DNA of 64,000 nucleotides, from assembly GCA_049968235.1 (NCBI GenBank), contig JBMFRC010000004.1, positions 160,001-224,000 on the forward strand. Direction: 5' to 3'. The number at the start of each line of letters is the position of its first letter. Position 1 is the first letter of the stretch. Below are positions 1 to 64,000 of the stretch, in pieces. Under the pieces are notes generated by a model, which did no database searches, was not told the DNA's origin, and saw only the letters and a list, made by a program, of their open reading frames with translations. Source of the DNA: Candidatus Hydrogenedens sp. GTDB lineage: Bacteria > Hydrogenedentota > Hydrogenedentia > Hydrogenedentales > Hydrogenedentaceae. Made by a program: the position numbers and the translations under genes.

Positions 1-331
1 CTGCAATAATCTTTGTTGGACTTCCTTCGACTGCTTCTCTTGCGTATCTTATCATTTTACTTCCGCCTAAAGCATGAACTGTTAGCATATCTACTTCAAG
101 GCTTCGGGCTGAATGTACTGCATTTTTTACTGTATTGGGAATATCGTGATATTTTAAGTCGAGAAAAATTTTTTTATTCTTTTTTTTAAGTAAGGAAATT
201 ACCTGAGGTCCCCATCGGGTAAATAATTGACTACCTACTTTGAACCAAACACAATTTGGACATAAATCAAGAATTTTGTGAACTTCGTCGATTGTATTAA
301 TATCTAAACCTATAATAATTTTCTCTGACAT
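1..331 (-). CDS. pyrF: orotidine 5'-phosphate decarboxylase, N-terminal part (3' end runs off window)
   Basis: Reverse-strand translation starting at the ATG complementary to 329-331 gives MSEKIIIGLDINTIDEVHKILDLCPNCVWFKVGSQLF...KKIFLDLKYHDIPNTV, the OMP decarboxylase N-terminal signature (DxK/ KxHDIPNT). It sits immediately downstream of pyrD in the same operon. It is not in the ORF track because it is truncated by the window edge. Confidence 0.6.
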   Translation of the reverse strand, partial: MSEKIIIGLDINTIDEVHKILDLCPNCVWFKVGSQLFTRWGPQVISLLKKKNKKIFLDLKYHDIPNTVKNAVHSARSLEVDMLTVHALGGSKMIRYAREAVEGSPTKIIA

Positions 332-346
332 ATATCTGCTTTCTAC

Positions 347-1279
347 TCAATCAATAATCACAGAACCTATAAGTTTATTAATATCGTCTATACCGCTGTT
401 AAGGCAATATTCTTTCAAGCCCTGTATTATACGAATAGGAGCCAATGGGTCACGGAATAAATAGGAACCTACTGCGACCATTGTTGCTCCTGCAATAAGG
501 AATTCCAGAGCATCCGAAGTGGTACAAATTCCCCCCATTCCTATCACAGGGATTTTTACTATCCTACTTACATCCCAGACCATTTTTAAGGCAATGGGAC
601 GAATAGCAGGCCCACTAAGTCCCCCTACGACATTTTTTAACTTAGGTTTTCTTGTTTTCGGGTTTATTGCCATACCCAGAAGTGTATTGATAATAGAAAT
701 AGCATCTGCTCCCCCTTTTTCTGCCGATAAAGCAGGTTCTGTAATGTCTGTAATGTTGGGAGAGAGTTTGACAATTAGAGGCAGTTTTACACTTGAACGA
801 ACAGCACGGGTATATTTTTCTACCCATTCTGGGGACTGTGCAATAAGTGGACATTTGAATTTATTTTTTGCATCATGGACATTGGGACATGATAAGTTCA
901 TTTCAATAGCATCAGCACCACCTTCTTTTTCAAGGCGTTCTGCCAATTTCACATATTCATCAATGGATGTTCCATAAATATTGGCAATAATGGTGCATTT
1001 TTTCTCTCGTAAAAATGGAAGTTTACTCATTAAATAAGTTTCTATTCCGACATTTTGTAGTCCTATAGCGTTTAACATTCCGGCGGGAGTTTCTACAATA
1101 CGGGGAGGGGTATTACCCAATCGGGGGTGTAACGTAAGACTTTTTACAGTAACTGCCCCTAATTCTGATATATCGTAATATTCAGAATATTCTTCTCCGT
1201 AGCCAAAGGTTCCTGAAGATACCGTTACAGGATTTTTTAATTTAAGATTTCCTATAGTTACCTGAAGGTTAATATTCAT
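347..1279 (-). CDS. pyrD: dihydroorotate dehydrogenase class 1B, catalytic subunit
   Basis: 310 aa. TIM-barrel DHOD motifs (GTFGYGEEY..., NLSCPN, GGI...SDALEFLIAGATMVAVGS). Paired with the PyrK electron-transfer subunit immediately upstream. Confidence 0.85.
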   Translation of the reverse strand: MNINLQVTIGNLKLKNPVTVSSGTFGYGEEYSEYYDISELGAVTVKSLTLHPRLGNTPPRIVETPAGMLNAIGLQNVGIETYLMSKLPFLREKKCTIIANIYGTSIDEYVKLAERLEKEGGADAIEMNLSCPNVHDAKNKFKCPLIAQSPEWVEKYTRAVRSSVKLPLIVKLSPNITDITEPALSAEKGGADAISIINTLLGMAINPKTRKPKLKNVVGGLSGPAIRPIALKMVWDVSRIVKIPVIGMGGICTTSDALEFLIAGATMVAVGSYLFRDPLAPIRIIQGLKEYCLNSGIDDINKLIGSVIID

Positions 1280-1280
1280 T

Positions 1281-2081
1281 TTATTTTTCTCCGATTTTAT
1301 CCCAGAGAATTACCTGTGTATCAAATACAGGTCCTTCTTTACAGACACGAGCCATCATTTCATTTTCAATTTCCATCTTTGCAGGAAGGACGCATCCCAA
1401 GCAAACACCTTCTCCACAAGCCATTTCTGCTTCTAAAGAGGCATAACAGGTCCACTTTTTTTGTTCGCAAATTTTATGGACATTTTTAATCATTGGAAGG
1501 GGACCACATGTATATACAAGAGTTGAGTCGGGTAGATTAAGCGTTTCAAGAATATCTGTTGCAAGTCCTTTGTGTCCGGAACTTCCATCTTCAGTTACAA
1601 GGTGTAACTTACAGCCCATCTGTCGAAAATCTTTTTCACACAAGAGGTGATTATAATCTTTTCCTGCTAAAATAATTTCTGGGGCAACATCCCGAATTTT
1701 TAATATTCTCTCCACTAATGCGGGAAAGGGTGCTACGCCAATTCCCCCTGCAACAATGAGATAGTGTGAATATTCTTTCAAAATAGGAAAAGAATTTCCT
1801 AAAGGTCCCTGAATATTAATTCTTTCGCCTACGGATAATGTAGAGAGAATTTTTGTTCCTTCACCACACACTTTGTAAAGGATAGAGATACCATCTGAAA
1901 AGATACGCTCTATAGACATGGGTCTGCGTAAGAAGGGATAGTATCCCGGGGAAACTTCTAACATAACAAATTGTCCGGGTAATGACGAAATTGCAATTTC
2001 TTTGCTTTGGAGCACCATTCTGTAATGATTGGGTGCTATAAGGTTATGTAAAGTTATAAGGCATTCATGAAGTTTGTCCAT
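1281..2081 (-). CDS. pyrK: dihydroorotate dehydrogenase electron transfer subunit (FAD/NAD-binding, 2Fe-2S)
   Basis: 266 aa. Ferredoxin-reductase-like fold with C-terminal Cys cluster (CGEGVCLGCV). Stop is adjacent to the pyrD start, which is the classic pyrK-pyrD arrangement. Confidence 0.8.
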   Translation of the reverse strand: MDKLHECLITLHNLIAPNHYRMVLQSKEIAISSLPGQFVMLEVSPGYYPFLRRPMSIERIFSDGISILYKVCGEGTKILSTLSVGERINIQGPLGNSFPILKEYSHYLIVAGGIGVAPFPALVERILKIRDVAPEIILAGKDYNHLLCEKDFRQMGCKLHLVTEDGSSGHKGLATDILETLNLPDSTLVYTCGPLPMIKNVHKICEQKKWTCYASLEAEMACGEGVCLGCVLPAKMEIENEMMARVCKEGPVFDTQVILWDKIGEK

Positions 2082-2090
2082 ATTTTTCCA

Positions 2091-3188
2091 CTACCTCCGG
2101 AATTCCAATCCCATTTGACTACGTAATAAATTTAAACTGCTCCGAATCCGTTCTGCCAGGACATCTCCAATCCCTTCGACCTCCATTAAATCTTCTTTGG
2201 AAGCGTGGAGTATTTGTTTAATTCCAACAAATTTTGCGACCAAATTTTCGATTAATGTTGATGGTAAACGGTGCGTCATTGTTAAAATCCGATAGCCGCG
2301 AGGAGTTAAATATGTATCCACAGAACGGAGGTTTGAACCATAACCTAATATTTGACTTATATTACCTAAATCCAGTAATTCGTCTTGCGTTAGCGCATGC
2401 AATTTTTCAAGAAGAGTATTATAATCTATCCCGGGACGTTCACGGTAGTAATCTTTTAACACTAATTCTGCTTCAGGGATTGGTATAAGTAATTCTTTGA
2501 GTTGCATTTGAATTAATCTACCTTCTGTCCCTAATTCAAGAATGATGGGGTGTAATTCGTCTGCAAGTCGTAATACGACCTGAGTTCTTTGTATGGTCTT
2601 ACATACATCAAAAATCGTTACGATATCTTGAAATTCCCGAAGGGTTAAGTCCTGAAGGGATTGGTTCATCGTTACCAGAAATCTTTCAATTGTTTGTAAA
2701 GATTGCATTGCACGACTTAATAAAGTAGGCAAAGGAGCCAAAACATGTTTGCGGTCGTTCACATAAATAGTAACTGAAGAACGTCGCTGAGATACAGCGA
2801 CAACAATACAATGTGCTTGTTGAGCCATTCGTTGAGCAACGCGATGTCGAGTGCCTGTTTCATCCGAAGGAATTTTGGCATTGGGTTTTAAGAAACGATT
2901 GGCATATAAAATTTTAGTCCCATCTGCATTAAGAATAATAGCCCCATCCATTTTTGATAATTCATAAATTAATTGAGGTTTTAATTCTTCGTTTAACTCT
3001 ACTCCTCCTTCGGAAAGTTGTGATAGTTTACGAGGTTCTCCAAAACAGAGCAAAGCACCCATTCCACTTTGAATTATTGCGGATAGGGCTTCTCGAATTC
3101 GACTTCCCGGTGCTACCATTTGTAATGCCTTTTTAAATAGTTCATCTGTATCAGGAATATTACTCACGAGATTTCTCCCGATTTTCAA
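2091..3188 (-). CDS. disA: DNA integrity scanning protein DisA (diadenylate cyclase DAC domain + HhH)
   Basis: 365 aa. DAC-domain motifs DGAIIL and TRHR. C-terminal helix-hairpin-helix region (EVEGIGDVLAERI). Overlaps radA by 29 nt, which is the conserved radA-disA linkage. Confidence 0.8.
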   Translation of the reverse strand: MKIGRNLVSNIPDTDELFKKALQMVAPGSRIREALSAIIQSGMGALLCFGEPRKLSQLSEGGVELNEELKPQLIYELSKMDGAIILNADGTKILYANRFLKPNAKIPSDETGTRHRVAQRMAQQAHCIVVAVSQRRSSVTIYVNDRKHVLAPLPTLLSRAMQSLQTIERFLVTMNQSLQDLTLREFQDIVTIFDVCKTIQRTQVVLRLADELHPIILELGTEGRLIQMQLKELLIPIPEAELVLKDYYRERPGIDYNTLLEKLHALTQDELLDLGNISQILGYGSNLRSVDTYLTPRGYRILTMTHRLPSTLIENLVAKFVGIKQILHASKEDLMEVEGIGDVLAERIRSSLNLLRSQMGLEFRR

Positions 3189-4542
3189 ACAATGGATTTA
3201 GTTCTTTTATATTTTCTAAAGAAATAATTTGTAAATTTTCTGTTTTATCAGGAATATCAGACGGTTCTATTCTTGGAATTATACAGGTTTTAAATCCAAA
3301 TTTTGCAATTTCATTAAGCCGAATTCTTGCCCCATTTACTCGTCGAATCTCACCTGCCAAACCCACCTCTCCAAAAGTAATCCAATCAGGAGGGATAGGT
3401 AAATCCCAGAAACTGGATAGCATGGAAATTACAACGGGTAGGTCAACTGCAGTTTCTTCCACAAATACTCCACCGGCGACATTAACGAAGATATCTCTAT
3501 CGGAAAGGTATATACCTGCTTTCTTTTCAAGGATAGCAACCAGTAAGGCTATTCTTTGGCTATTTAAGCCCATTATACCTCTGCGGGGTTGAGGAATTCG
3601 GCTTTTGCCTACCAGGGATTGAATTTCCACTAGTAAGGGGCGAGAACCTCCAACCATAGGGAATACGATAGAACCACTTACACCCATAGATCTTTCCTGT
3701 AAAAAGATAGCACTGGGGTCTGCTATTTCTTTTAATCCTTCACAACACATCTCAAATACACCGATTTCATGTGTGGAGCCAAATCGGTTTTTTATGGCTC
3801 GTAATACTCTCAGGGAATGTTTCCCTTCCCCTTCAAAATAAAGGACGGTATCTACAATATGTTCTAAGACTTTCGGACCTGCAATATATCCTTCTTTGGT
3901 AATATGCCCAATGATAATCATGGGAACATTTATTTGTTTTGCCTTCTGGACCAATTCATAAGTGCATTCGCGAACCTGTGTAATACTGCCAGGTAGAGAA
4001 TCTACATCTGGATTGCTAATACTCTGAATAGAATCGATAATAACCAGGGAATACTGATTTGTATCTATACTTGAAAGGATATCTGACATATCCGTTGATG
4101 GGAACATAAATAAATCTGGATGGATTGCATTTACCCTTTGTGCCCGTTCTTTTACTTGATGAAAGGATTCTTCTCCATGTATATATAATACAGGTCCATT
4201 AATTCTTGCCCATAAACCCGCCGTCTGTATAACTAATGTGGATTTTCCTATACCGGGTTCTCCGCCAATCAATATAACTGCTCCCTGAATAATTCCTCCT
4301 CCAACAACTCGGTCAAATTCTTTTATGCCGGTTGGTATTTTTTTTGATTGCTCTTCGAGATGATTCTTTTCAAAAATAGAAATAGGCTGAATATCTACTC
4401 TTTTTTGTTTATTTTTTGAAGAATTTGTAGTGATTTTTTCTAAAAAAGGGTTCCATGATTCGCATTGAGGGCATTTGCCAAGCCATTTGGGTGATTCAAA
4501 ACCACATTCGGAACATTCGTAAATTTTTTTCTCATGTGCCAT
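3160..4542 (-). CDS. radA: DNA repair protein RadA/Sms
   Basis: 460 aa. N-terminal C4 zinc finger (CSECGFESPKWLGKCPQC). Walker A GGEPGIGKST. KNRFG motif. C-terminal Lon-protease-like domain. Confidence 0.9.
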   Translation of the reverse strand: MAHEKKIYECSECGFESPKWLGKCPQCESWNPFLEKITTNSSKNKQKRVDIQPISIFEKNHLEEQSKKIPTGIKEFDRVVGGGIIQGAVILIGGEPGIGKSTLVIQTAGLWARINGPVLYIHGEESFHQVKERAQRVNAIHPDLFMFPSTDMSDILSSIDTNQYSLVIIDSIQSISNPDVDSLPGSITQVRECTYELVQKAKQINVPMIIIGHITKEGYIAGPKVLEHIVDTVLYFEGEGKHSLRVLRAIKNRFGSTHEIGVFEMCCEGLKEIADPSAIFLQERSMGVSGSIVFPMVGGSRPLLVEIQSLVGKSRIPQPRRGIMGLNSQRIALLVAILEKKAGIYLSDRDIFVNVAGGVFVEETAVDLPVVISMLSSFWDLPIPPDWITFGEVGLAGEIRRVNGARIRLNEIAKFGFKTCIIPRIEPSDIPDKTENLQIISLENIKELNPLFENREKSRE

Positions 4543-4637
4543 CGTTGTAAAATCTTATTGTTTTAATTGATATTATTTGCCATCTAAATAATATCGAATT
4601 TTTATGCTATATCCCAACTGAAAAGAAAGGGTTGTAA

Positions 4638-5891
4638 ATGGACCAATTATTTTTTTTAACTGAACAAGAGGTTTTGTATATCAAAAATAATTACGGGACA
4701 CCTATTTTTATTTATGATGAGAAGACGATGTTTCAAAAGGCACAAGAGGTATTATCATTTCCGCATGCCTTTGGTTTTACTGCCCGTTTTGCAATGAAAG
4801 CACTTCCAACACGTAAAATCCTACAAAAATTTCATATGTGGGGACTTCATATAGATGCAAGTAGTGGTTATGAAGCGGAACGAGCAATTAAAGCAGGCAT
4901 CCCTCCATCTCATATCCAAATTACAGCACAACAAATTCCTTACAACTTAAAAGAGTTGGTGGAACAGGGAGTTTTATATAATGCATGTTCCATTCAACAG
5001 TTAAAAGTATATGGAGAAATGTTCCCGGGTACAGAGGTCTGTGTTCGAATCAATCCCGGATTGGGTTCGGGTTCTTCTAATCGCACAAATGTAGGTGGAC
5101 CATCAGCCAGTTTTGGTATATGGCATGAATATCTAAATCGTGTATATACGGTAGCAGATGAATATAGGTTAAAAATTACAGGTATGCACACCCATATAGG
5201 GTCGGGGTCGGACCCGGAAGTTTGGGTTCGCTGTGCTCATTTAGCATTAGAAACTGCTGGGAAAATGCCTGATGTTCGGAGGATTAGCCTCGGTGGAGGA
5301 TATAAAGTTGCGCGTATGTCTGATGAAAAAACAGCAAATTTACAGGAAATAGGAAATAGAATATTGCCTGCGTTTTTTGAGTTTGAAAAGAAACACGGCA
5401 GGAAATTGCATTTAGAGATAGAACCTGGAACATACCTTGTTGCAAATGCAGGTTCACTTTTATGCAGTGTAATTGATGTGGTCGATACAGGAAGTACAGG
5501 GTATCGATTCATTAAAATAGATTCGGGGATGACAGAAAATGTTCGTCCCAGCATGTATGGTGCATTACATCCTTTAATAGTTGTGCCTTATGAAAAAGAT
5601 AGTCAACGGGATAAATATTCGTATATTGTTTCAGGACATTGTTGTGAAAGTGGCGATATATTTACACCTCAACGAGGAGACCCTGAAAGCCTTGAACCCA
5701 GGGAATTATTAGAAGCAAAGATAGGAGATGTTTTAGTTGTAGAGGGGGCTGGAGCATATTGCTCAAGCCAATCTTGTAAAAACTACAATTCCTTCCCTGA
5801 ATGCGGAGAATTATTACGAATAGCGCCGTTTGAATTTGAATGGATAAGAAAGCCTCAGACATTAGAACAAATGATTCAAAATGAAGTATAA
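4638..5891 (+). CDS. PLP-dependent decarboxylase, Orn/DAP/Arg decarboxylase (fold III) family (LysA- or NspC-like)
   Basis: 417 aa. PLP-lysine region FAMKALP. GGG-rich loop SLGGGYKV. Family-diagnostic HCCESGD motif (SGHCCESGDIF). The exact substrate is not resolvable from sequence alone. Confidence 0.7.
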   Translation: MDQLFFLTEQEVLYIKNNYGTPIFIYDEKTMFQKAQEVLSFPHAFGFTARFAMKALPTRKILQKFHMWGLHIDASSGYEAERAIKAGIPPSHIQITAQQIPYNLKELVEQGVLYNACSIQQLKVYGEMFPGTEVCVRINPGLGSGSSNRTNVGGPSASFGIWHEYLNRVYTVADEYRLKITGMHTHIGSGSDPEVWVRCAHLALETAGKMPDVRRISLGGGYKVARMSDEKTANLQEIGNRILPAFFEFEKKHGRKLHLEIEPGTYLVANAGSLLCSVIDVVDTGSTGYRFIKIDSGMTENVRPSMYGALHPLIVVPYEKDSQRDKYSYIVSGHCCESGDIFTPQRGDPESLEPRELLEAKIGDVLVVEGAGAYCSSQSCKNYNSFPECGELLRIAPFEFEWIRKPQTLEQMIQNEV

Positions 5892-5911
5892 AACAGGATA
5901 AGGATACATAT

Positions 5912-6691
5912 ATGACACATCGAACTGCTTTGGTTACGGGTGCCAGCAGAGGGATTGGAAAAGGGATTGTTCTTACATTAGCAAAACAGGGATATAACAT
6001 AATTGCCATAGCCAGAAACCCGGAAGGACTTCGATTGCTACAAAAGGAAATAGAAGAAAACTATCATGTAAAATGTTTCCCATTTTCTCTTGATATTGGG
6101 GACTTAAATGAACAGGAGTTATGGTTTTCCAATCATTTTCCAACCTTACCCGAAATTGATATTCTTGTGAATAATGCAGGCATAGCACCTGATAGACGTT
6201 CTGACATTTTAGAATGTTCCATAGAAAGTTATGAGAAGGTTCTTAATACAAATTTAAAAGGTGTTTTCTTCTTTACCCAAAAAATTGCCCAACGAATGGT
6301 CACTTTCATACAAAAGGGTATTAAAGAAGGGTATAAACCTCGTATTATCTTTATAACCAGTATTTCTGCGATAACTGCTTCGCCCAACCGGGCTGAATAT
6401 TGCATTAGTAAAGCAGGTTTAAGCATGGCTTCTCAACTTTATGCTGTCCGTCTCGCAGAGTATAATATACCTGTATTTGAAATACGCCCTGGCATAATTA
6501 TGACGGATATGACCGAACCTGTTCGTTCCAAATATGATACATTAATTGAACGAGGTTTATTGCTTCAAAAACGATGGGGAAAGCCTGAAGATGTAGCCAA
6601 TTGTGTTAAATCTATTGCGGAAGGAAATTTTGACTATGCTACAGGGTCTATTTTTGAAATTAGTGGGGGTTTTAGCATTTTAAGATTATAA
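5912..6691 (+). CDS. short-chain dehydrogenase/reductase (FabG-like)
   Basis: 259 aa. TGASRGIGKG Rossmann motif, NNAG, catalytic YxxxK (YCISKAG). Confidence 0.8.
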   Translation: MTHRTALVTGASRGIGKGIVLTLAKQGYNIIAIARNPEGLRLLQKEIEENYHVKCFPFSLDIGDLNEQELWFSNHFPTLPEIDILVNNAGIAPDRRSDILECSIESYEKVLNTNLKGVFFFTQKIAQRMVTFIQKGIKEGYKPRIIFITSISAITASPNRAEYCISKAGLSMASQLYAVRLAEYNIPVFEIRPGIIMTDMTEPVRSKYDTLIERGLLLQKRWGKPEDVANCVKSIAEGNFDYATGSIFEISGGFSILRL

Positions 6692-6714
6692 AATTGATTA
6701 AAGGTGAATGTGTT

Positions 6715-7380
6715 ATGAATATTAAACGACACGAATTGGCACAAATGATTGACCATACGCTTCTCCGTCCTTACGCAAGTGAGGATGATATAAGGATTTT
6801 ATGTCAGGAAGCAAAAGAAAATAATTTTTATGCAGTAAGTATTAACCCTACATGGACAAAGTTATGTGCCCAGTTACTCAAGGATACCCCTGTGAAAGTA
6901 GATGTGTGTGTGGGCTTCCCTTTAGGGGCAACTACGGCACATATTAAAGTGGCGGAAACTGCGGAAGCCATTAAAAACGGTGCTCAAGAAATCGATATGG
7001 TGATTAATATTGGTGCCTTAAAATCAGGATTTACTGCTTATGTTGAAAAAGAAATTGCTATCGTGGTTAAGACTGCTGGCACTGTTCCCGTAAAAGTTAT
7101 TTTAGAAACGAGTTATTTGAGTAATGATGAAAAAGTTGCCGTCTGCGAAATGGCAATACGCACAGGAGCAAAGTTTGTAAAAACTTCTACTGGTTACGGA
7201 ACTAAAGGGGCAACGGTGGAGGATGTTCAACTGTTGCGAAAAGCAGTGGGAAATTTTTTGGGTGTTAAGGCTGCAGGAGGTATACGGACTTATGGAGAAG
7301 CAGTGGCTATGATAGAAGCGGGGGCTAATCGTATTGGTACAAGCACAAGTTTAGATATTTTACAGGACGCCCCATTATAA
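6715..7380 (+). CDS. deoC: deoxyribose-phosphate aldolase
   Basis: DeoC class I aldolase motifs (VCVGFPLGA, KTSTGYG Schiff-base lysine region, GVKAAGGIRT). The ORF opens at 6694, but the ATG at 6715 is preceded by AGGTGA (6702-6707) and is the likelier start. Confidence 0.8.
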   Translation: MNIKRHELAQMIDHTLLRPYASEDDIRILCQEAKENNFYAVSINPTWTKLCAQLLKDTPVKVDVCVGFPLGATTAHIKVAETAEAIKNGAQEIDMVINIGALKSGFTAYVEKEIAIVVKTAGTVPVKVILETSYLSNDEKVAVCEMAIRTGAKFVKTSTGYGTKGATVEDVQLLRKAVGNFLGVKAAGGIRTYGEAVAMIEAGANRIGTSTSLDILQDAPL

Positions 7381-7423
7381 TTTCTATATCAAAAATTACA
7401 TTATTCAACAGAGGAGGTAAGAT

Positions 7424-7915
7424 ATGGATGCAATTGAAGCCATTAGAACACGCCGTTCTGTAAGAAGATATTTAAATAAGGAAGTTCCGAAAGAATTGTT
7501 AGAAACTATTGTAGATTGTGGAAGATTATCTGCTACAGCAAGGAATGAACAACCGTGGGAATTTATCGTAATTGTGGACAAAGAACTAAAAAGAAATGTG
7601 GCAGAACAGACGGACAATGGAAAATTCATCAGTGAAGCAGGTGCATGTATAGCGGTAGTATGTAAGGATACGAAATATTACATAGAGGATGGTTCTGCTG
7701 CGACACAAAACATTCTCGTTTCTGCTCGTGCATTAGGTCTGGGTTCCTGTTGGGTAGCGGGAGATAAAAAACCCTATTGTTCTTCTATTTTAAAATTATT
7801 GAATGTCCCTGAGACATACCGTCTGGTGAGTCTTATCGCTATAGGCTACCCGGAATCTATCCCATCTCCTCATAAAAGAAGTTTAAATGAGGTCTTGCAT
7901 TGGAATTGTTTTTAG
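7424..7915 (+). CDS. nitroreductase family protein
   Basis: 163 aa. N-terminal RRSVRRY FMN-binding motif and a small NAD(P)H nitroreductase fold. Preceded by GAGGAGG at 7412-7418. Confidence 0.75.
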   Translation: MDAIEAIRTRRSVRRYLNKEVPKELLETIVDCGRLSATARNEQPWEFIVIVDKELKRNVAEQTDNGKFISEAGACIAVVCKDTKYYIEDGSAATQNILVSARALGLGSCWVAGDKKPYCSSILKLLNVPETYRLVSLIAIGYPESIPSPHKRSLNEVLHWNCF

Positions 7916-9930
7916 ATACTCCCATTAAGAATCATAGCACATTGCTTAAAATAATCATATGTAGCATATTGGGCTCGAATAGTTCCTTTACCATGCTCTA
8001 CGTATCGGTTTGTTTGCCGTTCATCCAGAACGCGAGCCTTAATATTATCTTGAATCTGGAAAGAAACTATATCCAACACTTGTTTTTTTAGTTCGGAGGA
8101 AATAATGGGGAAAGCACACTCGACCCGGTAGTCAAGATTGCGTTCCATCAAATCTGCAGAGGCCAGGTAAATAGTTGTCTGTTCCCCTTTTCCAAAAATA
8201 TATATCCGTTGATGTTCTAAAAATCGGTCTAAAATAGAAATGGCAGAAATATTCGGGTGTGGAGGCATTGCATAAGTTGTGCGGACAACTAAATCAATCT
8301 TTACACCTGCATCGGCAGATTCTTTTAATTTTTTTACAATTCGGGTATCTGTGAGATGATTTACTTTCAAGAAAATATACCCATTAGTACCTTTTTCTTT
8401 TTCACGATTAATTAATTTATTTAACGATTTTCTAAGTGTGAAAGGAGAAATCCACAGATATTCAAAATCAGGTGGTGTTAAAGGAGGTAATCCGGAACTT
8501 CGGTCTAAAAGTTTAAAGGCTTCTTCGACTTCTTCAGTAATAGAGGGATTGGAAGTTAGTAAAATACTATCCACATATTGACGAGCAGTTTTTTCATGAA
8601 AGTTTCCTGTAGATAGCCCTACAAAACTTTTGTTTTTCTTTTTAATCAAAAGGAATTTTGCATGCACCTTCATCGGCGGGACACCATAAGCCACGCGAAC
8701 TCCGGCTTCTGATAAGCGTTCTGCTATCTGAATATTGTGCTGTTCATCAAATCGTGCTTGAAGCTCTATGGAAGCAAACACTTTTTTCCCGTTTCGAGCT
8801 GCATTGATAAGTGCATTAACAATTTTCGATTGACTTGCCACACGATAAATAGTCATTTTAATTTCTTCGACATCAGGGTCAATAGCAGACTCTCGAATAA
8901 GTCGTATAACATGGTCAAATGATTGGTAAGGATATGTAAGTAAAATATCCTGTTTCTCTACTATATCTAAAACGGGGGTACGAGGACCATCCAAAATGGG
9001 GTGTTTTGCGGAAGGTAAAGGTTCGAACAGTAAATCTTTTCTTTTCGCAGGGAAATTCATCAAATCTTTCATATTATGATAGCGTCCACCTGCAATTACT
9101 GTATCCTCTTCTGTGATTTTCAATTCTTTTAATAATTTTTTACATAGTTTTTTAGGCATGTTTTCATCATAGTGAAAACGGGTAGGACGACCTCCTTTAC
9201 GTTGTTCCAGGACTTTTCGCATTTTGCGAATATATCCCTCGGAGAAATCATTATCAATATCTAATTCTGCATCTCTGGATATTTTAAATTCATAGGCTTC
9301 AATATCGTCAAAGGGAAATATATATAGGACATCTGTAAGAAAGAGGCGAATTACATCGTCAATATATGCAATATTTCCACTGGGCAATTCTACAAAACGG
9401 GGAAGCGATGCGGGAATTTCCAGTACTGCATATTTTTTTTTATCCTGCATATTCATCTGAATGGCAAAATATAAGGCGCCATCCCTCAATGAAGGTAAAG
9501 GAATTTTATCCTGTAAAATTATAGGAACAAGTGTGTGAAGAATATTCTCTTTGAAATAATCGGAAAGCCAATGATATTCTGATGGTGCTAACTCATATAA
9601 ATCTTCCTGGGTTAATATTCGAATGCCGTAATTTTCTAATTCTTTTGTAATGGTTTCATACGCCTGTCGAAATCGTTCATCTAATTCGCGTGAAAATTCT
9701 CCGATGGCTTCTAAAAGATATGCCATCTTTTGTTCCCCCAATTCGAGTCGTCTTTGAACACTCGCAACACGAACCTTAAAAAATTCATCCATATTGGAAG
9801 AAAAAATACCTAAAAATTTTAATCGCTCTAATAAAGGATTTCGTTCATCTTCCGCTTCTTGTAAAACGCGTTCATTAAAAGAGAGAACAGAAATCTCACG
9901 GGTATAAAAAATTTTTTCTTTGTTAAGCAT
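7912..9930 (-). CDS. ppk: polyphosphate kinase 1
   Basis: 672 aa. PPK1 N-terminal motif (FNERVLQEA...NPLLERLKFLGIFSSNMDEFF). Two PLD-like HKD-type domains (KVHAKFLLI, HLTDTRIVK). Confidence 0.9.
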   Translation of the reverse strand: MLNKEKIFYTREISVLSFNERVLQEAEDERNPLLERLKFLGIFSSNMDEFFKVRVASVQRRLELGEQKMAYLLEAIGEFSRELDERFRQAYETITKELENYGIRILTQEDLYELAPSEYHWLSDYFKENILHTLVPIILQDKIPLPSLRDGALYFAIQMNMQDKKKYAVLEIPASLPRFVELPSGNIAYIDDVIRLFLTDVLYIFPFDDIEAYEFKISRDAELDIDNDFSEGYIRKMRKVLEQRKGGRPTRFHYDENMPKKLCKKLLKELKITEEDTVIAGGRYHNMKDLMNFPAKRKDLLFEPLPSAKHPILDGPRTPVLDIVEKQDILLTYPYQSFDHVIRLIRESAIDPDVEEIKMTIYRVASQSKIVNALINAARNGKKVFASIELQARFDEQHNIQIAERLSEAGVRVAYGVPPMKVHAKFLLIKKKNKSFVGLSTGNFHEKTARQYVDSILLTSNPSITEEVEEAFKLLDRSSGLPPLTPPDFEYLWISPFTLRKSLNKLINREKEKGTNGYIFLKVNHLTDTRIVKKLKESADAGVKIDLVVRTTYAMPPHPNISAISILDRFLEHQRIYIFGKGEQTTIYLASADLMERNLDYRVECAFPIISSELKKQVLDIVSFQIQDNIKARVLDERQTNRYVEHGKGTIRAQYATYDYFKQCAMILNGSI

Positions 9931-10031
9931 ACAATTTTATATAAGATGAATTATTTATATTTTCACTACTAATTTAAGATATTTTGTATCTATTAATCAA
10001 ACTGCTGTACCCTGGGAATTTTTTATTTCTG

Positions 10032-13000
10032 TCAGAAACAAAAACCATCCTCACTTTCATCTGGACAGGGATAATATCTCCCCATATTAAATATTTGTAT
10101 TGTGCGAATTAATTCGGAGAGAGAAATGACCCAATCCTGAGGATTGTAATCGCTGGAATGGGGTTGACAGTCGTGGTTATCACCATACCCGGGAAGATAG
10201 CCATCCTCAAGTTTAGAACTATTATCACAGTGATAAGCGCCCATGTTAAAGAACTGGACTATTCTTAATAGTTCTTCCAAATCAATCTTACCGTTTCTGT
10301 TTATATCTGAACTATGGAAATAGATGTATTCGCCTTCGAGAACCCCTTCTGTGTTCCCTTCTCCTTCTATAAGACCTTCTATATTTCCTTCTACAATTCC
10401 CTCGCCTTCACCAGTCCCCTCAAAAATACCTTCTACTATTCCTTCCTGTTGTGTGCATTCTTTATAATTTATAAAATCTGACAACTCAAAATTGGGGGGA
10501 ATTCCTTCACCAGCAGATAATCCTGCAATAAAACTTGAAGAAACGCAGTTAAGCCATGTGATAGAAATTGTTCCATCATAAAACATTTCTAACTGAATAT
10601 TGGCTTCTCCCGTACCATATCTTGGGACACTGGAAAAGGTAACAACAAAAGCATCTGTATCAAACTGATATGAAATAGAACCTCCTTTGCTTGGGTCTAA
10701 ATCATCAAACATAAGGGATATTCTTGGTAAGGAAAAATGAATTTCTAAGGATTCGGAATAGTCATCATTACCTTGTGTAAAGGTAACATAACCATTACTT
10801 CCCACATAACACCGGGAATATTTCACCCCATAAAGATAAACATAAGTTTCTAATGGGAAGTCAATCTGGGTAAAAGCATCATCTCCAATAGTAATAGGTG
10901 TTGAATTCTTTGTAGTTCTTGGGAAATCTTGCGCACTCTGTAAACATACATGATATTTATCTGAGGAATTATCGGGGGTGAATATAATCTGGTGATTAGA
11001 TAAAGGAACAGTATCTACAACATCTGAGGTATAGTAATAAGTAAAATAATCCGGTTGATGTAAAGTAGTAAAGGTATCACAATTTGTTGAATATTCGTTT
11101 CCTGCAATATCTGTTAATACAATCCTGTATGTATATTCAGTATCCGAACTCAAACCTGCAATTAAAAATTTATGATTTGTATTCATAGCAAGAGAATTTT
11201 CATATTGTTCAAAGGGAACCGAACATTGACTCCCATATTCAAAACGGGCAGAACAATTTTCATCAGTTTCTAATTGCACATCTACACTTTTTATATCTGG
11301 AATTATTGATAAAAGTAATAATTGAGGTGGGTAAATATCCGTTGTTGATTCGGCAGTGATTGTGTGAGGAGACCCTGATTCTGTCAATTCATCATAATAT
11401 TCTGCAGTAATTAACCCGTTATGAACAACAGAAAGAAGTCCATCATTATTTCCTGTGGCTAAATCTGTAAGTTGAATATTTCCTTCAAAAAACCCTGAAA
11501 TCTGCGTTTCAGTCAATACTATCTGTTCATTATCTCCGCTATCGGACCTAACCGGGATAAATATTTCTCCCTGTCCGGATAAGTTAGCATCTGCCAGGAC
11601 AAGAGTTGCTATTGAAGAGCCATTATAAATTGGTTTATCCCATTGTATAGTGCCATCTGAACCTGTAATTACAGGTAAATCTGTTTGATAGGGGACAATG
11701 GGGTTCCCCGTTATAGTCAATTTAACAATAGGAATAACTCCTGGAGGAGAAAATGCAACCAGATTACTCCCGAAATTAGAACGGACAGCACCTAATAATG
11801 TATTGGAATTAGAAAGTGATATAACTGCATTTGCCCATTCTATATAAACGGGAAATGGTAAACCATTTGGGTCAATCCCTGAACCATGAGTAATACTCGG
11901 ACTTTGTAGGATACCAGCCCATATTTCGGTAGAAGGGTCTCCTAAAAGGTTATACATTTCAAAATATCGTTGTGTGGTTGATTTGTTACCGTAATAATTG
12001 AAAAATTTTAATTTTCCATTAAGTATCATCCCTGCAGTCCATGTTTTCTTTAATGAAAAGAAACTTTCTATAACAGACTTCTCTAATATATCATCTTCCT
12101 CCCAATATGAAGTTACAGAACTCCCTACAAAACCAACCCCGCCTGCGGATACTCTCTGCCATGTTTCCCCAAAGCATTCAGGTTTGGCGTATTGCCCTGT
12201 ATCACATGCAAAACTAAGGACCCACGGATATACAGTATTGGTAAAGGAATTAATATCACTTTGTGATATAGGGGGACCATCTGCCCAACTCACATCAGAG
12301 CCATGCCCGGAATATACAATCCATCCTCGTCCAGAATTTACTGCAGTAATTACATCTGAAGTTGTTGCTCCATAAGTTACCGTATACAATTTTTGAGAAA
12401 TAAATTCTGCTGGTTCAAAGTAATTTGAGACCACATAATTGTGTGTTGCCTCTGTAATACTATAATTATCTGAACCCGTTAAAAAAGAGGCTTTTATATA
12501 CCATGGCTCCGGGAGTGTCCATTGTGCTTTTTCGTATTTGAGAATCTTGTTTAAGGCATTTTCTAATTGATTTGAGGTTGAGACGCTAATCCTACCTACC
12601 CATAAATCCGGGGTATAATATTCGTCGCCATCTACAATAGAGTAATATAAGTCTGTTATGGGATTATTGGGAGCAGAACCTGCTGGAGCCTGAATATAGT
12701 AAGGGTCGCCTACCAGGACTACAAATGTAGGCGGGACCTCCCAATTCGTATATGCCTGTTTGATATAATCTCGAATAGCAGTAGCATTTGTTCCTATATT
12801 TGCAACATTTTCTACGGTTGTAATAAAACCTCTTTGTGTTTTCCATTGAACCCATTCATTAAGTTTGCTATTCCCTACAAAAGAAGAAGCGACAATAACA
12901 AGCATTCCCACAGGAATATTATAACTTTTGCTCTCTGACTTTTCCATTAATGGAGAGGAATTTAAAATAAAGGGTTCCCATAAATCATCAATGTATTTTG

Positions 13001-13637
13001 AAAAATATTTTTTGTCTCGTGATGAAAAAGTTTTTGGAGTATCCCAACGAATAGTTAATAAGAGGTTTTTTGTTATGTAAATTTTTGAATTTAGGGGTTC
13101 ATAACTTATGGGATAATAGGTTATTTGATAGAGGTTTTTTCCACGAACATTTCCAAAAGGTTCTATTTCTGCAACTTTTTCTCCCTGTTTTTCATTTGAA
13201 TTGTAGACATTATTATTTTTTGTAAGTTTCGGTTTTTGAACTCCCTCTCTTTTTTCCCATGGAGGTTGAACAGGATAGAGAGGATACTGAATTTTTAGTT
13301 CTTCAGGGAGGGTTTGTTCCTCATAGGCCAGAGATACATTGGTTGCATTAGAAGGTAGTTCGATATATCTTCTCCATGCAGGCAATTCTGGATTGCCAAT
13401 AGAACCTGATGTTCCCATGCCCGGAATGATAATTTTTGTAAAAGTATTTTCTTCTATAGTTTCTTTTATGATTTCAGGGTTAGAAGTCAAGTTGATTTGA
13501 ATCTTAATTCCCCCTGTTTCAGGAAAAGTAGTTACGCGAACGACATCTCCTTTTGCTTCAAAAATTACCAATATTATTAGAGGTAATACTATCAAAAGAT
13601 TATTATTAAACCACAAAATACTTTTTTTCCTTTTCAT
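10032..13637 (-). CDS. secreted peptidase C25 (gingipain-like) multi-domain protein with C-terminal dockerin/EF-hand-like pair
   Basis: 1201 aa. N-terminal signal peptide/TM. C25 catalytic His and Cys motifs (WIVYSGHGS ... VLSFACDTGQY). Glu/Gly-rich tandem tract near the C-terminus. Two repeated calcium-loop-plus-helix segments (DINRNGKIDLEELLRIVQFFNMG and DYNPQDWVISLSELIRTIQIFNMG) followed by Cys-containing tails. Confidence 0.7.
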   Translation of the reverse strand: MKRKKSILWFNNNLLIVLPLIILVIFEAKGDVVRVTTFPETGGIKIQINLTSNPEIIKETIEENTFTKIIIPGMGTSGSIGNPELPAWRRYIELPSNATNVSLAYEEQTLPEELKIQYPLYPVQPPWEKREGVQKPKLTKNNNVYNSNEKQGEKVAEIEPFGNVRGKNLYQITYYPISYEPLNSKIYITKNLLLTIRWDTPKTFSSRDKKYFSKYIDDLWEPFILNSSPLMEKSESKSYNIPVGMLVIVASSFVGNSKLNEWVQWKTQRGFITTVENVANIGTNATAIRDYIKQAYTNWEVPPTFVVLVGDPYYIQAPAGSAPNNPITDLYYSIVDGDEYYTPDLWVGRISVSTSNQLENALNKILKYEKAQWTLPEPWYIKASFLTGSDNYSITEATHNYVVSNYFEPAEFISQKLYTVTYGATTSDVITAVNSGRGWIVYSGHGSDVSWADGPPISQSDINSFTNTVYPWVLSFACDTGQYAKPECFGETWQRVSAGGVGFVGSSVTSYWEEDDILEKSVIESFFSLKKTWTAGMILNGKLKFFNYYGNKSTTQRYFEMYNLLGDPSTEIWAGILQSPSITHGSGIDPNGLPFPVYIEWANAVISLSNSNTLLGAVRSNFGSNLVAFSPPGVIPIVKLTITGNPIVPYQTDLPVITGSDGTIQWDKPIYNGSSIATLVLADANLSGQGEIFIPVRSDSGDNEQIVLTETQISGFFEGNIQLTDLATGNNDGLLSVVHNGLITAEYYDELTESGSPHTITAESTTDIYPPQLLLLSIIPDIKSVDVQLETDENCSARFEYGSQCSVPFEQYENSLAMNTNHKFLIAGLSSDTEYTYRIVLTDIAGNEYSTNCDTFTTLHQPDYFTYYYTSDVVDTVPLSNHQIIFTPDNSSDKYHVCLQSAQDFPRTTKNSTPITIGDDAFTQIDFPLETYVYLYGVKYSRCYVGSNGYVTFTQGNDDYSESLEIHFSLPRISLMFDDLDPSKGGSISYQFDTDAFVVTFSSVPRYGTGEANIQLEMFYDGTISITWLNCVSSSFIAGLSAGEGIPPNFELSDFINYKECTQQEGIVEGIFEGTGEGEGIVEGNIEGLIEGEGNTEGVLEGEYIYFHSSDINRNGKIDLEELLRIVQFFNMGAYHCDNSSKLEDGYLPGYGDNHDCQPHSSDYNPQDWVISLSELIRTIQIFNMGRYYPCPDESEDGFCF
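10329..10448 (-). repeat. in-frame degenerate tandem repeat encoding a Gly-Glu-rich [V/I/T/N/L][V/E]EG[I/N/L/T/E] tract (inside the C25 peptidase CDS)
   Basis: The plus strand shows reiterated ccttc / ccctc units. The protein reads GEGIVEGIFEGTGEGEGIVEGNIEGLIEGEGNTEGVLEGE. Confidence 0.6.
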
Positions 13638-13714
13638 AACTTCCAGCCAAAGATGTTTATAATCTAATGTATAACTGTAAAATTATACCATATATTCGGA
13701 ATATTTATTCCCGT

Positions 13715-13750
13715 AAAAAGAATTACTGCGGTCTTTTTAGACCGCAGTAA
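13715..13750 (-). terminator. rho-independent terminator downstream of hup (minus strand)
   Basis: Perfect 9-bp stem actgcggtc (13725-13733) / gaccgcagt (13740-13748) with a 6-nt loop. On the minus strand it is followed by AAUUCUUUU. Located 30 nt past the hup stop. Confidence 0.5.
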
Positions 13751-13778
13751 AAATAAGTTATTTAGACTACAATACCAC

Positions 13779-14093
13779 TTACTTCTTTGCACCCAGAACT
13801 GCATCTTTTGCCGCTTTTGCAATCCGGAATTTCAAAACTTTCTTTGCGGGGACTTTCATTTTTTCTTTTGTCTGAGGATTGATTTGAATGCGGGCTTTGC
13901 GGTCAACGACCACCAGTTTGCCTAAGCCAGGAATGACAAAACTAGCCGGTGCCTGTGCATAAGCCAATTCCACTAAACTTTGAAGAACTTCATTAATGTT
14001 CTTCTTGGTTAGCCCTGTTGCCTCAGCGAGTGTGCTGATGATTTGTGCTTTGGTCATTGGCTTATCTTCTTTTTTTGCTTTTTTAAACGCCAT
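13779..14093 (-). CDS. hup: HU/IHF-family DNA-binding protein with Lys-rich N- and C-terminal tails
   Basis: 104 aa. HU core (ATGLTKKNINEVLQSLVELAY...FVIPGLGKLVVVDRKARIQINPQTKEKMKVPAKKVLKFR). Extra KK-rich termini. Confidence 0.8.
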   Translation of the reverse strand: MAFKKAKKEDKPMTKAQIISTLAEATGLTKKNINEVLQSLVELAYAQAPASFVIPGLGKLVVVDRKARIQINPQTKEKMKVPAKKVLKFRIAKAAKDAVLGAKK

Positions 14094-14135
14094 AATTGTT
14101 CCTCCAGTGGGTTACTCCCCATTGTTTTTATCTGG

Positions 14136-14170
14136 TTCACAAAACACTACAACGGGTAGTGTTTTGTGAA
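14136..14170. promoter_or_regulatory. perfect 15-bp inverted repeat (ttcacaaaacactac-N5-gtagtgttttgtgaa) in the hup / comB-like divergent intergenic region
   Basis: Exact palindrome arms at 14136-14150 and 14156-14170. It lies about 45-80 nt upstream of the hup start codon (minus strand) and about 145 nt upstream of the plus-strand gene at 14316. This is a candidate operator or 5'-UTR hairpin. Confidence 0.35.
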
Positions 14171-14315
14171 TACCATATTTTCGTTGATATATTAAAATAT
14201 ACAATTTAAACTCAAAAATCAAATTGAAAAGCAATTTATTTCTAATTTTTTTAATGTATAACCTAATAAAATGAGGGATATGACAATATTGAAGAATAAA
14301 TTTTAAGGAATTGCT

Positions 14316-15050
14316 GTGATTATTCGTTTAATACAAGGGAAAAAAGGTTGTGCTTTTGGGAAAGAACATAATTTAGGTATTGTGGTTGTTGATGCATTAA
14401 GAGCAAGTGCAACTGCAATAATGTTACTTCATCATGGCGCTAAAAGAATTTTAGTAACTGATGAAGTAGAAAATGCTCTTTACTTAAAGAAAAAATATCC
14501 ATCCGCTATGTTATTTGGTGAACGACAAGGTTTACCGCCTGCCGGCTTTGATTATGGAAATAGTCCAAGAGAAACAATACATGCACGAGATAAAGAGGTT
14601 ATCTTCACAACAACTACAGGAGCCCGCCTTCTCATTGAAGGATACAGTGAACAAATCCCATTCATAATAATGGCAACAACTATTAATGCAAAAGCGGTAA
14701 GTAATTTTCTAAAAAAGCAGAATAAAGATTTTGTCATTGTTCCCGTAGGCTTGTTCGATGATATAAACTTTTCTGCTCAGGAGGATTGGGTTGCGGGTAG
14801 TTATATTATTAGTTTATTAGATGCAGATATAAGACATGGGAAAGACGATTATGAATATTGGAAGATGAGAATTGATTCGGAAGGAATAGAAAGATTATTT
14901 AGTACTGCGCCGCACTCCGAAAAACTTCGCAAGGTGGGGCTTCAAGAAGATATTATCTGGTGTGCACAAACCAATATCTCGAATTGTATTCCTATAGTAG
15001 TAAAGAAGGAGAATGAATATGTTATTCTCGAAAATATTGGGGCGTATTGA
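14316..15050 (+). CDS. 2-phosphosulfolactate phosphatase (ComB) family protein
   Basis: 244 aa. ComB-family motifs VVVVDALRASATAI and GERQG...GFDYGNSPRE. Confidence 0.55.
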   Translation: MIIRLIQGKKGCAFGKEHNLGIVVVDALRASATAIMLLHHGAKRILVTDEVENALYLKKKYPSAMLFGERQGLPPAGFDYGNSPRETIHARDKEVIFTTTTGARLLIEGYSEQIPFIIMATTINAKAVSNFLKKQNKDFVIVPVGLFDDINFSAQEDWVAGSYIISLLDADIRHGKDDYEYWKMRIDSEGIERLFSTAPHSEKLRKVGLQEDIIWCAQTNISNCIPIVVKKENEYVILENIGAY

Positions 15051-15053
15051 TAA

Positions 15054-15521
15054 CTATTCCGGAATATAACCTTCAGGGGATTTTGTAAGAATAGCCCACG
15101 CCGATTTGTCCACCCATTCATATAATTTTTCTACACCTAAACCGAGTGAATACCACGCTGGTATATACATTAATGTAATCTGTCCGTGCAAATTCCATCG
15201 CATATGGGAATAATCCCAGATTCTTAACCCTAAAACTTTATGAAATATTATTCCGGATACATATTCAACAATAAAGATACCTATCATATAAACGATGGCT
15301 CGGAAAGGTAATGGGATTTTTTTTGCTTTTAATGGATTTCGGAGCCATGGAGTAATAATCCCTAACAAGCCATAATCTATCATCATCCATGGCGAAGAAT
15401 GCCCATTCATACTTATATTTCCGTGCGATATTAACCCTCCTATCCCTGTGAATAAAACTTCCATCGTTAATCCTAATATAGAAAAGATTATGAAACGGAT
15501 TAAGGCTCTTTGAAACTTCAT
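15054..15521 (-). CDS. small polytopic membrane protein (DUF1113 / 'ABC-transporter type IV'-like), function unknown
   Basis: 155 aa. Four predicted hydrophobic helices. Convergent with the ComB-like gene. No catalytic motif recognised. Confidence 0.4.
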   Translation of the reverse strand: MKFQRALIRFIIFSILGLTMEVLFTGIGGLISHGNISMNGHSSPWMMIDYGLLGIITPWLRNPLKAKKIPLPFRAIVYMIGIFIVEYVSGIIFHKVLGLRIWDYSHMRWNLHGQITLMYIPAWYSLGLGVEKLYEWVDKSAWAILTKSPEGYIPE

Positions 15522-15557
15522 AGAGATTCCTTTCTTTATTTGTTGTTAGTACGTTCA

Positions 15558-16463
15558 TCATGCGCGAGGATGTGCATTTTTATGGGCTTGTGTAATTCGT
15601 TCTACACTTACATGGGTATAAATTTGAGTAGTAGAGATGTTGGAATGTCCAAGAAGTTCCTGAACAACTCGTAAATCAGCCCCTCTATTTAATAAATGTG
15701 TTGCGAAGGTATGTCGTAAGGTATGAGGGGTAACTTTATCCGATAATCCTGCTAATGATGCATAATGTTTTATAATCCGCCATAGAGTTACTCTGCTCAT
15801 AGGTTTGCCTGTTTGGGATAGAAATACCGATGGGGATTTTACTTTGCCTGTTTCTCTTACTCTGAGCCAGTTCTGTATTCTTTCTATGGCTATGTTTCCT
15901 ATGGGGACAATGCGAATCTTATCTCCTTTACCCCGAACTCTCAACATTCCTTCATTTAGAGATAAATCATGTATCGTAATGTGACTTAGTTCACTAACTC
16001 TTAAACCACAAGAATAGAAAAGTTCCAATATTGCAATGTCTCTTTCTTTATTTCGGGGCGAAGTTTCTGCGACTTTGAATATTTGTTCTATTTCGCCTTC
16101 TGTCAAAAAATGAGGTAACTTTTTGGATAAACGGGGTGTATCCAATCCATCAATAGGATTTTTATCGATTATTTGTTCATTATGGAGAAACTTATAAAAC
16201 CCACGTAATGTGCTGAGATGTTGTGCTAAAGAACGAGCCGATATTCCCCGTTTTTGAAGAGTTAAAAGATATTCTAAAATCAAGTGCGAATTGATTTTTA
16301 TGAGTTCATCGATATTTTTTTCACTGATAAAAAGGCTGAATGAATTCAAGTTTCGTCTGTATGTTAAAAGCGTATTCTCTGATAATCCCCATTCAAATAC
16401 AGCTAGTTCAAGGAAATAATCAATAAGTGGTTTAAACTTTGAGGTTATATCATTCTGGTTCAT
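15558..16463 (-). CDS. xerD: tyrosine site-specific recombinase XerC/XerD
   Basis: 301 aa. C-terminal catalytic box LRHTFATHLLNRGADLRVVQELLGHSNISTTQIYTHV (R..H..R..Y). N-terminal SAM-like core-binding domain. Confidence 0.85.
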   Translation of the reverse strand: MNQNDITSKFKPLIDYFLELAVFEWGLSENTLLTYRRNLNSFSLFISEKNIDELIKINSHLILEYLLTLQKRGISARSLAQHLSTLRGFYKFLHNEQIIDKNPIDGLDTPRLSKKLPHFLTEGEIEQIFKVAETSPRNKERDIAILELFYSCGLRVSELSHITIHDLSLNEGMLRVRGKGDKIRIVPIGNIAIERIQNWLRVRETGKVKSPSVFLSQTGKPMSRVTLWRIIKHYASLAGLSDKVTPHTLRHTFATHLLNRGADLRVVQELLGHSNISTTQIYTHVSVERITQAHKNAHPRA

Positions 16464-17058
16464 CCAGAGTAAATTCTCCGGGCTCTTTTATAGGGGTTTG
16501 TTTTGTTTTATTGTCTTCACTTACTTTTTTAAGTTTCTCTTCTTCTTCCAATTTCCGGACAACTTTTAACAAGAGTTTGTTTGCACTGGGATGTTCTAAT
16601 TCTACTGCTTTTTCCAACATCCATCGGCTACGGTTCAAATCGCCTAATTTGTAATAGCAAAATCCTAAACCATAATAGGCATCGCGATGTTCTGGATTCT
16701 CTTCGCATATCCATCGGTATAAGGCAACTGCCTCGACAATTTTACCACGATTCACCAGAGTAGCTGCTTCTCTGGAACGAATTTTAATATCTGATGAAAA
16801 TGTCAGATTACTTCTACCTGTAGTTTCAAAACCATCATCGGGCAATGGAAGTTTTACTACAGTTTTTGGAATTTCTTCTTTAGGAGCGGGAGAATCTTTG
16901 CTTGATAAATATTCTCCTTCGGGCTTTTCCAGTCGTACGGAAAGAATTTTACCACAACGTGGACAGGTTCCTTTCATTTCATTTTGTTCGATTTTGGGCA
17001 ATATTTTAGCCCCACATTCGCATTCTAAAATTTTGGTGATTGTTTCATTTCTGTCCAT
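16450..17058 (-). CDS. zinc-ribbon + TPR domain protein, function unknown
   Basis: 202 aa. N-terminal CxC...CxxC (ECECGAK...CPRCGK). C-terminal TPR-like helices (ALYRWICEENPEHRDAYYGLGFCYYKLGDLNRSRWMLEKAVEL). Overlaps the xerD start by 14 nt, so it is probably co-transcribed. Confidence 0.45.
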   Translation of the reverse strand: MDRNETITKILECECGAKILPKIEQNEMKGTCPRCGKILSVRLEKPEGEYLSSKDSPAPKEEIPKTVVKLPLPDDGFETTGRSNLTFSSDIKIRSREAATLVNRGKIVEAVALYRWICEENPEHRDAYYGLGFCYYKLGDLNRSRWMLEKAVELEHPSANKLLLKVVRKLEEEEKLKKVSEDNKTKQTPIKEPGEFTLDEPE

Positions 17059-17105
17059 CTAAATACTCCTACAAAACTTATGTTACATCCATGAAATCTT
17101 TGCCT

Positions 17106-18161
17106 TCATTGATTGCATAATCCATATTTTGTGTTTTTTTTCCCCTCTTCTGTCTCTGAGATTTCTTTACATGAAAACTTTCTTATGCTCTCTGCGATAT
17201 GACCCAATAAATCGGATTCTATAGCCTTTATTGCACCACGAATACCGTTAGCAATTCCCAATGCTGTAGATGCGCCATGTAAAACAATCACAATTCCCTG
17301 TACACCTAATAAGGGCGCACCCGGATATTCATTAGGATTTACAGTTTTCTTTAATTCTTGAAGGGCACTTCTTGCTAATACAGCCCCTAAACGATTCATC
17401 GAGGTTTTTAAAAGTTGTTCTTTCATAAAATTACCTACGAATTTAGCAACGGATTCAGCAGTTTTTAAAATAATATTTCCTACAAATCCATCGCAGACAA
17501 CAACATCTGCTTCTCCGCCAAAAACGCCATTCGGCTCAATATTTCCTACAAATGTAATACCTTCTACTTTACTTAGAATCTGGAAAGTTTGTTTTAAAAC
17601 ATTACTCCCTTTTACCATTTCTTCACCGATATTAATCAGTCCAAGTCGAGGATTTTCAACACCTAATGCATAATGGGAATAGGCAATACCCATCAAGGCA
17701 AAATCACAAAGATGACGAACCTGACAGTCCACATTAGCACCTAAATCTAACAGAACAACTTTTCCGCCAATTGTCGGTAGTGCCTGGGCTAAGGCTGGTC
17801 GTGATATACCTTGCATAATCCCAAGGATAATTCGTGAACCTACCATAACAGCACCTGTATTCCCTGCACTTACAACCGCATCTACCTCCCCTGCTTTTAA
17901 TTTCCGTAAAGCGACAAGAAGGCTACTTTCTTTCTTCTGGCGAAGGGCGATTACGGGCTGATCTTGCATAGAAATATATTCCGGGGTGTGGACTATCTCT
18001 ATATTCCCTTTTTTAGGATACTTTTCTAATTCTTTCTTTAATATTTCTTCATTACCGACAAGAATAATATCGCAATTTTGGTCTAAACTTGCTTCCACAG
18101 CCCCTTGCACCTCTATGGCAGGAGCACCATCTGAACCCATCGCATCTAAAGCGATGCGCAT
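17106..18161 (-). CDS. plsX: phosphate acyltransferase PlsX
   Basis: 351 aa. MRIALDAMGSDGAP N-terminus, typical PlsX. Downstream of rpmF as in most bacteria. Confidence 0.9.
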   Translation of the reverse strand: MRIALDAMGSDGAPAIEVQGAVEASLDQNCDIILVGNEEILKKELEKYPKKGNIEIVHTPEYISMQDQPVIALRQKKESSLLVALRKLKAGEVDAVVSAGNTGAVMVGSRIILGIMQGISRPALAQALPTIGGKVVLLDLGANVDCQVRHLCDFALMGIAYSHYALGVENPRLGLINIGEEMVKGSNVLKQTFQILSKVEGITFVGNIEPNGVFGGEADVVVCDGFVGNIILKTAESVAKFVGNFMKEQLLKTSMNRLGAVLARSALQELKKTVNPNEYPGAPLLGVQGIVIVLHGASTALGIANGIRGAIKAIESDLLGHIAESIRKFSCKEISETEEGKKNTKYGLCNQ

Positions 18162-18191
18162 GTTTTTTCTCCATGTTAAAGTTTGGAATTT

Positions 18192-18374
18192 CTATTCTTC
18201 TTCAAGATTTAATATCATACGATTTTTGTAATACCCGCATTTGGGGCAAACACGGTGCGGAAGGATTTTCTCACTGCAATGGGGACATTCAACCAAATTT
18301 GATTTTGTTAATGCATGATGAGACCTTCTCATATTTTTCTTTGCTTTACCGGTTCTTCGTTTTGGTACAGGCAC
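18192..18374 (-). CDS. rpmF: 50S ribosomal protein L32
   Basis: 60 aa. MPVPKRRTGKAKKNMRRSHHAL... with the C4 zinc ribbon CPHC...CPKCG. Confidence 0.9.
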   Translation of the reverse strand: MPVPKRRTGKAKKNMRRSHHALTKSNLVECPHCSEKILPHRVCPKCGYYKNRMILNLEEE

Positions 18375-18377
18375 TTT

Positions 18378-18986
18378 TTACTCCTCCTTTAAGTTAAGTT
18401 TAATTCCTTGAAGTAATTCAGATAATTTTGTGTTTGAAAGTTGTGTTTGTTCATCTTCGCTATTGATATTACATGAGCATGTTTCATGATTTAGATTTGT
18501 GCCACATATAGGACATAAACCTGCACATCTTTCACTACATAAAAATTTATAGGGCATATCCAATACCAATTCTTCCCAGATATAAGGAGTTAAATCAATT
18601 TCATCTCCTTGAAATACTCTTTTTTCTGCCAATTCATCAAATTCTTCTTTACCTTTCCTGTGTTTATTTTCAACATTACGGTTACTTTCTTCTATAGGAT
18701 TTAAATATATATTCATTTGTCCTCGTTCAAATAGCCATGTCATTTCTTTTTCCAGTTTATACTGCATATTGTCAAGGCAACGGTCACAGGTATGATTATA
18801 ATATCCTGATATTTTCCCTTGAAATAAAAAGTTTTTCCCTGTTTTCTTTATTATCCCGCATAAATGTATTGTTTCTATTGGAAGTGGGTCTATATCAATG
18901 GGCTGTAATTCAGCAACATTAATGATTTCATTAATCAGATAACCCTTATCTGATATATCCATTATTCTTATTTTTAGTATATCCAA
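18378..18986 (-). CDS. yceD: DUF177 / YceD-family protein (23S rRNA accumulation protein)
   Basis: 202 aa. Cys-rich C-terminus (CSERCAGLCPICGTNLNHETCSC). Conserved position immediately upstream of rpmF-plsX. Confidence 0.75.
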   Translation of the reverse strand: MDILKIRIMDISDKGYLINEIINVAELQPIDIDPLPIETIHLCGIIKKTGKNFLFQGKISGYYNHTCDRCLDNMQYKLEKEMTWLFERGQMNIYLNPIEESNRNVENKHRKGKEEFDELAEKRVFQGDEIDLTPYIWEELVLDMPYKFLCSERCAGLCPICGTNLNHETCSCNINSEDEQTQLSNTKLSELLQGIKLNLKEE

Positions 18987-19203
18987 TGATGTAATCCTTA
19001 ATCAGATAGGGCTTGTTTTGAAAATTGTAACACACTTCAAAAAAAGATTCAAACAAGGAAAATTTTTATTTCCTAAGGGATAAGATATTATATTATACAT
19101 TAAATAACCATAATTTTCCAAAATAAATTTTTTTAATGAGAAATATTCATAAAATAGAAACTGTTTTGTTACAATAAAGGAATAAACGATAGGAGAAACA
19201 AAA

Positions 19204-19815
19204 ATGGCTAAAACCGATGCAATCCAAAAATCAATAATCATCGTTTCAACATGCATGTTCATCTGTGTGGTGTTTGGGCTTTCACATCAAGCAAAAGCCT
19301 TGAATATTGGCGACCCTATGCCTGATTTCAATCTTAAAGATTATGATGGTAAAGAATATTCATTGGCTCAATTCAAGGGTAAAATTGTTGTTCTTGAGTT
19401 TTGTTCTCAAGAATGTCCTTATTCTCGAGGAGCCGACCCGGATATAGCGGAATTACATGCAAAATATAGTACGAGAGGTGTTGTTTTTCTCGGTATAGAT
19501 TCTCACTTTAAAACACAACCTGAAGATATAAAAAAATATGCACTTGAAACAAAAAAACCATACCCTATATTGAAAGATATAGAAAACAAATACGCTGATA
19601 AGGTAGATGCTAAAGTAACACCGGAAATTTTTATTGTGGATAAGGATGGTAAGGTAGTTTATCATGGGGCATTTGATGACCGTAAAGGACCGGATGGACA
19701 ACCAACGGAAAAATATACGGAGAATGCTCTTGAAGCCTTATTAGCAGGTAAACCTATAGAAAAAGCAGAAACAAAGGCGTGGGGTTGTACTATTAAAAGA
19801 GTTCCTAAAAATTGA
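19204..19815 (+). CDS. redoxin/AhpC-TSA family thiol-disulfide oxidoreductase with signal peptide
   Basis: 203 aa. N-terminal hydrophobic signal. Thioredoxin-fold active site region VVLEFCSQECPYS. Confidence 0.7.
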   Translation: MAKTDAIQKSIIIVSTCMFICVVFGLSHQAKALNIGDPMPDFNLKDYDGKEYSLAQFKGKIVVLEFCSQECPYSRGADPDIAELHAKYSTRGVVFLGIDSHFKTQPEDIKKYALETKKPYPILKDIENKYADKVDAKVTPEIFIVDKDGKVVYHGAFDDRKGPDGQPTEKYTENALEALLAGKPIEKAETKAWGCTIKRVPKN

Positions 19816-19830
19816 TATCGTTCTGAATAA

Positions 19831-20388
19831 TTGAATTTTATGATAAATTGTTATTACAAGTTTAATGTTCTTGTTTTTGCTGTTATCTTATCAATAACAT
19901 TTTCTTTTTTTTTAGTAGCAGAGGAGAAATCGACTGAAGAAGAACCTGTTATTCATGATATTAAACTAACTCAAATAGAGACCTTGCTTTCTGAAAAAAA
20001 GCGAGGTCTCATTATTATCAACTTATGGGCGACATGGTGCCCTCCATGTGTTTCGGAACTCCCCTATTTTGGGGATATTTATAAAAAATATTCGGAAGAG
20101 CAAGTTCATATATATTTAATCAACATAGAAGGGAAAGAAATAAAGGAGAAGGTTTTAAAACCATTTTTAAAAAAGAATTCTCTCCCCTGCCCTGTATATT
20201 TATTAGAAGAAGGAAAACCTGAGGAACTCGAAAAAGTTTTAAGCACAGAAATAAGCGGTGCTTTACCAATTACGCTTATATATAATTCAGATGGGAAACT
20301 GATTAAGAAGTTCGAAGGGGCAATCACTGTAGATGATATAAAATCGGTTTTACGTGGAAATGGTATTTTACCTATTTCCCCAAAATAA
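19831..20388 (+). CDS. TlpA-like membrane-anchored thioredoxin
   Basis: 185 aa. N-terminal TM helix. WCPPC active site (INLWATWCPPCVSELPYF). Confidence 0.7.
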   Translation: MNFMINCYYKFNVLVFAVILSITFSFFLVAEEKSTEEEPVIHDIKLTQIETLLSEKKRGLIIINLWATWCPPCVSELPYFGDIYKKYSEEQVHIYLINIEGKEIKEKVLKPFLKKNSLPCPVYLLEEGKPEELEKVLSTEISGALPITLIYNSDGKLIKKFEGAITVDDIKSVLRGNGILPISPK

Positions 20389-20743
20389 GGGGAAATGTTC
20401 GTGTAATGACAACATTAACCTCTGTTCCCATAAAATTTTGGATAATTACTTGACCGCATTTCGCAGGAAGAGAGATTTTCTGTTTATACAATTGAGATAA
20501 TAATGGCTTAATGTATCTTTTAGGTATAGGTTTATCCGTTTTGACGGGGATATAGGGCATTTCTTCTGAATCTGTTTGAACAACCGCTGTAACAACTCGT
20601 TTAGGGTCTGTTACTTCTTCATGAGCATATACCTCTCCTCGTTCACATTTTGCACCTTGAAATTGGTATTGTCCTGTGGAAGTTTTTTCGACTGTAATAT
20701 GACAACCGTTTGGACAACTTAAACAGATGATTTCTTTTTCCAT
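20372..20743 (-). CDS. DUF1667 domain protein (small Cys-rich partner of GlpA-like flavoproteins)
   Basis: 123 aa. CLSCPNGCHITVE...GAKCERG. Last gene of a 3-gene module together with the two flavoproteins upstream. Confidence 0.6.
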   Translation of the reverse strand: MEKEIICLSCPNGCHITVEKTSTGQYQFQGAKCERGEVYAHEEVTDPKRVVTAVVQTDSEEMPYIPVKTDKPIPKRYIKPLLSQLYKQKISLPAKCGQVIIQNFMGTEVNVVITRTFPLILGK

Positions 20744-20755
20744 AGTCTTATCCTG

Positions 20756-22018
20756 TTAACTAAGTGAAAATTCTATGGGTAATAATTCTCCATTACAAAC
20801 CAATTCATTTAAATCTTCTTGTTTCAATTCTATATGAAACATTTCAGCGGGTTTGACATGCCTTAATGTAAACTGACGGATTGTTTTTTCACCCTGGCGG
20901 ATGGTTAATGTTGCTTTATCACTAACAATCAGGGAACGCATGGAAAATCGGTTTTTCTCACCTAATCGATATTTATTGGGAAGTACATATTTTAGATTAG
21001 CCCCTACAATAACTTTTCCCTGCTCAATTTTTTCGGTTTTTCCCTGTAAAAAGTTTAATAATTCATTTGCACATCTCCGTGCCTCATCCGATACCCAATC
21101 GACAAGGTCATGGACATGTAAAACATTGCCACATGCAAAAACGCCTTCTGCAGAAGTCATTAATCTTGTATCTACTAAAGGACCTCCTGTTTCAGGATTA
21201 ATTTTTATTCCTGCAGACTGGGTCAATTCATTTTCCGGGACAAGTCCTACAGAAAATAGGAGAGTATCACACTCTACTTTGAAGGTTTTTGTAAAATTGG
21301 GAGTTCCATTTATCAGTGGAGTTATTTCTACTGCTTCTACCCTATCTTTTCCTTCTATTTTTGTTATAATATGGCTTAAGTATAGAGGAATATTAAAGTC
21401 ATTTAGACATTGGACAACATTCCTCGTAATACCAGAAGGGTAGGGCAATATTTCAACGACAGCGAGTACTTCTGCTCCTGTCCATGTTAATCTACGAGCC
21501 ATAATCAAACCAATATCTCCCGAACCAACAATAACTACTCGTTTGCCCGGGATATAGCCATCTATATTAATCAATCGTTGAGCCAGACCGGCAGTAAATA
21601 TTCCCGCAGGTCTTGTTCCAGGGATACCTAAATTACCTCGATTTCGTTCTCTACAACCCATTGCGAGGACTATAGCCCTTGCATTAATTCTGAAAACACC
21701 ATGTTGACTACTGCATAGATTTACCTGTTTTACAGGTTGATGAACCGCCATATTTGTTGCTGTTGTATTCAAATAAATATCTATGTCCGATTTGACAATA
21801 TCTTGAATAAATCGTTCAGCAAATTCAGGTCCTGTAAGTTCTTCCTTAAATAAATGTATTCCAAATCCATTATGAATACACTGGGGTAAGATTCCCCCTA
21901 AGAAAGGCTCTCGGTCAACAATAGCAGTTTTCAAACCTTGTTCTGCTACTTTTAATGCAGAAGCCATTCCTGCTGCACCTGCGCCTATTACTAAAACATC
22001 ATAGTTTCGTTCCTGCAT
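20756..22018 (-). CDS. NAD(P)/FAD-dependent pyridine-nucleotide-disulfide-type oxidoreductase
   Basis: 420 aa. Two Rossmann dinucleotide motifs (VLVIGAGAAGMASA and VVIVGSGDIGLIMA). Confidence 0.75.
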   Translation of the reverse strand: MQERNYDVLVIGAGAAGMASALKVAEQGLKTAIVDREPFLGGILPQCIHNGFGIHLFKEELTGPEFAERFIQDIVKSDIDIYLNTTATNMAVHQPVKQVNLCSSQHGVFRINARAIVLAMGCRERNRGNLGIPGTRPAGIFTAGLAQRLINIDGYIPGKRVVIVGSGDIGLIMARRLTWTGAEVLAVVEILPYPSGITRNVVQCLNDFNIPLYLSHIITKIEGKDRVEAVEITPLINGTPNFTKTFKVECDTLLFSVGLVPENELTQSAGIKINPETGGPLVDTRLMTSAEGVFACGNVLHVHDLVDWVSDEARRCANELLNFLQGKTEKIEQGKVIVGANLKYVLPNKYRLGEKNRFSMRSLIVSDKATLTIRQGEKTIRQFTLRHVKPAEMFHIELKQEDLNELVCNGELLPIEFSLS

Positions 22019-22027
22019 ATAAAACTC

Positions 22028-23494
22028 CTATCTCTCTGCTTTCTCATCGGCAAGGGATTGTAGACGTTGAGATATTATCCAGCTATTATCTCCCCGTTTC
22101 GTAATTTGTTCTATCGGTATACCTGTCTCTTGTGAAATTATCTTTAAAATTTTGTAAGTACAAAATGCTCCCTGACACCGTCCCATTCCGGCACGGGTAT
22201 AAAACTTTATTCCATCAAGGGTTGTGTGTCCCTTGGAAATGGCTTCAACAATTTCCGCTTCAGAAACACTTTCACATCGGCAAACAATATGCCCATATTT
22301 AGGGTCTTTTTCTACAATCTTTTCTAATTCTTCAAAACTTAATTCACGCACTTTAATAGGATGTGGTAGGAATGGGTCAAAATCCTTTTTCTCTATGAGT
22401 TGTAATCCTTGTTGTTTTAGTATGTCTTTTACATACTCTCCAATAGCAGGAGAGGCAGTTAATCCCGGTGACTGAATGCCTGCAACTTGAATAAAGCATG
22501 GTTGTTTTTTAGAAGGCTCAATATAAAAATCATTGCCTTTCATTGTGGGTCTTAAACCTGCAAAAGAGGTAATTATTTCCCTTCGCGAAATAGCAGGAAC
22601 CATATAAGTTGCCTGCATAAATACCGTTTCTAAATTCTGTGATGTTGTTTCAACATCATATTTATCTTCTGTTTCTATTGCAGTAGGACCCACCATTAAT
22701 GTTCCCTCAACTGTGGGAATAGCTAATATCCCTTTTGTGTGAGCACCAGGAACAGGGAAAATTACATGATTGGGTAAACCTCTTGCATTCCGTTGTAATA
22801 AGAATTCTTCGCCTTTACGTGGAGTAATTTCAAAAATTTCTGCATTGAATGATTTTGAAATTTCATCAGCAAAAAGTCCCGCTGAATTTACTACATACCT
22901 TGCTTTGATAGTTTCTCCCTCTTTTGATTTTATAATCCAATAATCATTCATCCGTGTCCCCTGTTCTACCGTAAATTGTGCTTTTATGTCCACTCCATTT
23001 TTTTGTGCGGATTCAACTAAAGCAAAAACATAACGGTAAGGTTCTATAATTCCACCTGTGGGGGCATATAATCCTCCAACTACATCAGTATTTAACTGAG
23101 GCTCTAAACTCAAAATTCGTTCTCTTCCACATATTTCCATTCGGGGAACGCCATTTGCTATACCCTGGGCATATAGGTGTTCGATAGTTTTCATCTCTTC
23201 AACGCTAAAAGCGACAACAATAATCCCAACCCTTTTAAAGGGGAAGCCCAATTCATAATGGAGTTGGTCGAACATCAAATTTCCGCGTATCTCCAAACGG
23301 GCTTTTAAGGAGGTAATGGGGTGATGAAAACCTGCGTGTATAATCCCTGAATTGGCTTTGGTAACACCAAATCCAACATCTACACATTTTTCTAACAAGA
23401 CTACTGATATTTCATACGCAGACAATTTACGGGCAATGGAAGCACCACAACATCCAGCGCCAATGATAGCAACATCATAAATTTGACTATTCAT
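22028..23494 (-). CDS. FAD-dependent oxidoreductase (GlpA / L-2-hydroxyglutarate-oxidase-like) with C-terminal BFD-like [2Fe-2S] domain
   Basis: 488 aa. N-terminal VAIIGAGCCGASIA FAD motif. C-terminal BFD-like Cys motif CRCESVSEAEI...GMGRCQGAFC. Confidence 0.75.
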   Translation of the reverse strand: MNSQIYDVAIIGAGCCGASIARKLSAYEISVVLLEKCVDVGFGVTKANSGIIHAGFHHPITSLKARLEIRGNLMFDQLHYELGFPFKRVGIIVVAFSVEEMKTIEHLYAQGIANGVPRMEICGRERILSLEPQLNTDVVGGLYAPTGGIIEPYRYVFALVESAQKNGVDIKAQFTVEQGTRMNDYWIIKSKEGETIKARYVVNSAGLFADEISKSFNAEIFEITPRKGEEFLLQRNARGLPNHVIFPVPGAHTKGILAIPTVEGTLMVGPTAIETEDKYDVETTSQNLETVFMQATYMVPAISRREIITSFAGLRPTMKGNDFYIEPSKKQPCFIQVAGIQSPGLTASPAIGEYVKDILKQQGLQLIEKKDFDPFLPHPIKVRELSFEELEKIVEKDPKYGHIVCRCESVSEAEIVEAISKGHTTLDGIKFYTRAGMGRCQGAFCTYKILKIISQETGIPIEQITKRGDNSWIISQRLQSLADEKAER

Positions 23495-23566
23495 TGTTAT
23501 ATTTGTTTTTCCTGTATTTCTTTAATTTAACAAAAATTTTGATTGTTTTATGCATAAATATATCAA

Positions 23567-24622
23567 TTAAAGGGTTTCTTTTTCGAATTGGCGAGAATGT
23601 AAGATTAAGTTTTCTAATTTGTGCATTGCTTTTCCGGAATCTATTGCTTCTTCGGCAATACAAATTGCCTCTTTCCAATCGGAGGTTCTTCCACTGACTA
23701 AAATTCCAAAAATAGCGTTCAATAAAACAGCATCTCTATACGGAGTTTTTTCTCCCATTAAGACACTTCGGACTATTTCTGCGTTTTTTTCTAATGTTCC
23801 TCCTTTAATATGTTCAATGGAATGTCTCAACAAACCAAAATCTTCTGGACAAATTTGATAATGCTTGATATCATCTTCTGAGATTTCTATGACATCCGTT
23901 TTGTCAGAGATACTTAATTCATCTACTCCATCATTTCCCCAGACGACAAAACCTTTCTTTATTCCTAACTTTTGTAATGCCTTTGCAATCGGTTCTAATA
24001 ATTCTTTTGCAAAAATTCCTATTATCTGTCCATCTAAAGACACAGGATTTGATAATGGACCTAATAAGTTAAATACTGTCGGGAAAGGTAATTCTGAACG
24101 AACTTTTGCTACATTTTTCATAGCAGGATGAAATCTTCGGGCAAATAAGAAACCAATTCCCACTTCTTCAATGCAGTTTACTACTTTATCCGGGGGAAGG
24201 TCAATAACAACTCCAAGATGCTCCAGGACATCTGCACTTCCACAAGAACTGGTAGCACTCCGATTGCCATGTTTTGCCACATAAATATCTGCCCCAGCAC
24301 AAACAAAGGCTGTTGTGGTTGAGATATTGAAAGTTCCTTTTCGGTCACCGCCTGTTCCACATGTATCTATAATAGGATGTTTATCAATATTTATGGGAAG
24401 AGCAAATTTTCGCATTGCTGTTGCAAGACCTGCCAATTCTTCACCTTGATAGGGACGAAGTGATAAAGCGGTTAAAAAGGAAGCCGTCAGGATTTCCGAG
24501 ACATTTCCTTCCATTATTTCTGATAGAGCATCGGAATAATCTTCGCGGGATAAGTTTTCACTCTTTACAATTTTTTTAAAGATATCTGAAAATAACATAT
24601 TTACACCTCTTGAATAGTTCAT
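23567..24622 (-). CDS. trpD: anthranilate phosphoribosyltransferase family protein (orphan TrpD / TrpD2-like)
   Basis: 351 aa. Glycine-rich PRPP loop DTCGTGGDRKGTFNISTTTAFV and the KHGNRS motif. No other trp genes in the window. Confidence 0.75.
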   Translation of the reverse strand: MNYSRGVNMLFSDIFKKIVKSENLSREDYSDALSEIMEGNVSEILTASFLTALSLRPYQGEELAGLATAMRKFALPINIDKHPIIDTCGTGGDRKGTFNISTTTAFVCAGADIYVAKHGNRSATSSCGSADVLEHLGVVIDLPPDKVVNCIEEVGIGFLFARRFHPAMKNVAKVRSELPFPTVFNLLGPLSNPVSLDGQIIGIFAKELLEPIAKALQKLGIKKGFVVWGNDGVDELSISDKTDVIEISEDDIKHYQICPEDFGLLRHSIEHIKGGTLEKNAEIVRSVLMGEKTPYRDAVLLNAIFGILVSGRTSDWKEAICIAEEAIDSGKAMHKLENLILHSRQFEKETL

Positions 24623-24645
24623 TTATTTTAAGAGCAGTGGAAAAA

Positions 24646-26091
24646 TCATTTATCTTTTTTAGGAATTTTCAAATCACGAGGTGATGAATTGTATATACCG
24701 ATGTAGTCTAAAGTTGGACAAGCAAGTGCTTTATCTATTTGTATTCTTACCTCTTTTGTTTTTTGTTCTGGGATACAATGGATTCTTTTGTAGCCAATGG
24801 TAGTGGCAGTACTTACCTTTTCCCATTTTGCTTTTTTATTTTTAACCCATATTGAATGTTCTTCTACTCTTTGTCCTAATGAAATTTGCTCTTTTATAAC
24901 TACGCGGTCGAATACAATTGGGGATTTGAATTTTAATGTAATATATCCAGCAAGGATATGGTCATCTGTAGCCCAGTATTTATTATCATTTTCTTTTAAG
25001 CACATTTCAGGAGCATAGTCTGGAGCGTTACCGCGAATATTACTTGCATCCCAATCTGCTTTCTCTGCAAGATTTGTTTTGAATGTTTCATCCAGAACAG
25101 AACGCCACTCTAAAAGGCGTTCAACATCTGGTTCCGGTAAATGACCGGAACGGTCCGGAGACACATTCAGTAGGAGAACAGCACCTCTTCCTACAGAGTA
25201 ATAATAAATCCGTAATAGTTGATTTAATGACAACAATTTCTTTTCGCCATCTGTATGAAAGAACCATTGTCCCTGTCGAATAGGGACATCACATTCCGCA
25301 GGATACCAAACTTTTTTCCCTTCTCTTTCTTGCACGTTCCATAGTGTTTCTGGTGCCAAACCATCTTCATTTCCTACCCAACGAATATCGGGCCCACAAA
25401 TAGCAATCAAAGCATTGGGTTGTTTTTCTTTTATCAATTTATAGTAGCCATCCCAATCATATACATGCCCTTTGGTTCCGGCACCATCAAACCATACCTC
25501 GAACACCGGTCCATAATTTGTTAACAATTCCTGAAGAAGGTTCTTAAAATATTCATCATAGGCTTTGTTATCATTATAACGTGGTTCATGACGGTCCCAT
25601 GGGGAGAGATAAAAGCCGAAATGGATACCAGCTTTATTACATGCCTCTGCAACACCTTTTACAACATCACCTTGTCCATTTGCCCATGGAGAGAAACGGA
25701 CACAATAATCTGTATGCATTGTGGGATATAAAACAAACCCGTCATGATGTTTTGCGGTTATTATTAAATAACCCATATATACCTTTCTGGCTACATCTGC
25801 CCACTGTTGTGGATTGAAATCTGTCGGATTAAAACTATCAGCAGGTTTTGTTCCGTCTGTCCATTCTTCATTGTGGAAAGTATTAATTCCGAAATGGCAA
25901 AACATACCCATCTCCTGTTGGTGCCATTTGACCTGCTGAGGAGTTGGGATAGGATATAACGGTTCAGGAGGGCTTATTCTACGAAGCGAACAACATGTCG
26001 AATTGTCTTTACAATCGGCATGTATATTTTCTGCATATACAATCATAAATACGACGATAGTAATAATACTTATTTTAGTAAGCAGGTTCAT
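24646..26091 (-). CDS. alpha-L-fucosidase (GH29) with signal peptide and C-terminal F5/8-type-C-like domain
   Basis: 481 aa. N-terminal signal. GH29 core (FGINTFHNEEWTDG...ITAKHHDGFVLYPT...). C-terminal beta-sandwich region. Confidence 0.8.
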   Translation of the reverse strand: MNLLTKISIITIVVFMIVYAENIHADCKDNSTCCSLRRISPPEPLYPIPTPQQVKWHQQEMGMFCHFGINTFHNEEWTDGTKPADSFNPTDFNPQQWADVARKVYMGYLIITAKHHDGFVLYPTMHTDYCVRFSPWANGQGDVVKGVAEACNKAGIHFGFYLSPWDRHEPRYNDNKAYDEYFKNLLQELLTNYGPVFEVWFDGAGTKGHVYDWDGYYKLIKEKQPNALIAICGPDIRWVGNEDGLAPETLWNVQEREGKKVWYPAECDVPIRQGQWFFHTDGEKKLLSLNQLLRIYYYSVGRGAVLLLNVSPDRSGHLPEPDVERLLEWRSVLDETFKTNLAEKADWDASNIRGNAPDYAPEMCLKENDNKYWATDDHILAGYITLKFKSPIVFDRVVIKEQISLGQRVEEHSIWVKNKKAKWEKVSTATTIGYKRIHCIPEQKTKEVRIQIDKALACPTLDYIGIYNSSPRDLKIPKKDK

Positions 26092-26106
26092 CTCTTATTC
26101 TCCTGT

Positions 26107-27021
26107 TTATTTAACATTAGCATTTCTTCGGTCAATAAGTATCTCATTATCCGGTTGTGATTTACACTGCATATACAATTGTCTCAATGAATCGAACACG
26201 GATTTTGTCGATATTGTTATATGAGGATTACATAAGAGACCACACAAATAAAGATTAAGCAAAGATTCTTTTTTGTTTTTTGTTGTTTCCATGGATAATT
26301 TATGATTGGAACATATTTCAGGTAATAGTTCTTCCCATGATTTTTTCAAATCCTTTAGGAATACTTCCAAATTTTTTGGGGGTATCAAACACATAAAATG
26401 TCCGTTTCCTATGTGCCCCAATTGGTAGTCTTTCCCAAAATAAGCATTTGCAACGGTTTTGATATGCCTTGCAAAAGTATTGACAATTTTTAATGTATCT
26501 GCATTGGAAAGGGTAGATTGTAAAGAAGGCAAACCAGACAATTCTATATAAACAAAGCCACATTTCTGATGAAGTAAGATGGCTCTTTGTAATTCTAATC
26601 GTATGAAACGAACACTTCCAAGTCCTGTATAGGAATCCACTAGAGGGGTATTTTCTATTGAAGTTGCCAGAGTATTCAGCCGTGAAAGGAGTAGTGATAA
26701 TGAAATAGGTTTTACTAAATAGTCATCTCCCCCTTGTGAGAAACCGTGTTCTATTTCTTCCGGGTCATTCATTGCAGAAAGGAAGATAATCCCTGTATTG
26801 TAAACATCTCTATTAATACGAATTTGTCGGCATAATTCGAAACCGGAATTACGGGGCATCATTACATCAAGTAAGACAATAGTAATTCCATCCCGTTTTA
26901 TTGTATCTACCACATGTTCCGGAGAATTTAATTCGAAACATTGGTAATTTTTTTGTTCTAAGGCATGTTTTAATTGATTTGAAAAACTTATATCATCATC
27001 AACGATAAGTAATTTTACCAA
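26107..27021 (-). CDS. response regulator: REC domain + degenerate GGDEF domain
   Basis: 304 aa. REC (LLIVDDD...LLDVMMP...DDYLVKP). GGDEF-like fold beginning DSYTGLG, but the active-site GG(D/E)EF is replaced by GNGHF. This predicts loss of diguanylate cyclase activity. Confidence 0.7.
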   Translation of the reverse strand: MVKLLIVDDDISFSNQLKHALEQKNYQCFELNSPEHVVDTIKRDGITIVLLDVMMPRNSGFELCRQIRINRDVYNTGIIFLSAMNDPEEIEHGFSQGGDDYLVKPISLSLLLSRLNTLATSIENTPLVDSYTGLGSVRFIRLELQRAILLHQKCGFVYIELSGLPSLQSTLSNADTLKIVNTFARHIKTVANAYFGKDYQLGHIGNGHFMCLIPPKNLEVFLKDLKKSWEELLPEICSNHKLSMETTKNKKESLLNLYLCGLLCNPHITISTKSVFDSLRQLYMQCKSQPDNEILIDRRNANVK

Positions 27022-27187
27022 ATTATGATTCCTGAATTATGTTTTATGAAACCGTTATTAAATATCGTTTATATTCTATTTAAAATTAATGTCGATGAAC
27101 AACTAATTATCTATACCTATTTTTGTATAATATATTTATATCGTTGGTTAATCATAAACCCCAGGAGAAAATATAAATTTTTATTTT

Positions 27188-29722
27188 ATGAATGACGAAG
27201 AGAAAAATAAAGAACCTACTTCTTTAAATTCTCCTGATAACAATATTAATTCTTCATCATCGAATCAGGAGAAAGGGGTTGATGAGGTATTAGACCAATC
27301 CTTTATTGACTCTTTATTTCAAAATGCTCAAAAAGAGGCATCCCCACCTCCCATTGATACTCCATCCCCAGAAAGTTCACCTCAAACTTCTACCCCTGCA
27401 AAGGAGGAAATTCCTCCTAATTTAGCACAGAAAATAGTTGCTCCTCCTAAAAAACAAGATGCAGAAGTGGCATTACTCAGTCAGGATGAAATTGAGGAAT
27501 TGATTGAGTTAGCACGAAAAGAGGATAAAGAACGGCAAAAGAAGAAACAGGAAATATTAGAACAAATCACCAGTAAAGCAGTGGCTCAGCCCAGTCAAAA
27601 ACCTGTTTCTAAGAAGAAAATTAATTTAAAAAAATACCTCATCCCTATTGGTATCAGTCTGATATTAGGACTAACGAGTGGGATATGGACTTATATTTAT
27701 CTCATGAAGAATCGTCTAATTCCTGTGGAAGAGATAGCACCTACATATACGAAAGACCTTTCTACAGCAAAGGAATATGCGAAGATACTTATTGATGACA
27801 AACAATACTTAAACGCAATATATATATTAGAGAGGGCTTTGAAAAATAATCCACAATCTTCCCCTGATAAAGCAGATGCTCAATTCCTTTTAATTAAAGC
27901 GAAATACCTTTCCGGAAGAATAAATCCGGGAACAAAGGAATTTCAAAAGTTCATAGATGAAATAGAAACCGTAACAAAAGAAAATCCTGACCATCCTATG
28001 GCACCTTATGTATTCCTCTGGAAAGGGAAACTTCATGAGGCTGATAATTTTCCATATCCCGCTATAGAAGCGTATGAACGAATCGTTCAAACTTATCCTC
28101 AATTTGAAGGGCGAGATGAGGCTTTGTTTGCATTAAGTCGTCTTGAATTACAGATGAACAACACTGTGAAATCAGCCCAGTGGGGACAGCAATTGATAAA
28201 AGAATTTCCTGCTTCCCCTTATGCATTAGAGGCAAGGTTCAATCTTGCGGAATCATATCGTTTGACAGGATTATTGGAAGATGCGAGAACATTATATATT
28301 CGAATTGCAGATATGGCACCTGACACAGAAATAGGTGCTCGGGCAATTCTCCGTTTATCTGAAATGGCATATAAACAAGGGAGATATGAACAGGCATTAA
28401 TCCCATTAGAAACAAAATTAAATTATATTCGTCAGTTCCAATATAACGATGAAGCATATTTATTGTTAGCAAAAACATATAAGGCACTCGGAAGATTAGA
28501 GGAAGCCAGAACTGCTTTGCAAGATTTACTGTTTTTTTTCCCTGCTTCCGAAGTTCATCCTCATGCATGGGTAGAACTAAGTCAGATATATTACTCCTTA
28601 GGAGATAAAGAAAAAGCATTTCAAACCGCGAATGAGGCGAGTCTTTTATATCCAAACCATCCTGATGTATTGGCAAATAAAGCAGACTTTTTAGCTTTAC
28701 AGGGTAATTCATATGCTTCTGCTATTGCTTATCTTGAAGCAGAAAAAAATGGAGGAATCAAACCATCATATTTACTAAAAGCAGGGCAACTATTAATGAT
28801 AAATTCTCAACTTGAAGAGGCGATAAAAGCATTTGATGAATTGAAGAATCGCTATTATGGGACAAAAGAGGCATTAAAAGGAAGTATTGAAAGAGCAAAA
28901 TGTCTGTATAAATTAGGGAAGTTTTCTTCTGCTGTTTCTTCGCTTGAAGATTTGAAGAAATTAACTCCCGCTACAGAACCTGAATATAAAAGTATATTAC
29001 AGGAATTGACGACGATGTATTTTGAACTTGGTCTTAAAGAAACATCTGCCGAAATTGCAAAAGAGTGGTTCCAAAAAGCGGATACCCCGGAAGAAAAGAT
29101 TAATTCTGCCATGTTCCTGATTAATAATGATAATACAAATATAGTTTATTCCAATCTGTCATCTATTGATTTATCTACCGTTAACAAGGAAAAAACAGTA
29201 AATTTTCTTTATTTGTTATCACAAAAATTATTAACAACGCTTCCCTCTGAAGGATTGGCTCTTTTAGAACAGGTGTATTATCAATATCCTGAATTTAGGT
29301 CATCCGATATCCGCTATCATTTGTTAGAAACATATATCCATACGGAACGAACAACTTCAGCAAGGCGAATTATTCAAGATTGGGAAACAGAACTGGATAC
29401 ACAAAAAGAATCTATTCAGAATTTTATTGATGGAGAAATTTTATGGGGTAATTATATGTTTGAAAGACAAGAATGGGAACCTGCGTTGCAGGCATATTCT
29501 ACTGCTATTGAAATTTCCGAGAAAAATGGGGAACAATTGCAGGGAATACGATTTCATACGGATTGGGCAAAATATCAGAGAGCCAATATTCTTGCTCAAA
29601 CATCTCTGATGGAGGAATCTATAAAAATACTTGATGAGTTGATACGAGCCAAATCAGCATTGACATCTTTAGCCCAGGTAAAACTAGAACAAATTAAACT
29701 TGAAATGATTGCAAAAAAGTAA
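27188..29722 (+). CDS. large membrane-anchored TPR-repeat protein with Pro/Ser-rich N-terminal region
   Basis: 844 aa. Low-complexity N-terminus (SPPPIDTPSPESSPQTSTP). Single TM helix (YLIPIGISLILGLTSGIWTYIYL). At least 15 TPR-like repeats downstream. Confidence 0.6.
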   Translation: MNDEEKNKEPTSLNSPDNNINSSSSNQEKGVDEVLDQSFIDSLFQNAQKEASPPPIDTPSPESSPQTSTPAKEEIPPNLAQKIVAPPKKQDAEVALLSQDEIEELIELARKEDKERQKKKQEILEQITSKAVAQPSQKPVSKKKINLKKYLIPIGISLILGLTSGIWTYIYLMKNRLIPVEEIAPTYTKDLSTAKEYAKILIDDKQYLNAIYILERALKNNPQSSPDKADAQFLLIKAKYLSGRINPGTKEFQKFIDEIETVTKENPDHPMAPYVFLWKGKLHEADNFPYPAIEAYERIVQTYPQFEGRDEALFALSRLELQMNNTVKSAQWGQQLIKEFPASPYALEARFNLAESYRLTGLLEDARTLYIRIADMAPDTEIGARAILRLSEMAYKQGRYEQALIPLETKLNYIRQFQYNDEAYLLLAKTYKALGRLEEARTALQDLLFFFPASEVHPHAWVELSQIYYSLGDKEKAFQTANEASLLYPNHPDVLANKADFLALQGNSYASAIAYLEAEKNGGIKPSYLLKAGQLLMINSQLEEAIKAFDELKNRYYGTKEALKGSIERAKCLYKLGKFSSAVSSLEDLKKLTPATEPEYKSILQELTTMYFELGLKETSAEIAKEWFQKADTPEEKINSAMFLINNDNTNIVYSNLSSIDLSTVNKEKTVNFLYLLSQKLLTTLPSEGLALLEQVYYQYPEFRSSDIRYHLLETYIHTERTTSARRIIQDWETELDTQKESIQNFIDGEILWGNYMFERQEWEPALQAYSTAIEISEKNGEQLQGIRFHTDWAKYQRANILAQTSLMEESIKILDELIRAKSALTSLAQVKLEQIKLEMIAKK

Positions 29723-29734
29723 GAAAGAACAGAG

Positions 29735-30181
29735 ATGACATCCTTTAAAGAGAAACAGTCGCAGAATTTTTTATATTGGTCTCAACGACAACAAGCATGG
29801 CTAAAATCCCAAATAAAATCAGCAGAAAACCTGAAATTGTTGTTAGAAAAAAATAATTTAGATAATGAAATAGAAACGGAAATAAAAAAACATGGAAAAC
29901 AAAATGAGCAATTAAATACATTGATACAAGAATATGATATTTTAAGAAAAGAAATACCCTCTGATATTTTAAAGGAACAAAAGAATCAGGAAATTATTAA
30001 AGGAATAAAAGAACTTATTCAGACATTGATAAAAATTAATGATGAAATATATCAAATAGTGTTAAAACAAAAAGAAAATCTTCAAAAAGAAATGGGTGAC
30101 TTTTTCTCACTAAAAAGTCGGTTTGAAAAATACAATCCACAGGGGAAAAAGTTATCGGAAAATGTAGATTATGATGTCTAA
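29735..30181 (+). CDS. small coiled-coil protein, unknown (translationally coupled to the histidine kinase)
   Basis: 148 aa. Lys/Glu-rich, heptad-like. Its 3' end overlaps the downstream kinase start by 11 nt. Confidence 0.4.
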   Translation: MTSFKEKQSQNFLYWSQRQQAWLKSQIKSAENLKLLLEKNNLDNEIETEIKKHGKQNEQLNTLIQEYDILRKEIPSDILKEQKNQEIIKGIKELIQTLIKINDEIYQIVLKQKENLQKEMGDFFSLKSRFEKYNPQGKKLSENVDYDV

Positions 30182-31343
30182 ACCTACAGAAAAAATGGTT
30201 TCTATTTCTCAGATAGATTTAGAGAACCTTACAAAAGCATTAGAAGAATTTACCAAAACCAGTCAATCATGGGAGCAGGCATATTCATTACTACAAAAAA
30301 GGATTTCCGAACTTAACCATGAATTGGAATTAAAAAATCATGAATTAGCAATGACATCCGAATATTTAGGTAATCTTCTGGAATCTATATCGGATGGTGT
30401 TATTGCAGTAGATCTGGAGGATAAAATAAATCGTTTTAACCGTTCTGCTTCGCTTATTTCGGGATATAAATCTTCGGAAGTTTTAGGCAAAAAATTTTCT
30501 GAAGTTTTTAACCGCCCCTTCTCTATCGAAGAAAATAATGAGAATACTTATCAACTCTGTTCGAAAACAGGGAGGCTCATTCCTATTACAGAACGAAATT
30601 CTTTTATAACAGATTCACATGGAAATGTAATAGGAAAAGTCAAAGTTTTCCAGGATTTAAGTGAAATTCTTGAGCTAAGGGCGCACATTCAACATAAGGA
30701 GAGGTTAGCATTAATAGGAGAAATGTCTGCTACCATTGCTCATGAAATACGCAATCCGTTAGGGGGGATACGCGGATTTGCTTCCTTTCTGGCACAGGAC
30801 TTACCCGAAGATGACCCAAGACAAAGATTTGTAAAAAAGATAATGCAAGGAATCCAGACATTAGAACACACTATCAATGATTTATTAGAGTATGCTCGCC
30901 CTATAGAATTAAAACAGGAAGTAAGACCTTTATGTGAGTTAATTCGTTCCAGTTTAGAATTTCTATCCTATGATAAAAAGAATATATCCATTCTGGTGGA
31001 ATGTCCTCCTGAGATAAAAACTAACTTTGATTTTATCCGCATGAAACAGGTTATCACGAACATTGTTGTAAATGCGGTTCAAAGTATTAGCACACAGGGG
31101 ATAATTAAGATTAAAGGCGAAGTAGAAAATAAATTTGTTCGAATAGAAATAAAAGATAATGGCTGTGGAATAAAACCTGAAATACTACCCAAGATTTTTT
31201 CCCCATTTTTTTCGACAAAAGAAAGGGGAACAGGTTTAGGATTAGCCTTGTGTGCTAAAATTGTAGATGCACATGGAGGACAAATTAAAGCAGAAAGTGC
31301 TGTGGGCGAAGGGACTACAATCACAATATGGTTGCCTTTATAG
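30171..31343 (+). CDS. soluble PAS-domain sensor histidine kinase (NtrB/AtoS-like)
   Basis: 390 aa. No TM helices. PAS region (LESISDGVIAVD...). H-box HEIRNPLGGIRGF. HATPase N, G1 (DNGCGI) and G2 (GTGLGLAL) boxes. Confidence 0.8.
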   Translation: MMSKPTEKMVSISQIDLENLTKALEEFTKTSQSWEQAYSLLQKRISELNHELELKNHELAMTSEYLGNLLESISDGVIAVDLEDKINRFNRSASLISGYKSSEVLGKKFSEVFNRPFSIEENNENTYQLCSKTGRLIPITERNSFITDSHGNVIGKVKVFQDLSEILELRAHIQHKERLALIGEMSATIAHEIRNPLGGIRGFASFLAQDLPEDDPRQRFVKKIMQGIQTLEHTINDLLEYARPIELKQEVRPLCELIRSSLEFLSYDKKNISILVECPPEIKTNFDFIRMKQVITNIVVNAVQSISTQGIIKIKGEVENKFVRIEIKDNGCGIKPEILPKIFSPFFSTKERGTGLGLALCAKIVDAHGGQIKAESAVGEGTTITIWLPL

Positions 31344-31375
31344 GAAGAATTCAAATAGTTCAGAAGGGATAAATT

Positions 31376-32767
31376 ATGCCAAAAGCAAAAATTCTTGTAA
31401 TTGACGATGAGCCTCTCATGCGTGAATTTATCGAGGAAGCCATGACTCGTGCTGGCTATCGTGTGGTGAGTTCTGGAAGTGGCGCAGAAGGGGTAGAATT
31501 GATTAAAACACAACCCTTTGATTTGATAATAACGGACTTAAAAATGGAACCGGTTGATGGTATGGAGGTGTTACAAGAAAGTGTTAAGGTCTCCCCGGAG
31601 ATACCTGTTATCATAATGACTGCTTACGCAACAATAGAAACCGCCATCAGGACATTAAAAGCAGGTGCAGTAGATTATCTTGTAAAGCCTTTTACTCCGG
31701 AGGCTATTGAAATTGCAGTAAAACGGGCTCTGGACAAAGTCAAAATGAACGCAGAAAATAAGTACCTCCGTTCGGAACTGAATGCATATTTAGGTCCTCC
31801 TGAAATTATTGGAAAAAGTAAAATAATGCAAGAATTGCATGAGAAAATAAACAAGATTGCTGATTCTCGTTCCACCGTGCTTATTCGTGGAGAAACTGGA
31901 GTAGGAAAAGAGTTAGTGGCACGGACGATTCATGTCTTAAGTCCTCGAAGAGAAAAACCTTTTATAAAGGTAAATTGTGCCGCTCTTTCTTCAGGTATTC
32001 TTGAAAGTGAACTTTTCGGGCATGAACGAGGAGCCTTCACTGGTGCTTATGAGAAAAAGATTGGTCGTTTTGAACTTGCCAATGGTGGGTCCTTATTGCT
32101 GGATGAAATAAGTGAGATTCATGTAGACCTTCAGCCCAAACTCCTTCGTGCATTACAGGAACGAGAAATTGAAAGGGTGGGCGGAACAGAGACTATATCT
32201 GTAGATGTTCGTATTATTGCCACGTCCAATAGAAACCTTGAAGAAGCCATTGAGAAACATTCTTTCCGTCAGGATTTGTTTTACCGCTTAAATGTTATAA
32301 CGATTTATGTGCCACCCCTTCGCGAAAGGAAAGAAGACATTCCCGAATTGGCAAATTATTTCTTGAAACGGTTTTCTAAAGAAAATGGGAGAAATGTTGA
32401 TACCATTACCCCCAAGGCGATGGAATATTTTATGGAATATGACTGGCCTGGAAATGTTCGTGAATTGCAAAACATAATAGAACGCGCTGTGGTCCTTGCC
32501 GGTGATAAGAAAACTCTATGTATAAAGGATTTTGAGTTTCTTAAAATAAGGAGTCATAGTGAACATAATGTTTCGCAGATGCAGACAGGTATTACCTTGG
32601 CAGAAATGGAAAAAAATATCATTCTCAAGACATTAGAACATTGTGGAGGTAATAAAACGAAATCGGCTGAGGTTTTAGGCATTAGTGTGCGAACACTTAG
32701 AAATAAATTGCATGAATATGGATTGGTTAAACCGCAGAAAAATCGAATGGAACGCATTCCAAAATAG
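31376..32767 (+). CDS. sigma-54-dependent response regulator (NtrC/AtoC family enhancer-binding protein)
   Basis: 463 aa. REC. AAA+ sigma-54 interaction domain with Walker A GETGVGKE and the GAFTGA motif (ESELFGHERGAFTGA). C-terminal Fis-type HTH. Confidence 0.9.
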   Translation: MPKAKILVIDDEPLMREFIEEAMTRAGYRVVSSGSGAEGVELIKTQPFDLIITDLKMEPVDGMEVLQESVKVSPEIPVIIMTAYATIETAIRTLKAGAVDYLVKPFTPEAIEIAVKRALDKVKMNAENKYLRSELNAYLGPPEIIGKSKIMQELHEKINKIADSRSTVLIRGETGVGKELVARTIHVLSPRREKPFIKVNCAALSSGILESELFGHERGAFTGAYEKKIGRFELANGGSLLLDEISEIHVDLQPKLLRALQEREIERVGGTETISVDVRIIATSNRNLEEAIEKHSFRQDLFYRLNVITIYVPPLRERKEDIPELANYFLKRFSKENGRNVDTITPKAMEYFMEYDWPGNVRELQNIIERAVVLAGDKKTLCIKDFEFLKIRSHSEHNVSQMQTGITLAEMEKNIILKTLEHCGGNKTKSAEVLGISVRTLRNKLHEYGLVKPQKNRMERIPK

Positions 32768-32811
32768 AAATGGAATAAAAAATATCCTATCTTGAAATAT
32801 AATTATAAAGT

Positions 32812-34995
32812 ATGAAAAAAAAAGAGACTATATTTTTTCTTTTAATTATTCTTTTTGCGATTGTAATACGGGTTATATATTTCTACTATATCTCACAACA
32901 ACCTGAATTTTCACACCCAATTATAGATCCTCAATTTAACGATTACTGGGCACATAAAATATTGTATCAGGGTAATTATCCATCTCCAACGGGAGATGAC
33001 CCTATGATAGAAAATACACCTTATGGAAGACCGCCAGGTTATCCTTTTCTTCTAGCTTTTATATACTTTCTTTTCGGAGATAATTATAATTCTCCGCGGT
33101 TAATACAATTTTTTGTGGGAATTGTAAATGTTTTTTTTATGTATTATTTTGTTTCGAGAATTTTTGTGAGTAAAAAAGCAGGATTAGTTTCTGCATTTTT
33201 AATGGCTATCCTTTGGGAACCTATTTATTTTGAAGGGGAAATAAACTATCCTGTATGGGTAATCTCACTTACAATAGTTCTTTTATTTACCTCATTACGA
33301 TATCTGCAAATAAAAACAACAAAATTTGTGATTCTTTCGGGCTTTTTACTAGGAATTATCGCTCTCTTTAGACCCAATGGACTTTTATTGTTACCTATGT
33401 ATGTTGGAATTGTGTTTCATATATTTGGGAAACGGAACTTCAAGAAGGCTCTTGCTCATTGCATTCTCTTTTCTGTATCCGTATTCTTAATAATATCTCC
33501 TGTTTTTATTAGAAACTATATAGTCAGTAATGATTTTTTTTTGATTTCGTGTTTTGGGGGGATAAATACATACATAGGTAACAATGCCCAGTCAACGGGG
33601 GACAGTCCTACGGTCCCGAATATAATTCATTTGTGTGGAGTTGATAATTGGGATTGTTTTAATTATCGATTATTAGTAAAAGGTCTTGGGATAAAACAAG
33701 AGGGTCGTTACTATTCATTCAAGGAGGCTTCTCAGTTCTTTTATAAAAAGGTTTATGAGTATTGGAAAAAAGAACCTATCTCTGCAATCAAATTAACGGC
33801 TCGTAAATTCTTTTTATTTTGGGGTCCTGCTATAGTTTCTGATGGAAAAGTTATTTATCATGACAGGGAAGCAACATTTCTTCGTTTATTGCCCGGTTTT
33901 CCTTTTCTGGTGGGATTATCTTTTTACTTCTTAATTTTGTTTATTCGACAGAGAAATCAATTACCTCCGGAACTTAAAACGCTTCTATTATTTATTTTTA
34001 CATGGAGTTTTGTTTATTCGTTATCTGTTATTCCTTTTTTTGTTTCAGAACGATACCGAATCCCTATTATTCCACCTTTATGCATTATAGGGGGAATAGG
34101 TACCGTTTTATTTCTTAGTAATACTGGTAATCAAAATAAGTTAAACAAGTTTAAACAAATTATTATTTGTTTACTATGCCTTACCCTTGTTTATAAGACA
34201 CCTGTAAAATATGAACCGGATACACCTCGATGGTTTTACCATAAAGCCATTGTTTCCTATAAATCTCAAAATGAAAAAGATGCGGTTTACTATGCTAATA
34301 AAGCCATTTCAAAGAACCCCAATTATTCAGAAGTTTATGCCTTTCTTGGTATAATCTCTCTTAATCATCATGAGTTTAAAGAGGCAGAAAATTATTGTTT
34401 AAAAGCATTAGAAAAAAATCCTGATTATGCTATGGCAAATAATAATTTAGGTTATATTATGGAATTAGAAAAGAAATTTGACCTTGCAGAAAAGTATTAC
34501 TATAAAGCATGTGAATTAAGTCCTGTATATACCCTGGCATGGATAAACCTCGGGAGAATGTATTTGTATTATCATAACCAGATTAACTTAGCAAAAGATT
34601 GTTTCGTAAAAGTAACTGAGTTAGACCCCAACTCATGGGTTGGATGGTTTCACTTAGGGAATGTATATATACAAATGGGAGAATACTCCTCAGCGGAGAA
34701 ATTTCTAACAAAATCTCTTTCATTAAATCCGGAAAATGCCCTTATTCATAATAATTTTGGTTTTTTATATATACAGAGAAAACAGTATGAAAAAGCGATA
34801 GAGTTTTTAAAAACAGCATTAGAAAAAGAGCCACAATTTACAGATGCTATGTTTAATCTCGGGAATGCGTTTAAAGAAATGAAGCAATATGAAGAGGCAG
34901 AATATTGGTATAAAAAAGTTTTAGAAATTGACCCACAATTTACAGATGCAGTAGATAAAATCAATGAAATAAATACAAATAAAAAAACTAACTAA
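32812..34995 (+). CDS. membrane GT-C glycosyltransferase (PMT/ArnT/TMTC-like) fused to C-terminal TPR repeats, subfamily A
   Basis: 727 aa. About 12 TM helices in the N-terminal 440 aa, with an acidic first-loop motif (PQFNDYWAHK) and RPPGYPFLLA. C-terminal about 270 aa of canonical TPRs (AFLGIISLNHHEFKEAENYCLKALEKNPDY...). The architecture parallels eukaryotic TMTC O-mannosyltransferases. Confidence 0.65.
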   Translation: MKKKETIFFLLIILFAIVIRVIYFYYISQQPEFSHPIIDPQFNDYWAHKILYQGNYPSPTGDDPMIENTPYGRPPGYPFLLAFIYFLFGDNYNSPRLIQFFVGIVNVFFMYYFVSRIFVSKKAGLVSAFLMAILWEPIYFEGEINYPVWVISLTIVLLFTSLRYLQIKTTKFVILSGFLLGIIALFRPNGLLLLPMYVGIVFHIFGKRNFKKALAHCILFSVSVFLIISPVFIRNYIVSNDFFLISCFGGINTYIGNNAQSTGDSPTVPNIIHLCGVDNWDCFNYRLLVKGLGIKQEGRYYSFKEASQFFYKKVYEYWKKEPISAIKLTARKFFLFWGPAIVSDGKVIYHDREATFLRLLPGFPFLVGLSFYFLILFIRQRNQLPPELKTLLLFIFTWSFVYSLSVIPFFVSERYRIPIIPPLCIIGGIGTVLFLSNTGNQNKLNKFKQIIICLLCLTLVYKTPVKYEPDTPRWFYHKAIVSYKSQNEKDAVYYANKAISKNPNYSEVYAFLGIISLNHHEFKEAENYCLKALEKNPDYAMANNNLGYIMELEKKFDLAEKYYYKACELSPVYTLAWINLGRMYLYYHNQINLAKDCFVKVTELDPNSWVGWFHLGNVYIQMGEYSSAEKFLTKSLSLNPENALIHNNFGFLYIQRKQYEKAIEFLKTALEKEPQFTDAMFNLGNAFKEMKQYEEAEYWYKKVLEIDPQFTDAVDKINEINTNKKTN

Positions 34996-35008
34996 ATATT
35001 AAAAGAAT

Positions 35009-37654
35009 ATGGATAACGAAAATAAAAAAAATAAAGATTGGGTAATTCTCTCGTGGATACTTTTGTTTGCGTTCTGTTTTCGGATTATTTATCTCTGGCA
35101 ATTAGTAGATGCTCCAGACTTTATTGCACTTCGGCAGGACTTGGATGTTCAGGATTATCAGGCAAGAGCGATACTATCCGGAGATTGGACTGTTCGGGAA
35201 GGGGTTTCTGACCCACATATTCCAACGACGCCGTATTATCGACCTCCGGGTTACCCATACTTCCTTGCAGTTGTATATTATTTTTTTGACGGTTCCTATC
35301 TGGCACCGCGATTCATTCATTTTTTTCTTGGACTCGTGCATATTGTCCTAATATATTTTTTAGCCAGAATTATATTTAATAGAATCGCAGGTTTATGTGC
35401 ATCTTTTCTTGTAGCCACTTATTGGGCTTTTATTTATTATGAAGGAGAAGTAAACGACCCTGCTTTATTTGTTTTTCTTGTCCCCTGTATATTATTTCTG
35501 ATTTATTATGCTGTTACTAAGGACTTTATCTTGTATTCTTTTTTCTCAGGCTTATGTATTGGTATATATGCCATCATGAGACCTAATATTCTATCATTTA
35601 TTCCTTTTTTATCATTATGGATTTTGTTCTTTTTTTATAAGCAGAAAAAACTATTTAAGAGTTTCTTTCATATATTTTTTTTGATAATTGCAATTTTTAC
35701 TGTGATAACTCCGGTTACAGTTCGGAATTATCTCGTATCGGGTGAATTTGTGCCTATCTCTACTTATTTTGGGGAGAATCTATTGATAGGAAATAGTGAG
35801 GATGCTGATGGAGTAACGCCGTGGTTGCCTTACCTTCAGGAATTAGAAGGAACGGGTAATTGGTCTGTATGGCATTATGATAATGTTGTAAAGGGTTTAG
35901 GGAAATTTTTGGGGAGAGAAGTTTCACATTCCGAAGCATCAAATATTTTTGCTAAAATGGCTATAAATTATATTATTCATCACCCATGGCAAACATTTTT
36001 ACTCACATGCAAAAAAGCTATTTTATTCTGGAGTCCACAAGAAATTACAGAGAACAAAGTTGTAGAGGGGGAAAGACAACATTATATACCTCTGAAATAT
36101 ATGCCTCGATTTCCTATTGTCCTGAGTACATTTTTATTAGGTTTGTTTTTTTTGATAAAAAATATATTTTTCAATAAGACATTTAAAGATACAAATATAA
36201 ATATTTATTTTCTAACACTGGTATTGTTGTTTATATTTACATATTTTGCTTCATTTCTTCCCTTTTTTGTAAATGCAAGGGCTCGTGTTCCGATATTGGG
36301 ATTGATGTTCATCATCGGCGGATACACATTTTCAGAAATTCGGTATTTATTTGTTAAGAGAAGAATAACTCCCGCTCTCATAAGTATTTTTGTTTTAGTA
36401 ATACTTTTTCTCATAACTCATATTGATATTATTCCCTATAAACCGGATATGTGCCGTTGGCATTATGACCGTGCTGACTCTTATCTCCGTGTAGGTCGTG
36501 TTGATGAAGCATTACAGGAAGTACATGCTCTTATGTCTCGTCCGGAACGTCCTATGACTTACATGCCATTCCGGCTGGGACATGCACTTGCAAAGTTAAA
36601 TTATTCCGAATTAGCTATAGATTTATTACGACTGGCACTTAGTCCTGACCCTTCAGAACAGCCTTCTATGTATAGAGAAGATATTTACTATCATATCGGT
36701 GCTTTATTTATGAAATTAAAAAGATATGATGAAGCCATCAAAGAATTTGAAAATGCTTTATCTTTAAATCCCAAAGACCCGAGAGTTCATAATGACCTAG
36801 GTGTCATTTACAAAGAACGCAATGACTTAGTAAAAGCCGAACAAGAATATAAATATGCTATTGATACAGAACCAGAATTTAATCTTGCTATAGCAAACTT
36901 GACAGAATTGTATATTCAACAGAAAAAATACGCTGAAGCGATTGAATTGCTGGGAAATAGCCTAAAATTACAGCCTCAAAATACAGAGTTACTTTATAAT
37001 TTAGGATTTGTTTATCATAATTCGGGACAACTTGAAAAAGCACTTTCCTATTACCAACAAGTATTATCTCATGATAGTAAGGAACCTAATACACTTAATA
37101 ATATGGCTATGATTTATTTAGAAAAAAATGACCTGGAAAAAGCCAAAAATACCCTGTTATGGTGTATATGCAAGAATTCCTATTTTACACTCGCATATGC
37201 GAATATGGGGGACATTTTATATTCAGAAAACCAACTACCAAAAGCCCTATATTATTATGATAAAGGGCTTGAAACGAATTATGAACATATAGGACTTTGC
37301 GCTGCGTTAGCCTTACTTTATACAGAAATGGGTAATGCCGAGAAAGGGATTGTGGAATTAATGGATGTTTTAAAAAAACATCCAGAGTCCACCAATTTAT
37401 GGTTTGCTCTGGGAAATATCTATAAAAATAGTAATCAAAATAATGAGGCTATTGGTGCTTATAATAAAGTATTAGATATAGATAGTTCTTATACATCGGC
37501 GTATAGAAATTTGATGGAAATTTATTTAAATAAAGGAGATGTTAATAAAACACTGGAAATCTTTGAAAAAGCGAAACAAAACATTAAAGATTCTGAACAA
37601 ATAGAATATTTATCCTCTCTTATCCTGGAAAAACAAGGAAATACCAATAAATGA
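35009..37654 (+). CDS. membrane GT-C glycosyltransferase (PMT/ArnT/TMTC-like) fused to C-terminal TPR repeats, subfamily A paralog
   Basis: 881 aa. Paralogous to the upstream gene (VQDYQARAIL...YYRPPGYPYFLAVVYYFF). Multiple TM helices. C-terminal about 400 aa of TPRs. Stop overlaps the downstream GT2 start (ATGA at 37651-37654). Confidence 0.65.
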   Translation: MDNENKKNKDWVILSWILLFAFCFRIIYLWQLVDAPDFIALRQDLDVQDYQARAILSGDWTVREGVSDPHIPTTPYYRPPGYPYFLAVVYYFFDGSYLAPRFIHFFLGLVHIVLIYFLARIIFNRIAGLCASFLVATYWAFIYYEGEVNDPALFVFLVPCILFLIYYAVTKDFILYSFFSGLCIGIYAIMRPNILSFIPFLSLWILFFFYKQKKLFKSFFHIFFLIIAIFTVITPVTVRNYLVSGEFVPISTYFGENLLIGNSEDADGVTPWLPYLQELEGTGNWSVWHYDNVVKGLGKFLGREVSHSEASNIFAKMAINYIIHHPWQTFLLTCKKAILFWSPQEITENKVVEGERQHYIPLKYMPRFPIVLSTFLLGLFFLIKNIFFNKTFKDTNINIYFLTLVLLFIFTYFASFLPFFVNARARVPILGLMFIIGGYTFSEIRYLFVKRRITPALISIFVLVILFLITHIDIIPYKPDMCRWHYDRADSYLRVGRVDEALQEVHALMSRPERPMTYMPFRLGHALAKLNYSELAIDLLRLALSPDPSEQPSMYREDIYYHIGALFMKLKRYDEAIKEFENALSLNPKDPRVHNDLGVIYKERNDLVKAEQEYKYAIDTEPEFNLAIANLTELYIQQKKYAEAIELLGNSLKLQPQNTELLYNLGFVYHNSGQLEKALSYYQQVLSHDSKEPNTLNNMAMIYLEKNDLEKAKNTLLWCICKNSYFTLAYANMGDILYSENQLPKALYYYDKGLETNYEHIGLCAALALLYTEMGNAEKGIVELMDVLKKHPESTNLWFALGNIYKNSNQNNEAIGAYNKVLDIDSSYTSAYRNLMEIYLNKGDVNKTLEIFEKAKQNIKDSEQIEYLSSLILEKQGNTNK

Positions 37655-38802
37655 CACATTGTGATGAAATAGAACTAAGCGTTGTATTACCTTGTTTGAA
37701 TGAAGAACGGACTATTGGACAATGTGTACAGAAAACACAAAAGGTTTTCGATAAATATCATATTAAAGGTGAAATTATTGTCGCAGATAATAATTCTACG
37801 GATAGTTCCTCATCAATTGCGGAACAAGCAGGTGCGAAGGTAGTCAAGGTAATTACTCCTGGATACGGGAATACTCTTCGAAACGGTATAAAAGAAGCAA
37901 AAGGGAAATATATAATCTTTTTTGATTCTGATTTATCCTATGACCCTGAGGATATTCCTCAAATATTAGAGAAATTACGAGAAGGTTATCCTATTGTTCT
38001 GGGGTCTAGGAAAAAAGGAACGATTGATAGAGGCTCTATGCCATGGTTACATAGATATATAGGCACTCCGATAATGACTTTACTTGCGAATATTTTTTTT
38101 AAGGCACATATAACGGATATTAATTCGGGTATGCGTGGTATGTCCCGAAAAGTATTTGATGAATTAGATTTACATTCGGAAGGCATGGAATTTGCTTCTG
38201 AAATGATAGCAAAAGCACATTGGACCCAAACTAAAATAGCGGAAGTTCCTATTCATTTTCACTGTGACCAGAGGGGAAGGCGTCCACATTTACATTCTGT
38301 TCGTGATGGATGGAGACATTTACAACTTATGTTTCATTATTGTTCTATTAATTGGTTTCTTATACCGGGTTTTATATTGTTATTTTTTTCATACCTTGTA
38401 TTTTTTATTCTGCCTCAGTATATGGATATTTATACATCCTTTTTTATTTCTTTACTAACCAACATTATTGCAACCCAAATTTTATTGATTGGAGTCATTG
38501 CTCAGGGTAGAGTTCGTGGTTCAAAGTTTAGATACATTCCATCAAAATATCTCCTTTTTTTATCCCGAATAATCAAAGTCGAAAAGGGTATGTTTTTGGG
38601 TTTAGGGATATGTTTTTTAGGCATGTTTTTAATGCTTTATACTCTTCGTTCAGGAATAAACATGCCAGATATAACTATAAAAATATTTTTTGGGGGTATT
38701 CTATGTTTTGTTCAGGGGGTTCAGGTTTTATTTAGTTCCATTTTAATCGGGCTGTTTGGAATTCGTGTTTCAGAAGAGGAAGAATTTTTTAGAAAATCTT
38801 AG
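37651..38802 (+). CDS. GT2 polyprenyl-phosphate glycosyltransferase (DPM1/ArnC/GtrB-like) with C-terminal TM helices
   Basis: 383 aa. GT-A N-terminus (LSVVLPCLNEERTI, DSD...YDPED). Four C-terminal hydrophobic helices. This is the architecture of lipid-phosphate-sugar donor synthases that feed GT-C enzymes. Confidence 0.8.
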   Translation: MTHCDEIELSVVLPCLNEERTIGQCVQKTQKVFDKYHIKGEIIVADNNSTDSSSSIAEQAGAKVVKVITPGYGNTLRNGIKEAKGKYIIFFDSDLSYDPEDIPQILEKLREGYPIVLGSRKKGTIDRGSMPWLHRYIGTPIMTLLANIFFKAHITDINSGMRGMSRKVFDELDLHSEGMEFASEMIAKAHWTQTKIAEVPIHFHCDQRGRRPHLHSVRDGWRHLQLMFHYCSINWFLIPGFILLFFSYLVFFILPQYMDIYTSFFISLLTNIIATQILLIGVIAQGRVRGSKFRYIPSKYLLFLSRIIKVEKGMFLGLGICFLGMFLMLYTLRSGINMPDITIKIFFGGILCFVQGVQVLFSSILIGLFGIRVSEEEEFFRKS

Positions 38803-38817
38803 AGTTATAATAAAGAT

Positions 38818-40281
38818 ATGAAACATGTTGTATTTGTAATGCCACCATATCCTTATTCTCGTTCCATTGGACAGGAGGAAGGAAAAAGGCAAATTGGGTT
38901 AATGCCGCCTTTAGGTGTTGGGTATCTTACTGCATACTTAGAGCGGACAGGGAAATACCAATGTTATTTTGTCGATGCAGTTGCGGAGAGGTTATCTATT
39001 GAGGAAACTGTTTCTCGTATTCTATCATTCGAACCGGATGTAATTGGAATTTCATCTTTTACGACTTTTCTTCTCAATACTTCATATCAACTTGCACGAA
39101 GATTAAAAGAAGAATGTCCTTCGATTCCATTGTTAATGGGAGGTCCTCACACTACTTCTTTCGGGGAACAGGTGTTGAAAGACTGTCCGTATATTGATTA
39201 TGTCATTCCGGGAGATGCTGAAGTTCCTCTTTTAGAGTTATTAGAAAAGATTTTTTGTGGAGATATACCGGATAAGGTAAAAGGCATCATTTATAAAAAT
39301 GAAAAAGATGAAATCGTAGATACGGGCTGTTCTATCCCTGTAGATGATATTGATACTCTACCTTTCCCCTCACGACACATTTATAACCATGAGTTATATG
39401 AGCCTTTACCGAGTTTAAGTCCCAAACGCCCTGCCATGTCGATGATTACAGCACGGGGTTGTCCATGGGCACGATGTAAATTTTGTTATCAGGGAGGGAA
39501 ATATGCATCTCCATTTCGTCGTCGGTCTCCGGAAAATGTTGTGGCAGAATTAAAATACCTTATTGAAAAATATAATGTAAAAAATATTGTATTCTGGGAT
39601 GATAATTTTTGTATCTTTCCTGAATGGATACATAAATTTTGCTCCCTTATAAAACAGGGGAAAATAAAATTAGATTGGTCTGTTTTATCGCGTGTAAATA
39701 CAGTAACACCGGAAATGTTAAATGAAATGGCAGAAGTAGGTTGTTACAGTATTCAATTTGGTATTGAATCCGGAAATGAGGAAATACTTAAACTTATTCG
39801 AAAAGGTCACACATTAGAACAATGTCGAAATGCAGTCCGCTGGGCAAAATCCGCTGGTATGGAGACAAGGGCTTTCTTTGTTTTGGGTTTTCCTACGGAG
39901 ACCCCAGCAATGAGTGAAGAGACTATTCGTTTTGCATGTGAATTAAATATCGATTATGTTGTTTTCTTTTCGTATTATGTAGCACCCGGAACACTTCTTG
40001 CCGAGATTGCTATGAGAGAAGGGCAGTGTTTTGAATTTATAGGACAACATTTACCTTCTTACCTTCCTAATACCTATCCTGATTTGGAGACATTAACAAA
40101 GAAAGTACAATCCGCCTATCGAAGATATTACCTCAGACCTCGATATTTCGCTCGAACTATTACAAGAACGATTCGTCGTCCCCATCATTTGAAAAATCAA
40201 ATAAAGGCATTTAATTATTGGCTTGGATTGAGTTTAAAAAAATGGACTCACAACAAAAATTCAACAGTTAACATAACCTAA
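38818..40281 (+). CDS. B12-binding domain radical SAM protein (class B rSAM)
   Basis: 487 aa. N-terminal cobalamin-binding Rossmann region (DVIGISSFTTF...LLMGGPHTT). Radical SAM Cys cluster (RGCPWARCKFCYQG), then the TIM-barrel core. Confidence 0.8.
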   Translation: MKHVVFVMPPYPYSRSIGQEEGKRQIGLMPPLGVGYLTAYLERTGKYQCYFVDAVAERLSIEETVSRILSFEPDVIGISSFTTFLLNTSYQLARRLKEECPSIPLLMGGPHTTSFGEQVLKDCPYIDYVIPGDAEVPLLELLEKIFCGDIPDKVKGIIYKNEKDEIVDTGCSIPVDDIDTLPFPSRHIYNHELYEPLPSLSPKRPAMSMITARGCPWARCKFCYQGGKYASPFRRRSPENVVAELKYLIEKYNVKNIVFWDDNFCIFPEWIHKFCSLIKQGKIKLDWSVLSRVNTVTPEMLNEMAEVGCYSIQFGIESGNEEILKLIRKGHTLEQCRNAVRWAKSAGMETRAFFVLGFPTETPAMSEETIRFACELNIDYVVFFSYYVAPGTLLAEIAMREGQCFEFIGQHLPSYLPNTYPDLETLTKKVQSAYRRYYLRPRYFARTITRTIRRPHHLKNQIKAFNYWLGLSLKKWTHNKNSTVNIT

Positions 40282-40297
40282 AAATAAAGGATAAACT

Positions 40298-41767
40298 ATG
40301 AGAACAAATATGTTCTTTTATTACTTCATAACAGGATTTCTATTCTCAATAATCTTTCAACAAATAGGAATAACCGAAGAAATATATAATATAGGAAACC
40401 GACGAGAAATTTTTATTGATAATAAATTAATTGATAAATTAGAGAATATATCATTTAAGTTATGTGAGCCTATTCCTGCTGAGAAGGTTTTATATTTTGA
40501 TAAACCGTGGGAGGGTAAACACAGTGGATATGTGACCTTAATCCATGACCAAGACATTTATCGCCTCTATTACAGAGGACTTCCTGTTTCAAAAGCCGAT
40601 GGCTCAAATGCAGAAGTTACCTGTTATGCAGAAAGCACAGATGGTATTCATTTCATTAAACCATCTTTGGGACTCTTTGAAATAGCAGGTTCAAAAGACA
40701 ATAATGTAATTCTTGCTAATGATCCACCTTTTTCACATAATTTTGCTCCTTTTATAGACGAAAAGCCCAACATTCCCAAGGAAGAACGATATAAAGCAGT
40801 GGCAGGGACTTTTGATAGTGGTTTATATACCTTCGTTTCCCCAGATGGAATCCGATGGCGGAAATTATCAGAGAAACCTATACTTAAAGGGGCATCATGG
40901 AAAGATTTTGCCTTTGATTCTCAAAATGTAGCTTTTTGGTCTATTTTAGAACAAAAGTATATTTTGTATTTTCGCACCTGGAATGGTCCCAATCAAGAAT
41001 ATCGTTGGGTAAGTCGAACAACCAGTTCAGATTTTTTAAATTGGGAAAAACCTGTAGTAATGGATAAAGGAAATGCACCATGGGAACATATATATACCAA
41101 TCAGACAATCCCTTATTTTAATGCTCCACACCTATATGTTTCAATATCAGCCCGATTTGTCCCTGGATGTAAAGTATTATTACAAGAAGAAATAAAATCC
41201 ATAGGGGTTGATATAGATTACAGTCATGATTGTTCCGATGTAATATTCATGAGTAGTCGAGGGGATAATATATATAGCCGATTTTTTTTAAATGCTTTCT
41301 TAAAACCTGAATATCCTTTAGAAAACTGGGTATCCAGAACCAATTATCCTGTGCGAGGCATTGTTCCTGCAGGTGATTATCAAATGGCTTTTTATATTCA
41401 AAAAAATTATGCACAGGACACTGCATATATTCAGCGATATTTACTTCGTCTGGATGGTTTTTCCTGTCTTTCCGCAGGATATGCAGAAGGTATTATTACC
41501 ACTGTGCCGTTAATTTTCAAAGGGGATAATCTGTTTCTTAACTTTGTTACCTCTGCTATAGGTTATATAAATGTAGAAGTTCAGGATATAAATGGAAATT
41601 CCATATCGGGATATGAGTTTAGTAATTCCATACCGTTGAAAGGAAATCGGATTAATTTCAAAGTATCATGGAATGATACTAATAATTTATCTTCATTGCA
41701 GGGAGCACCTATTCGATTATCTTTTAAGATGAAAGATGCAGATTTATATGCAATCCAATTTAAGTAA
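40298..41767 (+). CDS. secreted hypothetical protein (possible beta-propeller glycan-active enzyme)
   Basis: 489 aa. N-terminal hydrophobic signal/anchor. No motif I can assign with confidence. Occupies the operon between the rSAM and an esterase. Confidence 0.35.
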   Translation: MRTNMFFYYFITGFLFSIIFQQIGITEEIYNIGNRREIFIDNKLIDKLENISFKLCEPIPAEKVLYFDKPWEGKHSGYVTLIHDQDIYRLYYRGLPVSKADGSNAEVTCYAESTDGIHFIKPSLGLFEIAGSKDNNVILANDPPFSHNFAPFIDEKPNIPKEERYKAVAGTFDSGLYTFVSPDGIRWRKLSEKPILKGASWKDFAFDSQNVAFWSILEQKYILYFRTWNGPNQEYRWVSRTTSSDFLNWEKPVVMDKGNAPWEHIYTNQTIPYFNAPHLYVSISARFVPGCKVLLQEEIKSIGVDIDYSHDCSDVIFMSSRGDNIYSRFFLNAFLKPEYPLENWVSRTNYPVRGIVPAGDYQMAFYIQKNYAQDTAYIQRYLLRLDGFSCLSAGYAEGIITTVPLIFKGDNLFLNFVTSAIGYINVEVQDINGNSISGYEFSNSIPLKGNRINFKVSWNDTNNLSSLQGAPIRLSFKMKDADLYAIQFK

Positions 41768-41783
41768 TTAAGGAGGTATAACT

Positions 41784-42857
41784 ATGCTTTATAAAGCATT
41801 AACATTACTTCTTGTTTTTTTCTTAAACCAACAAAACATTTTAGAAAAACCTCCTTTTTATAAGGATAAGAATAATTTGCTTTATTACATTGGAAATGGA
41901 GGAGAAATTCATGAGATAACGAGTTTAAAAGAATGGGATATAAGGAAAAATCATATACTTCAAAATATGCTTCTTGTAATGGGTCCATTGCCAGACCGTT
42001 CCCATTTACCTCCTCTGGATGTGAAAGTTGAATCTACAGAGGATATGGGGTCATATTGGCGAAAGAAAATTACATTTAATGCTGAAAAAAATGATAGATT
42101 ACCTGCTTATTTGTTGGTACCTAAAAATGTTAATGGTAAAAGACCTGCTATTGTATGTTTACATCAAACTATAGATATTGGGAAAGCCGGTCCTGTGGGT
42201 ATCGGTGATTCTAAGAATCGACATCTGGCAAAAGAACTTGCTGAAAGAGGATATATTGTTATTGTCCCGGATTATCCGGGCTTTGGCGATTATAAGATTG
42301 ATGTATATTCAATGGGATATGCAAGTGCCACTGCGAAAGGTATTGGGAATCACCGTCGTTGCATTGACCTGCTACAAACAATGATTGAAGTGGATAAAGA
42401 TAAAATTGGCGCTATTGGACATTCTTTAGGTGGACACAACACTCTTTTTTTAGGGGCATTTGATAAACGGATTAAAGTAATGGTTACCAGTTGCGGTTTT
42501 ACCAGTATGAGAAAATATTATAATGGTGACTTAACAGGGTGGTCTCATAAAGGTTATATGCCAAGAATAAAAGAACAATATCAATGCAATCCGGACTTAC
42601 TCCCTTTTGATTTTACGGAAGTTCTCGGGATATTAGCTCCCCGCCCCGTATTTATTAACGCCCCCATACATGACAATAATTTTGAAGTAACAGGTGTAGA
42701 TGATTGCGTTAATTCTGCGCAAAGGATTTATACCCTTTATAAGGCAGAAGAAAACTTAAAAGGAATTCATCCGGATTGTGGACATGATTTCCCCCCTGAA
42801 ATCCGAGAAGAAGCCTATCGTTTTTTAGATAAACATTTAGGCTGGAACCCTAAATAG
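41784..42857 (+). CDS. alpha/beta-hydrolase (dienelactone hydrolase / acetyl-esterase-like) with signal peptide
   Basis: 357 aa. Nucleophile elbow GHSLGGHN. Catalytic His near the C-terminus (HPDCGHDFP). Confidence 0.7.
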   Translation: MLYKALTLLLVFFLNQQNILEKPPFYKDKNNLLYYIGNGGEIHEITSLKEWDIRKNHILQNMLLVMGPLPDRSHLPPLDVKVESTEDMGSYWRKKITFNAEKNDRLPAYLLVPKNVNGKRPAIVCLHQTIDIGKAGPVGIGDSKNRHLAKELAERGYIVIVPDYPGFGDYKIDVYSMGYASATAKGIGNHRRCIDLLQTMIEVDKDKIGAIGHSLGGHNTLFLGAFDKRIKVMVTSCGFTSMRKYYNGDLTGWSHKGYMPRIKEQYQCNPDLLPFDFTEVLGILAPRPVFINAPIHDNNFEVTGVDDCVNSAQRIYTLYKAEENLKGIHPDCGHDFPPEIREEAYRFLDKHLGWNPK

Positions 42858-42858
42858 A

Positions 42859-45072
42859 TTATCTGCCTTCACTTCCTAATTTTGCTGTTAAATATTCCTC
42901 AAAAAAAGACTCAATAAAAATTCCTTTATCTTTCAATTCATAATATTCCCGCAATGCTTTTTTATAATTCTTTTCTATGAAAATGGAATCAAGAAGATTT
43001 TTCCATGACCGGTATTGCCCATTTTCACATTGTATAGCGGAATAGAACCAATTTTTTGCTTCTTCCTCATTACCTTGAGATAGTGAAATAACACCTAAGG
43101 CAATTCGTGGAAGAGCAATATCAGGATTTATATGGATAATAAAGCGAAGTTTTTCTTGTGTGGTTTTCATATCGCCGTTTATCGATGTCATTATAGCATC
43201 AAAACATAGGTATGCCAATTTCAAATCTTTATCTAACAGAATCGCTTTTTGAAGGAAATATTCTTTATATCCCGGATTTATGTTTCTCTGACTTATCTGA
43301 TAATATCTCAGGGATTTTGTAAGTGTGGTGATATTTCCCCCACTTTTGAGAGTATTATATAAATTCTGAAATTGCAATTTTTGTAATGGGTCATTATTAA
43401 TCAATTTCTCAATTAGATACATTGCACACTCTTTGTGATTGGTTTCGACATTGGCAAGGGCAAAATCAGATATTGTAAATTTAAGGGAATCATTTTCAAA
43501 TTCTTTGCCTGCCTGATGAGAATATCCACCTCCTTGTTGGAATAGTACTTTATATAATCGGATAGGTTCTATACCGTATAAATCATAAGTTTCATATTGA
43601 ATTTGGTTGTTACTTAACAAACATTCCAATTCAGGGGAACCAAAATCGCCGAAATAAAAGGAGATATAAACAAACCATATTTTATCCGACAAACAACTTG
43701 ATTTTCTTTGAAATAGTTCATGAATAATTGGAATGAACGTGCTTATATCTTCAACAAAGGACACCGGTATTTTTTCATTTTTAAGATTAAATGTAAAGAC
43801 ATCTTTATTGATTGCTTGATACACAAATACAGGGGAGTTCTCTTTATCTGAATTTTGTTTTTCTATAAAATGAACTGTATCTTGCCAATTTGTTCTTTGG
43901 GGTCCCGGAAGAGTAATGATTAATTGATAACACAATATTAATATCAAGAAGATTAATAGTAAATAACCAATAATTTTGTGCTTATTTATTTTTATTAAAC
44001 TACCATAAAGCAAATATATTGCAAGGCTACAATATAAGGTATATCTTGGGAATATACATGGTCTCCATATAATAGACAGGACATATAATAATAACGGGGG
44101 GATTAAGATTATTAACAATAAAAGAACTATTCCATACCTTAATTTTAATTCACTTTCATTATCAACATGCCTAAAAACAAACCTAAAACTTAAAATCATC
44201 ACTATTGTAGTTATAACCAATAGAGAAGCATCAAATATAGAATGTATATTTATAAAATATTTGGGGATAACTTCTTCTATAACTCTTACCTGATATGTCA
44301 TTTTTACTGCGTCATCAGCAAATAAATCTCCAAGAAATTCAAATAGTGTCGGTATTTTAAACCAGGAAGACTGTTCCGATGAATAATAATGTATACTTGA
44401 TATATACACGATTGAGGGAATACTAATTAATATTTGAGATGCAATAAAGTAGTATTTCTTATAATCGCTTGTATAAAAAACATAAAATATCCATACTATT
44501 TCGATTATAAGGATAATTACAGCAAAAGGATGTGTCCATAATAAAAGGATGTTTATTAATGTTAAAGTAATCCAATTTTTTCTATTACGATTCTCAGAAT
44601 ATAAAAGCAAAAAATATATGGACAGAGTAAACAAAAGTGTTAATAAAACATACATTCGTATTCCCTGTCCAAAAAAACGATGAATCGGAGATATAGCGAA
44701 AAAAAATCCCGCCAACAAGCCCATCTTTTCTGAATTGAATCTTCGACCTATAAGGAATAGAACAGGGATAGTCATTACACTTAACAGAATGGATAGTAAA
44801 CGCAGACCTATAACAGAGGGGGAAACATAATGCCAGAAAAGGTATTCGAGTATATAATAAACAGGCATAGTGGCAGGGTCATAAAGAGGATTTAAGAAAA
44901 GGAATTCCTTTAATGATTCAGCATTAATATGCACTAAACTGGAATACTCATCCCACCAGACCGATTCATCTGAAATGTTATATATACGAATAACAAAAGC
45001 CAATAGGACAATAAGTGAACAATAAACTAACACGTGTATTTTATGTTTTTTTTGTCCTTTTATTTTTTCCAC
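42859..45072 (-). CDS. membrane GT-C glycosyltransferase (PMT/ArnT-like, DE-motif) with C-terminal TPR-like domain, subfamily B
   Basis: 737 aa. First-loop WWDEYSS (the DE motif of the PMT/ArnT/GT39-83 superfamily). About 11 TM helices. C-terminal soluble helical-repeat (TPR-like) region. Convergent with the esterase, with zero intergenic spacing. Confidence 0.7.
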   Translation of the reverse strand: MEKIKGQKKHKIHVLVYCSLIVLLAFVIRIYNISDESVWWDEYSSLVHINAESLKEFLFLNPLYDPATMPVYYILEYLFWHYVSPSVIGLRLLSILLSVMTIPVLFLIGRRFNSEKMGLLAGFFFAISPIHRFFGQGIRMYVLLTLLFTLSIYFLLLYSENRNRKNWITLTLINILLLWTHPFAVIILIIEIVWIFYVFYTSDYKKYYFIASQILISIPSIVYISSIHYYSSEQSSWFKIPTLFEFLGDLFADDAVKMTYQVRVIEEVIPKYFINIHSIFDASLLVITTIVMILSFRFVFRHVDNESELKLRYGIVLLLLIILIPPLLLYVLSIIWRPCIFPRYTLYCSLAIYLLYGSLIKINKHKIIGYLLLIFLILILCYQLIITLPGPQRTNWQDTVHFIEKQNSDKENSPVFVYQAINKDVFTFNLKNEKIPVSFVEDISTFIPIIHELFQRKSSCLSDKIWFVYISFYFGDFGSPELECLLSNNQIQYETYDLYGIEPIRLYKVLFQQGGGYSHQAGKEFENDSLKFTISDFALANVETNHKECAMYLIEKLINNDPLQKLQFQNLYNTLKSGGNITTLTKSLRYYQISQRNINPGYKEYFLQKAILLDKDLKLAYLCFDAIMTSINGDMKTTQEKLRFIIHINPDIALPRIALGVISLSQGNEEEAKNWFYSAIQCENGQYRSWKNLLDSIFIEKNYKKALREYYELKDKGIFIESFFEEYLTAKLGSEGR
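44741..45040. repeat. direct repeat copy A (5' end of the GT-C gene 42859-45072); near-identical to 52618-52900
   Basis: A run of roughly 110 bp appears identical in both copies (gacctataacagagggggaaacataatgccagaaaaggtattcgagtatataataaacaggcatagtggcagggtcataaagaggatttaagaaaaggaattcctttaatga). The flanks are roughly 85-90% similar. Copy B carries a short deletion in the 3' flank. Confidence 0.7.
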
Positions 45073-45329
45073 AAGAAAGCCTTAAATCACAAGTTATAAG
45101 ATAGAATTACATACTTACAGTTTAGCAATTGGGTGTTCGTGAATTCCATAGCCCCTTTGTAGCACGATGAATAAATATAAATGTTCAATATCAACAGGAA
45201 ATAAGACATTTATAAAAGTATATAGCAATAAGAAATAAGATAAAGCAGATAATATTAGAAAGCAAGAAGGAGAAATATATACTTGCGATTAAGTATCACC
45301 TAAATGCGAATACTATTCTGCAAAAACGA

Positions 45330-45995
45330 AAGATGATTAAAGAACCGAAAGAACCTATAAAACAATCGTAAAACTGTTGTATCTACGCCCGAGGATGATA
45401 ATGAAAGTAGAAGAATTGAGAAAACTTGATGATAAATCATCACGATCCCATAAACTACGAACCGTGTTCAATCTGAAGAATGACCAGAAAGCAGAGAATG
45501 TTAAAGCATTTTTAGATGAGTTGATGGCAGTCTATCCTTATCCAATACGAATGATACCGACCAATAATGGTAAGGAATCTACTAACTGCTTCTGCCGGGG
45601 TAGAAAACAACCCTCCGGTAAATATATCTTTGGGCACCTCTGTCAGAGACTCGTTATAGGATACTGACTGACTTTCCCTATACACCGGAAATAAATGGTT
45701 AGTAGAAGGTTTTAATGGTATAATAACAGAAATATTAAAACAACATTATTTCACGGATTACAAAAAGTCGATGGATAAATCAAACCAGTATACCTATTGT
45801 TATAATTATGTTCATAAACAACAATTATTAAACAACAAAAGCCCAGCAGAGGCATTAGGTAAATGGTATAATAAAAAATCTTTCCTTTTTCGCCCTCTTT
45901 TATTCTATCAAATTACATCTTTTCAAAACCTAGCAATTAATTACTATGAGAAAGAAAATCAGACGCAAAGTTATCCCTCAAACCTATTAAACTGA
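45330..45995 (+). pseudogene. degraded IS481/IS3-type transposase (rve integrase core) remnant
   Basis: Two short ORF fragments. LDDKSSRS...VKAFLDELMAVYPYPIRMIPTNNGKESTNCF matches the DDE core pattern (IDDHSR...AFL...VLTDNGxEF). ...YTYCYNYVHKQQLLNNKSPAEAL matches the conserved HxYNxxRPHxxL...TP C-terminus. There are multiple frame disruptions and no intact ORF. Confidence 0.55.
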
Positions 45996-48261
45996 GTACT
46001 TGTTGATACCGCATTTCCATTATCTTATTATTAGAGATAACAGGTTCTTTATGCAAAATCTTTCTAAGTTCTTGTTCACTCTTCCATTTATATGGGAAAC
46101 AGCCCAAGGGAAGTATACATTGCGAATCTTCCAATTTATGTTTCGCAAAATGGTTTAAGTAATGAGCTGGACAAAAACCATAGTTCATCAATTTTTCAGA
46201 TTCTTTGGCGAGAGATCTGTAGTCCTTACTCTTCAAAGCGTTCCAAATAGGTCTCATTGTATAGTAGAAAAATATATTTAACCTTTTGCACTTATTAAAT
46301 ACTTTTTCTGCCTCATCAGGATTAGTTTCCAAAAGAGATAATGCATATGGAAAACTTATCCAGGAGATAATATCTATTCCTGGCTTTAATAAATTTTCAA
46401 TCCAGCAAGATTTCCCAATGGATATCCAATCCATAGCCACCTGAATATACGAGCCTCTTTCAGGTGTCTCGTCTGGATTTATATAGTGGGACAAAATAAT
46501 CCCATCTAAAGAATTTACCTCATTTTCAAAGCATAGTTTAAGGTTGGCCATCAATTCCTCAGGAAGTTCCTTTTTTAACCGAAAGTCTGAAGTTTTTCCG
46601 TCAACAATATTCTTAAGGTTATCTTCTACTCGAAACCCGAAATACGCTAAACCTTCAAAAAATGGAAATTCCTTCACAGTAAAATAAATAAGGTGATTCT
46701 CCTCCCACTCTTTCCTTATTGACGGTGCTAATATCCCATATTCTGTCCTCAGAACGACCCACACCGTATATTCCGAAGGAAGATGCTTAATAAGGTATAC
46801 GAGGGCATCAGTGGCTAAATGGAGGGACCCCGCAGAAATTAAGACAGGCTCTTTCTGTTTTAGTCTGGAGCACCAGTGATAGTAAAAAATTGGTGTAATC
46901 TCCTGATGAGCAATAATGAATATATCTTTACCGCTTACATCTTGGGACAAAAGGTCTGTGCATTCATTCCAGGCAGTATATGGCTTCCCTTGTTGATACA
47001 TAAGATATTGAAGAAAAATATATCCCAGCACAACCAAAACCAATAATACCTTCAAAATTCTCTTAGAAGAAGCCCACCTAAAAACCAAATTAATCAGTAG
47101 CCCCCACCGAATAATCAAAGCAGGCAAAAGAAAGCGGAGTGTCATTACAGGAATCTTTGACACCAGGGTAAATCCTACAAAAAACAATGGCATCAAAAAC
47201 GCTAAACATATTAGCGTAAACTCCGGAAGTTCGTCATGTATTGTCTTATCCTTGATACGAGAAAACATCTCCACCAAAAAATAAAATAGTAGAATCAACT
47301 CAAAGACAACATTCCCGCCCTTAAGGGAATAAACCAATATTTTGTCGACAGCACTTGCAATCATATTAGTAAAATCACTATAGCCAAAGATGGAGAAAAT
47401 TAAAATTGCAAACGATGCAAATCGGGGAACTTCATCATCATAAATCCCAAACACATAATTAAAAATAGTAAATAAACAAATTTGAGGTGTATATGCTACA
47501 TTAGAAGGCATAGCAAACAAATCGAGATAAAGCAAAACTAAACAACCCATAAGTAGATTTAACAAACCGAGCATCAGAATTTTTTTCGACCTGTTATTGA
47601 GGAAAAAGTAAATGATAATCCCCGCCTCAAAGAAGAGTAACCACATATAAATATAATAGGTCAGCAGTAATAAGAGATTTACAAAAATTAGGAGTAAACA
47701 TTGAGATGTTCTTATTTCTCCTTCATTCCTTTTGATAAGATTAAAAAATAAATAAAGAGAGCAGATAGAAAGGGAAAAACCCGACGCATGAGGTCTTAAA
47801 AGCATACTGTACCATAAAAAAGTTGGAATAGTAGCGATTGTCATTGCGGATAAAAAACAAACAATTTCATTCCGGAAAAAAATCTTGAATAATCGGTAGC
47901 CAAAAATAACAGTAAATATACTTGCAATTATAGAGAACAATCTAAAAGATTCCGGAGATATACCCAGCAACTTCACAAATATATAAAATATAGTCAAATA
48001 AACAGGGGCAACTTCAGGTCCCTGCGTTCCCACCATTTGGATAAAAGTGTACAAATCCTGAACCTTCAAATATGCTACTCCCCAAAAATACTCATCAAAC
48101 CATATAGAAGGCTTTTGAGATAAGAACAAAATTAATAAGCAGGTGAGAACTACAAGAATACCTATCGGCAAATACCTTTTTTTTACTAATATCAAAGAGT
48201 TATCCATACCTATCTCCAAATTACATAATATCTCGAATTCGTATGAGGTCCATAATCTCAC
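45937..48261 (-). CDS. membrane GT-C glycosyltransferase (PMT/ArnT-like, DE-motif) with C-terminal helical domain, subfamily B
   Basis: 774 aa. First-loop IWFDEYFWG. Many TM helices across about 450 aa. C-terminal soluble domain homologous to that of the adjacent upstream gene (HKLEDSQCILPLGCFPY vs HKLEGSKCVLPIGVFPF). Confidence 0.6.
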   Translation of the reverse strand: MRLWTSYEFEILCNLEIGMDNSLILVKKRYLPIGILVVLTCLLILFLSQKPSIWFDEYFWGVAYLKVQDLYTFIQMVGTQGPEVAPVYLTIFYIFVKLLGISPESFRLFSIIASIFTVIFGYRLFKIFFRNEIVCFLSAMTIATIPTFLWYSMLLRPHASGFSLSICSLYLFFNLIKRNEGEIRTSQCLLLIFVNLLLLLTYYIYMWLLFFEAGIIIYFFLNNRSKKILMLGLLNLLMGCLVLLYLDLFAMPSNVAYTPQICLFTIFNYVFGIYDDEVPRFASFAILIFSIFGYSDFTNMIASAVDKILVYSLKGGNVVFELILLFYFLVEMFSRIKDKTIHDELPEFTLICLAFLMPLFFVGFTLVSKIPVMTLRFLLPALIIRWGLLINLVFRWASSKRILKVLLVLVVLGYIFLQYLMYQQGKPYTAWNECTDLLSQDVSGKDIFIIAHQEITPIFYYHWCSRLKQKEPVLISAGSLHLATDALVYLIKHLPSEYTVWVVLRTEYGILAPSIRKEWEENHLIYFTVKEFPFFEGLAYFGFRVEDNLKNIVDGKTSDFRLKKELPEELMANLKLCFENEVNSLDGIILSHYINPDETPERGSYIQVAMDWISIGKSCWIENLLKPGIDIISWISFPYALSLLETNPDEAEKVFNKCKRLNIFFYYTMRPIWNALKSKDYRSLAKESEKLMNYGFCPAHYLNHFAKHKLEDSQCILPLGCFPYKWKSEQELRKILHKEPVISNNKIMEMRYQQVLSLIGLRDNFASDFLSHSN

Positions 48262-50470
48262 CGTATCGGGTTTCTATTTTTTGATTCACTGTTTTATTAG
48301 GCTCTTTAAGCAAAATATCCCTTAATCTACTCTCACTATTTGTAGTGAATGGGAAAACACCTATGGGGAGAACACATTTTGAACCTTCTAACTTATGTTC
48401 CGCAAGATGATAAAACACATAAGCAAAAAAATAACCGTCATTTAGGAGCCTCTCAGATTCTTTCTTCAATAATGAATACTCATTCTTTTTAAGGTATTCC
48501 CAAATATTGGAAAACACAAAAGCAAAGTAAGGATTTTGCCCTTTTAGTCTCCGAAATATTTCCTCAGCCACATTCTGATTTTCCAACTCTGATAAAGCAT
48601 ACCCAAAAGTTACCCAAGAAGTTAGTTTCTGATATTGCTTTAAAAGAATTCTTGCCCAATCCGACTTTCCTAATCTTATAAGGTCGAGGATTATATGTAT
48701 AACATTAGTCATGCCTATTTCATCCCCAAAATCCCTATAGCGAGCCAATATAATTTTCTCTTCCTCCGTAAACTCATTCTTAAGATTAGCCTGGAGCAGG
48801 GGCACCAATGGACTAGACGAGTATAAGGATTCTTCTACATAAGGCGACTCTTCCTTCACCTTAAGATTTTCCTCGACGGAAAATATATAACACAAAATCC
48901 CTTCCCAAGAAGGGAATCTTGCCAAGGAGTATCTTAAATTGTATTCATCATAAACGGCGGTCATTTTTTGTTCGAAACTTGGGTCCCACTTAGTATTGTA
49001 TATAATGCATATCTTATGTTCAGGGGGAAGTTGCTTAACCAAATAGAGGAGGAAATCCAGAGAAGTATCTAAAGAATCCGAGGTAAAGATAGAAGGAAAC
49101 TTTCTCCTTGTCTTTTCCCGCCAATTGTATTTGAACACAGCACAATCCACATCTGAACCACAAATTATGATGTCATCTTCTCTGAGGTTTTCATTAACAT
49201 ATTGAACGCATCCTTCCCAATCCGTATAAATACTATTTGCTCTAAACAAAAGATATTGATGTAATGCCCATATTAAAATAACAGCAACAACAAACCACTT
49301 TAGTAGAACTTTTTTAGTATTCCAATTATTCAACATAATAAACAACCAACAGAACTTTGCAACATAACAAACTAAAATATATCGAGCCACCAGAACATTA
49401 CCACCAGAAATAAAAGACCAGCCGGCGAAAACAATAGGGCATACAAAGGCAAGTAAGTATATAAATAACAGTTTTTCATCGAATGTCCAAAAGCCTTTTA
49501 TCAATTTCCAAGTTGTAGCTAGGAACGAAGCGAAAAGTACCAACGCAATCAATCCGCCTCCAACATTTAAAACTACTAACGGAGCAACATCACATATCTT
49601 TTGAATCATCGGTGGAGGTACATTCGGAGCAATAATCGGCTGAATATAAACACTCCAAGAAACATAAGAAGGCACTTCAAAATTTCTCACCCCAAAAATT
49701 ATTTCCAACACCTCCAAAAATGAGTAATTTAAGGGAAGTGCCAAAAACTGGTTGCCATAAAAAACATAAACCAAATACATAAAACCTAAAGAAAAAACTA
49801 TCAGGTTGAGGATAGTAGGAAGTAAATACACAAATTTATCTCTAATTACCCTTAGGAAAAGCAAAAAAATCTCAACAGCAATAATCCAAATAAAGAGATA
49901 GTGTGATAAAACCATAAAAATATTAATTACAGGAAGAGAAAAAATAAAAAAAAGTGAATTTTTCCTCTCCGAAGACAAACAGCGAATAAGTAAATATAAT
50001 GAGATAAAAGCAAACATCTGAACTATGGAGTGATACCTCAAAGAAAAGGCATTCCACAAAAATAGGGGAAAGGATACAAATAATAAACTCGCGGCGAGAG
50101 CATATCTTCGTGGTAACAAACTTTTTGCAATAAGGTAGATAAAATTGGCACTCACAATGTTAAAAAGAACTATTACCCATCGAAAAGATTCCACTGAAAC
50201 ACCTAACCTTCCACAAATTAAATAAAGGAAAAAAAAATAAAGAGGAGGGCCCTGGGGGCCATAAGATAAGATATACAGATAAAAAGTAGTGAAACTCGGA
50301 ACATTTAGGTAGTCTAACCCTCCTAAATACTCATCTCCCCAAACAGACGGCTTTTGAGCGATTAATAATATAAATGTTAATGTTATAATCGACAATAATA
50401 AGTGTTCAATACTTCCTATCCGACGGGACAAGTTCCAATATTTACCTATATATATCATGTTAAAATCCAA
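48221..50470 (-). CDS. membrane GT-C glycosyltransferase (PMT/ArnT-like, DE-motif) with C-terminal helical domain, subfamily B, tandem paralog
   Basis: 749 aa. First-loop VWGDEYLGG. Same architecture as the downstream neighbour. The 3' end overlaps the next gene by 41 nt. Confidence 0.6.
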   Translation of the reverse strand: MDFNMIYIGKYWNLSRRIGSIEHLLLSIITLTFILLIAQKPSVWGDEYLGGLDYLNVPSFTTFYLYILSYGPQGPPLYFFFLYLICGRLGVSVESFRWVIVLFNIVSANFIYLIAKSLLPRRYALAASLLFVSFPLFLWNAFSLRYHSIVQMFAFISLYLLIRCLSSERKNSLFFIFSLPVINIFMVLSHYLFIWIIAVEIFLLFLRVIRDKFVYLLPTILNLIVFSLGFMYLVYVFYGNQFLALPLNYSFLEVLEIIFGVRNFEVPSYVSWSVYIQPIIAPNVPPPMIQKICDVAPLVVLNVGGGLIALVLFASFLATTWKLIKGFWTFDEKLLFIYLLAFVCPIVFAGWSFISGGNVLVARYILVCYVAKFCWLFIMLNNWNTKKVLLKWFVVAVILIWALHQYLLFRANSIYTDWEGCVQYVNENLREDDIIICGSDVDCAVFKYNWREKTRRKFPSIFTSDSLDTSLDFLLYLVKQLPPEHKICIIYNTKWDPSFEQKMTAVYDEYNLRYSLARFPSWEGILCYIFSVEENLKVKEESPYVEESLYSSSPLVPLLQANLKNEFTEEEKIILARYRDFGDEIGMTNVIHIILDLIRLGKSDWARILLKQYQKLTSWVTFGYALSELENQNVAEEIFRRLKGQNPYFAFVFSNIWEYLKKNEYSLLKKESERLLNDGYFFAYVFYHLAEHKLEGSKCVLPIGVFPFTTNSESRLRDILLKEPNKTVNQKIETRYGEIMDLIRIRDIM

Positions 50471-50773
50471 TCATCATCATTATCATAGAGTATAAAACCC
50501 CAACTAAATAGGAGTAATATATGAAGAGAAGTTTTAACAAATCAATTCAATAGTACTATACAACAAATCGTAAATATCCATCTATAAAACTACTAATAAC
50601 AACTAAGTTCAAAAAAATTTCAATTAGAGTGGTAAGAACATAAAACAAAAATCTGTCAGTTTGTAATGGTAGTATTTGGAGGATGAAAATTATAATACAC
50701 GTTTTGTAGTATAATAAAGGAATATATTGTGTTATGTTTGTGTTTTATTGAAAAAAAGGGTAAAAGATAGTTT

Positions 50774-52312
50774 ATGAATGTTTTATTAGTTTCACTCCAA
50801 AAAAATTTTAGTATTATTGGCTTAAAACTCTTACACGAGATATTACGCAGAGAGGGCTTTAATTCTAACATTTTATACATACCGGGCTTCCCACAGGATT
50901 CAAAAAATCTCGATTCTCTAAAAGGATATATAAAAGATTTTTCACCAGAATGGATAGGGGTAAGTCTTACATCAACAGAGTATAAATATGCAAGGGATTT
51001 TACATTATTTATGAAAAAAAACTTTGACATCCCGGTAATATGGGGTGGAGTAGAACCTACTGTTTCGCCCGAGCACTGTATAGATTATGCTGACTATGTG
51101 TGTATAGGAGAAGGGGAGAAAGCAGTTATAGATATTTCAAATGTTATAAAAAATGGTAAAAAGTTAGAAAATATTAACAATTTAGCATTCAGAGATGGAA
51201 AAGAAATTCATAGAAATCCATTAAACCCTTTAATTGAGAACTTGGATGAGTTACCTTTTATACCTCGTGTACCCTCTAACTCATTCTTGTTATACAAAGG
51301 TAAATTACTAGAACTAACTCATAAACTGGTTAGAAAAAATACAGTACTCCACGCAAGCATTTACAGAGTCATAAATAGCCGCGGATGTCCAATGCACTGT
51401 ACTTTTTGCATAAATTCCTTCTACTTTGATTTGTATCCCACCTATCATTTTAGGACTGCTTCACCTAAACACATAATAGAAGGTATAGTCCGTGGTCTGC
51501 AGGAGCCACTACCAGTTGCAGTTATATCATTTTTAGATGAAAACTTCTTCGCCCGCAAAAAAGAAGACTTGGACATGTTCTTCAAACTATACAAGGAAAG
51601 GGTAAACATCCCGTATATCATCTATTCTTCCCCGAATTACATCACCGATGAAAATCTTGAAAAGGCAATTGATTCAGGACTACGAGGTATTCAAATAGGT
51701 TTACAGAGCGGAAGTGAATCAGTCTGCAAAAACATTTACAAAAGGACTGTCTCCATCAAAAAATTCTTGGAAAGTGTAGAAAGAGTAAAAAGATATGATG
51801 TTGTCCCTAATATTGATGTCATCTGCGATAACCCATTCGAGACACTCGAAGATGACTTAGCGACAATCGAAGTTTTGTGCAAAATTCCAAAACCTTACTT
51901 TTTCTATCTGCTTTCTTTAACATTCTTTGAAGGTATCCCTCTGAGAAAAATAGCTGAAGAAAAAAAACCCGAAGTTCTTCATGACCCACATGTAAAAGAT
52001 ATCCTCATAACCAAACCTACAACCGTAAACAGACTAAAACATTTAGCTGGCATATCTCCGTCTAAAATTGTCATGTTCTTCAGCAAGTGGTATAAGAAAA
52101 ATCCTGATTCAGTAATACTAAAAATACTTGTAGAAATTTGCTTTTGGTTCACACTAATTTTCATCCAACCATTTGTATTTCTCTGGATACTTTATATCTT
52201 TAGCAAAAAGTCTATAAAGCAAATGTTAAAGTATCTTTACTATTTTGTCGATTTCCGTATATTCAAAACCTTCAACTTCTGGCGAACTTCTAAAGACACA
52301 GCCCAAACATAA
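50774..52312 (+). CDS. B12-binding domain radical SAM protein (class B rSAM) with C-terminal hydrophobic segment
   Basis: 512 aa. B12-binding N-terminus (WIGVSLTSTEY...VIWGGVEPTVSPEH). Canonical CxxxCxxC (RGCPMHCTFC). C-terminal TM-like helix (ICFWFTLIFIQPFVFLWILYIF). Confidence 0.8.
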   Translation: MNVLLVSLQKNFSIIGLKLLHEILRREGFNSNILYIPGFPQDSKNLDSLKGYIKDFSPEWIGVSLTSTEYKYARDFTLFMKKNFDIPVIWGGVEPTVSPEHCIDYADYVCIGEGEKAVIDISNVIKNGKKLENINNLAFRDGKEIHRNPLNPLIENLDELPFIPRVPSNSFLLYKGKLLELTHKLVRKNTVLHASIYRVINSRGCPMHCTFCINSFYFDLYPTYHFRTASPKHIIEGIVRGLQEPLPVAVISFLDENFFARKKEDLDMFFKLYKERVNIPYIIYSSPNYITDENLEKAIDSGLRGIQIGLQSGSESVCKNIYKRTVSIKKFLESVERVKRYDVVPNIDVICDNPFETLEDDLATIEVLCKIPKPYFFYLLSLTFFEGIPLRKIAEEKKPEVLHDPHVKDILITKPTTVNRLKHLAGISPSKIVMFFSKWYKKNPDSVILKILVEICFWFTLIFIQPFVFLWILYIFSKKSIKQMLKYLYYFVDFRIFKTFNFWRTSKDTAQT

Positions 52313-52617
52313 GAAAATCAACCTGGTCTCAAGCACAATTAGAATATTCGATAACGACAAGTGTATTGGGTACCACGAAGAAATTCAAAATTTAGCAAGT
52401 TAATATCTAAAACTAAAAAAACTCCTTTCATCAGTCTGCGAATAATCAATTCATTTAATTAAAAAGTATTCAGCCCACTTTATTACCACTTCACAATTAA
52501 AATAAAGAATATATATCCAATATTAAGAGGACGATATGAGAATTTAAGAAACGATAGAATTTGAAGGAGTTTACTACCCACCTTCTGCTGAGTAAAAAAA
52601 ACAGCCCTCAGGAAAAT

Positions 52618-52900
52618 ATATCTTCGACCTATAAGAAATTGGACATAGATAGTAAACGCAGACCTATAACAGAGGGGGAAACATAATGCCAGAAAAGGTA
52701 TTCGAGTATATAATAAACAGGCATAGTGGCAGGGTCATAAAGAGGATTTAAGAAAAGGAATTCCTTTAATGACCCAGCATTTATATGAACTAAACTGGAA
52801 TACTCATCCCACCACCCTGATTCATCTGAAGTTTTATATATACAAATAACAAAAGCCAATAAAATAATAAGCAAACAAAAAACAAACACTTGTATATTAT
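52618..52900. repeat. direct repeat copy B (inside the chimeric pseudogene)
   Basis: See copy A. The two copies have the same orientation and lie about 7.8 kb apart. They bracket the IS remnant, two GT-C paralogs and a B12-rSAM gene. Confidence 0.7.
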
Positions 52901-53401
52901 GTCTCTTAGGTAATAATCCGGGATTTTGGATTATTTCCCCTGTCTTATCCTTCCAGTAAATCCCATTAATATTCTGTAATGACTCTTTTTCCGGAAAAGT
53001 TTCTATAATCTGCTTTAATGCAATTTCGCCTTCCCCGGGACCAGAATATCTATATCTACATCGTCAAAGACACCTTTTCGGACTGCAGAAGCATGTGGTC
53101 ATCCTACAATAATCCATGCAGAAGGACAGGCTGTTCTAAGCATAGGAATTAATGAAGGCAATAAATAGGCAAAGGTTGTAAAAGTAGATATACCTATAAT
53201 ATCGGGATTAAATTCTTTAATACGCCCGCATAATTCTTCTACGCTATAATTTTCTAATCTTTGATTTAATATGCCTATATCAATATCTCTTAACGCCCTT
53301 CGGAGATACGCCGAAAGATAAAGTAAACCCATAGGAGGTGTGGCTAATGGATATAAAGGCCTTCGTAAACCCAGATTAACTAAAAACAATCTTTTCTTCA
53401 T
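52629..53401 (-). pseudogene. chimeric pseudogene: 5' part of a B12-rSAM (B12-binding domain) fused in-frame to the 5' end of a subfamily-B GT-C gene; disrupted by an in-frame TGA and a -1 frameshift
   Basis: Minus-strand reading 53401->53099 gives MKKRLFLVNL...IGISTFTTF...AWIIVG then TGA. The intact paralog has IVGGPHxx here, so GGA->TGA. Continuing gives PHASAVRKGVFDDVDIDILV. Then a 1-nt loss in a G-run (ccgggg) shifts into GEGEIALKQIIETFPEKESLQNINGIYWKDKTGEIIQNPGLLPKRHNIQ. This runs directly into VFVFCLLIILLAFVICIYKTSDESGWWDEYSSLVHINAGSLKEF..., the N-terminus of the 42859-45072 GT-C protein. It terminates at 52629. Confidence 0.6.
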
Positions 53402-53451
53402 TTATCTCGGACCTAAATAGTTAAAATTATACACCAAATTTTTTTATCATT

Positions 53452-54624
53452 TCAGATAGCATGGAAAAATTTTTCATAGGTATGTGCTGGTATAGCATGA
53501 AATTTACATAAAATCCATACCAACCATTTAAATTTTCGAAGTAAGGGATAATACGAGGGATAGTCTGTAAAGTACTTATTGGGTGCATTAATAATTGCCT
53601 CAAATTCTTCACGACTTATACCTTGTTTTCTTAAACAATGTTCAACTCGTTCTTCATCTTCAAAAAATGGAACTTCTCGTAACGCTCTTAATGCGGATTC
53701 GCGAGATATTACACCCGTTCTGACTTTTGCAGATAGTTCTACTACACGCCAGTCAAAACCGAATTTTCTCCGGGCATAATAGTAAACCAGAGTAAACAGT
53801 TCATTATCCAGGTGATGTTGCCCTGTATCCTGCCAATCAAATTTCTCTTTTAATAATTTCTCTACTTTTTCCCCCGTATCATCATAGTAATTGGTAATAT
53901 TTATTACACGGATTCTTTTCCAGAGAATCCAATAAATCATATCCTTTAATTCTACATTTTGAAAATGCTTTAACGGTATTGTGCAATATCGTTTGACAAT
54001 AGCACGCGTATATTTCCCGTCAATGTAGTTCCATTTCAATGGCGTTATCCCTTCTTCACGGAAGGAATGACTTAAAATAATGTAATGGACATTCTCGGCA
54101 ACTGCAGTTCGATATAAACTACTTGCAATGCCTATATCATCTGTTAGGTCAATATAAGGGACACAGGCGCGGATAGTTGCATTAGTCAATTCTCGTGATT
54201 CAGGCCAGTCCATAATTATTGTATGTAATTCTACATCTAATTTATCGCAGAGTTTGGCAAGGTTTGTTTTGGCAATTTCCGAGTCCCAACCGTTATCAAA
54301 ATGAACAGCCAGAGGACGCAATTTCATTATTTCCTTAACATAATATAAACAATAAGAAGTATCTCTCCCACCACTGACCCCAACTATACAATCGTATTTT
54401 TTTTCTTTTCCATCGTTTCTTATCTTCTCTGCAATTTTTTGCAATATCATTGCTCCTTTTTCGCCGGTAGGAAAACGCCTATCCAATTTATCATGTATGT
54501 GGCAGAAATTACATATACCTTGATGATCTAAATAAACTCCCGGAATAGATGTATCCATAACACATCGTTTGCATAATGTTTTATCTTCATTTTGTCGAAA
54601 CATATATCTACCAACTCTATTCAT
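53452..54624 (-). CDS. N-acetyl sugar amidotransferase, PP-loop ATPase family (WbuX/PseA-like)
   Basis: 390 aa. N-terminal Cys cluster (CKRCVMD...CNFC). PP-loop SGGxDS (CIVGVSGGRDTSY). Immediately followed by HisF- and HisH-like genes, the conserved acetamidino-sugar trio. Confidence 0.75.
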   Translation of the reverse strand: MNRVGRYMFRQNEDKTLCKRCVMDTSIPGVYLDHQGICNFCHIHDKLDRRFPTGEKGAMILQKIAEKIRNDGKEKKYDCIVGVSGGRDTSYCLYYVKEIMKLRPLAVHFDNGWDSEIAKTNLAKLCDKLDVELHTIIMDWPESRELTNATIRACVPYIDLTDDIGIASSLYRTAVAENVHYIILSHSFREEGITPLKWNYIDGKYTRAIVKRYCTIPLKHFQNVELKDMIYWILWKRIRVINITNYYDDTGEKVEKLLKEKFDWQDTGQHHLDNELFTLVYYYARRKFGFDWRVVELSAKVRTGVISRESALRALREVPFFEDEERVEHCLRKQGISREEFEAIINAPNKYFTDYPSYYPLLRKFKWLVWILCKFHAIPAHTYEKFFHAI

Positions 54625-55439
54625 AATCGTGATAATTCTAAATCAATCGGTTTTTTGGGGTCTCTTTTCCGAACATGTTCAGGTCGAAAATGCTCTAATA
54701 ATTGTTCTTCTGTAGGATAAGTTATTAATACTGTTCTTCGAGGACCGTAAAAAAGGAAGAATGCCCCACATGCTACTGCAGAAACTCCCGAAAAATAATA
54801 GGCATCCGCTAAATCTTTTACAGAACCTGCACCTCCGCAAGCAATTACAGGAATCTGGACATTATCTACAATCACTTTTATTAATTCCAAATCATATCCT
54901 TCAAGAGTCCCATCTCTATCAATACTTGTAATTAATATTTCACCTGCTCCTTCTTCCTCCGCTCTTTTCGCCAATTCGATTGGATTCAATCCTGTTGATT
55001 TTCGTCCTCCATGTGTGAATACTTCATATTTGCCATTTACTCTACGGACATCAATGGATACTACAATACATTGTCTTCCAAACTGTTCAGCGGATTTTTT
55101 TAATAAATCGGGAACCTCAATTACAGAAGTGTTAAGGACCACTCTATCAGCCCCTGCATTCAGTAATTCTCTTATGGTATTAATATCACGAATTCCGCCT
55201 CCAACTGTAAACGGCATGGATGTTTCCGCAGATATTTGTTTCACTATCTCTATTTCTGGAGAGCGATTTTCAAGTGTTGCTACAATATCTAACAAGATTA
55301 ATTCATCTACATTATGTTGATTAAAAACACGAGCTGCATTAATGGGACAACCCACATATTTCGGATTGGTAAATTGGATTGTTTTTTCCAATCCCCAATG
55401 TCGTAATAAAAGGACAGGTATCACTCTAACTTTTAGCAT
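54621..55439 (-). CDS. imidazole glycerol phosphate synthase cyclase-subunit paralog (HisF-like, WbuZ-type) of a glycan amidotransferase module
   Basis: 272 aa. HisF (beta/alpha)8 motifs (RVIPVLLL...DELILLDI...FTVGGGIR...ADRVVLNTS...IVVSIDV...GAGEILITSIDRDGT). Its context, not the his operon, indicates the LPS/glycan role. Confidence 0.8.
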   Translation of the reverse strand: MLKVRVIPVLLLRHWGLEKTIQFTNPKYVGCPINAARVFNQHNVDELILLDIVATLENRSPEIEIVKQISAETSMPFTVGGGIRDINTIRELLNAGADRVVLNTSVIEVPDLLKKSAEQFGRQCIVVSIDVRRVNGKYEVFTHGGRKSTGLNPIELAKRAEEEGAGEILITSIDRDGTLEGYDLELIKVIVDNVQIPVIACGGAGSVKDLADAYYFSGVSAVACGAFFLFYGPRRTVLITYPTEEQLLEHFRPEHVRKRDPKKPIDLELSRL

Positions 55440-56085
55440 TCAATACCTCGTTTAAAAAATTTTGTATTAACATTGTACCACTGATATAACTCTTTTCGGG
55501 ATGAAATTGAGTTCCATAAATATTCTTGTTTTGATATAAGGAAATAAATGGAATTCCATATTCCGTTATTCCCAGTTTTCCATTAATTTCCTTAAATGGA
55601 ACAAAATAAGAATGAGCAAAATAAAAATTAGGGGTTTCTATCATTCCGGATAACAATGATAATTCTTCTTTATAAACCTTTACATCGTTCCAACCGATAT
55701 GTGGTACGCGAATAGGGTCTTTAACTACATCTCGTATATGACAAACTCTTGCAGGTATCCATCCTAATCCCTTTGATTTTCCTTCCTCACTGAATTCTGT
55801 CATAATTTGAAAGCCTAAACAAATACCCAAGACGGGCTTTTTTAATTCTAATACATAATGATTTAATCTTCTGGTCAAGCCTATCTTTGTAAGGAAATCC
55901 ATAGCACTTCCGCAAGCACCAACTCCAGGTAAGACAATTGCATCGAATTTATCCAACTCAATTTCATTACTAACAACTTCAATAGCAACTCCGGTTTTAG
56001 CAAAACAACGATATACTGAATGTATATTTCCTGCGGAGTAATCAATAATTCCAATTTTTATATTTTTATCTTGAAATATTTTCAT
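55426..56085 (-). CDS. glutamine amidotransferase subunit paralog (HisH-like, WbuY-type)
   Basis: Class I GATase triad context (GICLGFQ Cys; HPEKS His). The ORF track extends to 56121, but MKIFQDKNIKIGIIDYSAGN at about 56085 is the likelier start. Confidence 0.8.
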   Translation of the reverse strand: MKIFQDKNIKIGIIDYSAGNIHSVYRCFAKTGVAIEVVSNEIELDKFDAIVLPGVGACGSAMDFLTKIGLTRRLNHYVLELKKPVLGICLGFQIMTEFSEEGKSKGLGWIPARVCHIRDVVKDPIRVPHIGWNDVKVYKEELSLLSGMIETPNFYFAHSYFVPFKEINGKLGITEYGIPFISLYQNKNIYGTQFHPEKSYISGTMLIQNFLNEVLNAKS

Positions 56086-57811
56086 TCCCACGGAAACTAT
56101 CCTTGTTTTGTGCCACCACAAAATTATTCAAAAACAGGTAATCCAGTCCTGACTCTATAAATGTCTGTAAGGCTTCTTCTGGAGTCCGAACAATGGGTGA
56201 TTCATGCATATTGAAACTTGTATTCAGTATTACACTGGTTCCTGTTAATTCCTTATAATTTTTTAATATTTTATAAAAAGTCGGATTATTTTCTTTTTTT
56301 ACAAGTTGGGCTCGCGTTGTTCCATCTATATGTACAACGGCACCATGTTGTTCTTTCATCTTTTGTGTACTTCGAAAACAGCATGTCATAAATTCACCTG
56401 CATGCCTTGCTTTTTCATATCCTATCAAAAACTGTTCCGCGTCCTCATATAAAAGAGCCGGAGCAAAAGGCATAAAATCACTTCGTTTTAACATAATGTT
56501 TAACTTTCCTGTTATATCCCGCATTGTAGAATCACATAAGATAGAACGATTACCTAAAGCACGTGGTCCCCATTCCATTTTATCATAAAATCGTGCAATA
56601 ATTTTTTTATGATAAAGACTTTCTGCTATAAATTGAAATATTTTTGTATCATCAAATTCCTGAAATGGAAGATTATATTTAAGTATTGCTGATTTAATTT
56701 CTTCGTTACTAAAACAATCTCCCCAAAATGCGTGCGGGAGGGGCTGGGGATTGAAATGGAATTGCGAACATATAGCCCCCAGGCTCAGTCCCCCATCTCC
56801 CATGTTTGGATATACAAATAATTCTTCGACTTCTGGTAATTCATGTATTTTTTGATTTAGCAACACATTAGCAAATACTCCTCCTGCAACGGCTACCTTA
56901 TTAAGTCCTGTTTTCTTTAGCCAATATTGAATTAAAGAACCAATTGTCTGTTCTAAGATATTTTGTGACCATGCACATAAATCCTCTCTTGAATATTTTT
57001 GTAATAATTGCAAAAGCCAGTCTCTTAATTTTTTACCATGAGGACCTTTGTATAAGAGAAGATTTTCATTCCATGAAAATGGGTTTTCATCTTTAATTTT
57101 GGATGCATCTCCATGGGCAGAAAGTCCCGTAAGTTTTCCTTCATCTCTACAAGGAACAAAGCCTAATACCTCTGTTAAATTTTCAAAAAATAGGCCAAAA
57201 GAACTTTTAGCAGAGGATTTCCATAACCTTGTTATAATATTTCCATGTCCTTGAGAAACAGTTAAGGATAGTCCATCCCCCATTCCATCTGCAGTAACAA
57301 TAAGTGCATTATCATACCCCGAACAGAAATAACTTCCCCATGCATGGGCTTCGTGATGCTCAATAAAATAAATAGGGATATGAGGAGGAAGAAAGGGTAA
57401 TCGCTTATGAATTATTTTTTTCAAAATGACAGATAATTTTTTTTTCATTCCTTCGGATGGATTCATATAACTAATAGGATTATAAGAAACAGCCCATTCT
57501 GTAATATTACTCCAATATGTTTTACTTTTTTGATTTTTTTCTCGCCTTGAAAGAAATGCTTTTTTTTGTAAATTTGGGAATAAGCGAAAAAATGGGAATG
57601 GGGTTACAAATCCAGAGACACATACTCCTTCTATATCTTTCCAGGTTAAACCTGTTTGTTTTAAGGCATTTTCTAACGATAGGTATGGAAAGCCTCCCTC
57701 ATTTTTTCTTTGTGTGTATCGTTCCTCGTTGGACATAAATAAAATTTTATCATCATCACAAAGAGTAACACCCGCGTCAAAAAAATCTTCACTAATTCCC
57801 AATATAATCAT
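56066..57811 (-). CDS. NodU/CmcH-family carbamoyltransferase
   Basis: 581 aa. ASKHA-fold N-domain (MIILGISEDFFDAGVTLC...). Metal-binding His residues (HHEAHAW). C-terminal YrdC-like carbamoyl-adenylate domain. Family members O-carbamoylate sugars and antibiotics. Confidence 0.8.
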   Translation of the reverse strand: MIILGISEDFFDAGVTLCDDDKILFMSNEERYTQRKNEGGFPYLSLENALKQTGLTWKDIEGVCVSGFVTPFPFFRLFPNLQKKAFLSRREKNQKSKTYWSNITEWAVSYNPISYMNPSEGMKKKLSVILKKIIHKRLPFLPPHIPIYFIEHHEAHAWGSYFCSGYDNALIVTADGMGDGLSLTVSQGHGNIITRLWKSSAKSSFGLFFENLTEVLGFVPCRDEGKLTGLSAHGDASKIKDENPFSWNENLLLYKGPHGKKLRDWLLQLLQKYSREDLCAWSQNILEQTIGSLIQYWLKKTGLNKVAVAGGVFANVLLNQKIHELPEVEELFVYPNMGDGGLSLGAICSQFHFNPQPLPHAFWGDCFSNEEIKSAILKYNLPFQEFDDTKIFQFIAESLYHKKIIARFYDKMEWGPRALGNRSILCDSTMRDITGKLNIMLKRSDFMPFAPALLYEDAEQFLIGYEKARHAGEFMTCCFRSTQKMKEQHGAVVHIDGTTRAQLVKKENNPTFYKILKNYKELTGTSVILNTSFNMHESPIVRTPEEALQTFIESGLDYLFLNNFVVAQNKDSFRGNENISR

Positions 57812-57841
57812 GAATAATCAATCCTTTGAATTGAAAACAAT

Positions 57842-58828
57842 TTATATCCATAGAGCATTCCAGATTGCAGAAGGATTTAAATTCCATATTAAAGCAAGTT
57901 CTACTATCGGTGCACACCAACAGGTTGCACAACCTATAGGAACTGTTAATTGTTTTATTGACTTCTCGAAATTTTTTTCTGTTTCTTTTTTCTGTTTATA
58001 CAGTTTTCGTGTTCCAAACAAGTGGCAGGAAAGTATCGTTCCATCCGGTTCTATTGTATATGTTAACCGACCTGCACAACACCATATTTTCGTGGGATGA
58101 GGCCAGTTGCTTAAATATTTTAAGCCTGCAAATGAATTGCGTACAGGTGCCCCCTGTTTTTTATTTTTTATAATGTACTGTATCGTATCAAAATACTCAT
58201 CTTTATTAGGAGCAATTGGATTGGGTTTTAATGATGAATCCAGATGTAGAGTTGCAGGTTGAAACATTACTTTAATATGTTCTTCCTGAGCCTTTTGCAA
58301 AACATAATCTATTGTTTTTATATTTAGTTTTGAAATTACACATAAAAAAGATGTAGATATATTTTTCATTTTGCAATATTTTACAACCTCAAATAAATGT
58401 TTGTAGGTCCCTTTACCTCGGATTTCATCATGTATCTCTTCGGGACCATCAAAACTTAAATTAATATGGTCAATATACTTCTCAATTCCGTCATGTTTTT
58501 CTATGTTTACCCCCGTAGAACTTAAAAAAATGTTCAATCCAAGTGATTTTGAATGTTGCAAAATTGTCATTATATCTTTTTTAATTAATGGTTCTCCTCC
58601 ACCAAATGTAATCCATCTTACACCTGATTTGTATAAGATTGTTAATCTTTCTATAATTTCTTCCGTATCTAACTCATTTATAGAAACTTCACGAGAACCA
58701 CAGTAAAGGCACTGATAAGGACAACGAAAAGTTAAATTCCATTCTACAAACAATGGTGCATTTATCCCTAATATTTTTGTTTTTATCCATGATTTTAAGA
58801 GTGCAGGGACGTTTTTTATTTTCTTCAT
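57842..58828 (-). CDS. radical SAM protein with C-terminal SPASM/twitch-like Cys-rich domain
   Basis: 328 aa. CxxxCxxC (LTFRCPYQCLYCGS). C-terminal auxiliary-cluster cysteines (CCAGRL...CHLFG...CATCWC). Confidence 0.7.
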   Translation of the reverse strand: MKKIKNVPALLKSWIKTKILGINAPLFVEWNLTFRCPYQCLYCGSREVSINELDTEEIIERLTILYKSGVRWITFGGGEPLIKKDIMTILQHSKSLGLNIFLSSTGVNIEKHDGIEKYIDHINLSFDGPEEIHDEIRGKGTYKHLFEVVKYCKMKNISTSFLCVISKLNIKTIDYVLQKAQEEHIKVMFQPATLHLDSSLKPNPIAPNKDEYFDTIQYIIKNKKQGAPVRNSFAGLKYLSNWPHPTKIWCCAGRLTYTIEPDGTILSCHLFGTRKLYKQKKETEKNFEKSIKQLTVPIGCATCWCAPIVELALIWNLNPSAIWNALWI

Positions 58829-59757
58829 TGAATACTTTCTTCCAAATGAATCTTTTTATATAATTTCAATCGAAATAGTGCTAACCAACCTACGGGAATC
58901 CATATCCAGAATGTAATTATACGAAACAGTCCTATAACAAGGATTATTTCTGGCAACTGAACCTTAAGCCAGTGCAGAGAAATACTCATTGTTGTTTCAA
59001 CAATCCCAATTCCTCCGGGGATTCCGCTACATATTGCGAGGAAGAGATTTCCCAACACAATCATTTCTGCTTGAGTTAAATATATTCCTGATTCTTTTCC
59101 TCCTAACAATAAATAAAAAATAAGACCGTTAACAGCCCAACCTATTGAACAACCTATGCAAAATATGATGAGGAATAAAGGATGTGATAAATCATCTGCC
59201 AGTGATATTTTGAATTTTGATAACAAGGGCTTTGACATTTTAATGAATAAAGGGAACATAATTAATATTAAAAGTGAAAGAATTATCGGCAGGAGAAAAG
59301 TATTCGCATAAAATCCTAAGGACATAATTATTATTAAAAATGCTCCTTCAAAAACACATAATAAAAATAGAAATTCTAAAGACATTGCCTTTGAGAGGGA
59401 AATATCTGTTGTTTTTGTAATTATATATCCTCTTAAAGCCCTTCCTAACTGTGCGGGCAATATAATTCCTGCTCCAGAACTCAGGTAAATCCAAACTGAC
59501 TTCATTATAGGAACATTTGCAGAATACTTTTTGAGCATACATCTCCATAAATAATAATCCAATATCCAGTCTAACAACCGTAAAGAACATGCAAACAGGA
59601 ACAATCGCCATCTATTTATAATTAAATTCTTTATATCTGTAAGATTCTCTTCTCTTATCTGATAAATTCCAAAACAAGTTATTACAAAAAGAAGAACAAA
59701 ACCAGATATATGTAGTAAATTTAATATTTTGTCTTTATTTTTTATAAAATTAAACAT
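58825..59757 (-). CDS. flippase-like polytopic membrane protein (UPF0104 / LPG-synthase-TM-like)
   Basis: 310 aa, about 8 TM helices. This family is commonly adjacent to GT2 polyprenyl-phosphate glycosyltransferases. Overlaps the upstream rSAM by 4 nt. Confidence 0.5.
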   Translation of the reverse strand: MFNFIKNKDKILNLLHISGFVLLFVITCFGIYQIREENLTDIKNLIINRWRLFLFACSLRLLDWILDYYLWRCMLKKYSANVPIMKSVWIYLSSGAGIILPAQLGRALRGYIITKTTDISLSKAMSLEFLFLLCVFEGAFLIIIMSLGFYANTFLLPIILSLLILIMFPLFIKMSKPLLSKFKISLADDLSHPLFLIIFCIGCSIGWAVNGLIFYLLLGGKESGIYLTQAEMIVLGNLFLAICSGIPGGIGIVETTMSISLHWLKVQLPEIILVIGLFRIITFWIWIPVGWLALFRLKLYKKIHLEESIQ

Positions 59758-59781
59758 TAGTTAAATTATTTTAATTTAGGA

Positions 59782-60978
59782 TTGTATATGATACCACGAC
59801 GATGGATACATATTTTACCTGCTGAATATAACGAAGTTCTAAATCCTTCCCCGGAAGTACTATCCAATTACGATATTATTTCCCGATGGGAAAATGAGTT
59901 CCGTTCTTTTATAGGTTCTCCAAATGCTGTTTCTTTGCCCTCTGGAAGAGTTGGACTAAAACTTATATTACAACATTTGAATCTTAAAGAGAATGACGAA
60001 ATAATTATTCCTGCACTCACATTGAAAGCACTGGTAAGTATTATAACATCATCAGGACTAAAACCTGTTTGTGCAGATATAAACCCTAAAACATTAAATA
60101 TAGACCCTGAATCGGTTCAGAATTTAATTTCACCCCGAACAAAAGCTATAATCGCTTTACATACTTTTGGGAATCCTTGCTTAATTGAAAAAATATGCAA
60201 AATAGGTCAGGAAAATAATATCCCTGTTATTGAAGATACTGCTCATGCTTGTGGTGCCAGAATTCAGAATCAATTTGCGGGGACATTCGGATATGCTGGT
60301 TTTTTTAGTTTTGATATATCCAAGCCCGTAAATACATACGGGGGTGGAATGGTTACCAGTGAAGATTCGTCACTTATTGACTTCATTCGAGAATACAATA
60401 AAAAACTTATTATAGATACAGTTGAAATAACCAGGAAAGCAAAGTCTATTAAGTTAGAACAGACGTTATATAACATAAAACTCATGTATCCTATTCTTTA
60501 TTTAAGACTGTTCCGACCCTTTTTTAAGTCCCTTGAGTTTGTATACCGTAAAATTCAAAGTGTCCCTCCCGAGAATGTTCAGTTTACACCTCTACAAGCA
60601 AGTATAGGCATAGAAAAATTACCTTTCTTAAGTTCAAAAGTAGAACAAAGAAATGAAGTGGCACAATTATATCGTAAGTTATTATCTGATAAAATTAATA
60701 TTCCTTATGTAAGACCTGATTGTATACCTTCTTATTACATGTTTGTTGTTATTCTTCCTAAAAAATCTCATAATATCTGTTCTTCCCTTCTTTTTCGTGG
60801 TATTGATACTGCATTTGAGGAAGAAATAATTGATGATGTTTCTCTAATAATTGAAAAATCACATTGTCCAAACGCTAATAAGGTATACCCAAATTTGTTA
60901 GCCTTACCTTTCTATGATGGTATTTCACAAGATACTATTGAATATATCTGTAATTGTTTAAATAAACTTGTGGAATAA
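59782..60978 (+). CDS. DegT/DnrJ/EryC1/StrS-family PLP-dependent sugar aminotransferase
   Basis: 398 aa. Fold-type I aminotransferase. PLP-lysine region GFFSFDISKPVNTYGGG. DTAHA motif. Confidence 0.8.
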   Translation: MYMIPRRWIHILPAEYNEVLNPSPEVLSNYDIISRWENEFRSFIGSPNAVSLPSGRVGLKLILQHLNLKENDEIIIPALTLKALVSIITSSGLKPVCADINPKTLNIDPESVQNLISPRTKAIIALHTFGNPCLIEKICKIGQENNIPVIEDTAHACGARIQNQFAGTFGYAGFFSFDISKPVNTYGGGMVTSEDSSLIDFIREYNKKLIIDTVEITRKAKSIKLEQTLYNIKLMYPILYLRLFRPFFKSLEFVYRKIQSVPPENVQFTPLQASIGIEKLPFLSSKVEQRNEVAQLYRKLLSDKINIPYVRPDCIPSYYMFVVILPKKSHNICSSLLFRGIDTAFEEEIIDDVSLIIEKSHCPNANKVYPNLLALPFYDGISQDTIEYICNCLNKLVE

Positions 60979-60990
60979 AATAAAAAACTA

Positions 60991-63900
60991 TTAATCGGAA
61001 AGACCGATTCGTTTAATTCTTTGCTTTATATCGTCATTTTGAGGATTGAGGCTTATAACTTCTGAAAATACTTTTTTTGCATTATTTTTATCGTTTATTT
61101 TGAGGTATGTTTCCCCTAATTCTATTAACACTTCTGTAAGTGTTTCTAGTGGGACATCTTTTACTTTTAGTTTTTGAACTGCTTCTTGAAAAAGTTGTAT
61201 TGCCTGTTGATAATCACCTATCTCTTTTTTAAATTCAGCATAAGTTGCCCAGCCTTCACCATCACCGGGGTATATATCCAACGCAGTTTTATAAGCCTTC
61301 TCTGCCTCCTCGTATCTTTTCTGCTTTCTATACAAATTTCCTAAATTCCTCCATGCAAGAGGAAATTTGTATTCTAAATTTATCGCTTCCTTTAAATGTT
61401 CTTCTGCTAAATCAAACATACCCACCTGAAAAGCATAAAATCCTAAGGCATTGTGCAGGTTATGGTCATGAGGCTGTTTTTCTAATGCTTTTTCAAAATA
61501 AGGAATTACTTTTTCCAATTCCCCTTTTACATAAAAGGCATCAGCAATATTATATAGAGCGTTTATTAGGTCGGGTTTTATGGATAATGATTTTTGATAA
61601 AGTTCTATTGCTTTGTCAATATCCCCCGACACAAAAGCATGATACCCTAAATTATTATATGCCAGCGGATTTTTATCGTCTATTTTCAGAGCTTTGTTAT
61701 ACATTTCTTCCGCTTCTTTTGTTTTCCCTAATCGGTCGTATAAAACTCCTAGGTCATAAGGGACATAAGAATTATTTGGGCTATTTATCATCGCCTTCCG
61801 GTATAAGTCTATTGCTTGCTCTGTATTCCCCTTCTTTTCTGCCAACTGTGCTAGGTTATAGTATGCCAATTCATCATCAAGTCTTATTTTTAAGGCTTCA
61901 TAAAATTTACTTTCCGCTTCTTCCCACTTATTTAACTTGACTAATAAACTCCCCCAGTTGTTCAATACTAAAGTAAAATCAGGAACAATTTCTAATGCCT
62001 TTTTAAAGTGCTCTATGGCTTCTTCAGGTTTATCGTCTTGTATTAAGATTGCTAATTCTCGATGTGCTCGTGCATCCTTCGCATTCATTTCTATTGCTTT
62101 TTCAAAATATGCTATCGCTTCTTCTTTTTTTCCCATCCTTGACAATACCTGTCCTGTCATATAATATACATTCTGAGAGGAGGGGTCAATATTTAATGCT
62201 AACTTTAATTTTTCTAATGACTTTTCATACTCTCCTTTATTAGCATAAATAGCACCCATTTTGGCTATAACATAAGAAAACTGAGGATAGGCTTCTAACG
62301 CTTTTTCATAACAGGTAATCGCTTGTTCATAGTCTTTCCTCATTTCCATAATCTCTCCCAACTCATTCCATGCCCGAGCATCCCTAACATTTAGTTCTAT
62401 TGCTTTTCGAAAATAAACCTCCGCTTCATCCATTTTTTTCTGTTTCTTTAAAGCACATCCTAAAAGATAAATACTGTCTTGATATTCCGGATTTAGTTGA
62501 ATTGCCTTTTTAAAATTATTCACAGCCTCTTGTAAGTTATCTTTGGCAAAAAGAATCCTTCCCAATCGCTCATAGGCATAGGCAAAATCGGGTTTAGCAG
62601 ATACTGCTCGTCGGTAATATTCTTCTGCTGTATCCCATTCGCCATCATCCGCATGAATATTCCCCAATTCACAGAGTGCTCTTGCATCCTCTGGATTTAA
62701 ATCTATCGCTTTTAACAAAGTATCTCTCGCTTCTTCAATTCGACCTATATTCCTCAATTCTCGACCTATAAGAAAATATACATCTTGATATGAAGGGTCT
62801 GTCTCCAACGCCTTTTTGTAAAAAGTCAGAGCATCTTCAGACCGTCCTTGTGATGAGAGTATTCTGCCATATTTATCCAGGACATAAGTAAAATCGGGTA
62901 TAATTTGCAGAGCCTTTTCATAATGTATAAGTGCTTCCTTCCAATTTCCCTGGTGTTCAAGAATTTCTCCTATCTCGTTGTGGGCACGGGCATCATTCGG
63001 ATTTAATTCAAGCGACTTTATAAAATATTTCTCTGCCTTCACTTCATCTTTTAATGCAAGATAAGTTTTTCCAAGATAATAAAACATATCTTGATAATCG
63101 GGGGCTAATCGGATGCCTTTCTCGAACTGTTCTTTTGCCTCGTGAAAATAACCCGATTTAAATAAGTCCTTGCCTAACCGATGATGCATATAGGGTAAAC
63201 TTTTAGGCATGTAAAGAAGTGTCTGTGCTTCTTCCAGAGCCTTTTGAATTTCTCCTCTTCTTAAATACGAATCGGCTCGTTGATAATGCCACCTTGCCAA
63301 ATCTGGTTCAAAGGGAACCCATCGGATAGAAATAAGAATAAAGCATACAAGGAGTAGTGACAACCAACGCGTTAAAGATAAAGTATCTTTATTTTTTATA
63401 CATACCCACAAAAAATAAATAAAGTTTGCACCTATTAAAAAGAACAAAGGGAGAACAGGAACGCGTGCTCTCCCATTCACAAAAAACATCAAGAAACTGC
63501 CTAAATAAGTGATAATAAATAAATAAATTAACAATAACAATTCGTTAGAATATGAACTATTCGATAGAAAAAGAAATTTTGAAATATTGTCTTTGCTTAA
63601 CCCAGATTTTATGTTTAAAAAAATAAGAATTGTGCCTGCAATAAAAAGCCCGCCTGCCCATGGAAAAGTGGGGAGATATTTCAGAGGAGGGTAATGTTTT
63701 ATTTCGTAATACACAACTTTATTACAGGTAATTTCGATAGGACACCACAGTAAAATTGCTTTTTTAATAATCTGTATAATTGTTTTTTCAGGATGCGTTT
63801 TAATATATTCCAATGCTTTCTTTGTAAATATCATTGAAGCATCTGCATGTTTCAAGTTTTTTATCCCCAATTCTTTACCCAATCCTTTTACCACATTCAC

Positions 63901-64000
63901 ATAATCACGGGCAGTCCAGTTTCCAGTACCTTCTAATTTTTGTAAATATTGATTCCATGGAGTTGTGCCGTCTGCTTCCGGATTATTACCTATAAAAAGA
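60991..64000 (-). CDS. membrane GT-C glycosyltransferase fused to a very long TPR array, subfamily A; 5' end lies beyond the window
   Basis: The ORF-track start at 63900 (MNVVKGL) is internal. The reverse-strand frame stays open to position 64000 and reads ...GNNPEADGTTPWNQYLQKLEGTGNWTARDYVNVVKGLGKELG. This aligns to LIGNSEDADGVTPWLPYLQELEGTGNWSVWHYDNVVKGLGKFLG of the 35009-37654 protein. It is followed by more than 20 TPR repeats. Confidence 0.7.
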   Translation of the reverse strand, partial: LFIGNNPEADGTTPWNQYLQKLEGTGNWTARDYVNVVKGLGKELGIKNLKHADASMIFTKKALEYIKTHPEKTIIQIIKKAILLWCPIEITCNKVVYYEIKHYPPLKYLPTFPWAGGLFIAGTILIFLNIKSGLSKDNISKFLFLSNSSYSNELLLLIYLFIITYLGSFLMFFVNGRARVPVLPLFFLIGANFIYFLWVCIKNKDTLSLTRWLSLLLVCFILISIRWVPFEPDLARWHYQRADSYLRRGEIQKALEEAQTLLYMPKSLPYMHHRLGKDLFKSGYFHEAKEQFEKGIRLAPDYQDMFYYLGKTYLALKDEVKAEKYFIKSLELNPNDARAHNEIGEILEHQGNWKEALIHYEKALQIIPDFTYVLDKYGRILSSQGRSEDALTFYKKALETDPSYQDVYFLIGRELRNIGRIEEARDTLLKAIDLNPEDARALCELGNIHADDGEWDTAEEYYRRAVSAKPDFAYAYERLGRILFAKDNLQEAVNNFKKAIQLNPEYQDSIYLLGCALKKQKKMDEAEVYFRKAIELNVRDARAWNELGEIMEMRKDYEQAITCYEKALEAYPQFSYVIAKMGAIYANKGEYEKSLEKLKLALNIDPSSQNVYYMTGQVLSRMGKKEEAIAYFEKAIEMNAKDARAHRELAILIQDDKPEEAIEHFKKALEIVPDFTLVLNNWGSLLVKLNKWEEAESKFYEALKIRLDDELAYYNLAQLAEKKGNTEQAIDLYRKAMINSPNNSYVPYDLGVLYDRLGKTKEAEEMYNKALKIDDKNPLAYNNLGYHAFVSGDIDKAIELYQKSLSIKPDLINALYNIADAFYVKGELEKVIPYFEKALEKQPHDHNLHNALGFYAFQVGMFDLAEEHLKEAINLEYKFPLAWRNLGNLYRKQKRYEEAEKAYKTALDIYPGDGEGWATYAEFKKEIGDYQQAIQLFQEAVQKLKVKDVPLETLTEVLIELGETYLKINDKNNAKKVFSEVISLNPQNDDIKQRIKRIGLSD

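What the first reader, a model, noticed from the sequence alone, without database searches (positions are those of the whole stretch)
53452..57811. Acetamidino-sugar module (PP-loop amidotransferase + HisH/HisF paralogs) coupled to a NodU/CmcH carbamoyltransferase
The WbuX/WbuY/WbuZ-type trio is known from O-antigen and pseudaminic/legionaminic acid pathways. It converts an N-acetyl group on an amino sugar to an acetimidoyl group. Here it is followed by an O-carbamoyltransferase.

Further along are a SPASM rSAM, a flippase-like protein and a DegT aminotransferase. This predicts a heavily decorated amino sugar (amidino + carbamoyl, possibly C-methylated) as the island's glycan unit.

The HisH/HisF pair must not be mistaken for histidine biosynthesis genes.
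Basis: established knowledge. Interest (0 to 1): 0.5.

Follow-up and report, generated by a model that had tools for sequence, protein, structure and literature searches.

The report
Amidino-sugar genes linked to a carbamoyltransferase
Four overlapping genes in an uncultured Hydrogenedentes bacterium encode a known ammonia-delivering enzyme trio that converts a sugar's amide group into a positively charged amidine, plus a carbamoyl-adding enzyme; the two are linked in at least three phyla, in a setting that resembles single-sugar surface-decoration pathways rather than classic O-antigen clusters.

Summary
Window 53452-57811 (minus strand) holds four overlapping ORFs:
- a NodU/CmcH/TobZ-type carbamoyltransferase (CT);
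- a HisH-like glutaminase;
- a HisF-like barrel of the AglZ/HisF2 family;
- a PP-loop N-acetyl-sugar amidotransferase (NASAT/WbuX family).

No his genes occur anywhere in the 64 kb. The HisF-like protein lacks the cyclase Asp11 (Leu instead). It groups with 65 WbuX-linked paralogs, apart from seven his-operon HisFs, in 94/100 bootstraps. The HisH tree is unresolved.

- CT is upstream of the trio in the operon, not after it.
- The radical SAM protein has no SPASM Pfam hit.
- The context is not an O-antigen or nonulosonate cluster. It is GT2 + flippase-like protein + several PMT_2 (GT-C) transferases.

New here: CT-(HisH)-HisF-WbuX is a conserved module in Hydrogenedentota, Planctomycetota and Elusimicrobia. 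It accompanies one WbuX clade (13/36 loci) and never the classic clade (0/44). No N-acetyltransferase was detected beside it.

The product is most likely a carbamoylated amidino amino sugar. A less likely reading is ureido-to-guanidino chemistry. All chemistry is inferred. I rate it a new variant of a known kind, of moderate interest.

The parts
53452..54624 (-). PP-loop N-acetyl-sugar amidotransferase (NASAT / WbuX / AglX family), 390 aa
   Evidence: TIGR03573 218.6 bits against cut-off 203.2. PP-loop SGGRDT and Zn motif C18xxC21...G36xC38xxC41 (motif definition from PMC10607449). AF2 model pLDDT 89.9. Best PDB match 8WEX LpNASAT, E 1e-14, TM 0.62-0.64.
54621..55439 (-). HisF-like (beta/alpha)8 barrel of the AglZ/HisF2/WbuZ family; presumed ammonia channel or scaffold, not the IGP synthase cyclase
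   Evidence: NF038364 327.7 against 310. TIGR00735 hisF 232.2 against 294.55. Asp11 is Leu and Asp130 is kept; gate residues R5, E46 and E167 are kept and K99 is Arg (alignment). Monophyletic with WbuX-linked paralogs in 94/100 bootstraps.
55426..56085 (-). HisH-like class I glutaminase (WbuY/AglY-like), 219 aa from ATG 56085 (the ORF is open back to TTG 56121)
   Evidence: TIGR01855 197.6 against 105.4; Pfam GATase. Cys in GICLG and His-Pro-Glu present. 14-nt overlap with the HisF-like gene. Phylogeny unresolved.
56066..57811 (-). NodU/CmcH/TobZ-family carbamoyltransferase (Kae1-like plus YrdC-like domains), 581 aa
   Evidence: Pfam PF02543 and PF16861. Matches NovN, TobZ and GdmN at E 1e-57 to 1e-52. 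HHxAH...DG, GPRALGxRS, PFAP, HxDxxxRxQ and NTSFN all align with TobZ/NovN. NodU equivalog cut-off not met, 86 against 1000.
57842..58828 (-). Radical SAM enzyme with an auxiliary-cluster Cys motif (twitch/partial SPASM); candidate sugar-oxidising or dehydrating enzyme that feeds DegT
   Evidence: Pfam Radical_SAM. CX3CX2C plus CX11GX4C plus CX2CXC. The auxiliary Cys are invariant in 25 homologs. Narrow family. AF2 pLDDT 91.2. Best PDB match BlsE 7VOB, TM 0.69.
58825..59757 (-). LPG_synthase_TM 'flippase-like' membrane protein; first gene of the operon
   Evidence: PF03706 75.3 bits against 33.4. TIGR00374 30.9, below its cut-off of 43.2. This Pfam family was found 7 times among the neighbours of the 12 CT-linked loci.
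59782..60978 (+). DegT/DnrJ/EryC1 sugar aminotransferase, divergent from the operon (likely start ATG 59788)
   Evidence: PF01041 211.5 bits. Below the cut-offs of the PseC, LegC and ArnB equivalogs. Start inspected.
37651..38802 (+). GT2 glycosyltransferase; candidate polyprenyl-phosphate sugar synthase of the same island
   Evidence: PF00535 99.6 bits. Conserved with the module in L001, L002, L006, L008, L017, L030 and L087.
32812..37654 (+). Two PMT_2 (GT-C) transferases with C-terminal TPR repeats
   Evidence: PF13231 plus TPR families.
42859..45072 (-). 737-aa protein conserved next to the module in relatives; weak PMT_2 (GT-C) similarity
   Evidence: PF13231 E 3.5e-4, below cut-off. Ortholog present in L001, L002, L006 and L008.
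48221..50470 (-). 749-aa PMT_2-like GT-C protein inside the inserted segment
   Evidence: PF13231 E 1.5e-7.
52908..53401 (-). Remnant (N-terminal 167 aa, frameshifted) of the B12-binding radical SAM gene that follows WbuX in relatives
   Evidence: tblastn of the L002 481-aa protein: aa 1-149 at 53401-52961 (58%), aa 124-167 at 53039-52908, and the last 19 aa at 45178-45125. Pfam B12-binding on ORF 53099-53401.

Best explanation
The four genes are the core of a six-gene operon (flippase-like protein, radical SAM enzyme, CT, HisH-like, HisF-like, WbuX-like) with a divergent DegT gene. Together they tailor one amino sugar.

Proposed steps:
1. The HisH-like glutaminase releases ammonia from glutamine.
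2. The HisF-like barrel has lost its cyclase Asp but keeps the channel gate residues. It passes the ammonia to the PP-loop enzyme.
3. The PP-loop enzyme adenylates the carbonyl oxygen of an acylamido group on the sugar and replaces it with NH. This gives a cationic amidine, an acetamidino group if the acyl is acetyl.
4. CT makes carbamoyl-AMP from carbamoyl phosphate and ATP and carbamoylates a hydroxyl or amino group of the same sugar.
5. The amino group comes from DegT, acting on a keto sugar made by the radical SAM enzyme. Planctomycete versions have a GFO/IDH/MocA dehydrogenase in that role.
6. The finished sugar is probably handled as a polyprenyl-phosphate monosaccharide: GT2 loads it, the flippase-like protein translocates it, and PMT_2 GT-C enzymes transfer it to a surface acceptor.

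Shown here: gene identities, intact catalytic motifs, non-histidine status of the HisF paralog, and conserved linkage.

Inferred: every chemical step, the substrate, the order of reactions and the acceptor.
For: - Curated-model matches above cut-off for WbuX, AglZ/HisF2 and HisH, and both CT domains.
- PP-loop and tetracysteine motif (PMC10607449).
- Predicted fold best matches LpNASAT 8WEX.
- Asp11 is Leu in 62/62 WbuX-linked HisF paralogs and Asp in 7/7 his-operon HisFs. The paralog clade has 94% bootstrap support.
- HisF::WbuX fusion proteins exist: L087 653 aa and P0089 656 aa. This argues for physical coupling.
- Overlapping genes.
- The block LPGtm-rSAM-CT-HisH-HisF-WbuX plus DegT is kept in relatives whose WbuX is 91%, 87% and 78-79% identical.
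- CT-(HisH)-HisF-WbuX adjacency also occurs in Planctomycetota (L030, L031, L035, L036) and Elusimicrobia (L033).
- A CT is near the trio in 13/36 loci of this WbuX clade and 0/44 of the classic clade (Fisher p 7e-6; the loci are not independent).
- Neighbour census of 12 CT-linked loci (counts are ORFs matching each family): Radical_SAM 13, DegT 7, LPG_synthase_TM 7, GT2 5, PMT_2 3. No Wzx, Bac_transf or GT1 among the families shown. Classic loci differ.
- The radical SAM model best matches BlsE, which acts on a sugar nucleoside (PMC3715490, abstract seen).
Against: - No biochemical data exist for any protein of this clade.
- No N-acetyltransferase was detected in the module, so an acetamido target must come from a pre-acetylated precursor such as UDP-GlcNAc. 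This is assumed, not shown.
- About half of the loci of the same WbuX clade have no CT within 10 kb. Some have WbuX alone (L004, L011, L025-27, L037), so the coupling is not obligatory at the locus level.
- The HisH phylogeny does not separate paralogs from true HisH.
- LPG_synthase_TM is not a proven glycolipid flippase and falls below the TIGR00374 cut-off.
- The GT2 and PMT_2 genes lie 15-20 kb from the operon in this window.
- No promoter or terminator signal defines the operon.
Confidence: 0.7

Rival explanations
1. Guanidino-sugar pathway. CT N-carbamoylates the amine installed by DegT, giving a ureido sugar. The PP-loop enzyme, using ammonia from HisH/HisF, then converts the ureido carbonyl to C=NH and produces a guanidino sugar. 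In this reading CT occupies the place that the N-acetyltransferase WbpD holds before the amidotransferase WbpG in the Pseudomonas O5 pathway.
For: - No Hexapep or GNAT acetyltransferase was found in the window island, L030 or L087, or among the families shown for the 12-locus census.
- Hexapep proteins were found 6 times among the neighbours of 14 classic loci.
- Annotated classic plasmid examples carry an N-acyltransferase next to the trio.
- CT directly abuts the amidotransferase genes in three phyla.
- Planctomycete order: CT-HisF-WbuX-dehydrogenase-DegT-GT2.
- The CT-linked WbuX clade has nine fixed differences from the classic clade, including Asp162 and Asp249 where the classic clade has Thr and Tyr.
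- PP-loop enzymes that turn a ureido-type carbonyl into C=N are established (argininosuccinate synthetase, GMP synthase). Both appear among the distant fold matches.
Against: - It is purely contextual.
- All characterised NodU/CmcH/TobZ-type sugar carbamoyltransferases I know of are O-carbamoyltransferases (own knowledge).
- UDP-GlcNAc already supplies an N-acetyl group, so the missing acetyltransferase is not diagnostic.
- Trios of the same clade occur without a nearby CT.
- I do not know whether the clade-specific residues line the pocket.
- No natural guanidino-sugar glycan turned up in the literature search.
Confidence: 0.15
2. The HisH/HisF pair are ordinary histidine-biosynthesis genes (imidazole glycerol phosphate synthase) that happen to lie next to sugar genes.
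For: TIGR01855 (hisH) is passed, and Pfam His_biosynth matches at 220.9 bits. The HisH tree cannot exclude it for HisH alone.
Against: - No hisA, B, C, D, G or IE anywhere in the 64 kb.
- The hisF equivalog cut-off is failed and the AglZ/HisF2 cut-off is passed.
- Catalytic Asp11 is Leu.
- The paralog clade has 94% bootstrap support.
- The genes overlap with WbuX, and HisF::WbuX fusions exist.
Confidence: 0.02
3. CT and the trio are merely co-located tailoring enzymes that act on different sugars or different glycans of the island, or the module modifies a non-sugar molecule (lipid, peptide or small metabolite).
For: - The island carries five or more GT-C-like genes and several radical SAM genes, so more than one product is possible.
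- CT homologs at 47-53% identity also occur without any trio (L086, L088).
- Orphan WbuX genes exist.
Against: - Direct adjacency and overlap of CT with the trio persists across three phyla while the surrounding genes change.
- In L085 the block LPGtm-rSAM-CT-HisH-HisF stays together even though WbuX has moved 420 kb away.
- DegT and GT2 neighbours point to a sugar substrate.
Confidence: 0.13

Closest known systems
WbuX/WbuY/WbuZ (E. coli O145), WbpG with HisH2/HisF2 (P. aeruginosa O5), and AglX/AglY/AglZ (Methanococcus maripaludis): acetamidino-sugar amidotransferase systems
   Same: The same three protein families: a PP-loop NASAT with a tetracysteine Zn site, a HisH-like glutaminase and a HisF-like barrel lacking Asp11. 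Curated models are passed and the fold matches LpNASAT 8WEX. The family description is from PMC10607449. The AglXYZ genetics are from my own knowledge.
   Different: - Gene order is HisH-HisF-WbuX. The roughly 40%-identical classic loci have WbuX-HisH-HisF.
- It belongs to a separate WbuX clade with nine fixed residue differences.
- It is only just above the TIGR03573 cut-off and below the TIGR03572 WbuZ cut-off.
- It is preceded by a CT.
- No N-acetyltransferase, Wzx, initiating transferase or GT1/GT4 was seen nearby.
TobZ / NovN / GdmN / NodU / CmcH O-carbamoyltransferases
   Same: The two-domain Kae1-like plus YrdC-like architecture. All signature motifs align.
   Different: Alignments to TobZ, NovN and GdmN cover mainly the C-terminal two-thirds. 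It is far below the NodU equivalog cut-off (86 against 1000). It sits in a glycoconjugate operon rather than an antibiotic or Nod-factor cluster. The acceptor atom (O or N) is unknown.
Lipid-carrier single-sugar decoration systems: Arn (L-Ara4N on lipid A), Gtr (O-antigen glucosylation), and GT2/flippase/GT-C 'three-component' systems (Kelly et al. 2024, PMC11127046)
   Same: The island combines a sugar aminotransferase (ArnB is also DegT-family), a GT2, a putative flippase and GT-C (PMT_2, the ArnT/PMT-type Pfam family) transferases. An amidine would give a cationic sugar, as Ara4N is.
   Different: - The flippase candidate is LPG_synthase_TM, not ArnE/F, GtrA or MATE.
- The tailoring enzymes (CT, amidotransferase trio, radical SAM) are not part of any described system of this kind.
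- The acceptor is unknown.
- The GT-C proteins carry TPR domains.
BlsE plus a PLP enzyme in blasticidin S biosynthesis (radical SAM enzyme acting on a sugar nucleoside)
   Same: The radical SAM protein next to DegT has BlsE as its best structural match (TM 0.69 both ways, equal length).
   Different: Only 14% sequence identity. PqqE, SkfB and SuiB score almost as well by E-value. The function is inferred only from fold and neighbourhood.

Membership tests
NASAT / WbuX (TIGR03573) N-acetyl-sugar amidotransferase | Score at or above the curated TIGR03573 cut-off | tested here: met
   218.6 bits against 203.2. A narrow margin.
NASAT / WbuX (TIGR03573) N-acetyl-sugar amidotransferase | PP-loop SGGxDS | tested here: met
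   S84-G-G-R-D-T89. Thr replaces the final Ser in 97% of this clade.
NASAT / WbuX (TIGR03573) N-acetyl-sugar amidotransferase | Tetracysteine Zn motif CXXCXn[GN]XCXXC (PMC10607449) | tested here: met
   C18, C21, G36, C38 and C41 are conserved in at least 90% of both clades.
NASAT / WbuX (TIGR03573) N-acetyl-sugar amidotransferase | Fold of LpNASAT (8WEX) | tested here: met
   AF2 pLDDT 89.9. 8WEX ranks first at E 1e-14, TM 0.62-0.64. The next hits have E of 1e-5 or weaker.
NASAT / WbuX (TIGR03573) N-acetyl-sugar amidotransferase | Converts a sugar N-acetyl group to acetamidino | not testable with these tools
   Needs an enzyme assay or glycan analysis.
AglZ / HisF2 / WbuZ | Curated model cut-off | tested here: met
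   NF038364 327.7 against 310. The older TIGR03572 WbuZ model gives 288.2 against 299.7, just below.
AglZ / HisF2 / WbuZ | Branches with WbuX-linked paralogs, outside his-operon HisF | tested here: met
   NJ tree of 78 sequences: the WbuX-linked set including the window is monophyletic in 94/100 bootstraps.
Bona fide HisF (IGP synthase cyclase) | TIGR00735 cut-off, catalytic Asp11, and his-operon context | tested here: not met
   232.2 against 294.55. Leu at position 11. No his genes in the window.
HisH-type class I glutaminase | Cys-His-Glu triad and the TIGR01855 cut-off | tested here: met
   197.6 against 105.4. GICLG and FHPE are present.
HisH-type class I glutaminase | A paralog distinct from his-operon HisH | tested here: inconclusive
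   In the NJ tree neither group is supported (7-8%). Window identity is 36% to true HisH and 39% to classic WbuX-linked HisH.
NodU/CmcH/TobZ carbamoyltransferase | Both Pfam domains and the catalytic motifs | tested here: met
   PF02543 93.0 bits, PF16861 187.2 bits. HHxAH, DG, GPRALGxRS, PFAP, HxDxxxRxQ and NTSFN align with TobZ/NovN.
NodU/CmcH/TobZ carbamoyltransferase | Orthology to NodU (NF041651) | tested here: not met
   86.4 bits against a cut-off of 1000. It is a family member, not a NodU ortholog.
NodU/CmcH/TobZ carbamoyltransferase | O-carbamoylation of a sugar hydroxyl | not testable with these tools
   Sequence cannot tell O- from N-carbamoylation.
SPASM radical SAM | PF13186 SPASM domain and the seven-Cys motif | tested here: not met
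   No PF13186 hit for the protein or its 72 close homologs. CX11GX4C is present, but then only CX2CXC follows. This looks twitch-like or a partial SPASM.
GT2 / flippase / GT-C lipid-carrier glycosylation (Arn/Gtr-like) | GT2 synthase plus GT-C transferase encoded with the sugar-tailoring genes | tested here: met
   Window GT2 at 37651-38802 and PMT_2 genes. The same set occurs in L001, L002, L087, L033 and L030.
GT2 / flippase / GT-C lipid-carrier glycosylation (Arn/Gtr-like) | A known flippase family and a polyprenyl-phosphate sugar intermediate | tested here: inconclusive
   LPG_synthase_TM passes the Pfam cut-off but is below TIGR00374's. The lipid intermediate cannot be tested here.
Pseudaminic / legionaminic acid or Wzx/Wzy O-antigen cluster | NeuB/PseI-type synthase, CMP-transferase, Wzx, Wzy, and an initiating phosphoglycosyltransferase | tested here: not met
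   None was found among the window ORFs of at least 100 aa, or among the families shown for the 12 CT-linked loci. They are frequent in classic loci.

The most novel reading that the evidence does not exclude
The conserved CT-(HisH)-HisF-WbuX module makes a guanidino sugar. The steps would be DegT amine, then N-carbamoyl (ureido) by CT, then adenylation by the PP-loop enzyme and attack by channelled ammonia to give a guanidine. The sugar would then be placed on the cell surface by a GT2/flippase/GT-C route. To my knowledge this would be the first enzymatic route to a guanidino sugar in a bacterial surface glycan, and a new substrate class for the NASAT family. A guanidino group on an amine adds 42.022 Da and an acetyl adds 42.011 Da, so low-resolution mass spectrometry could have missed such residues.
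Probability: 0.15. Interest if true: 0.8.

Novelty: new variant of a known kind. Interest (0 to 1): 0.42.

Why it matters
The amidotransferase trio itself is known, and annotation pipelines already name it. Three things are new.

- A distinct WbuX clade is repeatedly fused into one operon with a carbamoyltransferase. This holds across Hydrogenedentota, Planctomycetota and Elusimicrobia.
- The operon lies beside GT2, a flippase-like protein and GT-C genes, not in an O-antigen polymerisation cluster.
- No N-acetyltransferase was detected in the module.

If the model holds, these little-studied phyla decorate a surface molecule with a single, permanently cationic, carbamoylated amino sugar. That would be a functional cousin of the Ara4N, GlcN and GalN lipid A modifications, which control resistance to cationic peptides.

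It also gives a concrete, testable candidate for unprecedented ureido-to-guanidino sugar chemistry. And it offers a small, well-defined gene set for reconstituting NASAT biochemistry; the only structural paper on the family (2023) states that little is known about its functional properties.

Tried and rejected
- Exact look-up of the window's WbuX protein: not on record. The source was inferred from relatives. The closest is Candidatus Hydrogenedens terephthalaticus, 91%.
- blastn (distant mode) of the HisF/WbuX DNA against E. coli genomes, to fetch O145 wbuXYZ: no match. Annotated plasmid and chromid examples were used instead.
- HisH phylogeny: unresolved, so no conclusion was drawn. My first bootstrap test was also mis-specified and used a saturating distance; it was redone.
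- Sigma-54 promoter search, prompted by the NtrC-type regulator in the island: 29 two-mismatch matches against 18.5 expected, none convincingly placed upstream of the operon.
- Sigma-70 promoter and terminator scan: not enriched, 33 against 42.5 expected.
- Histidine-biosynthesis reading: rejected (see rival explanations).
- RiPP reading of the radical SAM genes: not pursued. The neighbours are sugar enzymes, no precursor peptide was looked for, and the best fold match is a sugar-modifying enzyme.
- Acetyltransferase hidden in the unannotated ORFs (148, 489, 737 and 774 aa; L030 194 and 197 aa; L087 164, 272 and 613 aa): no Pfam hit even at E 0.05.
- Whether CT-less trios of the same clade carry an acetyltransferase instead: no. 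They sit among unrelated housekeeping genes.
- Literature searches for acetamidino plus carbamoyltransferase, guanidino sugars, and N-carbamoyltransferase plus TobZ: nothing relevant.

Full report
**What is in the sequence**

The finding's coordinates coincide exactly with four minus-strand ORFs.

- **Carbamoyltransferase (CT), 56066-57811.** It carries both carbamoyltransferase Pfam domains. Its best solved relatives are NovN, TobZ and GdmN, at E 1e-57 to 1e-52. The signature motifs align with them: HHxAH...DG in the Kae1-like half, and GPRALGxRS, PFAP, HxDxxxRxQ and NTSFN in the YrdC-like half. It is far below the NodU equivalog cut-off. It is therefore a family member, not a NodU ortholog.
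- **HisH-like protein, 55426-56121.** It most likely starts at ATG 56085, giving 219 aa as in its orthologs. It has the glutaminase Cys and the His-Pro-Glu motif.
- **HisF-like protein, 54621-55439.** It passes the AglZ/HisF2 equivalog cut-off and fails the hisF cut-off.
- **WbuX-like protein, 53452-54624.** It passes TIGR03573 narrowly (218.6 against 203.2). It has the PP-loop (SGGRDT) and the tetracysteine motif that define the NASAT family (PMC10607449). Its AlphaFold model (pLDDT 89.9) matches the only solved NASAT, 8WEX, well ahead of other PP-loop enzymes.

The genes overlap (ATGA, 14 nt, 20 nt) or are 30 nt apart. They continue upstream into a radical SAM gene and an LPG_synthase_TM gene, with a divergent DegT gene. 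In the direction of transcription the order is flippase-like, radical SAM, CT, HisH, HisF, WbuX. CT therefore precedes the trio.

**Not histidine biosynthesis**

I scanned every ORF of at least 100 aa in the 64 kb. I found no hisA, B, C, D, G or IE gene; the only amino-acid biosynthesis gene I noted is a trpD-like one.

For a phylogeny I collected two sets.
- Seven HisF proteins whose records annotate them as hisF, five of them beside other his genes. They come from E. coli K-12, Deinococcus, Monoglobus, Microbacterium, Listeria, Acinetobacter and Natrinema.
- 65 HisF-like proteins that lie next to WbuX homologs in loci fetched from public genomes.

In a neighbour-joining tree rooted with HisA, all WbuX-linked proteins, including the window's, form one group in 94 of 100 bootstraps.

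The cyclase catalytic Asp11 is Asp in 7/7 true HisFs and Leu in 62/62 WbuX-linked ones. Asp130 is kept. Three of the four channel-gate residues are kept (R5, E46, E167) and the fourth is conservatively replaced (K99 to Arg). The roles assigned to these residues come from my own knowledge of Thermotoga HisF.

The same analysis for HisH gave no resolution (7-8% support). The HisH-like gene is therefore assigned to the module only by overlap and conserved synteny.

Natural HisF::WbuX fusions (653 and 656 aa) support physical cooperation between the barrel and the PP-loop enzyme.

**The link with the carbamoyltransferase is conserved and clade-specific**

The nearest relatives are Hydrogenedentota, the closest being Candidatus Hydrogenedens terephthalaticus at 91% WbuX identity.

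Relatives whose WbuX is 91%, 87% and 78-79% identical keep the whole block, including DegT. They also keep the neighbouring 737-aa protein, hydrolase, 489-aa protein, B12 radical SAM gene and GT2, with PMT_2-TPR genes alongside.

I ran tblastn with the window's proteins against 84 loci. This splits WbuX homologs into two groups.

| Group | WbuX identity to window | Taxa | Gene order | CT within the fetched flanks (up to 10 kb) |
|---|---|---|---|---|
| CT-linked clade | at least 54% | Hydrogenedentota, Planctomycetota, Elusimicrobia, some MAGs labelled otherwise | HisH-HisF-WbuX | 13 of 36 |
| Classic clade | about 40% | Archaea, Bacteroidota, Chloroflexota and others | WbuX-HisH-HisF | 0 of 44 |

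Fisher's p is 7e-6, but the loci are not independent.

- In Planctomycetota the order is CT-HisF-WbuX-GFO/IDH/MocA dehydrogenase-DegT-GT2, with no HisH.
- In Elusimicrobia two PMT_2 genes precede CT-HisH-HisF-WbuX.
- Starting from CT homologs instead, two of four looked up sit with amidotransferase parts.
- In one 3.5-Mb genome the block GT9-LPGtm-rSAM-CT-HisH-HisF is intact next to an IS630 element, while WbuX lies 420 kb away.

The coupling is frequent and old, but not obligatory at the locus level.

**Context**

I took a Pfam census of neighbours within 7 kb, after removing the four module genes. Counts are ORFs matching each family.

| Set | Families found |
|---|---|
| 12 CT-linked loci, 69 ORFs | Radical_SAM 13, DegT 7, LPG_synthase_TM 7, GT2 5, B12-binding 5, PMT_2 3, DedA-type VTT 3 |
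| 14 classic loci, 128 ORFs | Hexapep acetyltransferases 6, Wzx-type Polysacc_synt 5, Bac_transf 5, GT1 4, 4,6-dehydratases/epimerases 6, Asn_synthase 6 |

In the CT-linked set no Hexapep/GNAT acetyltransferase, Wzx, initiating phosphoglycosyltransferase or GT1 appears among the listed families. All families with two or more members are listed; 14 single-member families were not shown, so one isolated hit could be hidden.

Annotated plasmid examples of the classic type also carry an N-acyltransferase beside the trio.

The window's module therefore does not sit in an O-antigen or nonulosonic-acid cluster. It sits in a set of genes reminiscent of lipid-carrier single-sugar decoration systems such as Arn, Gtr and the 'three-component' systems of PMC11127046. 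Those consist of an aminotransferase, a GT2 synthase, a flippase and a GT-C transferase.

The radical SAM protein belongs to a narrow family. It has a conserved auxiliary Cys motif but no SPASM Pfam domain. Its model best matches BlsE (TM 0.69), a radical SAM enzyme that acts on a sugar nucleoside (PMC3715490, abstract seen). Planctomycetes have a GFO/IDH/MocA dehydrogenase beside DegT instead. I therefore infer that the radical SAM enzyme supplies the keto sugar for transamination.

**Most likely mechanism**

1. Glutamine is hydrolysed by the HisH-like subunit.
2. Ammonia travels through the HisF-like barrel to the PP-loop enzyme.
3. The PP-loop enzyme adenylates an acylamido carbonyl on the sugar and forms an amidine.
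4. CT adds a carbamoyl group through carbamoyl-AMP.
5. The sugar is loaded on polyprenyl phosphate, flipped, and transferred by PMT_2 GT-C enzymes.

Only the gene identities, motifs, phylogeny and linkage are shown here. Everything chemical is inferred from the families.

**Rival readings**

The histidine reading is rejected.

A real alternative follows from the missing acetyltransferase and the position of CT. In the Pseudomonas O5 pathway the order is dehydrogenase, aminotransferase, N-acetyltransferase, amidotransferase (own knowledge; WbpG's role is cited in PMC10607449). In the window's module CT stands where the acetyltransferase would be. N-carbamoylation followed by PP-loop amidation would give a guanidino sugar. 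This is chemistry of the argininosuccinate synthetase and GMP synthase type.

In favour: the CT-linked WbuX clade has nine fixed differences from the classic clade, including two new Asp residues.

Against:
- UDP-GlcNAc already supplies an acetamido group.
- The known sugar carbamoyltransferases of this family are O-directed.
- Trios of this clade exist without a nearby CT.

I give this reading about 0.15.

**Verdict**

The trio is a member of a known system. The conserved fusion with a carbamoyltransferase, the distinct WbuX clade and the GT2/flippase/GT-C context make it a new variant of a known kind. Interest is moderate.

Noticed in passing
window 45125-53401: The B12-binding radical SAM gene that follows WbuX in relatives (L002, 481 aa) is broken here. 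Its first 167 codons lie at 53401-52908, with a frameshift. Its last 19 codons lie at 45178-45125. About 7.7 kb has been inserted between them, carrying a 774-aa unknown protein, a 749-aa PMT_2-like protein and another B12 radical SAM gene on the plus strand.
   Followed up: partly
L004 and L085 (same 3.5-Mb contig, ERZ21831104 ctg97496l): The module is split in this genome. GT9-LPGtm-rSAM-CT-HisH-HisF sits next to IS630 transposase genes. The 69%-identical WbuX gene lies about 420 kb away, alone between a SurA-like gene and an oligopeptide ABC transporter.
   Followed up: partly
L087 11950-13911 (minus strand); protein P0089: Natural fusions of the HisF-like barrel with the PP-loop WbuX domain (653 and 656 aa).
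   Followed up: partly
L028-L031, L035, L036 (Planctomycetota): In these loci tblastn found a HisF-like gene but no HisH-like gene in the fetched flanks. In L030, where I read the ORFs, CT is directly followed by HisF and WbuX. This suggests use of free ammonia or of the housekeeping HisH.
   Followed up: no
window 57842-58828: The radical SAM protein belongs to a small family found almost only in Hydrogenedentes (72 proteins at 30% identity or more, then a sharp drop). It has invariant auxiliary cysteines, and its best structural match is BlsE rather than a peptide-modifying SPASM enzyme.
   Followed up: partly
window 27188-50470: The island holds five GT-C-like membrane proteins (two PMT_2-TPR, one 749-aa PMT_2, one weak PMT_2 of 737 aa, one 774-aa unknown). 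It also holds two large TPR proteins and a PAS histidine kinase with an NtrC-type sigma-54 activator. No convincing sigma-54 promoter was found.
   Followed up: partly
window 40298-41767 and 41784-42857: A 489-aa protein with no Pfam match and an alpha/beta hydrolase (glucuronoyl-esterase/S9-like) are conserved next to the B12 radical SAM and GT2 genes in the close Hydrogenedentes relatives examined (L001, L002, L005-L008). Their role is unknown; the hydrolase could remove a protecting acyl or carbamoyl group.
   Followed up: no
window WbuX protein, residues 89, 151, 161, 162, 249, 267, 273, 277, 279: Nine positions are fixed differently (at least 90% each) in the CT-linked and classic WbuX clades: T/S, I/L, T/P, D/T, D/Y, T/Y, D/E, F/T and L/F. 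Their location relative to the active site was not determined.
   Followed up: no
window 10032-13637: A 1201-aa gingipain-type C25 peptidase with its propeptide domain. It is unrelated to the finding.
   Followed up: no
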